Shown here one piece after another: positions 1 through 64,000 of a DNA stretch of 64,000 bases (positions within the stretch are counted from its first letter, which is position 1; each line of letters starts with the position of its first letter). The DNA comes from Lama guanicoe (taxonomy: Eukaryota). The notes under the pieces were generated by a model, which worked only from the letters and a program-made list of their open reading frames with translations, had not been told where the DNA came from and did no database searches. The stretch covers positions 2,676,508 through 2,740,507 of the forward strand of contig MU053588.1 of assembly GCA_013239625.1 (NCBI GenBank), written 5' to 3'. The translations under genes were made by a program, and so were the position numbers.

Positions 1-588
1 TCCCTTATGGAAGGGAAGTGGCAGCATCTTGCTTGCAACGTTAGGCTAACCTCTGGCTGGAACCAGGACTCTGACCCCAGCAGTTGAGTATGTTCCATTG
101 AACAAGACCTCATGATCTTTCCAAGGGGTGGAACCTATACTTTCCTGACCTTGGAGAGATGACAACATGGACTTTCCTGACCCCTGGTCCTGGCTCCTGC
201 TGTGTTGTGTAACCTGGTACTGAACTTGGGTCCTTTTTTCAGGCCCAGAAATCACTGATGGGGGAACATGAAGTGCTTTCCACTTAATCCTCACCCTTTG
301 AGGTAGGTGGTGTTATCACCTACACTCTATAGCTGAAGGGAGTGAAGCACAGAGAGGTTAAGACCTTGCCCAAGGTCACACAGCAATCTAGAGGTAAAAT
401 CAGGCATCAAACGCAGACAATCTAGTTCTGGAGCCTGTTATTTCAACCACTTCACTGTGCTGCCTTTCCAAGAAAAATGTGAATAGAATAAAATAAATGC
501 ATGTAAAATAGACCATGAAGGCACATTAATTGGTGATCCTGGAGTAAAAACATCAATAAAACAATGAGACGTGATAGATCTTATCACT

Positions 589-620
<32 letters not shown>

Positions 621-884
621 ACAAAGACATCTCTTTCATGCAGAGATGAGACATTGAGAAACAGAAAGGAAAACAGATAGAAAGGGTGAGAGGCAGAAGA
701 GGATATAAGTTCTGGGGGAAAGGGTTCTATAGATAAATAAGCAAAGGAGAGAATGGGTTAAACAAAGGTAAAGTGGTTTATTTTTCCTGCAGGACTTCTC
801 AGGGCCTTTAGATTGCTAATGTGTGCTGTCAGTAACTCACCAAGAGCGGGTTCAGAATTTACAGCAGCTCCCAGGCCATTTGAC

Positions 885-911
885 TTTCTTTCTTTCTTTC
901 TTTCTTTCTTC

Positions 912-981
<70 letters not shown>

Positions 982-1147
982 CTCTTTCTTTCTCTCTTTC
1001 TCTAAAAAACTTTCTTTCTTTCTTTCTTCCTTCCTTCCTTCCTTCCTTCCTTCCTTCCTTCCTTCCTTTCTTTCTCTCTTTCTTTCTTTCTTTTCTTTCT
1101 TTCTTTTTCTTTCTTTCTTTTTTTTCTTTCTTTCTTCCCTTTTTTTT
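885..1147. repeat. Compound (CTTT)n/(CTTC)n microsatellite
   Basis: Direct inspection; source of the spurious K/E/R-rich and F/L/S-rich ORFs. Confidence 0.97.
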
Positions 1148-2299
1148 ATAGGACCCATCACCATCTCCCAGGTCAAGGTGGAGGGAGCACACTCCAGGAA
1201 GTGTTCACATGTCAGAATTAAGCACTAATTTTTAGAGTCAGACAGACTGAGTCTCAAACCTCAGCTTCATCATTTATCTGTCATGCCCGACACTTGGGCA
1301 AGTGTCTGCTCCTCTTTGAGCCTCAGGTTTCCTCATTGGGAAAATGTGGGTACCTACCCTACAGGGTGGTTGTGAGAATGGAACTGAGACCCAGTATGCG
1401 GGCAGCTTGGTACATAGTAAGTGCTCAGTGAATACATCGCTGAGAGACAGACTCAGAGACTGCGGCTGAGGGAGGCAGAGGGACAGACAGACCCAGAAAG
1501 AGAGTGAGAAACTCAAGACAAAGTGATAGTGTGACCATGAAGGACACAGTAAGCATTCACTTATTCATTCAACAAACATTTATTGGTTACCTACATTTAT
1601 TGAGCCCTATTCTAGGCACTGGAGATGCAGCAGTGAACAAAACAGGTAAATACCCTGGCTCTCACAGAGCTAACATTCTGTAGGAGGGACAGATGATAAG
1701 GAAACAGCGATAAATATAGTAGTTCACAGAGCGACAGTTAAAATTCAGGCATCAAGTCCTGGGTTACCCTTCCTGGTTGTTGTTCTGCCAGCGTTCATTT
1801 TGATTGATCTGTGTCTACGTGTACAAAGTGCAAGGTAGTTTGATTATCTTCCTTGGAGTGTGGCAAGTGGAGCAGGGTTAGGAGGCACAAAGAAGGAAAC
1901 TGTGATACTGGAGGCTTTAAGAGGACAGGCATGGTGAAGAGATAACGAAAGATGGCAAGAAAACATGGAAGCCCAGAGACTGAAGAACAGAGAGACAGAC
2001 ATAGACACATGGGGAAATGAAGGCACACTGAGAGACAGGAAAGGACTGAGGGAGCTGGTGAGGGCCTGAGGGAGCTTGTGAGAGGCCGAAGGAGCTAGTA
2101 AGGGGGATGAAGGAAAAGTCAGGAGCCACCTAAGCCAGGCTGAAAGGCTGAAGGAAAAGCGGGGACCAGGATCACAGGGTGAAGGATCAAAACTATGCCC
2201 TGCCGGGCCCCTGGCACCTCCTCCTCAAACTGTGGGAGCCTGCACTGATCACTGCCTCCATTTCCCAACCTGGGCCAGGTCCTCAGCATCCAGCCCCCA

Positions 2300-2450
2300 G
2301 GGCCCTGCCAGTGATTCTGCCATGTTTCCTCTTTCTTCTCCTTGTGGGCCTGCCCCTCTGAAGCCAGGTCCGGGCCTCCCATGCTGGCCTGCCCCCAGGC
2401 CTGCCATCCCTCCCGGGACTGAGCGACCTCCTGCAGGGTCTGCTCAGGAT
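2300..2450 (+). pseudogene. CYP2 pseudogene exon 1 relic
   Basis: ALPVILPCFLFLLLVGLPL*SQVRASHAGLPPGLPSLPGLSDLLQ: hydrophobic anchor plus a degenerate LPPGPxPLPxxGNLLQ motif; in-frame TGA; no ATG. Confidence 0.6.
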
Positions 2451-2806
2451 CAGCAAGCAGGGAGGGAGCAAAGTGTGCGGGAGCCTAGCTTCCCCCTGCG
2501 TCCCCCGCCCTCTCCTGGCTGCAGACCGTGGTGGGCTTGGGCAGGGGCAGGATGAGGTCTGAGAGAGGGGAGGGCATGGGGAGATTTCCTCATCAGAAAC
2601 ATGGAGACACCCAGAGTCAGGGAGACAGCAAGAGACGGAGACAGACAAAGAGAGGAAAGGGGAGGGAAAGAGACACAGAGACAGACGCTGAGAATCCCGG
2701 AGAGAAATACAGAGACAGGGCAGAGAGACAGAAGGAGACAGAGACTCAGGGAGAGAAAGAACATGAGAGCAAGAGAGGGAGGCAGAGAGACCTCGAGACA
2801 GGAGCA

Positions 2807-2976
2807 GGGGGGAGGGCATAGCTCAAGTGGTAGAGAGCATGCTTAGCACATGTGAGGTCTTGGGTTCAATCTCCAGCTTATTTATTATTTAATTTATGTA
2901 TTAAGAATAAATAAATATATAAACCTAATTACCTCCCCTAATCAGAAAAAAAAGAGAGAAACTTTTTAAAACAAAC
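2807..2976 (+). mobile_element. tRNA-derived SINE (camelid Vic-1-like)
   Basis: A box tagctcaagtgg, B box gggttcaatc, tail aaacctaattacctcccc; near-TSD agacaggagca/agacaggaaca. Confidence 0.85.
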
Positions 2977-3649
2977 AAGACAGGAACAGAGAGTCACAGA
3001 AAGACAGAGACACACACACTGAGACCAAGAGACCAAGGGGGACAGAAATACAAAGGTGAGGAGAGCACAGGGCCAAGGCCCAAGGAAGGCGGCCCGGAGA
3101 CACGGAGAAATGACACAGAGACACTCAGGATCAGAGACACAGAGGCACAGAGATGCCTGGAGAGACCCAGAAACAGTGCGATGGAGACACAGGGGCAGCC
3201 CCAGCGACAACCAGAGATGGACAGACGGACGCGTGGCGAGGGGAGGCCGGGCCGCGGGCCGCTCGGAGGGCGCTGGGCTCTGGGTCAGTTCACCCCAGCA
3301 AGGCCCTTGTGGGAAGTGTCTTGGCTAGTGGTTAAGCACCTGAAGGCTGCTGCCAAAGGACCTAGGTTCGAATCTTGGTTCCAATGCTATCTGTATGACG
3401 GCTTGTGGGTTTTTTAGCCTCAGTGCCTCTCTTTTCTCACCTATAAAACGAGAATAATGTCCACTTCCCATCCCCAGGGATGCTGTGAGAATTCAGTCAG
3501 GTGACAGATCTAAAGCACTTAGACCCGGGCACATAATACTTAATAAACGTTGTTTTTCTGCTAAAGCCAATTCCTACGACAGGTTTGCTATTAGTCCTCT
3601 TCTGCCCATTTACATGTGACAGTGCGCTGTTGTCTCACAATAATGTTTT

Positions 3650-3975
3650 TAACTGCATAGGATTAAAAGCATTAAAGAAGCCAGGCACACAAAGTTATGT
3701 ATTGCATATGATTACATTTCTATGAAATATCCAGAAAAGGCAAATTCATGGACAGAGAAAGCAGATTAGGGGTTGCTGGGGACTGAGGGAAGGGAGAATG
3801 GGGAGCGGCTGCCCAGTGTACACAGGGCTTTCCTTTGGGGTGATGAGAAGTTTCTGGAACTAGATAGTGATGTGGTTGTACATCATGCATGTACTTCATG
3901 CCACTGAATTGTACACTTTAAAGTAGTCAAACGGTAAATCTTATGTGTGTTTTACCACAATAAACATTTTTTAAT
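3650..3975 (+). mobile_element. Old L1 (L1MB-like) 3' end
   Basis: tatgaaatatccagaaaaggcaaattcat...gtgatgagaagtttctggaactagatagtg...ttttaccacaataaa. Confidence 0.75.
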
Positions 3976-4045
3976 TTATAAATTCCCACAAAAGTCAATT
4001 TTATTAAAATAGTTACCAGAATGTTAAAAAAAAATAAACCAAATT

Positions 4046-4165
4046 TGGGGGGAGGATATAGCTCAGTGGTAGACTGCGTGCTTAGCATGCACGAGGTCCT
4101 GAGCTTAACCCCCAGTACCATCATTAAATAAATAAATAAACCAAATTACCCCCCACCAAAAAACT
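4046..4165 (+). mobile_element. tRNA-derived SINE (Vic-1-like)
   Basis: ggggaggatatagctcagtggtagactgcgtgcttagcatgcacgaggtcc. Confidence 0.85.
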
Positions 4166-4984
4166 GAAAAATGATCTTATAAAAATTTTTAAAATTTGTA
4201 CTGTATTATGTTCTTCTCATGAACATGTTAAATAAAAAAGACCTAGAGGCAGGTCTGTAAGCACTGTAATTTTAGAGTGGTGATGAGTCTGAATGACGTT
4301 TCCAAGGCTGAAGCTGTAATGTGCTATGAAAATACCTGTGGTTTCCACTGGTGATGAAGCCATCGCTTTGGACACGACTTTCCCTGTGATCTGCCTTCAT
4401 AACCAAAGGAAAGGCTAAATTTCAGAAGGTCAGTGGAAAAGATGCAATTTTGTTTCCCATCTAAGTTCATGTGCCCCCTGAATTCTAGTCGAGCCTGGAC
4501 CCTTGTTAAAGAATTCCTGGTCTAGAGGCTTCATACCTGGGTCCTGGAGTCCTGTAACCCTGGATTTAAAAGTTATTTCTGCCATGTGTAAGTTTCTACA
4601 AGTGGTGTCCTCCCTCAGCCTCTGCTTTTTCATCTATAAAACAGGGATTTATAAAATTTTTTGCAAATCGTCATAAGCATTAAACAAGAACAAGGACAGT
4701 GAATGAATCACCCAGATCACCCAGGAGGGCAGGAGCCAGGACCTGAGGTCAGGAAAGTCCACTTTGGCATCTCTCCAAGGTCAAGAAAGTGCAGGTTCCA
4801 CCCACTCAATGAAATGTGCCACAAAATGAACAACAATAAATAAAGGTCAGGAGGCAGAAAAAATTTAAGATATAGAAATCCCAGTTCCTACGGGGTATGG
4901 ACCAAATCTGTTTGGTGTTTTCAGCACCCAGTTCGGTGTTTGACTCACAGGAGGGGCTCAGAAGATGATCACGGCATGAATGAC

Positions 4985-5250
4985 TGTATTATGGGTTTCA
5001 GCTGTGTTAGCCAAAAATTGATATATTGAAGTCCTAACCCCCAGTATCTCAGAATATGACCTCTTATAAAAACCCTTATGGTGGCATTGGGCCCATCCAG
5101 ATAATCCAGAATAATCTCCCCAATTTAAGATCCTTAACATCATCACATCTGTAAAGTTCCCTACATCATGAAAGGCAACGTATTCCCAGGTTTTGAAGAT
5201 TAGGATGTGGAGATCTTCGGGTGGTGGGGAAGGGCATTATGACAGCTACC
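4985..5250. mobile_element. MaLR (MLT1-like) fragments
   Basis: gaagtcctaacccccagtatctcagaatatgacc and gggcccatccagataatccagaataatctccc. Confidence 0.6.
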
Positions 5251-5267
5251 ACATGTGACCTTCCTCT

Positions 5268-5630
5268 TGTTGCAAACTGAGTCTATGGGAAGCGACTCTG
5301 AAATGACATTAGCGCATAAGACCTCTATTAGGTCTGGGGGGTTGGCACCTGGGGGAGAGAAGGAAGGGGAGCGGGACTGGGGAGAGGGAGAAGTCAAACC
5401 ATGATGTAGTCTCTGGGGACATCTCCCGGACACTTTACCAGGCATTCTGGAGGTGCAGTGACCCTTCAGCGCTGTCTCAGGTTGGGCAAGATGTCTGGCC
5501 CCTGCACGGAGCAGCCAAGAGAGGGGCTGGCTGGGAAGGGGCTGACAGCTGAGGGCAGCCCAGCAGCAAGCGATTTAAGTCCTTTATTCCTAAGGACGGA
5601 TCTGGGCAGTGCGTCACGGCGTCCGCTTCA
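5268..5630 (-). mobile_element. Old ERVL LTR (LTR16-like)
   Basis: End ggatctgggcagtgcgtcacggcgtccgcttca and internal gctgacagctg resemble the LTR16 family as I recall it. Confidence 0.5.
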
Positions 5631-5788
5631 GGATTTACCAGAACTCTCAAAGTGAGGCCAATTCCCTAAATATACATTTCTTCAGTATAAGTAGAATTGG
5701 CTAATACATCCTTGAAATACTTGCTCAAAAGTAGGTAGGCGCCCAGGGCGACAACTTTCTCTTTCCCACCCTCTTCTGAATGGAGCAG

Positions 5789-6412
5789 AACTCATACAGC
5801 AAGAGATTGACTGTGTGGTGGTGTGACAGAAATGGCAGGCCAGCCAAGAAACAAGCACGACTCAGAGCGTTGGAGTACTCAGATTGATTACGCCGGTGGG
5901 CTCAGGGGGGCTTCTGCTCCAAAGCTCTGAGCACCTCCAAGACGTGTGCATGGGGTTTTATATGGTTAATTACAAGCTTGGGGTATTCGGCCAATAGGCA
6001 TGCAACAGCTTTAGCAGCATCATTGTTACAAAAGCAGAGGCAGGGAGGCAGCAAACCAACATTTCAAGGCCAGATATGTCTCTCTGAAAATCCAGCTGGC
6101 TAGCAAAAAAAACATGAACAGGGAATCAGCAAACTGACACTTATTAACTTAGATTTACAAGTTACCCCAGCAGAACTCAAATCAGTAAACTGACACTTGT
6201 TACACTTAGATTTGTGAGTTAGCTTGTTAGCCCAGCCTGGCTTTTCCTTCACAGTGGGGCCAGAGAGATGGCCCTGCCTGGGGGATAGAGCCCAGATGCC
6301 ATACACAGATGCTGTCCTCCATGAGATCCTGAGGTTTGCAGACATCCAACCTTTGGAGGTGCCCCATGCTGTCACCCAGAACACCCAGTTCCGGGGATTC
6401 CACATCCCCAGG
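5789..6412 (+). pseudogene. CYP2 pseudogene exon 7, split by a solo LTR (5789-5821 + 6258-6412)
   Basis: Rejoined pieces total exactly 188 nt: [62 protein letters not shown]. Acceptor cag intact; donor reads AT instead of GT. Confidence 0.92.
5822..6253 (-). mobile_element. Solo LTR (ERV1-like), copy A
   Basis: TG...CA ends; 4-bp TSD GTGG (5818-5821 and 6254-6257); TATAAAA on minus strand; homologous to 7732-8141. Confidence 0.92.
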
Positions 6413-7365
6413 ATACAGACTGAGTATGGGTACAGACACTTGGGTTCAGCTGGTGTTTCCGGTCTGCTAGATAGAGACGCAAGACTGGGCCTCGCAGTAT
6501 CAGGTTCTTGAGTTCTTCCATAGCCTGACTCCCACCCCACCTCCCTCAACCCAGCAAGTCTGGGATTGCGAGCTCCCTGATGGAACACCAAAGCACAACA
6601 GTTGAGAACTAGGACTCTGGAGTCATCTAGAATCCCTGCACCTCCACTTCCCAGCTGTGCAACTCTAGGCAAGTGACTCAACATCTCTGAGCCTCGGTCT
6701 CTTCTTCTATACAATGGGTATAATAACCATACCTCTGCTGTGTGGTTGTGAGGATCCAGTGGGTTGACGGTATATAGTAAATTCTGAAAAATGTTACTGT
6801 TCTGATTATTTTTACAACCAGATGTCTGATTATTCTTGTTCTGATTATTTTTACACGAAAGCCAGAATGGTCTTATAAAACCTGTTAGGTCACATCCTTC
6901 CACTGCTCAAAACTCCTCCATGGCTCCCATCTCACTCTAAGTGAAAATCAAGGGACCCTGCCTGATCTGCTCTCCAATTTCCCACTTGATGTTCATCTCC
7001 TACAATCTCTTCCTAGCTCACGCCAACCCACTTGACCCCCTCAGTGTCCTTACATATTCTAGGGCTTCTTTCATTCTCAGGGCCTTTGTGCTGCTGTTCC
7101 CCAGCTTGGAAAGCCCTTTACTCAGAGATGCTCACAGCTCACTCTCTCCTCTCCTTCAGAACTTATTCAGAAGTCACCTTCTCCAGGAGGCTTTCCCTGG
7201 CCCCCCAGTGAACAGTGGCACAGTGTATAGGGAAGGGTCTGCCTGGTCTTTCAGAGGGACGGGATGGGTGGAGATGTCACCATGAAGGGGAGATGGGGCT
7301 CCTAGGGAACCACGTCTGGGGAGAGAAGTCCCGGGTCTATGCCTACCATCGTGATCACAGAGGAT

Positions 7366-8211
7366 CTTAAGTCGGTTTCCTAGAAACAGACTGTGAGATG
7401 GCAGTGTGCACACAGGAGGTTCACAGGGGAAGCTTCTAGGGAGTGACACCTGCGGGGAAGCTGGGGCAGCAAGATGGGTTAGCAGGTGGCAGTGGACGGT
7501 GACACAGCTACACAGAAGACCCAGCCAGTCCCACAGGGAACTCTGGGACTATGCTGCCCCCCAGAGCTGTCCCAAACCAGAGCAAAGAGCTGGCTTCATA
7601 CTCCAGCATCAACCAGTGGTTGGATGTGGCTTTCCTCGGGGAGGAGCTCTGACTGAGGCCAACAACCTCCCTTTGGCCAAAGGCAATTCGTGGAAAGCGA
7701 TCAGGTCTGAGCTGTTAGCCACAGACACACTTGTGAAGGAAAAGCCCAGCTGGGCTAACAAGCTAAGTCACAAATCTAAGTGCATCAAGTGTCGGATTAC
7801 TGATCTGAGTTCTGCTGGGCTAACTCATAAATCTGAAGTTTAGTGTCAGTTTACTGGGCTAACAAGCTAACTCGTAAATCCAAGCTCAACAAGTGTCAGT
7901 AACGTGATCTGTTCCAAATTGATAAGCTCCAGTGTACTGATTCCTTGCTTTTTGTTGTTTGAACCTTATTGGCTAATAGCCCCATACTTGTAATTAACCC
8001 TATAAAACCTCATGTGCACGTCTTGGAGGTGCTCAGAGCTTCGGAGCAGAAGCCCCTCTGAGCCCGCCGGCGTAATAAATCTGAGTACTCCAACCCTCCG
8101 AGTGGTGCTTGTTTCTTGGCTGGCCTGTCATTTCCGTAACACACTCAGTAGCTAAGAGTTAATGTCTCAGTCAGCCAAGGAATTCTGGGCGGCCACCATG
8201 TTGTCCACTAC
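7366..8211 (-). mobile_element. Old ERVL LTR (LTR16-like) interrupted by solo LTR copy B
   Basis: Starts tcttaagtcggtttcctagaaacagactgtgaga and ends ctgggcggccaccatgttgtccactaca. Confidence 0.55.
7732..8141 (+). mobile_element. Solo LTR (ERV1-like), copy B, same family as copy A
   Basis: TG...CA ends; TSD CACT (7728-7731 and 8142-8145); TATAAAA near 8001, AATAAA near 8074; repeated gggctaacaagctaa units in U3. Confidence 0.92.
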
Positions 8212-8522
8212 ACAGGGCAGGACACCAGCGGAGGTCCAACCTTGTCTCAGTATTTGGTAGCATGAGATGAACTAACAACCAGCAAATAAAGCCAGCCTTC
8301 TTCTCCTTCTCTGACAAAGAGACCTTCCCAATGACCTGGAAAGCTTGGATACTGGATACTCTCAGACTTTCTCAAAGGAATGCAACAGTTCAGGGAGGGC
8401 TGGCGCTGGCCCAGGGTACCTGACCCACGTCCCTTTCCTTCCCACTTCCGGGTCCATCCTGTACCCCAGCCCACATGTGCCAAGCTCCATCCATGCCCAT
8501 AACCAGCCACTCCACCACCAGG

Positions 8523-9122
8523 TGAGACCAGAAGGAAGGGGGCAGGGCACAGCCATTAAAAGAATGACACAGCAATTAGCACCAAGATGGTGGACGATTC
8601 AACTCCCAGTAAACCTTGAGCTTCAATAGCTAGACGCTCGTTGAAATACAATAGCATGCTAAATGGTACTCCCACAGGTGCCAGGACAGTTTCAAGTTTG
8701 ACCATAAAAGGTCAAAGAGTGGGTGACAGCCCAGTTTCTGGGAACCCCACCCTCTTCCCCAAAGAAGTTGGAATAACCCTCCTACTTGTTAGCATATGAA
8801 GTTACCCAGCCCAAAGCAACGCAATACGAGGCCTTGCGGCTGCCTCTGTCACTCCCTCCTCTTTGGAGTGTGTGACTACTTTTACTTTAAACTGAGCACC
8901 TAACCCCAACACCTTGTGGCCTTTCTCTTGCCTTCTGAAACAGCCTGCACTCTGTCTATGGAGTATGTATGTCTGAATAAATCCACCTTTACTCAACTGT
9001 GGCTCTCTCTTGAATTCTTTCCTGCACAAAGCCAAGGACCCACACTGGATAGGGTCATGTCCCGGGGACTCAACCAAGACCTAGGACATGCCCTCCTCTG
9101 GCCCCACATTTTTTCTCTATCA
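8523..9122 (+). mobile_element. ERV1-type solo LTR
   Basis: TGAGA...ATCA ends; AATAAA near 8976 followed by a typical U5 ctcttgaattctttcctgc..aagccaaggaccc; TSD not clean. Confidence 0.7.
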
Positions 9123-9384
9123 GGGGTGTGCACGCAGCAGGGATGCAGGTTGTCCTTGGAGGATGGGCCTAGGGAAGTGGACTCCTGGGCTCTGGATGTG
9201 GACTTGAAGCCATTGCACAGAGAATTCTGCAGTCCCAGGTGTGCAAAGGGACCTTCAGAGCAGAGTCATGGGCACCAAAAAACCAGGGACCCTCAGCCCA
9301 CAGGCCGCTCCCCCCATTTTACAGGCAGGGCTGGAGGAGGGTCAGAGGGCCTAGATCTGTTTCTTTCTCTCTTTTTTCCTCCTT

Positions 9385-9935
9385 TTAAAAAAATTGTAGT
9401 AAAATATAAACAACATAAAATTTACCCTTTTAACCATCGTTACGTGTAGAGTTCACTGGCATTAAGCACATTCACATTTTGTGCAAGCATCACCACCATG
9501 CGTCTCCCACACTCCATGTGTTGCAAATCTGAATCTCTGTCCCCATTAAACAATTCTCTATTCCCCTTCCCCTCACCCAGCCCCTGGCAACAACCCTTCT
9601 AGCTTCTGTCTCTATGAATCTGGCCACTCGAGGAAACTCATATAAGTGCGATCATACAGTATTCATCCTTTTGTGACTGATGTATTTCACTTAGCATAAT
9701 GTCCTCAAAGTTCATCCACGGTGTAGCACATCTCAGACTGTCTTCAGTTTTTAAGGCTGAATCATATTCCCTTGTGCGGATATAGCACATTTCGTGTATC
9801 TATTCATCTGCTGATGGGCTCTTGAGGTGTTTCTACCTTTTGGCTGTTATGAATAATGCCATCATGAACATGGCCGTACAACTCTCTCTTCAAGTCCCTG
9901 CTTTCAAATCTTTTGGGTACATACCCAGGTCTGGA
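9385..9935 (-). mobile_element. Old L1 (L1MA/MB-like) 3' end
   Basis: aacataaaatttacccttttaacc...cttagcataatgtcctcaaagttcatcca...ggctgttatgaataatgc. Confidence 0.8.
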
Positions 9936-10829
9936 TCTGTTTCTGAGAAGTCCTTTCAGACACTCTCTCCAGGCCTGAGTTGCAGCAGAAATATTGAGCT
10001 TCAATCACCTCCAAAATCACCCCCAAATCTCACCAAATTTCAGTGAGCCCACAATGCACAGGTCTTGGTGAGGGGTGCCAGTGGCAATGGTGAGGGGTGC
10101 CAGGAAGGAGAGAAGTTTGCCAGGGGAGTGCCCAGATCTTGGTCCTCAGCAGCCTGAAAGTTCCCGAATGTCCTTAGTGTTGGCTGGATGTTTGCTTGAA
10201 TGAATAGCAAAAGTGACCTTAGGTGGAGAGGTTAAGAAATCTATGACTTGCTCAAAAGCAGTTAAAATCGCTAAAGATGATCTAAAATATGTGAAAGTTC
10301 TCACAATGGGCTGAAATCTGCTTTTGTGGTCAGAAGTGATGTGAATAATACCAGAGGGGCCACTAGCCCCTTCTGATGCACGTTTGGGAAAATAAAAAAA
10401 GAACCTTCTCCAGGCAAGTGGCCTGTGGAATGCATGGTATGAAGAAAAAGGGCCCATCTGGGATTTTCATCCTGCTGTGCAAGGCACAAACTTTGTGACC
10501 TCATGTGGCAGCCCTGAGTAATAATTATCACTTGTTATGTGCCAAGTGATTCTCAGTATAACACAGAATCCTTTGAACAGATACTATTCTTGTTCCTATT
10601 TTGCAGACGGAAACACTGAGGTTCAGAGAGAAGTCACTTGCCCAGTCATGCAGCTGGGAAGTGACAGAGCTGGGGATTGAGCCCAGGTTCACGGACCCCA
10701 GAGACCATAGTCTTCCCACCCTGCTGCTCCCCAGGGCCGAGGAAACCAGGAAGCTTTGGACCAGAAGCACATCTCTGGGTGCTTTCCTGGGTGAGAAGCT
10801 GTGAAGTTCTGGGCAGACTCCTTCCACAA

Positions 10830-10975
10830 GGCACCATGGTGTTCCTGCTGCTCCACTCTGTCCTCCACAACCCTGACCAGTTTCAAGATTCATCCTCCTT
10901 CCAGCTCGAGAGTTTCCTGGATGCCAGTGGAACTTTTCAGAGGGGGCTCTCTGAAAAATCTGCCCTTCTCTGCAG
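10830..10975 (+). pseudogene. CYP2 pseudogene exon 8
   Basis: GTMVFLLLHSVLHNPDQFQDSSSFQLESFLDASGTFQR then frameshift to LPFSA; 146 nt versus canonical 142; acceptor CAA and donor AT are both dead. Confidence 0.88.
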
Positions 10976-11247
10976 ATCAGTGTCCAAGCCTTTGTCTAGG
11001 CTGGGACAGCTGTGTGGCTGTGGCTCCAGGGAGGATGCCTTCCCTCTCTGCACCTCCTCCTATAAAATAAGCAAGTAGTTTTCTGATCGCTGATTTGGAA
11101 GACATGGCACAGGCCAGGCTCAAGTGACGAGGGTGGATGGGGAGCACAGATGACCTCAAGCACAGTTAATCCTGAGGTCAATCCTCACCCAGGAGCTGTA
11201 CAGGGAGCCAGGCTTGCAAAAGAAAAAAAAAACACCCCAAGAAAGGG

Positions 11248-11752
11248 TTTTTTTTTTTTAACATTTTTTATTGATTCATAATCATTTTACAGTGTTGTGT
11301 CAAATTCCAGTGTTCAGCACAATTTTTCAGTCATTCATAGACATATACACACTCATTGTCACATTTTTTTCTCTGTGATTTATCATAACATTTTGTGTAT
11401 ATTTCCCTGTGCTATACAGTGTAATCTTGTTTATCTATTCTACAATTTTGAAATCCCAGTCTATCCCTTCCCACCCNNNNNNNNNNNNNNNNNNNNNNNN
11501 NNNNNNNNNNNNNNNNNNNNNNNNNNNNNNNNNNNNNNNNNNNNNNNNNNNNNNNNNNNNNNNNNNNNNNNNNNNNNNNNNNNNNNNNNNNNNNNNNNNN
11601 NNNNNNNNNNNNNNNNNNNNNNNNNNNNNNNNNNNNNNNNNNNNNNNNNNNNNNNNNNNNNNTGCTGCTATGCATTGGGGTGCAGGTGTCGTCCTGAAGT
11701 AGATTTCCTTCTGGATACAAGCCCAGGAGTGGGATTCCTGGGTCATATGGTA
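11248..11752 (-). mobile_element. Young 5'-truncated L1 with TSD, containing the assembly gap
   Basis: Poly-T followed by L1 3' UTR/ORF2-end sequence; direct repeat aagaaagggtttttt at 11239 and 11753. Confidence 0.85.
11477..11662. other. Assembly gap (186 N)
   Basis: Run of N. Confidence 1.
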
Positions 11753-13030
11753 AAGAAAGGGTTTTTTTTTAAATGTCCGTTTGCTAAAAAAAAAATTTTT
11801 TTAATTAAGCTTAATCCTCCACATTCTAAACAGCACGTTCAATCATTCAAAATACTAAATACTTTTTAAATCACTTTTGTTGTAGTTACCTAAAAACAGG
11901 TAGCTATGCAAGTACTGGCTAAGATTGCTATTTAAACTAGTCTTTAAGTACACATACAATGCAAACACTTGGTAAAAAATTAGTCAGGCAGAAGAGTATG
12001 TGAAATGAAAGTAATGTCTTCCTTCTCGATCCTGTTTCTAAGAGTTTAAGTCCTAAACGTAGCCGTAAGCACACTAATGGTTCCTTGGGTATCCTTCAAA
12101 ATTTGTTTAAGCAAATGCAAGCATAAATATGAATATATGTATACGTTTTTCAAAAGTAGGTCATCCTAGCATCCCATTGTGGGCTTCTTTTTTTTAACCA
12201 TCCATCTTGGATATTGTACCATCAAAGCATGCAGTGTTTTAACTCATGCTTCTTAATGGCTGCATAGCTTTCCATTGCTAATGCCCCATCAGGTATCACT
12301 GATTCCCACACTGATGGGCATTGCACTGTTTCCAGTTTTTCACTTTGCTCCGGTGTACATTGCTTTGCGTGGGTGTTGGGCCTCCTCTGGGAGTACTGCT
12401 GAAGGAGCAATCTCTGGGAGTAAACTCTTGGGTCACATGCATACATTTAAGAAGCTGCTGCCTTCACTTTGTTATATACCTGGAACTAACACAATATTGT
12501 AAATCAACTATAGTTCATAAAAAAAGAAAAGGAAAGAAGAAGAAGCAACTGCTTGATTTTATGAGCTGCTACTGAAAGACTGAAGAACGCAGACCCAAGG
12601 ATATCTAAAATCTAAAGCAGGGCTGATCCACGGCATTCCCATCTGACTATTCGGCGTATCTGAAACATGGGTAATCTCGGGGTCTGTGAAAGCCACAGCA
12701 CTTCAGACATGGTCGCTGTGGGAAGACACGGAAAGGCCTCAGTCTATCTCTTCCTCAAACTGAGGGGCAGCTTCCCTTCTCAGATGGAGCTCCACACTCT
12801 CTATGACCACCTGGGAGGTACCTGGTGGACAAGAGTATGTGGCATCTCGGCTTACAGGAGAATGAGAGTTCCATGTTCAAGGAGGAAATCAGGAAAGATC
12901 TTGCTAAAATCATAGTCTTAAACCATCAGTGGCTCGGACAGTGGCTCAGAGGTCATCTCCGATCTCTTCCCTCTCCCTGTCTCTGTCTCTCCCCCTTCAT
13001 CTTTGATCTCGTGTCTCCCTGCTTCCCCAG

Positions 13031-13212
13031 GATGCCAAGCATGCCCCAAGTAGTCTCTAGCCTGGACTGAGCTCTTCCTCTACCTGATGTAGCTGCCAGG
13101 GCACTTCTCACCCATCTTGCCACTGCTTCCTGCAGCTCTGGACCTGCAGCCCCTGGACAGGGATTTCAGGAAGTAGCTGCCTCCTTTCCAGCTCATCCTG
13201 CAACCACAGAAT
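13031..13212 (+). pseudogene. CYP2 pseudogene exon 9 (heme-Cys region)
   Basis: cag|GCQACPK*SLAWTELFLYLM*LPGHFSPILPLLPAALDLQPLDRDFRK*LPPFQLILQPQ; colinear with a 182-nt CYP2 exon 9; TAG at 13051, 13090 and 13174. Confidence 0.88.
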
Positions 13213-13497
13213 CTCCTGCAGAGCCAAGCCCACTGCCCACACTGACCAGCCATCACCTGGCTTGGATCCTGTGCCTTCTCTCCATTGTCTGGCCTCACTT
13301 TCCCTACATGCACAGCACAGAAGCTTTATAGGGTCCACATGTAGGCTCTGGAGTCTGACATCTTGGTTTGGGACTTCCTTCATTCACTATTGTATCCCCA
13401 GCTTCCTAGAATAGGATCTGGCACACAGTAGATGCTCAATGAATGAAATTTTTTTGCTGAATGAATGAGTTTTTTAAAATTTTAATTTTATTTATTT

Positions 13498-13617
13498 GGG
13501 AGGAGAGGTAATTAGGTTTGTTTGTTTGTTTGTTTTTAACGGAAGTGCTGGGAATTGAATCCAAGACATTGTGCCTGCTAAGCACACACTCTACCTATGA
13601 GCTACATCCTCCCCCCT
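13498..13617 (-). mobile_element. tRNA-derived SINE (Vic-1-like)
   Basis: ggtaattaggttt...gggaattgaatccaagac...gagctacatcc. Confidence 0.8.
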
Positions 13618-15054
13618 CAGAATGAGTTTTCAAAATAAATCCCAGCTCTGACACTCTACTGTGTGAACTTGGTCAAGTGACATTCCCTCTCACAGCCTCC
13701 ATTCCCTCATCTGTAAAATGGGGTAATAAAAATAACCTGCCTCACAGGCCATTATTAGTCTTCATTCAATGCGTTATTTATCAAGCATATATTATGTTCT
13801 AGTCATTGTTCTAGATACTGAGAACACAGCAGGAAACAAACAGAAAAAGCTACTTGCCCTTGTGGAGTCGACCTTCATGTGTGTGAGGGGAGAGGGGAAG
13901 AGGATAAATAATAATCAAGAGACAGGAATTACTAAATTGTAGGGGATGCTAGAAGGTGATAAAAAAAAAGCTGTAAGAAAATAAAATTAAAAGGGCAAGA
14001 GTGTAAAACAAGGCCATTTGTAGTTTTCAGTAGGGTGATGGGGTAGACCCTACTGACAAGGAGATGTTCAAACAGAAACATGAAGGAAATGAGAGAGCAC
14101 TGGTGCAGATGTCTGCATGAAGAGAGTTCCAAGCAGCAGGAAAGGCCAGTGTAAAGGCCCTGAGGTGAGAATATGCCTGGAGTTGGGAGGAGCAACCAGG
14201 GGGCCAGTGTGGCTGGCACAGGATGAGTGAGCCTGCAGGTTGCAGGAGATGCTGCCAAGAGGGGATGGGGTAGATGGTGGAGGTCTTTGACTTTAACCTG
14301 GGAAAAGATGAAACACATGGAAGGCTTTCGAGATTTTTGAGACATGATCTGACGTATTTTTAAAGGATCCTGCTAGCTGCACACCTGTGAGTCCTCAGAC
14401 AATCTTCTCTGAGGCAAGTGCAGGAGATGGGGTAGGATTGGGCCAGAGGTCATTTCCTCCAACCACCTGCCACCACCCAGGCCCAGACAAGCTGGGTGCC
14501 AGGGCTGGCTTCCCACCCGTGCTCCTGCCTCTGAGCCAGAGCCTGTACCAGAGAGAGAGGGAGAGAGAGGGCATAAGGGGTCCCACTCTTTCACCTGCCT
14601 TTGCATAACTCTCTGTCCTCGAGTAAACCAATTACGCAAAAGAAGCTGGCGCAGTGGGGCAAACAGCAAGCCCAGTTTTGTAACATCAGTCCAAAGGCTG
14701 GCTCTCTGCTGCCCCCCGTGGAGGGACGAGTTATAGCAAAGATGATCCTTAGAGCCCTTAATTATCAGTAGCGCCTCTTTCACTGTCAAAAAAATCCTGG
14801 GGTGGACAATAAAATATATGGTCTCCAGGTTAAATGATTTTACAGCCCAGGTGTCTATGGGGGGAAATAAATTTAGGTGCAATAAAGAGCAAGTAGTTTG
14901 CATCATAAATTGGTTGAACGTTAGAATCGTGGACTCTTCAAACAACCAAAAGAGCCGACCTTTATTAACTGCTTCCTCTGTGCCGGGCAATGTTGTAAAT
15001 ATTTCAGTTTTTAAGTCATTTAATCCTTCTACAACTTTAAGAGTGAGAACTGTA

Positions 15055-15200
15055 ACTATATGCAGTATCTTGTAGTAACCTATAATGAAAAAGAAGATTA
15101 AAAGGAATATATATGTATGTACATGTATGACAAACATTATGCTGTACACCAGAAATTGACACAACGTTGTAAAATGACTATATATCGATTTAAACAAAAA
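15055..15200 (+). mobile_element. L1 3' terminal fragment (artiodactyl/camelid type)
   Basis: tatcttgtagtaacctataatgaaaaagaa...tgctgtacaccagaaattgacacaacgttgtaaaatgacta. Confidence 0.7.
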
Positions 15201-15459
15201 GAGTGGGTACCGTTATCTCCATGTTACAGTTGAGGAAACCAGGGCACAGAAGTTGCTGACTGGTAAGAGGGAAAGCCAGGACTTGTAATGTTCTGTGTCA
15301 CAAGGCTATGTTGTCTCTCTTGTCACAGAGATGCCACAGGTTAGTATTCTCCATCAGTGATAATCACAACCTGTATTTATTACTTGCTCACATGGACCAT
15401 CTTACTTAAGCCTTTGGAGTAGATATCGTGAGCCCTATTTCAGGTTTTTTCAAATTATT

Positions 15460-16030
15460 TATTTATTTTTAATTGTGGTAAAAGAAACATAACACAAAAC
15501 CTACCACCGTCACCATTTTTAAGAGTACTGTTCCGTGAGGTTAAGTACATTCACAGTGTTGTGTAGCCATCACCACCACTCGTCTCCAAAACGTTTTTTC
15601 ATTTTGCTAGACTGAAACTCTGTACTTGTTTAAGGACAAATCCTCATTACCCTCCCTCCCCAGCCCCTGGCAACCAGCCTTCCACTTTTGGTGCCTATGA
15701 ATCTGACTGTTTCTGGGTACCTCACATAAGAGGAATCTTATGGGGGAGAGGGTATAGCTCAAGCAGTAGAGTTCTTACTCATGCACGAGTTCCTGGGTTC
15801 AATCCTGGTACCTCCTCTGAAAATAAATAAATAAGCTTAATTACTTCCCCCTCCTAAAAAAAAAAAAAGGAATTATACAGCACTTGTCATTTTGTGACTG
15901 GCTTATTCCATTTAGCTTAATGTTCTCAAGGTTCATCCACGGTAACACAAAATTTCCTTCCTTTTTAAGGCTGAATAATAGTCCATTGTATGGATATACC
16001 ACATTTTGTTTATCCAGTCATCTTCATGTC
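15460..16030 (-). mobile_element. Old L1 3' end with a nested SINE
   Basis: aattgtggtaaaagaaacataac...cagcccctggcaacc...aaggctgaataatagtccattgtatggatataccacatttt. Confidence 0.75.
15742..15868 (+). mobile_element. tRNA-derived SINE (Vic-1-like)
   Basis: gggtatagctcaagcagtagag...gggttcaatcc, A tail. Confidence 0.8.
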
Positions 16031-16563
16031 AGTTTTATTCATTCATTCACTCGCTTACTTAACCAATTTTACTTGGTGCCTGCTATGTACCCAACACAAT
16101 GGCTGTGGCTAAAACTGACACTGTTCCCTGCCCTCAAAGTGTTTACATTCTGGTGTGTTTGGAAACATCATAAATGAATGGTGATAAGTACTGTTGTCAA
16201 AAATAAAGCAGGAAGGGGGCAAGGGACCTAGAGGAGGTGAGAGTGGGAGCCATTTGGCTACACTAGGGGAGAGCATTCCAAGCAGAAGAGCCAGCCAGTG
16301 CAAAGGCCCTGAGGTGGGTGGGCCTGGTGTGTTCAGAAACAGTGAGGGAACCAGTGAGGCTGGAGTTGAGTGAACAAGAGGGAGAGAGGGAGATGAGGGA
16401 AGTGAGATTCAGAGAGGCAAAAGGTCTTTCTCAAGGTCGTCCAGGCCTGTGACTTAAACAGGATCTGTCTGACTTCAGAGCTCAAGCTCTTAACTACAGC
16501 ACTGTTTTGCTCACAGATAACCCAGTGTTTTGTGCCAGTCTCAGCCTATCAATAAGCAATGCT

Positions 16564-17234
16564 GTAGCTGGAACAGCCCTTGGGGTTCTTATTATGATTG
16601 CAAGATGCCCTTCAGCAATAACCATCAGGAAACTTTGTAAAAATAGACAGTTATTATTTACAAGACCTGGAAATTACATAGGTCAGCAGGGCCACATAGC
16701 ATTTTTTCAAGGAGACAGAGAAAGAGAAAGAGAGAACAGGCCTGAGATTCTGCTTTTATTAGGGTCGGGGTGGGGGCCTAGGGTTTCACTGGCTCACTGT
16801 TAGTGAATTTAAAACATAAGAGTGGGCTGTGGAAGGTATAGCTCAGTGGTAGAGTGCCTGCTTAACATGACAAGGTCCTGGATTCAATCCCCAGTACTTC
16901 CATTTTAAAAATAATAATAAATAAATAAAACTTAATTACCATATAAATGAATAAAACCTAAGAGCAGGAATTTAAAGCATAAGAAGAGAAAAAAGCAAGT
17001 AGCCCAAATGGTCAGTTATTGAAGCCAAACAAGACCTCAAAAACAAAGAGCCTGGGTCAGGGGAAGGTGACCTGGCTGTTTACCTAGTCCTGTGGTTGAC
17101 ACTGTGATTATTTGAGATCACCTTGGAAGTGGATCCCTCTGAAACGGAATGCCTCTAACAAGCCTTAGTCAAGTATTTGCATTACAAAAGAGAAAAAGAA
17201 AAAGAAATAAAAACCTGTCAGGGTTTACACTACA
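16564..17234 (-). mobile_element. LTR element (ERV1/MER-like) with a nested SINE
   Basis: tgtag...ctaca ends; SINE flanked by aaaacataagag / aaaacctaagag. Confidence 0.45.
16824..16950 (+). mobile_element. tRNA-derived SINE (Vic-1-like)
   Basis: ggtatagctcagtggtagagtgcctgcttaacatg...ggattcaatcccc. Confidence 0.8.
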
Positions 17235-17776
17235 CCCAGCAACAATTCCGATGACGTGATCTTGTACTTTGTGCTAATCCTGTGCGCATACATTACTGGC
17301 ACGAGCCTCATTCAACATGTGGCAAAACAGAAACTCCAAGAGGTGAAGGAACGGGCAGGAGCAGAATCGAAGGCAGCCTGGCTGAAGTTTAAGTTCATGT
17401 TCTTCCCAGCTGTTGCTCCACTGACACAGGGGACTGTGGAGTCCTTAAATTATGGAACTTCAGCATTTTAGGATCTTGGAGCCAAGACTGACATGGCTAT
17501 GATATTGGTAGAATATCTGTGTACTTCCCAGGCTGTTTGGTAAAGAGAGGCTCTCCCCACGCTGCTGTCATGGGCTCCACCTTCTGCGAATATGGACGGG
17601 TGCCATGCTGGGAAGGAGGAGTCCCTCTGGATGATTGAGTGGTAGCTGGTTTCCCCGACTTGCCCGTCTAACCTGGAGACTGAGAGTGGGGGGTTGAGGG
17701 TTGGGGGGGAGGAGTTCCAGCATAGCCACCAGCTGTTTTGCATGTGAAAATCACTGTTTTAAAGGAACCATCTGGT

Positions 17777-17846
17777 GGGGGGAAAAGGTAGAGCTCAGCG
17801 GTAGTGTGCCAGCACCAGGTCCTGGGTTCAATCCCCAGTGTCTTAA
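17777..17846 (+). mobile_element. tRNA-derived SINE (Vic-1-like, internally deleted) running into a purine microsatellite
   Basis: gagctcagcggtag...ggtcctgggttcaatccccag. Confidence 0.7.
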
Positions 17847-17849
17847 TGG

Positions 17850-18065
17850 AGAGAAAAGAAAAAGAAGGAAAGAAAGAAGGAAAGAAGGAAGGAAGGAAGG
17901 AAGGAAGGAAGGAAGGAAGGAAGGAAAGAAGGAAGGAAGGAAGGAAAGAAGGAAGGAAGGAAGGAAGGAAGGAAGGAAGGAAGGAAGGAAGGAAGGAGAA
18001 GCGAAGCGAAGAAAAGAAAAGAATAGAAAAGAGAAGAATAGATAAGAGAAGAGAAGAAAAGAAAC
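17850..18065. repeat. (GAAG)n/(GAAAA)n purine microsatellite
   Basis: Direct inspection. Confidence 0.97.
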
Positions 18066-18691
18066 CATTTGGGGCCAGGGCCCCAACTGAGACAAACAGT
18101 AACCAGGATTTTCATTCCATTCTATTTCTTTCCATACTTTGGTCCTTTGCCCAGTTGGCCAATAAAGATATTTTTTCATTCCTGCTTCATGGAAGGGATA
18201 ACACGGGAGAAAACAGAGAAAGGAGGAGTCATTTCTTTGCTTCTGAGTTTCCAAAATCTAGCCTACAGTGGGATAGTAATCATTTCAGTGGGAAGACTAG
18301 AGATTGTTGAATACAGTCAGCTCTGTTTCCTAAATTGACAGAGTTGGTCTGGATTCGAGGCGAGACGAAATTCGTGGGGAAATGTTGGGCATTCTTGAAA
18401 AGGAACAATCTGGCCCTCCCCTTCTGCCCATACACCTGCCTGAACTTGGCTGGTTCTGGTTTGAACAGAACCGGACCCACACTGCTGGGTCAGGATGTGG
18501 GACAGGCTCGGGGTGCCTCTGGCAGAGTTCACTGGCAGCCTGCGTCAGGCCTCTTGTTTGGGGGGCCGTGGTTTGCCCCAGAGAGTGGAGTGATCTAAAA
18601 CCCCAAAGAGACTTGGAAATTCTGAGGCAGAGATAACATAATTGTTAACTAAAGCCCAAGGCAGTAACAGACAAAATGACTGGGTAGAAGG

Positions 18692-19148
18692 TGTTGGAGA
18701 TTGACTCACATCCCCCTACAATTCATGTGTTAAAAGTCTCAGCCCCTAGCATCTCAGAATGTGACCTTAATGGGGAACAGGGCCATTGCAGATGTAATTA
18801 GTTAAGACGGGGTCATACTGGAGTAGGGTGCGCCCTAATCCAATGTGACGGGTGTCTTTATAAAAAGGGGATATTTGGACACTGAGACAGACACAGGGAG
18901 AACGCCACGTGAAGATGACGACAGAGACCGAGGTGCTGCTTCTGCAAGCCAAGAATTGCCAAAGATGGCCAGCAAACCACCAGAAGCTGAGGGAGGGGAC
19001 CAGATTGCCCCTCACAGCGTCGGAAGGAAGCAGCTCTGCCAACACCTTGATTTTGGACTTCTAGCTTAACAGACTGTGAGAAGACATCTTTGTCATTGAC
19101 TTCACCCAGCAGGTGGTACTCGGTTACAGCAGCCCCGGGAAACATACA
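18692..19148 (+). mobile_element. MaLR LTR (MLT1-like)
   Basis: cagaatgtgacctta...gcagatgtaattagttaag...gccaacaccttgattttggacttctagc...tacagcagccccggaaacataca. Confidence 0.85.
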
Positions 19149-19479
19149 GAGGCTTTTCAGAGACAGCCTCAGAGTCCACTCATCCCTCCCTTCATTTATC
19201 CCACAGAACTTGATCCATTTCTTGTCCTCGTGGAGTTTGCGCTCTAGTGGGAGAGAGACAAGAAGTAAACAAGCCAACACGAAGCACCGTCTTTAACACC
19301 AGGTGGAGGATGGGAGATGTGGGGCCACAGGCAAGTCAGACACAGGCCCTGAGCTTATGAATCATGAAAATACCTGGTGGCCAGACATGAAGGCTGGCCC
19401 AGCAGTGACCTGGCCATGACTTTTGCCCCAGGAGCAGAGGGAAGGGACTTTATTTTTAAAAACATCTTAGTTAACCTAT

Positions 19480-19579
19480 GAGTAGGCAGTAACTAGGTTT
19501 GTTTACTTTAGAGGAGGCACCAGGGATTGAACCCAGGACCTCATGCATGATAAGCATGCGCTCTACAGCTTAAGCTATA
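19480..19579 (-). mobile_element. tRNA-derived SINE (Vic-1-like)
   Basis: gggattgaacccaggacctcatgcatgataagcatgcgctctac. Confidence 0.8.
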
Positions 19580-19684
19580 CTGGGACTTACATTTTAACGA
19601 GAGCTGTGGCTGCTGAGAGGAGGTGAGCAGACCACTTGGGAGAGCCCTGCGGGGAGCCAGGCAAGGAGGCCAGCACACCAGAGG

Positions 19685-20000
19685 ATGGGTTTGCCTGCTG
19701 GGGCCTCCGTAAGAGCACCACAGACTGAGCGGCTTAAGCAATGGAAATTTATTAGCTAGAAACCCGGCTTCCAGGCGCAGCACCGCAGACTCTGCCCTCA
19801 CCTTCACGTGGCGTCCTCCTTGGTGTAGCTCTCTGTGTCTAAATTTCCCCTTTTCATAAAGACACAGTCTTACTGGATTACAGCCCAATTAATAACCTCA
19901 TTCTGACCATCTGCAAGGTTCTATATCCAGATGAGGTCACATTCACAGATCCTAGGGGTTAAGATCTCAGTGTCTCTTGTGGGGACATAATTCAGCCCGC
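19685..20000 (-). mobile_element. MaLR LTR (MLT1-like)
   Basis: accacagactgagcggcttaa...cttcacgtggcgtcctc...ggtcacattc...ggggacataattcagccc. Confidence 0.75.
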
Positions 20001-23000
20001 AGTGGTGGTGGTGATGCAGAGAAGTGGACACAGTCAGGAGATGTTTTGGAGGTAAAATGGACAAGATTTGGTGATGAGTTGCACACAGGCAGTGGGGGAG
20101 AGATGTGAGGGGGAGGAGGCTGGAGCTGGGGTTGTGGCTGGGACAGTGGATGGAGAGGACATTCCCAGACACATAAAGGGCTGGGGTTGCTCTGGTCTTG
20201 CTACTGTTCTGGGAGAGCAGATTAGGACTGGAGCATCTTCATTTGCAGGAAAAGCCATTCAGAGCGGGTGGAAGGATGGGTGCTGTGGGATCCTAGAGTC
20301 AGAGAATAATAATAGTTGACGTTGACAGGGCCCTTCTTGGTCCAAGCATTGCACTGAGCAATTTACATCCATGACCCTTGTCATCTTCTGAGTCGGCTAT
20401 CCCTGCCCTCCAGAGAAAGAAACAGCTCAGAAAGGGTGGTCTCCAGCCAGGGTTAGAATGCGGCAGAGATGGATTTGACCCCAGCTCTGCCCAACCCCAA
20501 ACCCTTTAAACAAGAAGCTTTCCTCATACTGATGCCAATATTAATACTTTTTTAGCAACAATTGTTGCAGCAACAAGAATGCTCTCATGACGGTGTCTGC
20601 AGTGAGTCTGCACTGGCTGGATGTTTGATGGGACTTGTGTCACTTCAGCCCCAGTTTGCACAGGAAGACATCAAGGCTCAAAGATGCTAAGCCACTCATC
20701 CAGCATGTAGGTGGCAGAGGTGTGGCTTGAACCCAAGCCGTTTCTGTCCCCCAGATCCAGTCTAGAACTCCTCGCTCACCCTGGAACTTGAAAATGAAGG
20801 GACTGAGGGCCAGAGAAGGAAAGGTCTTGTGTAGGTTTCCCCAACAAACTGCAGCCGAGGGAAAGCATCACACTGAGGAAGAGAAGGTGGAAGACTTGGA
20901 TCAGAGCCCTGTGTTTGTACACATTCTTGTGCATGATTCTTTCACGCTCTTTTTTAGAAGACTGTAAACACTGGGGACAAAGCAGGCCCAGGCCCAGGCC
21001 CTTAATCTCCTGAGGAATTCTTCTGGAACTGTGTTCTGAGGCCTCCTCAACCTGTGTACTCTTTCTGCCAAGACAAGTGCCTCCACTCCAGCCGAGAATA
21101 TCCCAGGTATGGGTCCATGACTTCTAATGAAGAACTCAGCTCTGCCCTCATCAAGGTCTTGGCCAAGCCCTTTCCTCTCACTGTGCCTCAGTTTTCCCAG
21201 CTGTAAAAAGAGATCATACGGGGGGTCATGCACAGAGAAGCAGATTTGAAATAACTGGTCTAAATTCAAAATCTGGACCAGCCACTTACTAGCTGTGTGA
21301 ACTTGGACGAATGTCTTGACCTCTCTGCCTCAGTGTTCTTATCTGTAAAATGAGGCAATAATAGTACCCATCTCAAAGGGTGGTTCTGTAGCCTCAGTGA
21401 GGATGTGGGCAGGGCAGATAAGTCGCTCAAAAAAGTTTACCTCTCCCTATCCTCATTCTAATAAACCAAATGCATCCATGGGAGGATCTGAGGCACTGAG
21501 ATAGCTGGACAGGGGTGAGACAGCTGAGCTCCAGGGGTGGACAGGGGACTGAGGCACTTGGGTCTGATACAGGGTCCCAAGACCCTAGATCCTGGACTCT
21601 CTCTGGTACATGAAGGGGCCAGGGCTTGGATACCTCAAAATACTATCTAAAAACAGGTCTTCAGATATTCTGAGAAAATGAAAAATTGACTATCTGAGCC
21701 AAGCCCTGCTTCAGGCTGGGCACTGACCTGGATCCCGGTTGCTCAGTCAATCCTCATCCCTGTCACACATCAGGACCTATCCAAGCTGCTGACCCCACAC
21801 CGGTCCTTAGCACAGCCTGGCCCATGAAAGGCATCTCAGGGGGAAGGACTGGCCAGGGCAGTGACCAGGAGACAAGAAGATGTGTTGCATTTGGTTACAG
21901 ACAAGAAGAAAAAATACTTAGGTCAGAGGGCCCATCAGAAAAAAATTTGAAAAATGGACCTAGAGAGGTCCTTTGGGCTGTTAGCAAAATTTTTGAATGT
22001 CCCACTGAGGAGTTCTGACTTTTTCTTTGGGTCCTGGGGAACCACGGAGGATTTTAAGCAGAGAGGGTCACAATCAGATTTGTGTTTAAAAGAATTCATT
22101 CTGGTTTGGAGACTGGATTAGAGGAGACGAGACTGGATGTGGGAAAAGGAGGAGGCTAGGATGGCCCCTAAGTGTAACTATCAGGGTGGGTTAACCGTTG
22201 TAATAAAGGACCCCCCAAATCTCAGCAGCTTAAAGCAACAAATGTTTCTCAGGTCACATCCCATTTGGATGAGGGTTTAGCAGGTCTCCCCCTAGTGGTG
22301 GCTTAAGGAAACGTGGGGTGGTTTTTTTTGTTTTTGTTTTCCCCTCATTTTGTGGCTCTTCTATCTTGTTGATGGAGGGAAAGACAATAGAGGATTTCAC
22401 CCCAAATGCATAATCATCTTGACCCAAAAGTGATACATACCATTTCTGGTCTCATTCTTTTGTTGAGAATTGGTCACATAGTCTCATCCACGTAATCTCA
22501 AGGGACAGCCACTTCCCAGACAGAACACGAATTCTCTGTGGTCAGCTCTCTCTGGCTGCCACACCAGGGTTCTGGTTATGGGGATTCAATAGTTAGGATT
22601 TGTTTATTAAATCAATCACTATTTACTAAGCTCCTAAAATGTGTCAGGCACTCTTCTACGTACTTGGAATTCAGCTGGGAACCAGAGTTCCTGCCTTCAC
22701 AGACCTTGGATGTTTGAAGAGGAGACTGAAAAATAAACATGTAAATATTGTTTCTCTTCCAGTTACAAATAGCAGAAACTCACCTCAAACCAGTTACAAA
22801 AGCAAAAAGGGAACAAAAAGGCAGTACTTATTAGCTCCCATATTGGGTCTTCCATGAGCGTATTTGGCTTCAATAGCTCTTTCTCTCCCTCTCCCTCTTT
22901 TGCCTCACCCTCCACCAACTTGCTGTTATGACTTCATTCTGCCATCATCCTCACATGTTTTGGTGAGAAAGATGGTCCTCAGTAGTCCCAGTTTCCCATA

Positions 23001-23518
23001 ACTCAAGAGGGACTCTGATTGGCTCTACTGAGATCACATGCCTATCCTTGGTCCAATCACCAATGATTATATGATGGCAGCAGCCAGAGCCATTTGCTCA
23101 GCGCTGAGGATGGTGGAGGGCCAGGACTGTGTGATTGACAGCCCGACTGCGAGGAGGCCTTGTGGAGGAGGCTCCCCATACCAGCTGGTGACCAGACAAG
23201 GAAGGAAATGAACGTGTGCTCTAATGACAATAAACGCTAGATCCCTCAGTCCTAGTCTGCTATTGTCCAATGTTTAGAAGACCAGAATCCAGACACACCT
23301 ATCTGCTCATACAGGCAGCTCAAAAATGTCCCCACTCAACAAAAAGCGACTCCCCCCGACACAACAAAACTCACTTACCCTCAGCCCCCAAATTAAGTCT
23401 AATCTTTGTGCCAGTGTCTAATCTAGGAACTTGGAGTGAGGTGTGAGGCACACGGGACAGTGAGATGTCAGTTAGATGTCCAAAATCAATAGCCAACTGA
23501 CAATATAAACCATTCTTT

Positions 23519-23636
23519 GGGGGAGGGTATAGCTCAGTGGTAGAGCACATGCTTAGCATGCACAAGGTCTGGGTTTAATCCCCAGCACCGCCATTAAAAA
23601 TAATAAAAATAAAATAAAATAAAATAAAATAAAATA
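23519..23636 (+). mobile_element. tRNA-derived SINE (Vic-1-like)
   Basis: gggagggtatagctcagtggtagagc; (TAAAA)n tail; near-TSD taaacca. Confidence 0.85.
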
Positions 23637-24639
23637 AACCACACTTCACTCTGTGGTGGAGTTTGTTGATTGCCAACACCCCAGATATTCCCACTCTCTT
23701 TAGACTGTGAGGGCCTGTGTCCCACAAGAGAGTTTGGAAATACTCATTTTCTCAGCATGCCTTTTGGCTAGGGGGAATCCATATGTCAAAGTTTTGGTCA
23801 ATGAGATGTAGGGGGAATTCTTTGCCGTGGTGTTCTAAAAAAAGATTATCCCCCTTTCATAAAAAGAGAGTAGAACTCCAGAAGACTCCTCTTAACAGTG
23901 CAGTCTGCCCTCCGCTTTCTTTCTTTGGAGAATGTCATTCAAGGACGTGATGCCTGGAGCCACAGCAGCCACGTACAATCGTAAGACCATTGTCTCATTA
24001 GCCCGAGGCCTAAAAGTCAACAAGCAGGATAATGGAGCAAAAGGATGGAGTAAACTGAGTTTTTATTTCCTCAGTTGACTTACTAAATCAGCTCTGGCAC
24101 TGCCTACCTCCAGACTTCTTGTTTTATAAGATAATTAAATATATTTATTTTTAAGTCCACTGTTGATCTAAGGTCCTCGTGCAGCCAAGGCGAAGAAGCA
24201 AAAAAGTGCCATCCAGGAAAGAGACCTGTGCGTGATTCGAGGTCACGGAGAACAGACAACACGCACACCAGGCTCAGGAGGAACAGCCGTTGCTTACCGC
24301 GAGGGAGGAGGCAGAGTTTGGGAGATGCAGCCCCAGGGAGTGCGGCAGTGCCCTGGGATGGCAGACCCGCTCCACCGCCAACACCGGGCCGGAACAGCCC
24401 GCACTTCGCTTGGTGCTGCCGCGGAAGGACCCGCCCCGCTGCGCCTGGAATTCGCAAAGCTGGGGATGCGCCTGAGGACCGCTGACAGGTGCGTGTTCCT
24501 AGGCAGAACTGGTTCTTCCTTGCAAGGCGGTAAGTCCAGCACAGGCTGCGAGAGCTCCTTATCTCTCAGAAAGGAAGTTCCAGGCTCCAGGCCCGTTCTT
24601 TTTTTTTTTTTTTCAACTGTTAAAAATTCATTGCTTCTC

Positions 24640-25170
24640 TTTTTATTACAATAAAATGGACATATAACATTGTGTAAGTTTAAAGTATACAGTCTATTAA
24701 CATGATAAATTTATGTATTGCAATATGCTTACCACTATAGTGTTAGCTAATAACCTCTATCACCTTCAGTAATTCTTTTTTTTTTTTATTAATAGACTTT
24801 ATTTTTTAGAGCAATCTCAGGTTCACAGCAGAACTGAGTAGAAATACAGAGTTTGCACATAGCCCTCCTCACCCACACATATCTACTCCCCTGCCCTCAA
24901 CATCCCTCATCAGTGTGGATATTTGGTACAATGGATGAACCCACAGAGACAAGTTATCAACCAAAGTCCATAGTTTACACTAGGGTTCACTCTTGATGTT
25001 GTGTGTTCTATGGGTTTTGACAAATGCATAATGACATGTAGCCACCACTATGGTATCCTACAGAGTAATTTCATTGCCCTAAAAATCCCTTGTGCTCCAT
25101 CTCTTCATTCCTCCCTCCCTCCCTCTCCCCAAATCCCTGGAAACCACGATCTTTTTATTGTTTCTATGGC
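24640..25170 (-). mobile_element. L1 3'-end fragments
   Basis: acattgtgtaagtttaaagtatacag; gttatcaaccaaagtccatagtttacactagggttcactcttg. Confidence 0.7.
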
Positions 25171-25537
25171 TATGTCAAGGCCCATTCTTATGAGGGGGCA
25201 GGAGTGACACTGAAAAACTGCACACAGGGGACCGCCTTTCCCAGTAATTTGGGTGCTTGCAATGGAGAGCATTCTACCTGCCAACTTCTTGGCAGTGGAG
25301 TGACTCCCTTTAATAACCAGCGTGGCTGCCTCTAACCCTCTTCTCTGAAAGCTGATTCTCCACGTTGTCTTTCTTGTCCAGCCTGAAGGGAGTTTAAAGG
25401 AGGATTTCCCTCCTGGGGTTGTGCTGCTTTACTTCTCATCCCTGGGGTCTTACAATTGTCTCGATCAACCACAGCCTCAGGGTCTATCTGGACAACTCCC
25501 TGAAATGTGCATTAGAAGATGCTTCCATTCTTGGGAC

Positions 25538-26095
25538 TGAAACTGAGTTCCCCTAAAACAGAGTTCCCTTCCCTAGTTTATGATTAATCTCTCCATCCAA
25601 AACTTGATTCCCTTCCTTTTCTCCTCTGATCTAAATGTCTTTCTTCTCCCTTCTAACCTCAATCCTCTGCTAACCGAACACTAATCGACCAGAGTCAGAT
25701 GACTTAAGATTGCTGTTCTCAAGAACATCATTCATATACTAAAATTGCTATTATAGATCTCATCATTAATGTACAAACTCAGGTTTTTTCTCCAGGGGAA
25801 GATGAGCTCACAGACTCCCAAGCCATGGACCACCTGGTCAGAGAATCCTAAACCAGAGACATCCTGCCTCCCAGAACCACGATTAAGAAATGTTACAAGA
25901 TGATAATTAATCCCAGTTCCGTTGCTCTTCTCCTTTAAAACATCCTTGACTCAGAGACCAAGATGGAGTGGTTCTGAGACTTGTCTCCCAATCCCTTTCT
26001 CAATGGCCTGCGAGTAAACCCTTACTTTTCTGCAAACCCCCATTGTCAGAGTTTGGCTTTCTCTGCCATGGGCACACAAGCCTCACTCCATTACA
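25538..26095 (+). mobile_element. ERV1-type solo LTR
   Basis: Starts tgaaactgagttcccctaaaac and ends cattaca; agtaaa polyA-like signal; terminus shared with 32656-33440. Confidence 0.7.
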
Positions 26096-26759
26096 GAAAA
26101 TCCATGGAGGTTGTCTGTAATACCAGAAAGCTTGACCACTCCTGATTCTTGAATCTGAACTCAGGGCTAATAAGGTGCTTTTGGGTTAATCATTCCCTCT
26201 AGATGAACAAATTAGAAAAAGAATCTCATCTGGGCAGATCCAATGCTAAGAGTGTAAAGTCTGATGACTGCCACTTTCTTGGGGAGGAGAGGGGAATGTG
26301 TCTTCCTATGGTTGGATGCAGCTCTGCACCAAGATGAAGAGCTTGGCAGGTGAAGTGTGAGTGGGTTGTGTTTTCTGCTCACTCCTTGTGAGCATAACTG
26401 TACAGCCATTCACTGTTTGGACCCCCACCCTCCAGAGTTTGCCTCTCAACAACAGTCACTGGAGCTCTAGACCCTTGAAGGGAGTCAACAGATGCTGGCC
26501 ACATAACTGATGGCTGATGGGACCAAGGGTATTTATCAAGGCATCTCCAAAAAGAAGGCTTAGAGAACATCTGTATTAATTAATGTAAAGGCCAAACTGC
26601 TGTAATCAACAGATCCCAAAATACTGTGACTTAAATAAAATAAAAGGTTCTTCCTCTCTTTTGCGACCCTCTTGAAGTAGGCAGGTTGTTCAAGATGGCA
26701 AGTGGCTCCCCTCCATGTGGTCCATCAAGGACCCAAGTTCCTTCAATCTTGTTGCTGAG

Positions 26760-26907
26760 ATCAGCGTCTGAGATTCGTTAAAAATGCAAATTCTTGGACC
26801 CTATCCTGGACCTACTGAATCAGAAACTCTAGAGGTGGACCCAGCCATCTGTGTTTCAGCAAGGCCTCTAAGTAATTTTGAAGGATGCTTAAGGTGGAAG
26901 ACTGCTA
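26760..26907. mobile_element. MER5A-like hAT-Charlie MITE
   Basis: aaaatgcaaattcttggaccctatcctggacctactgaatcagaaactct. Confidence 0.75.
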
Positions 26908-27790
26908 CCCTATGGGGTGGTCCTGATCTTCATGGTCAAAGGACAGGAAGGGCCTCTTGAATCATCCCTTCCTATCCAGGAGGTGGCCAGGACAGAAGTC
27001 ATCTGACTGTTCAAAAACCTCAGGCCAAGAAAAAACTTGAATTCTGGGCATGCGATGTGGTTTGAGACAGGGAGAGTGTCTAGTCTGGCACAATAGTTAG
27101 TGGTGTGAACTCTGGAGACAGGCTGCCTGGGTTTAAATCCCAGAGTTTCCATGAAGTTGCCATGTACCAGCTGTGTGACTTCCACCAATGAACTGTTAGT
27201 CTCTGAGCCTCAGTTCCCTCTCCTATGAGGATGGTTACTGTATCTATCTCATGGCATAACTATGGAATTCACAGTGTTACCACGTGTCCCACACATAATA
27301 AGCCCTCAAAATATTAACTTCATCGTCTTAAATTTTAATGTTGGTAAGAGCTGCTGTTTGTTCCCAGCCGTGTATTAAATGCTTTCCCTACAAGATTATA
27401 TTGAATCCTCACGAAACTCTTGTGAGAGGTGTATTTTGCATACAGGTATTCGTTTTATACCAGTCTGAGGGGCAGACTGGTCAGGTCATAGGTTATAGGT
27501 GGTGGAACAGGAATTCTAACCCAAGTCCGATTTTTGTAGCCTCAAATATAAATCACCTCTTCAGAAAACAGGATTTCTAAAAGTTTCTGTCTTATACAAA
27601 TGGCCAATAGGCACACGAGAAAAATGCTCCATATCGCCAGTTATCAGAGAAATGCTAATCAAAGCTGTCCTCATTTCAGAAATGAATAAAATGGGGCTCA
27701 GAAATAGCAAATTCCCAAAGCCCCGGCAGAGCTGGATTCATACTCAGGGCTAATCATCTCCTGCGCCGGGCTCCCTATGGAGCCGAGAAG

Positions 27791-27824
27791 CACCGCCACC
27801 TGGTGGTAGCTGGTGTGAACTGCT
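27791..27824 (-). promoter_or_regulatory. CTCF motif with upstream module
   Basis: Minus strand reads aGCAG-ttcacaccagcta-CCACCAGGTGGCGG. Confidence 0.7.
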
Positions 27825-30800
27825 TCTGGACGAGGAGGGAGAAAAGACAAAAAAGTAATAGCATTTCCAATGTACCAGGCATTGTTCTAAGTATTGTACT
27901 TAGATTTAATTTATATTAACCTGCTTAAATCCTCCTCCTAAAAACACTTTAAGGCAGTTAATTAATAATTAATCATCTCCACCCCCTAATCCACTTTTAT
28001 TTTACTCTACTTTCTTTGGAAAAACCTATTTTTTATTATGGAAGATTTCAAGCATACACAAGAGTAGATATAATGATATATCCATCACCCAGTTTCAACA
28101 ATGATCAATTTGTGGCCATCTTGTTTCATCTGTACTCTCAACAATCCCCTTCCCTCCCCTCACTCCCACCCCCCAGCAAAAAAATTCAGGATTATTTTGA
28201 AGTAAAGCCTAGACATTGTATCAATTCACTTATAAGTATTTTTAATTACAGAATCTCTAAAAGTAGTGCCACTTTGCTGTTGGGGAAACTGAGATATGAA
28301 GAGATCACATAACCTGATAGGGTGCAGAGGCTGGATCGACCCCAGCAGTCTGGTTCCAGCGCCGTTGCCATTGGCTATTGTGATGCCTCTGGAACGTAGC
28401 ATCACTCAGGCAGCAGTACAAGTCAGCCACTTTACAAAGTTGTCAAACTGCTTCTCCAATTGACAGAGTTGGAATGTAAACAGTAGCGATGGAATTACTG
28501 TTTACAGTGTTAATTTTACTAAAGCTGATAACTTGACTGCAGTTATATCAGAGAATGTCTCTGTTTTTAAGAAATACACATTGAAGTATTTAGGGTAAAG
28601 GGCCACATTGTGTGTAATGTAGCCTAAATGATTTGGTAAAAGTATTAGATGAAAGAGAAAGAAGAGACAAATGATCTCCTTAAGAAATGTCAAATATAAT
28701 TTTGCTTTTTATGTTTAATAATTGCATATCAAATTATGTAAGTAATCTAATTTCTATGTATTTACATATATTTTGGGGGCAGAAATATGATAATATGATC
28801 ACTAAATGTCTTTTAAGCATAAAAGCATGTTAGGATAAAATTATGTGGTGGCAGTGGAATGAAATACAAGTTCGAAGAGGAAAAAGACAAAGTAAAATTA
28901 AAGAAAAAGATGCTTATGTCTTTTTTTAAATGGTAGTGGATCTCAGGTCTCGAAGATTCCACTGCACATATTTAAGAGGGTGACATATCTTTTATTTTTA
29001 AATGTCAACACTTGCAATACACCAGAAATCCCCACAACTTACACTTACAAAAAAAAGTTTGTCGTCAACTTAAAAATGTATGGAGACACAAACTTTTTTC
29101 AAAAAAAAAAATGTTATGTGCTACATGAAGCAAATAGTTAGAAGACTATTACTCTTCAAGTCACTGGGTCTGTCTGCTAAGGACCCCAGGGCTATGCCCA
29201 CTGCCCTGATCTGGCGTCATCTGACCCCTGCCTGCCCCCTTCCCACTCCAGCCACAAGGGCCTTGCTTGTCTCCATGCTACCTCTCAGGTCTCAGGACAG
29301 GCTGTTTCCCCACCTGGAATGTTTGCTCCCCTCTTTCCTCCCAAGTCCTGCTCCCCCTTGAGGTGAGAAACCAGTTCCCACACCAGTCCCCCAGCACTCT
29401 GTGCTGGAAACATCATCAACAACCCTGAGTTTCTCCACTCTGAGCCTCCCAACATGCTGTTCCCACTACAGGAAACACTCTTCCCCATGATCTTCCAGTA
29501 CTCATTCTTCAGACTCATGTATGATCTCCTCCAGGAAGCCCTCCCTGACATCCACCACTCCCAGGCTGGGGCAGCCACTTACTCTGGGTTCCCACAGTCC
29601 TCTGTGCCTCCCCTATCTGGGCCCTGACCTCTCTGCCTGTGCCTCCCCCAGCCCAGCCCAGACCACACTGGGCAGGGAGTCAGTGGTGATCTGTCCACCC
29701 CACTGGACTGTGAGCCCCATAAGGGCGAGGCTGTCTCTGTCTCCACTGTGACCCCAGCATTGCCCAGCTGGGTCTGGGCAGGGCCTTGTGTCAACTATCT
29801 AAGGGTGAGTCTCACTAGGTAGAAAGATAGAAAGTAATGGAACCAGCCTGGACCAGTTTGGGCAGCAGAACTGAGAACCTGAGTCCTGAGTAACCTTGGG
29901 TGTTCCTTGGGATCAAGGGCTGGGCATGAGGGCTGAAAAGGGCAGGGCCAGGGAGTGAGGATTTGAAGGGATAAAAAGAATCCTTTTTCTGCAGTCTTTG
30001 AGATTTTTAATGAGCCAGTAATCACCTACTACCTGCGTGACTGAAGTTCTATGAAAACCTATAATGGCACTGACTGGGTTATTGTGAGATTTGGGTGCCA
30101 CGCCTGGCACATAACACACACCCAGAACAAGACGGCAGTAAACTCTGGCACACACTTTTGTCAGGATTTGCCATTAATCACGTGATGCCGTTAATCCTCT
30201 GAGGGAGGTACTAAAATAACATCCCATTTCACTGCTGAGAGACTGGAATAGAGGGAGGTTATTCGCTGGCCTGAGGAATATCACGCGGCTTCTCGAGGTC
30301 AGCGCGGGATTTGAACCCTGGTCGCTACTGGCCACACGCGGCGGCTGGAAGAGAAGGAGGAAGGAGGAGAGGGAAGGTTACTGTCTGTCCCTCTCAGGTT
30401 CCCTCCAGTCATCTTCCTTCTCCGCAGCGCTGAAGCCCAGTGACCTGTGGTGTAGAGGGCGCCCCTGGTGGACGCGGTGCGTAAGCGGCTCAAGGAGCTA
30501 AGGGTTGGCGGGTGGGAGCTGATGGGGGTGGCGGGTCCTACCAGGATATGGAAGAGCGGGCATCAGTGGGGCTCACTCCTTCATTTCTTCATCACAGCCC
30601 AGAGCAACCAGTCTAGCAGGCAGGATGGGCGGCAGAGGAGGAGGGATGGAGCAAAACAGTCCTTCCCGAGAGGAGAGTGAAGAAACAACCCAGAACAACT
30701 GATCCTTAGGGTAGGTGATCTTGAGCAGGTGACCGTGACTTTCTTCTGTCCCAATTTCCTCATCAGATGTAGACGATGTATTATATCTTCAGAGCATAAA

Positions 30801-32049
30801 TGGGGGATAATATGATTTATGCTTTTTCTAGAAGAAGCCCAAAGGAGATTCCTCAACCCAGCCTGGGGGGGAGGGGGTTGACAAGGTGTCTGGGCTTACT
30901 ATTTACTAAGCCTTTAAAGCCTGAGGATGCCGAAGTGAACAAAAACCCCAGCCCTTGCTCTCAGGGCTCACCTGATGGTTCTGTGCAGCCCTGGTACAGA
31001 GTAGCCCCCTTATCACATTTGATGGTGACCACACCCCTGGGAAGTGGGTGCAGTTATGAGCCCCATCTACAGATAGGGAAAACCGAGAGGTAGAAATAGT
31101 TTGCTGCAGTCACACAGAGAGATGTGGCCGTGGCAGGGCAGAGACTTGAATTCAAGTAATTCCCATTCCTAAAACTTTCCAAACCGGAGGCTCCCTGCCC
31201 TTCAAAGCTCACACTTGAGCCTCCAGCTCCATTCCATCCCTTCTCCCCAAACACTCCCTACCCTTTTGAATGTAAAACTATCAAGCATTCCACTCCTCAC
31301 CCCCTACCCAACTCCACCCCAACCCCCATCCCCACCCCACCACCAACTGGCTAAACCACGCATTTTCATCAACCTGAGGCAGGTCTTCCCCTGGGAGAAT
31401 TTGGAAGCCACCTGCTGAGCCGGTGCACTTTCATCCCACTTAACATCTGAGTCTTCCCCGACAGGTGCTGCGGAGTGGGGAGGACGGACCCTGTCCCTGC
31501 CCTGGACCCTGTCCAGCTCTTGGCTTGGGGGACAACAAGCATCAGACAAATGATCAAAGATGGGCAATTTGAGTGGAGGGTGGATGGGAGAAATGAGCCT
31601 GGAAGCCTGGATGCCAGGAGCTCTGGGACGACACTAAGTTGGACCCAAAGGGAGGAGGGGACAAGGCAGATTGAAGCCAAATGCTTCAGGCAGAAGGAAC
31701 CAGGCTCCCATGACTCAGACATTCGAAATGAGGCAACTTTAAAAAAAAAATTTTATTGAAGTTTAGTTGATTTACATGAATGAGGAAATTCTTAATGAAA
31801 AGACAGATACAGTGCTTTCTGTATCTGTGTCAAAGCCATTCCATGAAATACTTCCTAGGAGTTAAAACAAATGAGCCAGAGCTGCATGTACTGGATTTGA
31901 ATGATCCCCAAAATTGAAGGCGGCCAGTTGCAGAAAGATATATGTATGCTGTGTGCTGCCTTGTGTATCAAAGTTTTTAAATCTGCAAAAGAATACCTTC
32001 CCAGATATTGTGTGGGTTGCACAAATATGTAGTAAAAGAATGAAAAGCA

Positions 32050-32190
32050 GGGTGGGGGGTAGAATATAGCTCAATTGGTAGGCTGCATGCTTAGTATGCA
32101 TGAGGTCCTGGGTTCAATCCCCAGGACCTCCATTAAGTAAATAAATACATAAACCTAATTATCTCCCCCCTCAATAAAATAAAATAAAAA
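32050..32190 (+). mobile_element. tRNA-derived SINE (Vic-1-like)
   Basis: tatagctcaattggtagg...gaggtcctgggttcaatcccc. Confidence 0.85.
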
Positions 32191-32655
32191 GCTATGTCAG
32201 AATATTAACTGTAAGAGAGTGGTTTCCCTGGAGGAGGGAAGGAGGGAGAAATATGACATCTGGGAGGGGACACAGGAGACCCCAACTCAGTCAGTTATAT
32301 TTTATTTCTCTAAATAAACAAAGGCTAAAAATGTTGAGATATGATAAAGATAGGTGTGCACACACAATTCATCATGACAAGTCTTCAAAATCTGTTCTGT
32401 CTCCATATTTGAAATAATTATTTTTAAAACAGAAAAAGGGGATGGGACCAGATGATGCTCAGATACAGTCATAGATGGGGGCAGGGAGCAAGAGCCATTA
32501 CCAGAAAGACCTACATTTTTATTTTTTAATTTTTCTCAGCCCATGGCTGCCCTCCTGATGTAAATTTGTGGGCGCCTTTTTTTTTTTTAACTCCCTGTCC
32601 TACTAGAGGGTATGATACATAGAAAGCTGCAAGAAAAGAGAGGATGGGGTGAGGG

Positions 32656-33440
32656 TGTTACCTAATCAAATTTGGGTCTGCCCATTCATCATATAGCAAA
32701 GCCAATCTATGACTCCGGGGTGTGATGAAGGAAATTACAGCATTTATTTGCAGGTGCCAAGCAAGGAGAATAGGCAGCTGATGCTCAAAAGATCCAAACT
32801 CCCCGATGGCTTTCAGAAAAGGGTTTTTAAAGGCAACATTTAGGTTGACAGTTACAGCTTGTGGACTTTCTTTTGATTGGTTGGTGGTGAGATAACGGAG
32901 TGATGTTTCAGGAATCTAAATCATCCTGGTTCCAGCCATCTGGGATCTACTTGCTTATGGTCAGCACATAGTCACCATTCTTCACCGGGGTGAGGAGGGA
33001 GGGGTCAGTTTCTGCAGAGTAACTAAAAGATAAGCATCAGGTTGTTCTATACATCACCTGAGGAGGAACTAGCACTCTGCTTTATCTCTGAACAAAACTT
33101 TTGTTTAAGCCATCACTACTTTTCTTGTTCAACTGCTCCTCCTTTGTGTCTGCATTCCCTCACTTCCCCAGTTAGCAACTGCTTGAGTCTGCTCTGTGGA
33201 ACTCAGGGAAGGCCTAGGAAACTAAAGCCTTTTTCTACAAACAAGAAACGGGGACACAGAAGGGCTTTTGTACCTAGGAAAGTCCCATAGAGTCCTGCTC
33301 AGTTTCAGTCTCCCCTTTTCTTTGATACTTCTCAATTCTGAGGGGAACAAGGGTGGGACAAGAAAGGGAATAGAGTTTAGGATAGAGGTGATAATCATAC
33401 ACTCAGCAGGGGAACTCAGTTTTAGGGGGACTCAGTTTCA
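32656..33440 (-). mobile_element. ERV1-type solo LTR
   Basis: tgttacc...gggaactcagttttagggggactcagtttca (reverse complement of the 25538 terminus); near-TSD aggg/agag. Confidence 0.75.
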
Positions 33441-36422
33441 AGAGCACAGGATGAAGTGGTGGATGTGGGGGTGGGAAGCAGGTCACAGACCAAAGAGCGT
33501 TGCTGCCTGTGGTCTATGACATAGTCCAGTCGCTGGTGTTACTCACAGCCGAGGGTGCTCTTAGAATCCGGGGAAGCCTCAGACCCGAGGATAGCAGGAA
33601 GGAAGCAAGACTCATTTTAAACTTCCTCTTTGCCCAGTTCTGGGTGCTGGGTGAGGTGGCTCTGAAGGGGAGAAAGCAAAGACACTGAGATATGCAGGGC
33701 TGGGAGAAGAACACTGGGGAAAGGCGTAGGCCAGAGAGCTGAGGAGCTCACTCCCAGACAGCAAGTCAGGTTCTTAAATCAGTAAGACTTAGAGAAACTC
33801 AAGGAAAATAAACCCCCAGCAATTTCCAGAACCCACCTACCCCTCAGCCTGCTGGAACCCTGGGGTTGGCAGCCCCCAGAGTGGTTTAAGGAAACCCATC
33901 ATAGGAGGCTAAATTTAAAGAGGATCACTTGGGGCCTCACCTAGCCCAGATCAGAGGATGGTCTGATGGGAAGTAGGTGGTGGGGAAGGACAGGGTCAGC
34001 TGTCAGCCTCTGAACTGGATGTATGGGCATCTCCAGGTCCAGGGGCGGAGAGGCCAGGATCCACCACAAATGGCTCAGTTATTGCAAAATCGATGTTGGG
34101 AAACCTCTGAATCTTTCTCTTTAGACTGAGAATTTGGAGATCTTGATTGTTCTTTCAATGAATTTGAGAGCCTAGCCGATAATATTCAAATCATTCATTC
34201 AACAAAATATTTATTGAGTACCTGCTGTGTGCCAGACCTGCCAGACCCTGGGGACACATCAGTGAACCAGACAGAAGCCTCTGCCATCATGGAGAGCATC
34301 TGCTGGTAGGGGAAGGCAGAATGAAAATGTAAATCAATGTATAAATGCTTTCAGGTGCTGATAAGAGGTTGTAGAGGAAAGTTTATATGTATTTAACAAA
34401 CACATTCAAAGCTGACTACATGCCAGGCACTATTGTAAGTGCTTAGAAAATGTTAACTCATTTAGTATTTATTAAATACCTTATTTAATAATAAAAAGTA
34501 GGGTCTGAGATGGGGGAGGGAGCTAATTCAGTTTGTGTGCTCCGGGAAAGTCTCTTCCAGAGGGGACTGGCCTTTGAGCTGGGATTTGAAAAATGAACCA
34601 ATCTCAATCTCTAGGCCAAACACAGCAGGCAGAGAGCTAGTGCAAAGGCCCTGAGGCTAGCTTGGTGTTCAAGAAACTGAAAGGCCAGTGTAAGTGGAAT
34701 ATCATGAGCAGAGAACAGCGGGGGGCCAAGATGATGTCAAACTCAGCAGCCAGTAGACAGATCCTTAATCACTGTAGGTCACCAGGAGGGGCTTGAATTT
34801 TATTACCAAAGTAATGAGAAGTCTTGTCTTGGAATCCTTAGAATTTGAGCAACTTTTAAACTTTCTTATCCATAGGATTTTGCAATCAAGACCATCTTAA
34901 AATACTAGGCTCTTGTAATCTTGTCATTTCTATCCTAGACCAGAGCCCCTTGTCTCAAAACATGGCTGGAATGTTGCCTATAGTCTCCTTTGGCCTTGAT
35001 TCTAGCCTCCTGACATCCCAGGGCTGTCCCCTGAAACTGGGGAGAGATGTGGGGAGGCTGGCCTACACTTTGTTGCCCTGATGTGGGTACCAGTTCTTAG
35101 GTTCTCCTTTGTCTTGTTCTGGAGAGTTTGGGGAGGTCCCAAATCCAAACTCCAACCTGTCAGTTCACTCAGCTCTTCTCCCGGGATAGCTAACAAGCAC
35201 CTTAGATTCATGGCTCCAAAAGAGAATTCCTGATTCCCCTCCCTCCTGCAAAACCTGCTTCACCAGTTTTCCACCCCAGTTGGCCCCCATCTCCTTCCTC
35301 GTCTCTGGGAAAGGGAATGCCATATTTCCACTTGCTGCAAACAAAATATCTAGGACAAGGGAAAGCATTCATTTCACTAGAAAACACATCTTTCTGGGCT
35401 ATCATATTCTGGTGTTGCTCCCTGTCTTCGCAATCGTCTCTGTGCCTCTGTGGCAATAGTCTTTTGGAATAAAGTTTCTCCTCCTCCAATATCAGAATTG
35501 TTTGTATTTGACAGAAATAATAACCTGGATGACTTCCTTTGCCTTCAAACCGAATTTGTCAGCAAATTCTGCTGGCTCTACCTCCCAGTATATCCCAAAT
35601 GCATCTATTTCTTTCTCTCCCCACTGCTACTCACCCTGCTCCCAGCCATTGCCATCCCTTGCCCGGACTTTACTGGCACTATGTTCCCTGCCTTTTCTTC
35701 CCCTATCCCCATCCCCCACAGTTCCTTCTTCAGAAGGCAACCAGAGAAATAAATGCAAAGAGAAAACTAATCTGTGTGTATGTGTTAAGGGTGGGGATCA
35801 GTACTTTGGCACGAGTTGGGTAATTGACTAGGAAAGGTCACGTGAGAGGTTTCTGGGATGATGGTAACTCTCCAAATCCTGAGGAGTTTGAGTCACACGG
35901 TTGTATGTGTTTGTCGAAATTTATTTGACAGTTAAGATTTTTGCAATTCATCATGTGCAAATTAACCTGGGAGGTGGCCAGGATTGACTCGTAAACCAAT
36001 ATTAACTCTAGCAAGTGATAGGCATGCTGATGTGTTTAGGAGTGAAGGGTACTGGTGTCTGCGACTTTCTTTGGAACACATTAAAAAAAAAAAGATGGAT
36101 TGATGAGACAAGTTGAAAAGATACCTAACCAAGTGAGGACAGTAAAACGTTATTGGTGAAAGCTAGGTGGTGAATATTGAAAGTTTTCATAATAAAATGT
36201 TAAATGAAAATGCAAAGCAAACCAAGTAACTTCCTGCTGGAAATCCTTCAACTGCTTCTCTTTGCATGAGAAATAAAATGCAAAATCTTTTCAAGGGCCT
36301 GCATGATGTCCTTGCTGACCTCGCTGACCTCATCCCTACATTCAGCCTTTGGTGTAATCAATATTTATTTTATTAAAATTTTTTTCCCTTTCATTTTTTA
36401 AAATTTTGTTTTTTATTATTCT

Positions 36423-36533
36423 GGGGGGAGATAATGAGGTTTTGGGGGTTTTTTAGTAGCAGTACTGGGGATTGAATCCGGGACCTTGTGCGTGCTAGGC
36501 ATGCACTCTACCACTGAACTATATGCCCCCACC
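36423..36533 (-). mobile_element. tRNA-derived SINE (Vic-1-like)
   Basis: gtactggggattgaatccgggacc...ctctaccactgaacta. Confidence 0.8.
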
Positions 36534-37224
36534 CACCTCAATATTTATTGAGCGTCTTCTGTGTGCCAGACACTGCTCTAGATGCTCAGGATACAGCATG
36601 GATCTGACACTGTCACTGTCGTCTGCCCTGACTTTTTGAACTTCCTGAAATTATCTTACTTTACAACTTCATCTGCATGGGGATAAGCACTCCTGGAGGA
36701 CAGGGTCCTGTCTGTTACTTATAGCGGCATTCCCAGGTCTAGAGCAAAGTCTTCTTTACAGTTAAACTTCAGTAACAATTAGTTGAAAGAATATTAGCCA
36801 GTACTTATTTAACACTTGTTATACAAGCACCTGGCCCTTTTTAAAGTTGTGTACACACACACCTACTTATTTAATCCTGAAACACATCCCCATTTTACAG
36901 AAGAGTTAACAGAGGCAGAGAAGCTAGGCTGTGAACTCAAGTAATCTGGCTTCAGACCTCCGGTTTCTAACCACCATACTATACTGCTAAGTGAATTGTG
37001 ATTGAATCAATCGTTCAGCGTGGCCGAAATTCAAATCCCAGCTTTGCCGCTTTATTAGCTGTGTGGCCAAAGGCTAGTCAGTTTACCTCTCTGAATTTCG
37101 GATCCTTTATTGTTAAGAGTCACGTTCCTCCTCCCAGTCCGTGGTGAAGATAAAAGATGCTGGAGGAGGTTGGTTCAAAGACACCATACACGCAGGCACA
37201 AGCGAATGCACACTCCGATTACAG

Positions 37225-37890
37225 GGCGGAGGGAGGTAGGAGCTGGGGAGGGCGGCACGGGGTGTGGCCTCCAGAAGGAGGCCAAAGTCTCTGGCTTCCA
37301 GGTTCCTCTGATCGGCCCGCGCACCACCTGGGGTCCAAGACCTGTCTCCGCCCCCTCGAACCTGGGTGACCGGGGAGACAACCGTTCAAGGGTGTGTCCC
37401 CGACACCCGGCGGCATCTGCAATCTGGGAGAAAGATATCCGGCGGCGGGGAGAGAACCCAGCTCCGCAGGCAAGGGGAGAGGCTCGCTGCCCCGCCTCCC
37501 TCCACCAGATTTCGTCGGGGAGGGAGCCTCCCGGCTCCCGCCCCCCGACAGGCCCAGCCGCGTGGAGCGTCTGGGAGCGAAGAGAAGCAGCCAGCCCGCG
37601 GAGATGGAGGCGGCGGGCACCTGGGTGCTGCTGCTGCTGCTCCTGCTGCTCCTGGTGCTGACGCTGGCGCTGCCCGGGATCCGGCGCCGAGGCCACCTGC
37701 CCCCGGGGCCCACGCCGCTGCCGCTGCTGGGGAACCTCCTGCAGCTCCGGCCTGGAGCGCTGTACTTGGGGCTTTTGCGGGTGAGGGGCCGCCCGCACGC
37801 CCTGGCTAGATGCGGGGGTCGAGGGACCGGAGAGGAAAGGGACACACCCCTGGGAGAGAAACCGTAGTGCGAGCGCAAAGCGGCCGTCGT
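37225..37890 (+). promoter_or_regulatory. CYP2S1 CpG-island promoter with GC boxes
   Basis: High CpG density over exon 1; GGGCGG/CCGCCC boxes near 37224, 37348 and 37538; no clear TATA box. Confidence 0.8.
37604..37780 (+). CDS. CYP2S1: CYP2S1 exon 1 (membrane anchor, PPGP hinge)
   Basis: gagATGgag start; MEAAGTW...GLLR; donor GTGAG at 37781. Confidence 0.96.
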
Positions 37891-40800
37891 GTATGTCCTA
37901 GAAGAGGCAGGCAGGTGAAGGGTCCCGGATGGGGCTATGGATGCCCCGGGGTGGGGAGGGAGCAAGGGTCCAGGGCTGAAAAGGGTCAGGGGATCCTGAG
38001 AAGAGAGGATCCTGGAGTGCGGGGCCAGGGCCAGGAGGGGCAGAATCGTGCCCACAGAATCCTGGAGAGGGATCCGGAGTGGAGAGCAGGACCCAGAGTG
38101 ACAGGAGCCTGAAGTTAGAGAGGCCCCCAGAATCCTGGGAAGGTGGAGTGGAGGCAGCAGGGAGGGGACAAAAACAGAGAAATAGGTGTCCTCAAGTAGA
38201 AGAGAAACTGATAGTGTGATGATGGTGGCTGGTCCCGAGCAGAGGTCCTGGGGAGATACAAGTGAGCTATCCAGAGGAGTGGGCAGAGAAGAAAAGGGAG
38301 TGGGACCCCCAGAGGAGGGGGAGGCAGAGGCTGGAGGGTTCTAGGAATCTATCTGCAGAGACAGATGGGAATGGGGAAGAGGGGGGTAGGAGGGAGTTGG
38401 AAGTTCTGCAACAGAAGAAAGGAAGGAGAGCAAGAAGGCTGAGACAGTCCCAACCCTCTGGGTGATTGGGAAGAGGCCAGAGGATCCCCATTCAAAAAGA
38501 GTCTGGGGTCTTCCAGGACATGGCAAGGAGGGTGGTGATCTTGGGGAGAGATGGTGCCAGTGCTCCATGGTTAACTGCTCCAGAATTTGAGGGTTTAGCG
38601 GTGATTGAAAAGGGTGGCTAGTTTTGAGGGGAGGGAGCTGAGGGATTGGGGGAGACCAAAGATGTAGCTGCCCATTTTTACTGCTGAATGTCTGAGCTGT
38701 GGGCATAGGGGTAGGTTCTGGGTTGCCCCAGAGTCAGAAATTGGGGCTCTACAGGGGGTAAGGGGATGGGACCCAGAGAGCGTGTTGGGTGAGAGTTTGG
38801 GGAAGGAGGACTCTCTGGGGAGGGGACCTGGGAGCCTGGCACAGAAAAAAAGAGAACTAAGCCCCCAGCGGGGCTGTTTCACTATTTCGGTTTAGGGCAG
38901 AGCAGGAGCGTTTCCTCTTAGGTGGCTCATCCAGCGACAAGGGGCACGATGGAGACACACAGACTTTAAGAGGCAGTAGCCTCCCCCCACAGCACCTGTC
39001 CCCCTCTCTCTCCCTGCCCCCAGCTGAGTAAGAAGTACGGACCAGTTTTCACTGTGTACCTGGGACCCTGGCGGCGTGTGGTGGTCCTGGTTGGGAGCGA
39101 GGCTGTGCAGGAGGCCTTGGGAGGTCAGGCCCAGGAGTTCAGCGGGCGAGGGATAGTGGCGACGCTGGATGGGACCTTTGATGGCCATGGTGAGTCATAA
39201 GCAGCCTGGAGGCATCTGAGGCTTGCACTCAGAGCCTGCCAGCTCTTACTGTTCTGCAACCTTCCATGCACGATTCAGTGTCTCCGGACCTCTGTTTCCT
39301 CATCTATAGTTGGTGTTTGTTTTGTTTTGTTTTTATGGAGGGTAGGTAATTAGGTTTATTTATTTATTTTTAGAGGAGGTACAGGGGATTGAACCCAGGA
39401 CCTCCTGCATGCTAAGAATGAGCTCTACCACTTTAGCTATACCCTCCCCCTCCTCATCTGTAAAATGGGGTGATAACAGTGCCTGTTACATAGGACTGTA
39501 GTAAGGACTGCACGAGGTAAGAATACATGGTTGTAATAGTCTTATTACTGCTCCAGGCAAAGTCCCCCCCAGGGCCAGGAGGAAGAGGGAAGACATCTGA
39601 AGCACTGAGAATGAGTAGGCAAACACTCAAAATGTGTAAACTATTCTCTGTGTTAAGACTGAAAGCAGGAGGCTGGAGTGCGGGGACACAGCAGTGACTA
39701 AACCACCTCAGTCCTGCTCCCCCAGAGCACACAGGCCAGTGGGGAGACAGACCCGTCACCAGTGGGGAGACAGACAGTGACAAGGCCAGAAAGGTCAGGG
39801 CTGGCCTGGGGGAAGCCCTGAGGCGGTGGGAATTGGAGGAGGCACCCGGCCCAGCCTCTTCCGTGGAGGACATCCAGGAAGTCTTCCTGAGGGTGTGTCT
39901 GAGCTGAGACTCACAGCGTGACTGGGAAGGGTGTTCCAGGCAGAGGGACAAGCATGGAGGTGAGAGAAGACGCATTCATTCATCAACTGACAACTTTTCA
40001 TTATGCCTGCCTTGGGACTGGGGACACAGTAGTGACCAAGACAGCTGTGGTGACCTGTCTTACTGTGAGAGAGTGGGGCTTTGCCATAAGACATGAGGGG
40101 AAAGAATAGAATTCTAAAATGAGAGGGACAGCCTTGAGAGCAGGACAATGGGGCCCTTTCCTGGCCCAGGGAGCAGAGGGAGTTGGGGTGTGAGGAATGG
40201 GAGGAATCAGGGAAGGCTTCCCAGAGGAGGTGACATTTGAGCTGAGACCTGAAGGTTGAGTAGAGTTAGTTCAGTGAGGACGAAGAGATGAATTATCCTG
40301 GCAGAGGGAACAGCAAGGGCAAAGGCCTAGAGGGGACATCCTGGCATCCTTGAGGAAGTGAGAGAAGGCCAGTGCGACTGTAGTGAGATGAGTAACAAAG
40401 CTGGAGCGGTCTGCAGAGCCTGATTACATGGGACCTGAGTCAAGCCAGCATGTTTGGACTTTGGGTTTTCCTGGGAAGGGATATGGTCGGAGTTAAAAAG
40501 ATCTTCTGGTTGCGGAGTGGAAGCCCAGGCAGGGGACTGGGCTGGACCAGGACTGGGGCCATGGAGTGGGGAGGGGAGATGGTCAGGAGAGGAATGCAGG
40601 GCTCTGGCCAGGGGGGTGGTCAGTGGCTGAGACTAGGAGGAGAGATGCTGGGTCCAGTTTGGGACACAATGGAGGGGTGGGTAGACAGGGGATACCCAAG
40701 AGGAGGCGTCTAGGAGGCCACTATGGGCTGGCATTCTGCAAACAGGAACAGCTCAGAGCAGGGAAGGGTCCATCCAGAGCAAGTCTCTTGGATAAAGGAG

Positions 40801-43800
40801 GGAAACGGTTCGATTCCACCCTCTTCCCTCCCTGTTCAACCTCCTAACGACGTGGGGCATGGGACCCAACAGTACTCCATAAATGCTGGGGTGAAGGGAT
40901 GAATGGATAGATGGTTGGAGAGAAGAGAGGGAGGGAGGGAGGGAGTAAAGGAAAGAGGAAGAAGTAAGGATAAATGAATGGGTGGATGAATAGAGGAATA
41001 AAAATATGGATAGACAGTGCTCACTTCGGCAGCACATATACTAAAATTAGAATGATACAGAGAAGATTATCATGACCCTTGTGGAAGGATAACATGCAAA
41101 TTCATGAAGCGTTCCATAAAAATATATATATATATATGGATAGACGGAAGGAAGGAATAAATCTTCACTCACCCTGCTTAATCATAGAAGGCTCAAGGAG
41201 CCTGGATAATTTCAGTTACCAGCCTCTCAGGAGAAGGTCACCCTGTGACCCAAGGTTAGGCATTTATTGAGCATCTCTGGAGTCCTCATCCCTGGGCTAG
41301 GCTGGTATGGACTCAGGACAGGGCACCTCACTGGGAGGAAGGGCTGCTACTGTCCTGGGGGAGGGGCCGGTCCCTCCTTGAGCCTAGCCTTCTGTGCAGG
41401 GGTTTTGTTCTCCAATGGAGAGCGATGGAGGCAGCTGAGGAAATTCACCACGCTGGCTCTGCGGGAGCTGGGCATGGGGAAGCGAGAGGGCGAGGAGCTG
41501 ATCCAGGCGGAGGCCCAGCATCTGGTGGAGTCGTTCCAGGGGACAAAAGGTCAGCGGGGCCGGTGGCCTGAGTGTAGGGATGGCCTTCCCTCTGGGGCTG
41601 GGCTGGGGACTCTGGTCACCTCCCTCTCTCTCCTTCTCCACCTTCCATCTCTGTCCTGCTGTCTCCCTGAAGGTCTCTGTGTCCCTGGGACTGTCATATC
41701 ACTCCTTCTGCCTCTTTTCTTTCTGTTTTTCTGTTTTTCTCTCCTGCAAGTCTGTCCGTCTCTCTCCCTGTCTCTCTTTCCCTGTGGCTCTCTCTTTTCC
41801 TGACTATCTGTTGTCCCACACCCCCTTCCTTATCTGTGTCTCTTGGTCTCTCCCTGTCTATCTGTCTCTGTCTCACTCTCTGTGCTTGTCTCTTTCCAGT
41901 CGTGTCTGGTTCCCACTTCATATCCAATCCGCCTCCAGGTCAGCTCCCCTCTGCCCAACTCCATCCAGCCCTCCTCCTTGCCCCTCCTCCCCAGGACAGC
42001 CATTTGATCCCTCCTTGCTGCTGGCCCAGGCCACCGCCAACATCATCTGCTCCCTCGTCTTCGGCCTCCGCTTCCCCTACGACAGTGAGGAATTCCAGGC
42101 CATGGTCCGGGCAGCTGGTGGCACCACCGTGGGGGTCAGCTCCCCGTGGGGTCAGGTAAGTGGATGGGACCCCTCTCCGGCCACTTTCCCCAAAGGCTTG
42201 TGTCCACCTCTTCCAGGTAACCCCAGAGCGCTCGGTCCGCCTGCCCCTCCACCCTGGTGCCAAGTCAGGTCCCCATGAAAACAGCTGTCTTTCTCCCCAC
42301 AGACATATGAGATGTTCTCCTGGCTCCTGCCGCGCCTGCCAGGCCCCCACACACAGCTCCTTGGCCACTTGGGCACCCTGGCTGCCTTTGCCGTCCAGCA
42401 GGTGCAGCGGCACCAGGGAAGCCTGGACGCCTCGAGCCCCGCACGTGATGTTGTGGATGCCTTCCTGCTGAAGATGGCAAAGGTGGGGGCATTTGTGGGT
42501 TGAGGGGGGCCTCCTGAATGGCACTGGCAGCCTGGCTGGTCCCCAGCCAGGTGTAGCCGGGACATACTGTCAGCCTCCATCCTTCTCTGCACGTGTCCCT
42601 GTGGATCTGTGTCTCTGCCTGGGTGTGCATAGCTCTTCTTTCTGGTACATTGTTCTCCGCCTCCCCCCACCCCACACTCACCTCAGGTGTGTTTGAGTCT
42701 CTTGCATCTCTCCCCATCCTCTTCCCTCCAATCTCAGGCCCAGCTTAGGCCCCCTGCCCAGTGACCTGCCACCAGCAATCCCCACCAGCCCTTCTCCCCA
42801 TCCCTACCTCTCGCCACCCACACAGGACATTTCCTGTGAATTACAATCATTTGCTTATGAAACCCTGCAATCTCAAATTATACTAATAAAGTCCACTTTA
42901 TTAATTAGGTGAGAACAATCATCTTGTGAGAAAATTAGAATTAAGATGACCCCTGTGGAAATACCTAGTTTTGAATTGTACAGACTTTGCAATGATGGGA
43001 GATATTCAGGGCCACATCCTTGAATAAATGCAACCACCCCCTTGGTGGAGAGAGAGATTTTCTTAACTCTGTGGCCCTATTTATTTTCCCTTTCACTTTT
43101 TTAATTTGTATTTCTTTTTTGTGGGGGAGGTAATTAGGTTTCTTTATTTCTTTAAAAAAAATTTTAGTGTGGGAGGTATTTGGTTTATTTATTTATTTTT
43201 AGAGGAGATACTGGGAATTGAACCCAGGCCCTTGTGCGTGTTGAACATGCGCTCTACCACTGAGTTCTACCCTCCCCTCCTATTTATTTTTTTTTTTATG
43301 GAGGTACTGGGGATTGAACCCAGGACCTCATGTATGCTAGGCATGCACTCTACCACTGAGCTACACCCGCCTCTTTCATTTTTCAATTTAAAAAAGAATG
43401 TAATTGTAGTAAAATACACATAACACTTCCCATCTTGGCCACTTTTAAGTGTACAGCTCAGTAGTGTTCATGACATTTGCATCACCACCTTTGATCTCCA
43501 GAATGCTTTTCAACTTGCAAAATTGAAATTCTATACCTGTTAAAGAAACTCCCACCCTTCCTTCTGCCAGCCCCCAGCAAACACCCTTCTTTTTGTGTCT
43601 CTATGAATTTGATGACTCTAGGAACCTCCTGTAAGTGGAATCACACAGTATTTGTCCCACTGCGGTTTATCTCACTTAATGTCCTCAAGGTTCATTCATG
43701 TTGTAGCGTGTGACAGGACTTCCTTCCTTTTTAAGGCTGCCTCATATTCCATCGTATGGCTATGTCACATTTTCTTTATCCATTCATCCATCAGTGGACA

Positions 43801-46800
43801 CTTGGGTTGCTTCTACTCTTTGGCTATTGTGAATAATGCTACTTTGAACATGGATGTACAAATGTCCTTCAAGACCCTACTTTTTTTGGGGGGGGTCATT
43901 AGGTTTTTATTTAACTTATTTATTTTAGTGGAGGTACTGGGGATTGAACACATGACCTCGTGGATGCTAAGCACGGGCTCTACCACTGAGCTCTACCCTC
44001 CCCCACCACTTTTAGTTCTTTCGGATAAATCCCCAGAAGTGGAATTGCTAGGTCATATGGCAATTCTATGTTAAGCTTTTGAGGAGCCGCTGTAGCATTT
44101 GCTGTAACAGCTGCACCGTTTATATGTCCCCCTGGTGACAGGAGTTCCAGTTTCTCCACATCCTCACCAACACTTGTCATTTTCTATCGGTGTTTGTTTT
44201 TAGTAGCAGCCACTCTCTTGCCTTTTTAAAACGTTTCAACCAGAGAGAACTTATATCAAGAGCCCACTTTCCAACTTTCCCAAACATTTGTTTAAACTCC
44301 TGACAAAGCTTTAACTTGCTATGCTGCACCCCCAACCTGGCTGTGCTGGGCCTCGACTCCCTGCAGCTCATGTTCTCTAAGCCCCTCTGCCTGGTTTCTC
44401 CCAGGAGAAGCAAGACCCAAACACAGAATTCACTGACAAGAACTTGCTGATGACGGTCATTAATCTGCTGTTTGCTGGGACAGTGACAGTCAGCATCACA
44501 ATCCGCTACACCTTCCTGCTCCTGCTGAAATACCCTGAGGTCCAAGGTAGGAGCCTTTGCCACTGGCCAGGACCTGGGAATAGGAGGCAGGGCTCGAGAG
44601 GAAGAACCATCAGGAGAGTTCTCCTGAGCCAGAGCCTGGAGGCGACAATGGGTCTGGCATCCAGGGTGTCTAGGGAGCCAGATGTTTGGGGACTGCTGGT
44701 TGCAGTGTGAGTAATGAAATGAGAAATGGGGCAGGAGACATCTCCAGCCTTGCTGCCTTGGTGGTAACTTGTGTGCCTAATCCTGAGCAATGGGGAGCCA
44801 TGGAATGTTGTTGAGCAGGGGAAGGACAGTGTCAAATTAGCATTTTAGAAAAACCCTTTGGTCTGCCATGAAGAGGTAGGCTGTAAGGTGTGAAAGGATG
44901 CCAGGAGCTCAGGGTAAGGACTGGAGTGGGAGAAAACAGTGCTGGGCCAAGCTGTGGGGAGAGGCGAAGGAGCCAAGTAGGCAGGTGGTGGAGAAAAATA
45001 AGGGAGGGGGTCATCCAGGTACAGGCTAAGGGCTCTGACCAGAGGACTGGAGGACTGGGAAGCCACCCTGAGGTGAGGCCAGAAGGGATGAGGAGCTGTT
45101 TCAGGGGAGATGCTGAGGCCGCTTTGGAACAATCTGAATGTGAGGGGCCTGGGGCCACCAGGGGGAGGTCACAAGACACCTGGGTCAGGGCTGGAGATAA
45201 AAAACAAAGTGGAGTTATCAGGGGACAGGCAAGACCTGAAGCTGTGATGGTGACGGAGGATGTGGGGTGAGGCAGGGCTGGGAATGTGCCCCAGGGGACT
45301 CCAGCGGTTCAGGGTCAGGCAGATGCCTTAAGTGCTGTCAAGATGGTGGGGTGGGCTGACCTGGAAGATGGGACCTGGGGCCTGGTGGCCTTGGTGGAAT
45401 GGAGTCAGCTGTGATTTCAGCTCACTGGGCTCCAGGGTCCTCATTTGGGAGATGGGGCTACACAGTGGTACCCACCTCGCAGGACTGCTGTGGGGAATGA
45501 GAGGACAGATGGGATGCCCAGCACACTGGCTGCTCCAGAAGACCGTCCAAGCAGAGGATCACAGGGCCCCGCCCCACCCCTGACCTCCCACCCCTCTCCT
45601 CTTGAGTGCAGAGCGGGTGCAGGAGGAGCTGACTAGGGAGCTGGGGGCCGGCAGGGCGCCCTGTCTGGCAGACCGAGCCCGACTCCCCTACACGGATGCG
45701 GTTCTGCATGAGGCACAGAGGCTGCTGGCGCTGGTACCCATGAGCATGCCCCGAGCCCTCACCAAGACCACCCGCTTCCGGGGGTACACCCTGCCCCAGG
45801 TGGGTATGCGGGCCAGCCCCGCCCAGCAGCTGTCTCTGCCTCGGGCCTGAGTCTGCTGCTATCTGTGTCTCTGACTTTTTCCAGATCTTGGTCTGCCACT
45901 CTTTCTCTTGCTGTTTCTACATCTTCCTCCTCTTTCTCTCTCTTCCCTGGCTGATATCTCCCTCTTTTCTTCTCATCTCCCTTTCTTTCTCTATGTCCCC
46001 GTCTGTCTCTGCATCTCTCTCTCTCTGTTGCTTTCTCTTGCCTTTTGACTCTGTCTCCCAGCCTTGGTTTCCCCATGTTTCAGATGGGTATCCTAATTCT
46101 TCCTCCTGCCAAAGTGGTTAGGACAATCAAATAAGGTGACAGGCAGGGAACAATCTGAGGGCTAACAGAGGCCCTCACCCTCAGTCCCTGCTGTAAACAC
46201 ACAGAATCAGCCCCACCCTCTCTCACTCAGTTCCTGTCCCTTGATTCGAGAGCAATTCAGAGCCATCACCACCAGGGGGCGATGTCTCCCTGGAAACCTG
46301 AGGCGCCTTCCCCGCCAGCTGCTCCCTCCTTGAGCTTGGTTGTAGAATCCAACCCATAGCAGTTAGAATCCAGCCCTGCTGTTTTCAGGCTGAGACCTTG
46401 GGCAAATCACTTCACCCTCTGAACCTCCATCTACTCCTATTCTAAACTGGGAGCAGTAATAGCATCAACTGGAGATTATAAGGAATCTGTGAAAAAATGC
46501 TTGTAAAACACCAGCTGAGCTCTTTGTACAGGGAGTGGGGCTCCTCTGTAGACCCCCGAAGCAACCATTGCTAAAGCAATGACTACTGCAAGTGCAACAA
46601 CTACTGCTAATGAGAACAGTAATAACAGGCATTAGTGGTTGAGGACCTTCTCTGTGCCAGGTATTAGTCTAAATGCTATTGTATTACCTTATTCAATCTT
46701 CAGAGCCACCCTCTACCATTATCACACCCATTATACAGATGAGGAAACTGAGGCCCTAAAATATTAGAAGACTTGCCAACCCCAGCCAGCCTACAAGTGG

Positions 46801-48170
46801 CAGGGGCAGGATTTGAACCAGAGCCTGTGCTTTAACCACTGCTCTCTGCCTTTCTCTTATTTTAATGGCAATAACACGACCTTTTCCTAAAGCCTCACTC
46901 ACCTTCCCAACTCAGAGCCCCATTAACCAGAGTCCCTAGCAAAGGACATCCCTCCTCGTCTCCTCATACTCCCCACCTTGACCGCCCACCACAGTCCTGG
47001 GAATACTGTAACTCTGATCTCAGCTGAAGGGGCTGCCACTGTCCCTGAACCTGGGCAGGGGAAGCCTTCGTGGACAGCCGTCACCCACCCACACCTCGCC
47101 TCTGGAATGCCATAGTGGCAGAAAGCTGGACTCTGAGCCAAGTTGCTTAGGACAACCACAGCTGAATCCCAGCGTACCCCCAAAGTTTAAAACACTGTGT
47201 AAAAATAACAAACTGCCGTGTCCAAGTGTTGCCTTAGGGCAAGTTGCTGAAGTTCTCTGGGCCTCTTTTCCCATCCTTAAAAATGGGGATCAGAAAAAAA
47301 GAAAAGAAAGAAATCTTTAAATAAATAAATAAAATGGGGACCATATTAGTAACTGTTTCCTAGGCTTGTTAGAAAGATTTAGTGAGTTTGTGTGTGTGTG
47401 TTTGTGTGTGTATGTAAGTAGAACACATGTACCTATTACAAACGAGGTGAGTTAGATATAAGGCTTAATAAATTCCCTGACCCATGATTACTCAGATGCC
47501 ACTGTGTTTTCTTTTTTTTCTTAATTCTTTTGGGGGGCTGGTAATTAGGTTTGTTGGTTAGTTTGTTTGTTTATTCTTAAAAGAGTTACTGGGGATTGAA
47601 CCCAGGACCTCATGCATGCTAACCATGCGCTCTACCACTGAGCTATACCCTCCTCCCAACCCCTGTATTTTGTGAACTGATTTGCCCAACACACCAGACT
47701 CCTGTGCTCTGACTCTGAGCGGAAGGCCTGGGTTGTGAGGGATATTTATAGTTTTATTATGATTTCCCCCCAGGGCACAGAGGTCTTCCCTCTCCTTGGC
47801 TCCATCCTGCATGACCCCGAGGTCTTCCAGCAGCCGGAGGAGTTCAACCCCGGCCGATTCCTGGACGCAGACGGGAAGTTCAAGAAGCAGGAGTCGTTTC
47901 TGCCCTTCTCCTTAGGTATCTGCGGGGCCGCCCCTGCCCTCCCGCCGGTCCTCCCCCAGGCCCGGCTCCAGCTCTCTCTTCCTCGCAGGTAAGCGCGTCT
48001 GCCTCGGGGAGAGCCTGGCTCGGGCCGAGATCTTCCTCCTGTTCACCGCCGTCCTGCAGGCCTTCTCGCTGGAGAGCCCCTGCCCGCCGGGTGCCCTGAG
48101 CCTCCAGCCAGCCGTCAGTGGCCTTTTCAACATCCCCCAAGCCTTCCAGCTGCAATTTCGGCCCCACTGA
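37604..48170 (+). CDS. CYP2S1: Cytochrome P450 2S1, complete 9-exon CDS, 495 aa: join(37604..37780,39024..39189,41400..41549,41995..42155,42303..42482,44405..44546,45612..45799,47774..47915,47989..48170)
   Basis: Spliced translation [54 protein letters not shown]...FQLQFRPH*. Exon sizes 177/166/150/161/180/142/188/142/182 sum to 1488 nt in one frame with all GT-AG junctions. PPGP, WxxxR, AGTVT (I helix), EAQR (ExxR) and FSLGKRVCLG (heme Cys) motifs present. Directly upstream of AXL as in human. Confidence 0.97.
39024..39189 (+). CDS. CYP2S1: CYP2S1 exon 2
   Basis: cag|[24 protein letters not shown]...FSGRG...DGH g|gtgag; not captured by the ORF track. Confidence 0.96.
39337..39453 (-). mobile_element. 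tRNA-derived SINE (Vic-1-like) nested in a MIR
   Basis: ggggattgaacccaggacc...agctataccctcccc; flanked by cctcatct repeats. Confidence 0.85.
41017..41118 (+). pseudogene. Full-length U6 snRNA retrocopy in CYP2S1 intron 2
   Basis: gtgctcacttcggcagcacatatactaaaattagaatgatacagagaagatt...gaagcgttccata; many differences from U6 are CpG transitions; flanking direct repeat atatggatagac (41004-41015 and 41134-41145). Confidence 0.95.
41400..41549 (+). CDS. CYP2S1: CYP2S1 exon 3
   Basis: [54 protein letters not shown] flanks; 150 nt. Confidence 0.96.
41995..42155 (+). CDS. CYP2S1: CYP2S1 exon 4
   Basis: [33 protein letters not shown]...SSPWGQ|gtaag; 161 nt. Confidence 0.96.
42303..42482 (+). CDS. 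CYP2S1: CYP2S1 exon 5
   Basis: [16 protein letters not shown]...[13 protein letters not shown]|gtggg; 180 nt. Confidence 0.95.
43123..43372 (-). mobile_element. Two tandem tRNA-derived SINEs (Vic-1-like)
   Basis: Two ttgaacccagg...ctctaccactgag heads near 43218 and 43315. Confidence 0.85.
43385..44215 (-). mobile_element. Old L1 3' end in CYP2S1 intron 5 with a nested SINE
   Basis: aaaatacacataacacttcccatcttgg...ggctattgtgaataatgct...ttctccacatcctcaccaacacttg. Confidence 0.8.
43888..44007 (-). mobile_element. tRNA-derived SINE (Vic-1-like)
   Basis: gaggtactggggattgaac...ctctaccactgagct. Confidence 0.85.
44405..44546 (+). CDS. CYP2S1: CYP2S1 exon 6 (I helix)
   Basis: [47 protein letters not shown] g|gtagg; 142 nt. 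Confidence 0.96.
45612..45799 (+). CDS. CYP2S1: CYP2S1 exon 7 (K helix ExxR)
   Basis: [11 protein letters not shown]...[23 protein letters not shown]...FRGYTLPQ|gtggg; 188 nt. Confidence 0.96.
46251..46284 (+). promoter_or_regulatory. CTCF motif with upstream module, CYP2S1 intron 7
   Basis: aGCAA-ttcagagccatca-CCACCAGGGGGCGA. Confidence 0.7.
47531..47657 (-). mobile_element. tRNA-derived SINE (Vic-1-like)
   Basis: ggggattgaacccaggacc...ctctaccactgagctataccc. Confidence 0.85.
47774..47915 (+). CDS. CYP2S1: CYP2S1 exon 8
   Basis: [47 protein letters not shown] g|gtatc; 142 nt. Confidence 0.96.
47989..48170 (+). CDS. CYP2S1: CYP2S1 exon 9 coding part (heme-binding Cys to stop)
   Basis: [63 protein letters not shown] 48168-48170. 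Confidence 0.96.
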
Positions 48171-48988
48171 CCTCCATCTGACCCGCCGTGTGGACTGGAT
48201 GAAGGAGGGCACCTTGGGAGTGGGCAGGCAGCCTCGACAGTGGGCATGGACATGGCTGGGACTCCAGAGCCGCACGTCTACACCACAGGCAGCCACATTC
48301 ACGCACCTGGAGCTGTTTTCTAGAGTCCGTCACACGTATATTCAGCTTCCGCATCCACGGGGTCCTCAGCCCACACAGCTGTTGAGACTTGGAACCGCAC
48401 ACCCAGATGCCAACCACGCGGGCTGTGAGGCAATGTGGCCACACAGCTTTCTACAGACATACATTTAGTCCATCAGGAATCACAGCCACATGCCCGGATA
48501 ACCCACCAACTCAAATACCACACGAACTCCCTGGACTCACAACCTGCACATTCAAGTTCAGCCGCCAGTGTTCTCGGCCCATGTGCCCTCTTCACTCCTC
48601 AGTCTTCCCAGTGTTGCCATCTCTGGGAGCCTGGTGCAGAGAACATGTCCCATGCTGGCTCATGTCACCTCACAGAGACCCTCTTTATCTGCAGCCCTCA
48701 GGTCATGGTACCAGTGTCCTTGTACAAGGCTGTCTCCAGCCACACGCCCCCAACCAGTGAACCACACAGCCAACCCAAGTGTGACACTGACCTGCCCACT
48801 GAGACAAGCTACTCCCACAGGGACACAGCCATGGTCTCCTGTGCACCTTCAGCCCTCAGGGACACCCCTTTCCAAGCACCCTGATCCCCAGATGCTCCCA
48901 AATACAAACACACCCCCAATGTGCAGTTGTGCATGCAAGCCTGCAGACTAAGCAAACTTGGACACACATGGACCCTCAGAACAGAGGA

Positions 48989-49010
48989 ACACACACACAC
49001 ACACACACAC
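48989..49010. repeat. (CA)n in CYP2S1 3' UTR
   Basis: Direct inspection. Confidence 0.9.
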
Positions 49011-49195
49011 TCCAGCTTATATTAATTGAAAAACCTCCCCTGCTCCCCAGTCCCCCTCAACACACACTGACGCACTGCCCCTACTCTGTGTCAAAGTCCC
49101 AGTTAGACCTCGCGGAAGGGACCAGACTCCAACTCCCTGGGTCAGGGAAGAGGCCAGATCTGACGTCTTTGTGACTCCAAAGATCCCCGTTTTGC

Positions 49196-49201
49196 AATAA
49201 A
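49196..49201 (+). terminator. CYP2S1 polyadenylation signal (3' UTR about 1.05 kb)
   Basis: First AATAAA downstream of the stop codon, followed by T- and GT-containing sequence. Confidence 0.75.
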
Positions 49202-50457
49202 AGTTCCTTTCTAGACCCTGGTCTGGCCCAGGGCAGGGCCTAGCGTGAGTGTGACAGTGTCCATCATTGTGAGTAAGGGGTGGGGATGAGGAGGGTCCAC
49301 CCCTCCCTTGAGGCTAGGCGGGAGCTGAAAAACACGGCCCCCGCCCACCCTGGCTGCTGACATCAGTAGCAGATGTGGAGATGGGGGGGAGGGGAGCGGT
49401 CCTGGGCCTCACTTCCGGTGAGGCTGATGTGGATGGGGAGGGCAGGCCTGGGGCTGGGGTTGGAGGGGTGGAGGGCCTCAGTTAGGGAAAGCCTGAAGGT
49501 GACCCCTCCACGCCCTGGGCGCTCTCCCAAACTAAAAGTAGATGCTGAAACAGGAACCCTCACTCTACCCTCACTCTGGCCTCTTCTGCCACCCTTTCCC
49601 TCCTTTCTCTTCGTAAGGAAGCCAGAAGCATCTTTTTACTTGTCAGTCAGTTATCTACGAAGGAAGTGTTCAGACCCACGATAGTAGAATAGTGCGATGA
49701 ATCTCTGGGCCCTTGACCCAGCCTCATTGGATAACCATCCAATTTCTGCTAATTTTATTTTGTCAATCACAATCTTCCGATTATTTTAATGCAAATCTCA
49801 GAAAATAATTGAATACACATTTCTAATAGTAAAAGGACATTTTCCCCCTGACATTTTATGAGGACAATTTTCAAAGTTGAGGGGATTCTACGGGAAGGCC
49901 CATGGGCCACCTCTGGATTCTCTCACGGCAGTTTGCCACGTGTATTAGCACATTTCTAGCCACCTGCCCATCCAGCTCATTTTTTTAGGCATTTCAAAAT
50001 AAATTACAGACATCTGTCTCTGAATGTTTTAGCAATGCTTCGTTAGCTTTTTTTTTTTTTTAATTTTCCACGATGTTATCACTTTATTTTTTGGCTTAAG
50101 TTCTATAGAGGTAGCACAGAACAGTGATATAATAGAAAACAGACGAGCTTGGGATCAGACCCTGACTTTGCCACTTTCTAGCTAATGACTCCTTCACTGA
50201 GGGTTGAGCATCTAAAAGACCAAATTTAAAAGAAGAGATGTGAACAATTCTGGAACTTAATAGGAACGAAATACACGTTAAGTTCTTGAATTTATTATTG
50301 TTACTGCTTTTCATATGTCTGTGATGTGAAAAGGAATAAATGAGGTTTCAGGTTTCCTCCTTTTGAATTAAGGCAATGACTTGCTTTCCTTTGTGCTCAA
50401 AATTCACACCCAGGGAAATTTGGGATCAGAAATACCAGCAAACAGGTGGGGAAAGCA

Positions 50458-50620
50458 GGGGAGGATTTAACTCAGTGGTAGAGCACGTGCTTAGCATGCA
50501 GGAGGTCCTGGGTTCAATCCCCAGCACCTCCAAATAAATAAATAAATACCTAATTACGCAACCCCCCAAGAAAATAAAGTAAAAAAAAGAATTTTTTAGT
50601 AAAAGAATTTTTAAAAAAGA
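50458..50620 (+). mobile_element. tRNA-derived SINE (Vic-1-like)
   Basis: ggggaggatttaactcagtggtagagc...gggttcaatcccc. Confidence 0.85.
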
Positions 50621-51524
50621 AATAGCAGCAACCTCATTTAATAAGGAAGGATGGAACTAGAACTGTATCAAAATGAAAGTTGACATGAGTTAAGATGATT
50701 CGAGTAGCAAGCAAAAGAAAGCATAAACTCAAAATGGCTTAACCAGTAATTATTGGACCCCAAAGTAAAAGTATTTACAATTAGTAGGGTCTTCAGGGTT
50801 ATTCTGGGGGAGGGTTTAAAATATACATAGCATAATATTTCTCATTCTCACCACTTGTAAGTGTACAACTCAGTGGCATTACATACATTCACAATGTATA
50901 ACTATCAAACTGTCTATACCCCAAACTTTCATTACCCCCCAGCAAATACTCAACTTATTTAAACAATAACTCCCCCTTTACAATTCACTTTTTAAAAGTC
51001 ACAACCATAATATTTATTTCCACACCTATTACAATTCCCAGTTTTGCAGTGTTAGTGTTCACAGCCAGTTTCCCTGGCTGTCCCAGAAATGTATTTCATA
51101 GTCAAGTTTGTTCAAATTAGAACCCAAAGGTTCACCATGCAGTGCCTTCGTTTGAACACATAGGTCTTCTAAATCTATAACCAGTCCCCAACCTTTTGTA
51201 TGCCACTTATTTCTTAAAGAAACTGGGTTATTTGCCCTATGCAGTTTTTCACATCCTGTCTTTGGCTGATGGCCTCTTTGGGGTGCCACTCAAGATGTCT
51301 TTCCATTGTCTGGAATTCCCTGTAAAATGGGAGTTAGACCAGATTCGGGCTCATTCTGGCAAGAACTGCTCACATCATATCTCAATAATAAATGGTCCCA
51401 TATAGCGTGTCCAGGTCCTGATCCCTCTTAGAAAGTTTCCCATCAACCTTTCACTTACTGGCCTTAGCAAAGGGATCCTTTAAAACCAAATCAAATCAGG
51501 TCTCTCCCCTGCTCAAAGCCCCGC

Positions 51525-52495
51525 AGTGGGGCACCCTTGTGCACTGCTGGTAGCAAAATAAATTGGTGCAGCCACTATAGAAAACAGTACGGAGTTTCCT
51601 CGAAAAATTAGAATTGTCAAATGACCCAGCAATCTCATTTCTTGGTATACATCCAAAGGAAACACATCAGTATCTCAAAGAGATCTCTGCAGTCCCATGT
51701 CCATGGCAGCATTATTCACAATAGCCAAGATACAGAAACCATCTAAGAGTCTGTCAGCAGATGATTGGATAAAGAAAATGACATAGCTATGTAACAGAAT
51801 ATTATTCAGTCATAAAAAAGAAGGAAATCCTGCCTTTGGTGACAAACGTGGATGGACCTTGAAGGCATTATGCTAAGTGAACTAAGTCAGACACAGAAAG
51901 ATAAATACTGCATGATCTCACTTATATGTGGAATCTAAAAAAGCCAAATTCATAGAAACAGAGGGATGTAATGTACAGCATGGTGACTATAGTTAATAAC
52001 ACTATATTATAGAACATTGGAAATTTGCTAAGAGAGTAGATCTTAAAAGTTCTCTTAAAACGAGAGAAAAACATTTGTAACTGTGTAGTGATTGATGTTA
52101 ATAGACTTATTGTGATCATTTCACAATGTATAAAACGCTGAATTGCTATGTATACCTGAACCTAATATAATGTTCTACGTCAGTTATAGCTCAATAAAAA
52201 TTAATAATTAATAAGTTAAATTAAAAAAACAAAAGAATAGTGGTTGCCCAGGGCTGGGGGTGGGAGAAATCAGGAGACGCTGGTTAAAGGGTACACATTT
52301 TTTAGTTATAAGATGAAGTTCTGGCTCTACTGTACAGCATGACAGCTATAAGTTAATCGTGTGATGTATACTTGAAATTTACTAAGAGTAGATCTTAAAT
52401 GTTCTCACCATACGCACCAAAAATGGTAACCGAGGTGATGGATGTGTTAACTAAGTTAATTGTGGTAATCATTTCACAGTCTGTACATGTATATC
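51525..52495 (+). mobile_element. L1MA-like 3' end, apparently with a second L1 3' end nested
   Basis: aattggtgcagccactatagaaaacagt...ggcattatgctaagtgaa; block tgtacagcat..gagtagatcttaaa occurs twice (near 51972 and 52331). Confidence 0.8.
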
Positions 52496-53779
52496 AGGAG
52501 GAGGCCCTGAGGCCCGTGAGCCAGGGATAAGAGCCAGGTGGACACCAGGGGGCATGAGGTAAGCAGTTTGGGAGTTTATCTTGGAAGGTTTGAGGCCAAG
52601 GAGGGAAAGGGTTTGATTTGGGATTGAGACACATTCCTCCTGTTGTTTGGCAGATTAGAGGGAAGGAGAGTGGCGGCCCGGGAGGAGGCGAGAGGAGGCC
52701 AGAGGAGAGGACCAAGCTGGAGCAGGGTGAGGTAACCAGCAGGAGGGCAGGATGAGGCGGGAGAGCGCTTTGTGAATCGAATCCCCCATGGCACCTGGAA
52801 ACCTATTGCAGGGTGGAGGGTATCCAAGAAGACCCTGAGGGTTGGGGCTGGGTGACAGGATCTAGGTACTGAGGCTGTCACTGCAGTGGGACACAAATGA
52901 TACAGCTTCAGGGAAGCTAATGGTGAAAAGCCCTAAGTGGCAGGTTGAGAGCTGGGAGCTCACTTGGAGGGCAGCAGGGGAGCTGAGGTTAAGCAGAGAA
53001 GGGACAGGGTCAGATCTGAGTTTCAGAAATATCCCTCTGCTTAAGAATGGGAGATGGACTGGAGGGAGGAAAAGTGGAGGTGAGGAGGCCAGGGAGGAAG
53101 CCAGAGCAGGGTCCTGGTGGGAAAGGATGGGGCTGGACTCCATGAGGTGGGGAGAAGAGGCAGGTGCGAGAGACATGGGCAGGTGGAGAGGAGAGGAGTT
53201 TGTAAGGAGCTATAGGGATGCCAGTGCACAAACAGAACGGCCAAGAGCAGAGAGATGGTGCCCAGCCCCCTCTTGCAGGCACCCAGGCTTGAAGAGACCC
53301 CGTTCCATATGCGCAACACACAGGGGCAAGGAGATGGACAAGCAGGAGAACCAACACACAGGCATCGGATCTGCAAGGATCAGGGCACACAATCCACCAG
53401 AGGGAGACAGCAATGCCAGTGCACAGGGAGACATACAGATGAGATGCAAAAAAAATCAAGGGCACCTTGTCAGCTGTCGTCACCACGTGCAAAGAACTGC
53501 ACGTGCACTGCCCTGGGACACCCGCCCTGTAGCCTGCCAAGTGGGCGCTGTTCTTACTCCCACCTTACAGATGGACACACCAAGGCTCAGGGAGGCCAGT
53601 TACTTGTAAGATCACACAGTTAGTAGCAGAAACAGGATTCCAACCCTGGTCAACTCAACCCCCGTGAGTGTCCCTCCACTGGTGTCCTGTTTCTGGGCCC
53701 ATGTGGGTCTTCTTTATAGGAGGATCCACGTCTCCCTGAGTGTAGCCCGGGGATGCCCATGAGGCCGTGTCCTGGTTTC

Positions 53780-53885
53780 TGAGGTTTCTCCAGGAATGGA
53801 GTTCCAGACCCAGCTTGTCTGAGTGTGGGCCAGCAGCGTGCCCCTGCGTGTCTCCTCCTGTCCAGCCTCCATGTGTGGATGACAT

Positions 53886-53936
<51 letters not shown>

Positions 53937-54535
53937 TGTGTGTCCTTGTCGAGGAGCCCTGAGTGTGAGGGGGAGTGCCTGGCTGGGCTGGGCTGGGGGT
54001 GGAGGCATGGTGGGGGGGGTCGCAGAGGGGAGTGGAGTTCTGGAGGAATGTTTACCAGACACAGAGAGAGCCCAGAGGGACAGCGCCCAGAGCTGGGACA
54101 GAGAGACACACAGCTTCCCTGCCTCCCTGGCTCAGGATCAGGGGCCCCTTCCCACTCCTCAGCCTCCCTCCAGGGCCCCTTTAAGACAGAGCTGGTCTTC
54201 TTTTCTCCACTTTAACCCCTTGAAGTCCAGGTGGCCCCTTGGGCTCCGGCCGGTGGTGGGCGGAGGCAGGGGGGGAGCCAGGGGCGGGGAAAGGGTTGCC
54301 CGAAGTCTGGGAGGGAGAGAAGAAGGCAAAGGAGGCAGGGGAGCAGGGAAGGCGGCCGCCGAGCAGAGCCGGCAAGGGGCCCCCCTGCCGTGCCAGGCGG
54401 GCAGTGCCAAATCCAGGGAGCCCGGGGTTGGGGGGAGGGCCGAGGGCCGGGGACAACCCGGCCCTGCCCCCTCCCCCGCGGGGTGCCCAGCAACTTCTGA
54501 GGAAAGTTTGGCATTGATTGCTCGGTGCCCCGAGG
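53780..54535 (+). promoter_or_regulatory. AXL GC-rich TATA-less promoter and 5' UTR
   Basis: GC boxes (GGGCGG near 54258 and 54282), TEAD-type GGAATG at 53793 and 54045, FOX-type TGTTTAC at 54049, many G-tracts directly upstream of exon 1. Confidence 0.75.
53886..53942. repeat. (GA)n(GT)n microsatellite in the AXL promoter
   Basis: Direct inspection. Confidence 0.95.
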
Positions 54536-61680
<7,145 letters not shown>

Positions 61681-64000
61681 GTGAGACCTCAGACTTTCCT
61701 TGCCTGGATCTCAGCCCTCTTTCCATTCACAGCCACAAGCCCCATCCTCTCCCTGGGAAACCGGCTGCTCCCAGCCATTCGTATGTTGAGAGGCAGTGGA
61801 GCCTCCAGTTAAGCCAGATGTCCTGGATTCAAATCCTAGCTCTGCCAGCTGCTGGCTGCAAGAGCTTGGGCAGGTGACTTAACCTCCTTGAGTCTCAGTT
61901 CTCTCATCTATAAAATGGGCATAATGGTAGTACCTACCTGGTAGCCTGGCTGTGGGAATTCAATGAGTGAATGCAATGAGTATCCGGGACTTAGGACGCA
62001 TGTAATAGACTTAGCTGCTTTCATTTTTTTTTAGTGTTAATGATATTGACTCTAGCTGGAATGGGAACCATGAGAGAGCAGGGCCCCGAGCCATCTCTGT
62101 CTTCACTGGGTACCCACAGCCCTGGGCTTCTCCGTCCCAGCCCTGAAGCACCCTGGGTTGTCTCTGTCTGGGAGTGAGTCTGTCTCCCCACTGGACTGTG
62201 AGCTCTAGGAGGGCAGGTGGCTGGGCTGGTTCAGCCACCACTCGGTCCCCATTATGGCCCAGCCCAAGGCCAGACATTGAGGAGGGAATGTTTGCTGGAA
62301 GAACACCTGACAGTTTGAGATGGACTGGACCCAGCCTTCGACACTGAAGTTGCTCCTAGTCTCAAGTAAGAAAAACCAACCCCCACAGATCTCTGAATAC
62401 AAAGTCCAGTTCTGGCCTGAAGTTTTCTGAGGTTTGAGAGTTTAAATGAGGACGGGACAGGGCCTGTGAAGGAGATGACAGTAACTAATAATGACCAACT
62501 CTGAGTGCCAGCTGTGTGCTAGGCCTCATGTTACAGCTTCGCACACACCCCCTCAAGTGTTTGTGAAATAGGGTCTGTGGATACGCCCATTTTCTGGATG
62601 AAGAAACGAAGACTCAGAGTAATTAAATGGCTTGCCCAAGGTCACAGCCAGGAAATGGCAGAGATGGGATTCGAACCCCTGTATCACGAAACCCAAAGGC
62701 CCCCCCTACCTCCTTAAAGACTGTTTAGAGCCAGTGCTTGATGAAACAGGAGCCCTGGCCTGGAGACAACTCATTCACTTGTCATTTTAACCCCAGAAAC
62801 CAGCATCTGTTAATCTTCCCATTTTCAAGGTAAGGAACTGAGGCCCAGAGAGAGGGAAGTGACCAGCCCTCCTCAGTGGCTAAAAAGGACAAAACCTATT
62901 CAATTCCAGAGGCTGGGCTGATTTGGGGAGACCTCAAATGCCGGGTCAGACTCCAGCTGTACCCCTCAACCCACATCCATCCAGTGTCTGTCAGAAAGCA
63001 GAAGTGTGTCCTCTTCCCTCTCCGGGTCTCACTTCCTGCTGTGCATGGGCTTGGGGCTAAGGGTTCAAATGAGAGGGTTACAGCCATCCTATGGAAAAGA
63101 GAAAAGAGAAGTGGGAGTGGGCAGGGGGCGGCTGACTGTCTGCACTCATGTCCCCTCTTTCCTGGCAGAGGTTCCCCTTCCTGTCTGTCGCTGTGGGTCA
63201 GAGAGCAGGCTTGGAGACAGCCTCCCCCAGCCTCCTACCAACCATCTGCTCATCACCTCCCCAGGTCTTGTGGTGGTGTCATCTCCCCACGTGGGGGCTG
63301 TGTGACTTTGGGCAAGCTGCTGAACCTCTCTGTGCCTCTGTTTTCTCATCTGCAAAATGGGACTAGAAAAAAGAAATTGACCCCATAGGGTGGTGATAAA
63401 AAGTCAATGAGATCATCCAGGAATGTGCTTGGCAAGCTGCTTGGTACACAGTTGGCCCTCAAATGTCAGCTGTTGACAGGATGTGCCCACCTGTTTACGT
63501 GCATTGTGTCATTAAACCTCACAGTTTGATAGGTAAGGACTCTTGGAAGACCGTTTTCCAGAGATGACAACTGAGACTCAGGGAGGTTAAGACACTCAAT
63601 CTGGTCACACAGCAAACAATATCCAAGCCAAGACTTGGACCCGAGGAATCTGGCTTCAGAGTCTTAAGCAGTAAACTCCTTCCTAACACACTGTGCCGTG
63701 TGGTTGGGTCTCCTGGGTGTTCCCCAGGGTGAAGGCAGCAATCCTGAGCTGTGTGGCTGTAGGTTGGGGGACTGTGACGGATTTGCGGTTCTGTGGGGAA
63801 GGGCTGTACAGACGTCTTCCTCCACTGTGGCCCCTGCCATCCTGATGGTGCCAGTCCTGGGGACAAGGTGGGTGTACCAGCCTGTGCCACTGTGCAGGGT
63901 GTGCCAAGTTTGACACTCGTTGCCAGACAAGCTCGCACATACGAAGTAGTTAATGACAAACACTCAATGGGCATAGACACTTCTACAGTCTTACGAGCAT

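Follow-up and report, generated by a model that had tools for sequence, protein, structure and literature searches.

The window that we analysed, a stretch of 64,000 nucleotides from the genome of Lama guanicoe, carries the remains of a cytochrome P450 gene of the CYP2 family upstream of an intact CYP2S1 gene and of AXL (Table 1). The relics of exons 1, 7, 8 and 9 span positions 2299-13245 and are arranged in order on the + strand, as an initial annotation of this DNA had proposed. CYP2S1 has GT-AG borders at all eight introns and a single terminal stop, is 81% identical to CYP2S1 of Tamandua and groups with it in our tree with 100/100 support. The CYP2ABFGST cluster sits between AXL and EGLN2 (PMC9597770) and is described as containing only six subfamilies: 2A, 2B, 2F, 2G, 2S and 2T (PMC4964396). 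The assignment of the locus to this cluster, based on the neighbouring CYP2S1 and AXL, is therefore upheld.

Table 1. Features of the CYP2 relic and its neighbours (positions within the 64,000-nt window)
Feature	Positions	Strand	Remarks
Exon 1 relic	2299..2448	+	membrane anchor, proline-rich hinge
Interval expected to hold exons 2-6	2449..5788	+	3.3 kb, no exon detectable
Exon 7 relic, 5' part	5789..5821	+	intact AG acceptor
Solo-LTR-like insert within exon 7	5822..6253		432 bp, TG...CA ends
Exon 7 relic, 3' part	6258..6412	+	K helix ExxR, SRS5
Exon 8 relic	10830..10975	+	meander, 146 nt
Exon 9 relic	13031..13245	+	heme Cys kept, heme Arg lost
CYP2S1, intact	37604..48170	+	nine exons, 495 codons
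AXL, first Ig-domain exon	55761..55985	+	PDB 2c5d receptor UFO, E 2.1e-39; synteny anchor

In a frameshift-tolerant scan of positions 1-37500 with the exons of the mole protein, exons 1, 7, 8 and 9 scored 146, 230, 127 and 156, whereas the highest scores in 10 shuffles were 42-48 (46 for exon 1). Exon 1 has lost its start codon, carries a TGA at 2359 and AT at its donor, and lacks eight codons and one further codon relative to the mole protein; it matches the protein of the star-nosed mole Condylura (P0133) with 61% identity over 54 aa (E 4e-12). Exon 7 lies in two pieces that total 188 nt, the size of exon 7 in CYP2S1. Ten of the 11 residues of its 5' part equal those of a squirrel protein (P0017), and the 3' part, which has an open frame and AT at the donor, is 83% identical to the protein of the mole Talpa (P0001) over 52 aa, the runner-up match reaching 62%. 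Exon 8, with AA at the acceptor and AT at the donor, measures 146 nt against 142 in CYP2S1, implying a net gain of 4 nt and hence a frameshift; it is 66% identical to P0001 over 44 aa. Exon 9 begins in the same phase as exon 9 of CYP2S1, contains TAG stops at 13051, 13090 and 13174, and matches P0133 with 60% identity over 70 aa (E 3e-16), its extra C-terminal tail resembling a 10-residue tail of the mole proteins. The sizes given earlier for exons 7 and 8 (188 and 146 nt) proved correct, whereas the 182 nt given for exon 9 fell short, the frame running to a terminal TGA at 13243-13245 (215 nt). The motifs EILR, FLDASG, LPFSA and CQACPK*, in which the second C is the heme cysteine, are all present as reported, and the four remaining exons follow the nine-exon layout, exon sizes and phases of the CYP2 family.

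Exons 2-6 were not found by tblastn, HMM scan or frameshift-tolerant scan. Those of the mole scored 38-41 in the frameshift-tolerant scan of positions 1-37500, which is background level, and 25-39 on the + strand of the interval between exons 1 and 7, against maxima of 34-42 in 40 shuffles. A borderline score for exon 2 was dismissed, since it reached 39 against a shuffle maximum of 36 in the short interval and of 39 in the long one. Exons 2-6 were thus probably deleted. The solo-LTR-like insert that splits exon 7, absent from the initial annotation, is flanked on both sides by GTGG, a 4-bp target site duplication; an inverted copy related to it (87-89% identical) lies at about 7732-8141.

Altogether the relic has lost its start codon and exons 2-6, and bears four stops, one frameshift, four broken splice sites and the solo LTR. 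It falls short of a functional P450, as judged by open frame, I-helix, ExxR, meander and heme motif, the I-helix exon being absent. The gene is dead and encodes no enzyme. It differs at 40 of the 149 positions on which mole and squirrel agree, and its terminal branch in the full-length tree measures 0.34, against 0.03-0.08 for the moles. Between 70 and 76% of the sequence words of positions 5600-6600 occur in 14 DNA sequencing runs from 5 organisms and 6 studies, indicating that this stretch is present in several related species; the word shares of 0.05-0.16 in six RNA or RNA-guessed runs carry no weight on expression.

Over exons 7-9 the relic shares 119 of 161 residues (74%) with Talpa, 114/161 with Condylura and 90/161 with platypus, against 80/161 (50%) with the best 2F protein and 64-73 of 160-161 with 2A, 2B, 2C, 2G, 2S and 2T. 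Over all its remaining exons it is 68% identical to Condylura and 74% to Talpa, and 38-46% to named CYP2s. The intact orthologue shares 47-53% with named CYP2s, which lies within the CYP2 family (>40% identity). By convention a subfamily is delimited at 55% identity (PMC4860681); with Condylura P0133 the six cluster subfamilies share 49-53%, and the frog, reptile and monotreme members of its own lineage reach 55-64%.

A maximum likelihood tree of 45 full-length rows (LG+G4) gave the same picture. The relic, the moles and the squirrels form a placental group (100/100), with the relic beside the talpids (94/83); this group joins the monotremes (mammals, 100/99), then the sauropsids (amniotes, 99/95) and finally the frogs (entire lineage, 99/97). 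The resulting order, frogs, (sauropsids, (monotremes, placentals)), matches the species tree. A mixture-model tree of exons 7-9 recovered the relic with mole and squirrel at 100/99, and the whole tetrapod lineage at just 63/96 on these exons alone. The lineage clade sits in a basal fork without resolution, apart from the 2C-like rows, in a tree that has no named 2H row.

The initial annotation had seen no fit to any subfamily, and indeed the relic nests in none of the known ones. Approximately unbiased (AU) tests rejected membership in CYP2B (p 2.9e-7; Condylura 51-52% identical), CYP2F (p 1.4e-37; 51%), CYP2G (p 4.8e-44; 49-51%, the platypus lineage protein reaching 55% to macaque 2G), CYP2T (p 3e-76; 49% over exons 6-9), CYP2S (p 1.2e-6; 49%) and CYP2A (p 8.5e-4; 53% to a partial 2A). 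The 2A reference was a single partial row, part of a chimeric hamster model, and the 2T references came from two chimeric models labelled 2F, whose exons 6-9 we assign to 2T by their motifs. Judged from these comparisons, the relic lies outside 2A, 2B, 2F, 2G, 2S and 2T. That it is instead a decayed duplicate or chimera of one of these six, its origin hidden by a long branch, is highly improbable. Exon 7 has CYP2B6 as its best solved-structure match (E 2.6e-16), the orthologues are named '2B4-like' or '2G1-like' in databases, and 2F is, at 50%, the best named subfamily on exons 7-9; however, the same exons are 74% identical to the mole against 40-50% to the cluster subfamilies, all six are rejected by the AU tests, and the intact, short-branched orthologues likewise stand outside them. 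The earlier impression of a 2B/2G-like exon 7 and a 2F-like exon 9 does not reflect a chimera, since exons 1, 7, 8 and 9 all match mole proteins. The position of the relic outside every known subfamily in the trees agrees with the proposal of an old pseudogene rather than a recent duplicate. Its ACP does differ from the comparison CYP2s, as had been remarked, and this is a signature of the lineage: CP follows the heme arginine in 11 of 14 lineage rows and in 0 of 16 comparison rows, which rules out decay as its source.

The initial annotation had suggested that the lineage may be lost, a view that we could not sustain. Complete models in star-nosed mole, platypus and echidna show that it is old yet not lost, and the clade reaches beyond mammals to frogs and, among reptiles, to turtles, lizards and tuatara. 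In the talpids, XP_012588925 of Condylura (named '2B4-like') and XP_054553165 of Talpa (named '2G1-like') are tree orthologues of the relic and share with it the CP of the heme motif and the C-terminal tail; they keep an open frame, unlike the relic with its missing exons, stops, frameshift, broken splice sites and LTR. The monotreme proteins XP_028920464 (platypus) and XP_038623387 (echidna), also named '2B4-like', are full 502-aa models, sister to the placental group and 63-64% identical to Condylura; they lack the C-terminal tail and have CL rather than CP in the heme motif. Tuatara 'CYP2AR1' (UniRef A0A8D0HFE6 and isoforms) and the '2G1-like/2B4-like' proteins of turtles, lizards and frogs belong to the same clade, at 55-62% to Condylura. 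Each of 17 named frog species has one clade entry; Chelydra and Callospermophilus have two differing entries each, so that single copy is not a strict rule. A search of 50% protein clusters added only marmot and tortoise fragments to the clade, and the ESM Atlas gave generic CYP2 clusters only. No camelid member appeared among the 13 matches of one protein search or the best 120 of another. Vicugna CYP2F5 is present in the protein database that yielded no camelid lineage member.

Among placentals the predicted proteins differ in completeness. None of the 8 squirrel entries retains the full set of eight checked motifs: three Ictidomys models lose the usual C-terminus, and in two Callospermophilus models the AGxETT motif is altered and a piece of exon 8 is missing. 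The Talpa model is without exons 1-2 and that of Galemys is partial. Such damage could mean that in every placental the gene has died or is dying, and that the mole proteins are read-throughs of young pseudogenes. We consider this unlikely: all eight motifs are present in Condylura P0133, as in platypus and echidna, its alignment to platypus, at 65% identity, has 2 gap positions in 497 columns, the mole branches are short, and the Talpa and Condylura proteins are 91% identical. The intact status in moles is judged here from predicted proteins.

It is also possible, though we give it less than even weight, that the clade is the curated subfamily CYP2AR, already catalogued with its mammalian members or pseudogenes. 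The tuatara member bears the UniRef name 'family 2 subfamily AR member 1', lies inside the amniote clade and is over 55% identical to both Condylura (272/487, 56%) and platypus (286/490, 58%); the review file of PMC13144609 also employs the name CYP2AR. That file, however, sets CYP2AR beside CYP2H, CYP2AH and sauropsid CYP2C, and the lineage does not group with 2C-like rows, so the tuatara protein may owe its label to projection. The main text of the same study describes its amphibian and sauropsid subfamilies as without mammalian representatives, and the mammalian lineage members all bear automatic 2B or 2G names. Among the tree labels of its Fig. EV1, F6YJ27, M7AJM4, I3NBB7 and the tag ORNAN are absent, and three Condylura 2B4/2B5-like labels, which may or may not include the lineage gene, stand among the 2B labels. 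In the full-text literature we found nothing for CYP2AR or CYP2AR1 (2AR1 with P450 gave unrelated matches only) and no description of the lineage gene in mammals, subscription papers and curated P450 lists lying outside the search.

The locus is disabled, retains introns and lies beside CYP2S1 and AXL, as a unitary pseudogene at its ancestral locus would; outside this genome the evidence for that locus is synteny at the level of contigs and fused models in reptiles and frogs. In 9 of 10 comparable species of frogs, lizards and turtles, the exception being Tiliqua, the protein of the lineage and one resembling 2F or 2G come from contigs of equal length, and in two turtles a 2G-like gene and the lineage gene are merged into fused models. 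Very probably, then, the relic is a unitary pseudogene (as judged from protein databases) of a subfamily so far overlooked, the seventh of the CYP2ABFGST cluster, a gene of the frog-amniote ancestor retained in some tetrapods. According to the trees it is the orthologue of a mostly single-copy gene of that ancestor, which would have lain in what became the cluster. This gene would still have been there in early placentals, and would have died long ago in the lineage of Lama guanicoe, leaving a non-processed copy to decay in place. On balance we also favour, with less assurance, a history in which monotremes and moles still have a working enzyme of this subfamily, squirrels are now losing it, and most other mammalian lines lost it independently.

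Judging from its motifs, the intact gene in star-nosed mole, platypus, echidna, reptiles and frogs would encode an ordinary ER-anchored heme-thiolate monooxygenase. By analogy with its neighbours CYP2F, 2G and 2S it may work in an epithelium on a narrow and conserved substrate, a suggestion with a little under an even chance; broad liver detoxification ranks below it and seems rather unlikely. Identity in SRS2+3 between mole or platypus and reptile or frog is 9-11 of 20, compared with 9-11 in 2F, 3-4 in 2C and 15 in 2G. Stable single-copy P450s tend towards endogenous substrates (PMC1866355). The repeated loss of this lineage in mammals speaks against an indispensable endogenous function. Thomas's rule reportedly applies to genes whose loss is rare.

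Among loci of drug metabolism, the CYP2ABFGST cluster is one of those studied most. A 2026 phylogeny of 975 CYP2 sequences recognised amphibian and reptile subfamilies without mammalian representatives (PMC13144609). An additional subfamily, intact in moles and monotremes, would correct both that statement and the six-subfamily picture, would mend the wrong '2B4-like' and '2G1-like' labels that skew CYP2B and CYP2G counts, and would offer a clean example of repeated gene loss. If the seventh-subfamily reading is true, relics beside CYP2S1, possibly also in cattle, dog and human, would date each loss. The pseudogene described here, without a function of its own, marks the presence of the gene at this locus in early placentals.

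The relic shares with the CYP2ABFGST subfamilies a common cluster, the strand of CYP2S1 and the phases and sizes of exons 7-8, and differs from them in that its lineage forms a separate clade whose intact orthologue is 49-53% identical to theirs. Human CYP2T2P/2T3P and CYP2G1P/2G2P and the CYP2C23/2C44 lineage likewise stand for CYP2 lineages that certain mammals keep and that have died in others (PMC4076195, PMC9597770). The CYP2T, CYP2G and CYP2C23/2C44 cases have well-known intact members in rodents or carnivores; for the lineage described here, in contrast, moles and monotremes are the only mammals found in which it seems to be intact.

Relics of exons 1, 7, 8 and 9 of a CYP2 gene lie on the forward strand, at the positions where the initial annotation had placed them (see table). 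That annotation was also right to size exon 7 at 188 nt but made no mention of the solo-LTR-like insert that interrupts it; it likewise recognized exon 9 but ended it too early, as the frame continues for a further 33 nt with a tail resembling that of mole proteins. When mole exons were compared with window positions 1-37500, exons 1, 7, 8 and 9 scored 146, 230, 127 and 156, against shuffle maxima of 42-48 (10 shuffles); exons 2-6 scored 38-41 in the same region, no better than shuffled DNA (10 shuffles). These five exons, I helix included, are absent from the 3.3-kb interval between the relics of exons 1 and 7, and the assembly gap in intron 8 is unable to hide them because they belong upstream of position 5789.

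Features of the pseudogene and its surroundings
Feature	Position	Strand	Size	Remark
Exon 1 relic	2299-2448	+		exact borders
Exon 7 relic, two pieces	5789-5821 and 6258-6412	+	188 nt combined	
Solo-LTR-like insert in exon 7	5822-6253		432 bp	4-bp target duplication
Second solo-LTR-like element	~7732-8141			intron 7; opposite orientation to the insert
Exon 8 relic	10830-10975	+	146 nt	
Assembly gap (N)	11478-11662			intron 8
Exon 9 relic	13031 to TGA at 13243-13245	+		
Inverted lone exon 8 stub	26938-27024	-		resembles second half of CYP2 exon 8
CYP2S1	37604-48170		495 codons	intact

The relic cannot yield any protein. Exon 1, besides lacking its start codon, is shortened by two in-frame deletions and interrupted by a TGA at 2359; exon 8 has AA at its acceptor and a net +4 frameshift; exon 9 contains TAG at 13051, 13090 and 13174, and its heme-motif arginine is gone. 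The splice donors that survive, at 2449, 6413 and 10976, all read AT instead of GT, probably by coincidence. The terminal branch of the relic measures 0.34 changes per site, compared with 0.03-0.08 in moles, and the relic differs at 40 of the 149 positions conserved between moles and squirrels. At typical neutral rates the decay would have taken tens of millions of years, which would place the loss before the camelid stem or early in it. The LTR in exon 7 is 87-89% identical to the nearby copy in intron 7, and is therefore probably old too.

The neighbouring genes are CYP2S1 and AXL. CYP2S1, although intact, has AGTVTVS in its I helix and lacks the acidic residue normally present there; the same motif occurs in Tamandua CYP2S1 and is therefore a trait of that subfamily. 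With an exon 8 profile the inverted stub scored 17.9 bits, whereas 20 shuffled windows gave at most 10.7, and its top tblastn match was CYP2S1 (55% over 31 aa). A nearby search for further exons found none, and the stub is possibly a very old fragment.

Searching 5.8 billion proteins with the larger half of exon 7 returned 13 matches, among which a Talpa occidentalis protein named '2G1-like' stood out at 83% identity, the next reaching 62%. Its 90% cluster contains a complete protein from Condylura cristata. Among the best 120 of 3132 matches to the Talpa protein were those of squirrels (75-83%), desman (83%), echidna (68%), tuatara (61%), turtles and lizards (56-62%) and frogs (53-60%), with true 2B and 2G proteins lower (49-54%); the platypus protein falls in one cluster with that of echidna. 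A FastTree built from the relic and 147 fetched proteins gathered 66 rows in a single clade with a support of 99.

The main tree (full-length alignment, 45 rows, LG+G4, bootstrap/SH-aLRT) groups the relic with the two moles (94/83), then with squirrels (100/100), monotremes (100/99), sauropsids (all amniote rows, 99/95) and frogs (99/97). Orthologues should branch in the order of their species, and these do. Subfamilies 2B, 2F, 2G, 2S and 2T form separate clades (100 each). A mixture-model tree of 56 rows built on exons 7-9 only gives 100/99 for the placental group but just 63/96 for the whole lineage. Rows were picked from the fetched proteins for species and subfamily coverage, excluding near-duplicates, fragments and fused models; the exceptions were 2A, represented by part of one chimeric hamster model, and 2T, represented by exons 6-9 of two chimeric '2F' models that we assign to 2T by their motifs. 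Unnamed proteins, presumed to be 2W and 2K, served as the outgroup.

AU tests rejected placement of the relic inside 2F, 2B or 2G, and equally inside 2T, 2S or 2A, bearing out the initial view that it lies outside the known mammalian subfamilies. Ten columns are diagnostic of the clade; two lie in surviving exons and the relic carries both, one being the proline that follows the heme cysteine. Identity of the Condylura protein is 49-53% with the six cluster subfamilies and 55-64% with clade members from outside the placentals; by the 55% convention (PMC4860681), these values fit a subfamily of its own. We consider it very likely that the relic, a genuine but dead gene copy, is an orthologue belonging to an old tetrapod CYP2 subfamily that is missing from the standard mammalian cluster picture.

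Several database models named CYP2F or CYP2A (P0372, P0373, P0375 and P0072) are chimeric, combining neighbouring cluster genes as either 2F with a 2T-like end or 2A with 2B-like parts. The Pogona '2F3-like' lizard protein (P0404) joins the mammalian 2T-like rows (100/99), hinting that CYP2T may also be older than mammals.

Of the 10 frog, lizard and turtle species listing both a clade protein and one resembling 2F or 2G, 9 have the two on contigs of equal length. Fused gene models join a 2G-like gene to the clade member in Chelonia and Platysternon, and another CYP2 to it in Elgaria. These contigs and fusions indirectly support cluster membership at chromosome scale only.

The suggestion that this CYP2 lineage had been lost fails, as the Condylura, platypus and echidna proteins belong to the clade and carry 8/8 motifs; Talpa has 7 (its model lacks exons 1-2), and the Galemys model is partial. 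All eight squirrel entries (ground squirrels and marmots: P0016, P0017, P0018, P0021, P0023, P0135, P0208 and P0433) fail at least one motif check because C-termini are lost, the I-helix motif is altered or parts of exons are missing. This resembles recent decay, but some of it could be model error. The damage varies by genus (Ictidomys lacks the C-terminus, Callospermophilus has an altered I-helix motif, Marmota models are partial) and may reflect recent parallel loss. Among the rows examined, no clade protein came from marsupials, birds, crocodilians, snakes, primates, carnivores, bats or ungulates; only 7998 candidates were scored, unannotated genes being invisible. Since the list extends down to paralogues, any full-length orthologue would be expected on it.

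In the accessible text of PMC4964396, PMC9597770, PMC3786927, PMC4076195 and PMC3342878, the cluster consists of six subfamilies. That of PMC13144609 says of its amphibian and sauropsid subfamilies that none is represented in mammals, and has CYP2AR only in its review file, as a CYP2H neighbour. The tuatara clade member is labelled CYP2AR1 in UniRef, a name that could denote this CYP2AR or another group; a literature search for CYP2AR or CYP2AR1 returned no paper. The gene was not found in mammals in the literature searched, although curated nomenclature lists, subscription cluster papers or the tree sequence files of PMC13144609 could hold it, and we lean slightly towards the mammalian branch being undescribed.

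Judged by its motifs, the intact enzyme would be a normal microsomal P450. Each of 17 named frog species has a single clade entry, and the substrate-recognition regions retain a distinct pattern from frogs through moles. At presumed SRS positions (2B numbering), SRS2+3 identity between mole or platypus and reptile or frog is 9-11/20, equal to 2F, above 2C (3-4) and below 2G (15). We tentatively propose, at somewhat under even odds, that the living enzyme would act in an epithelium on a narrow, conserved substrate. Broad hepatic detoxification appears less likely, other roles taking up the remaining probability; how often mammals have lost the gene speaks against an essential role. Comparison with known P450s would fit a narrow epithelial substrate: in the accessible text of PMC1866355 endogenous substrates are typical of stable P450s, and in that of PMC4964396 nose and lung are sites of expression for 2S1 and 2A13, both neighbours in the cluster, with 2S1 acting on eicosanoids.
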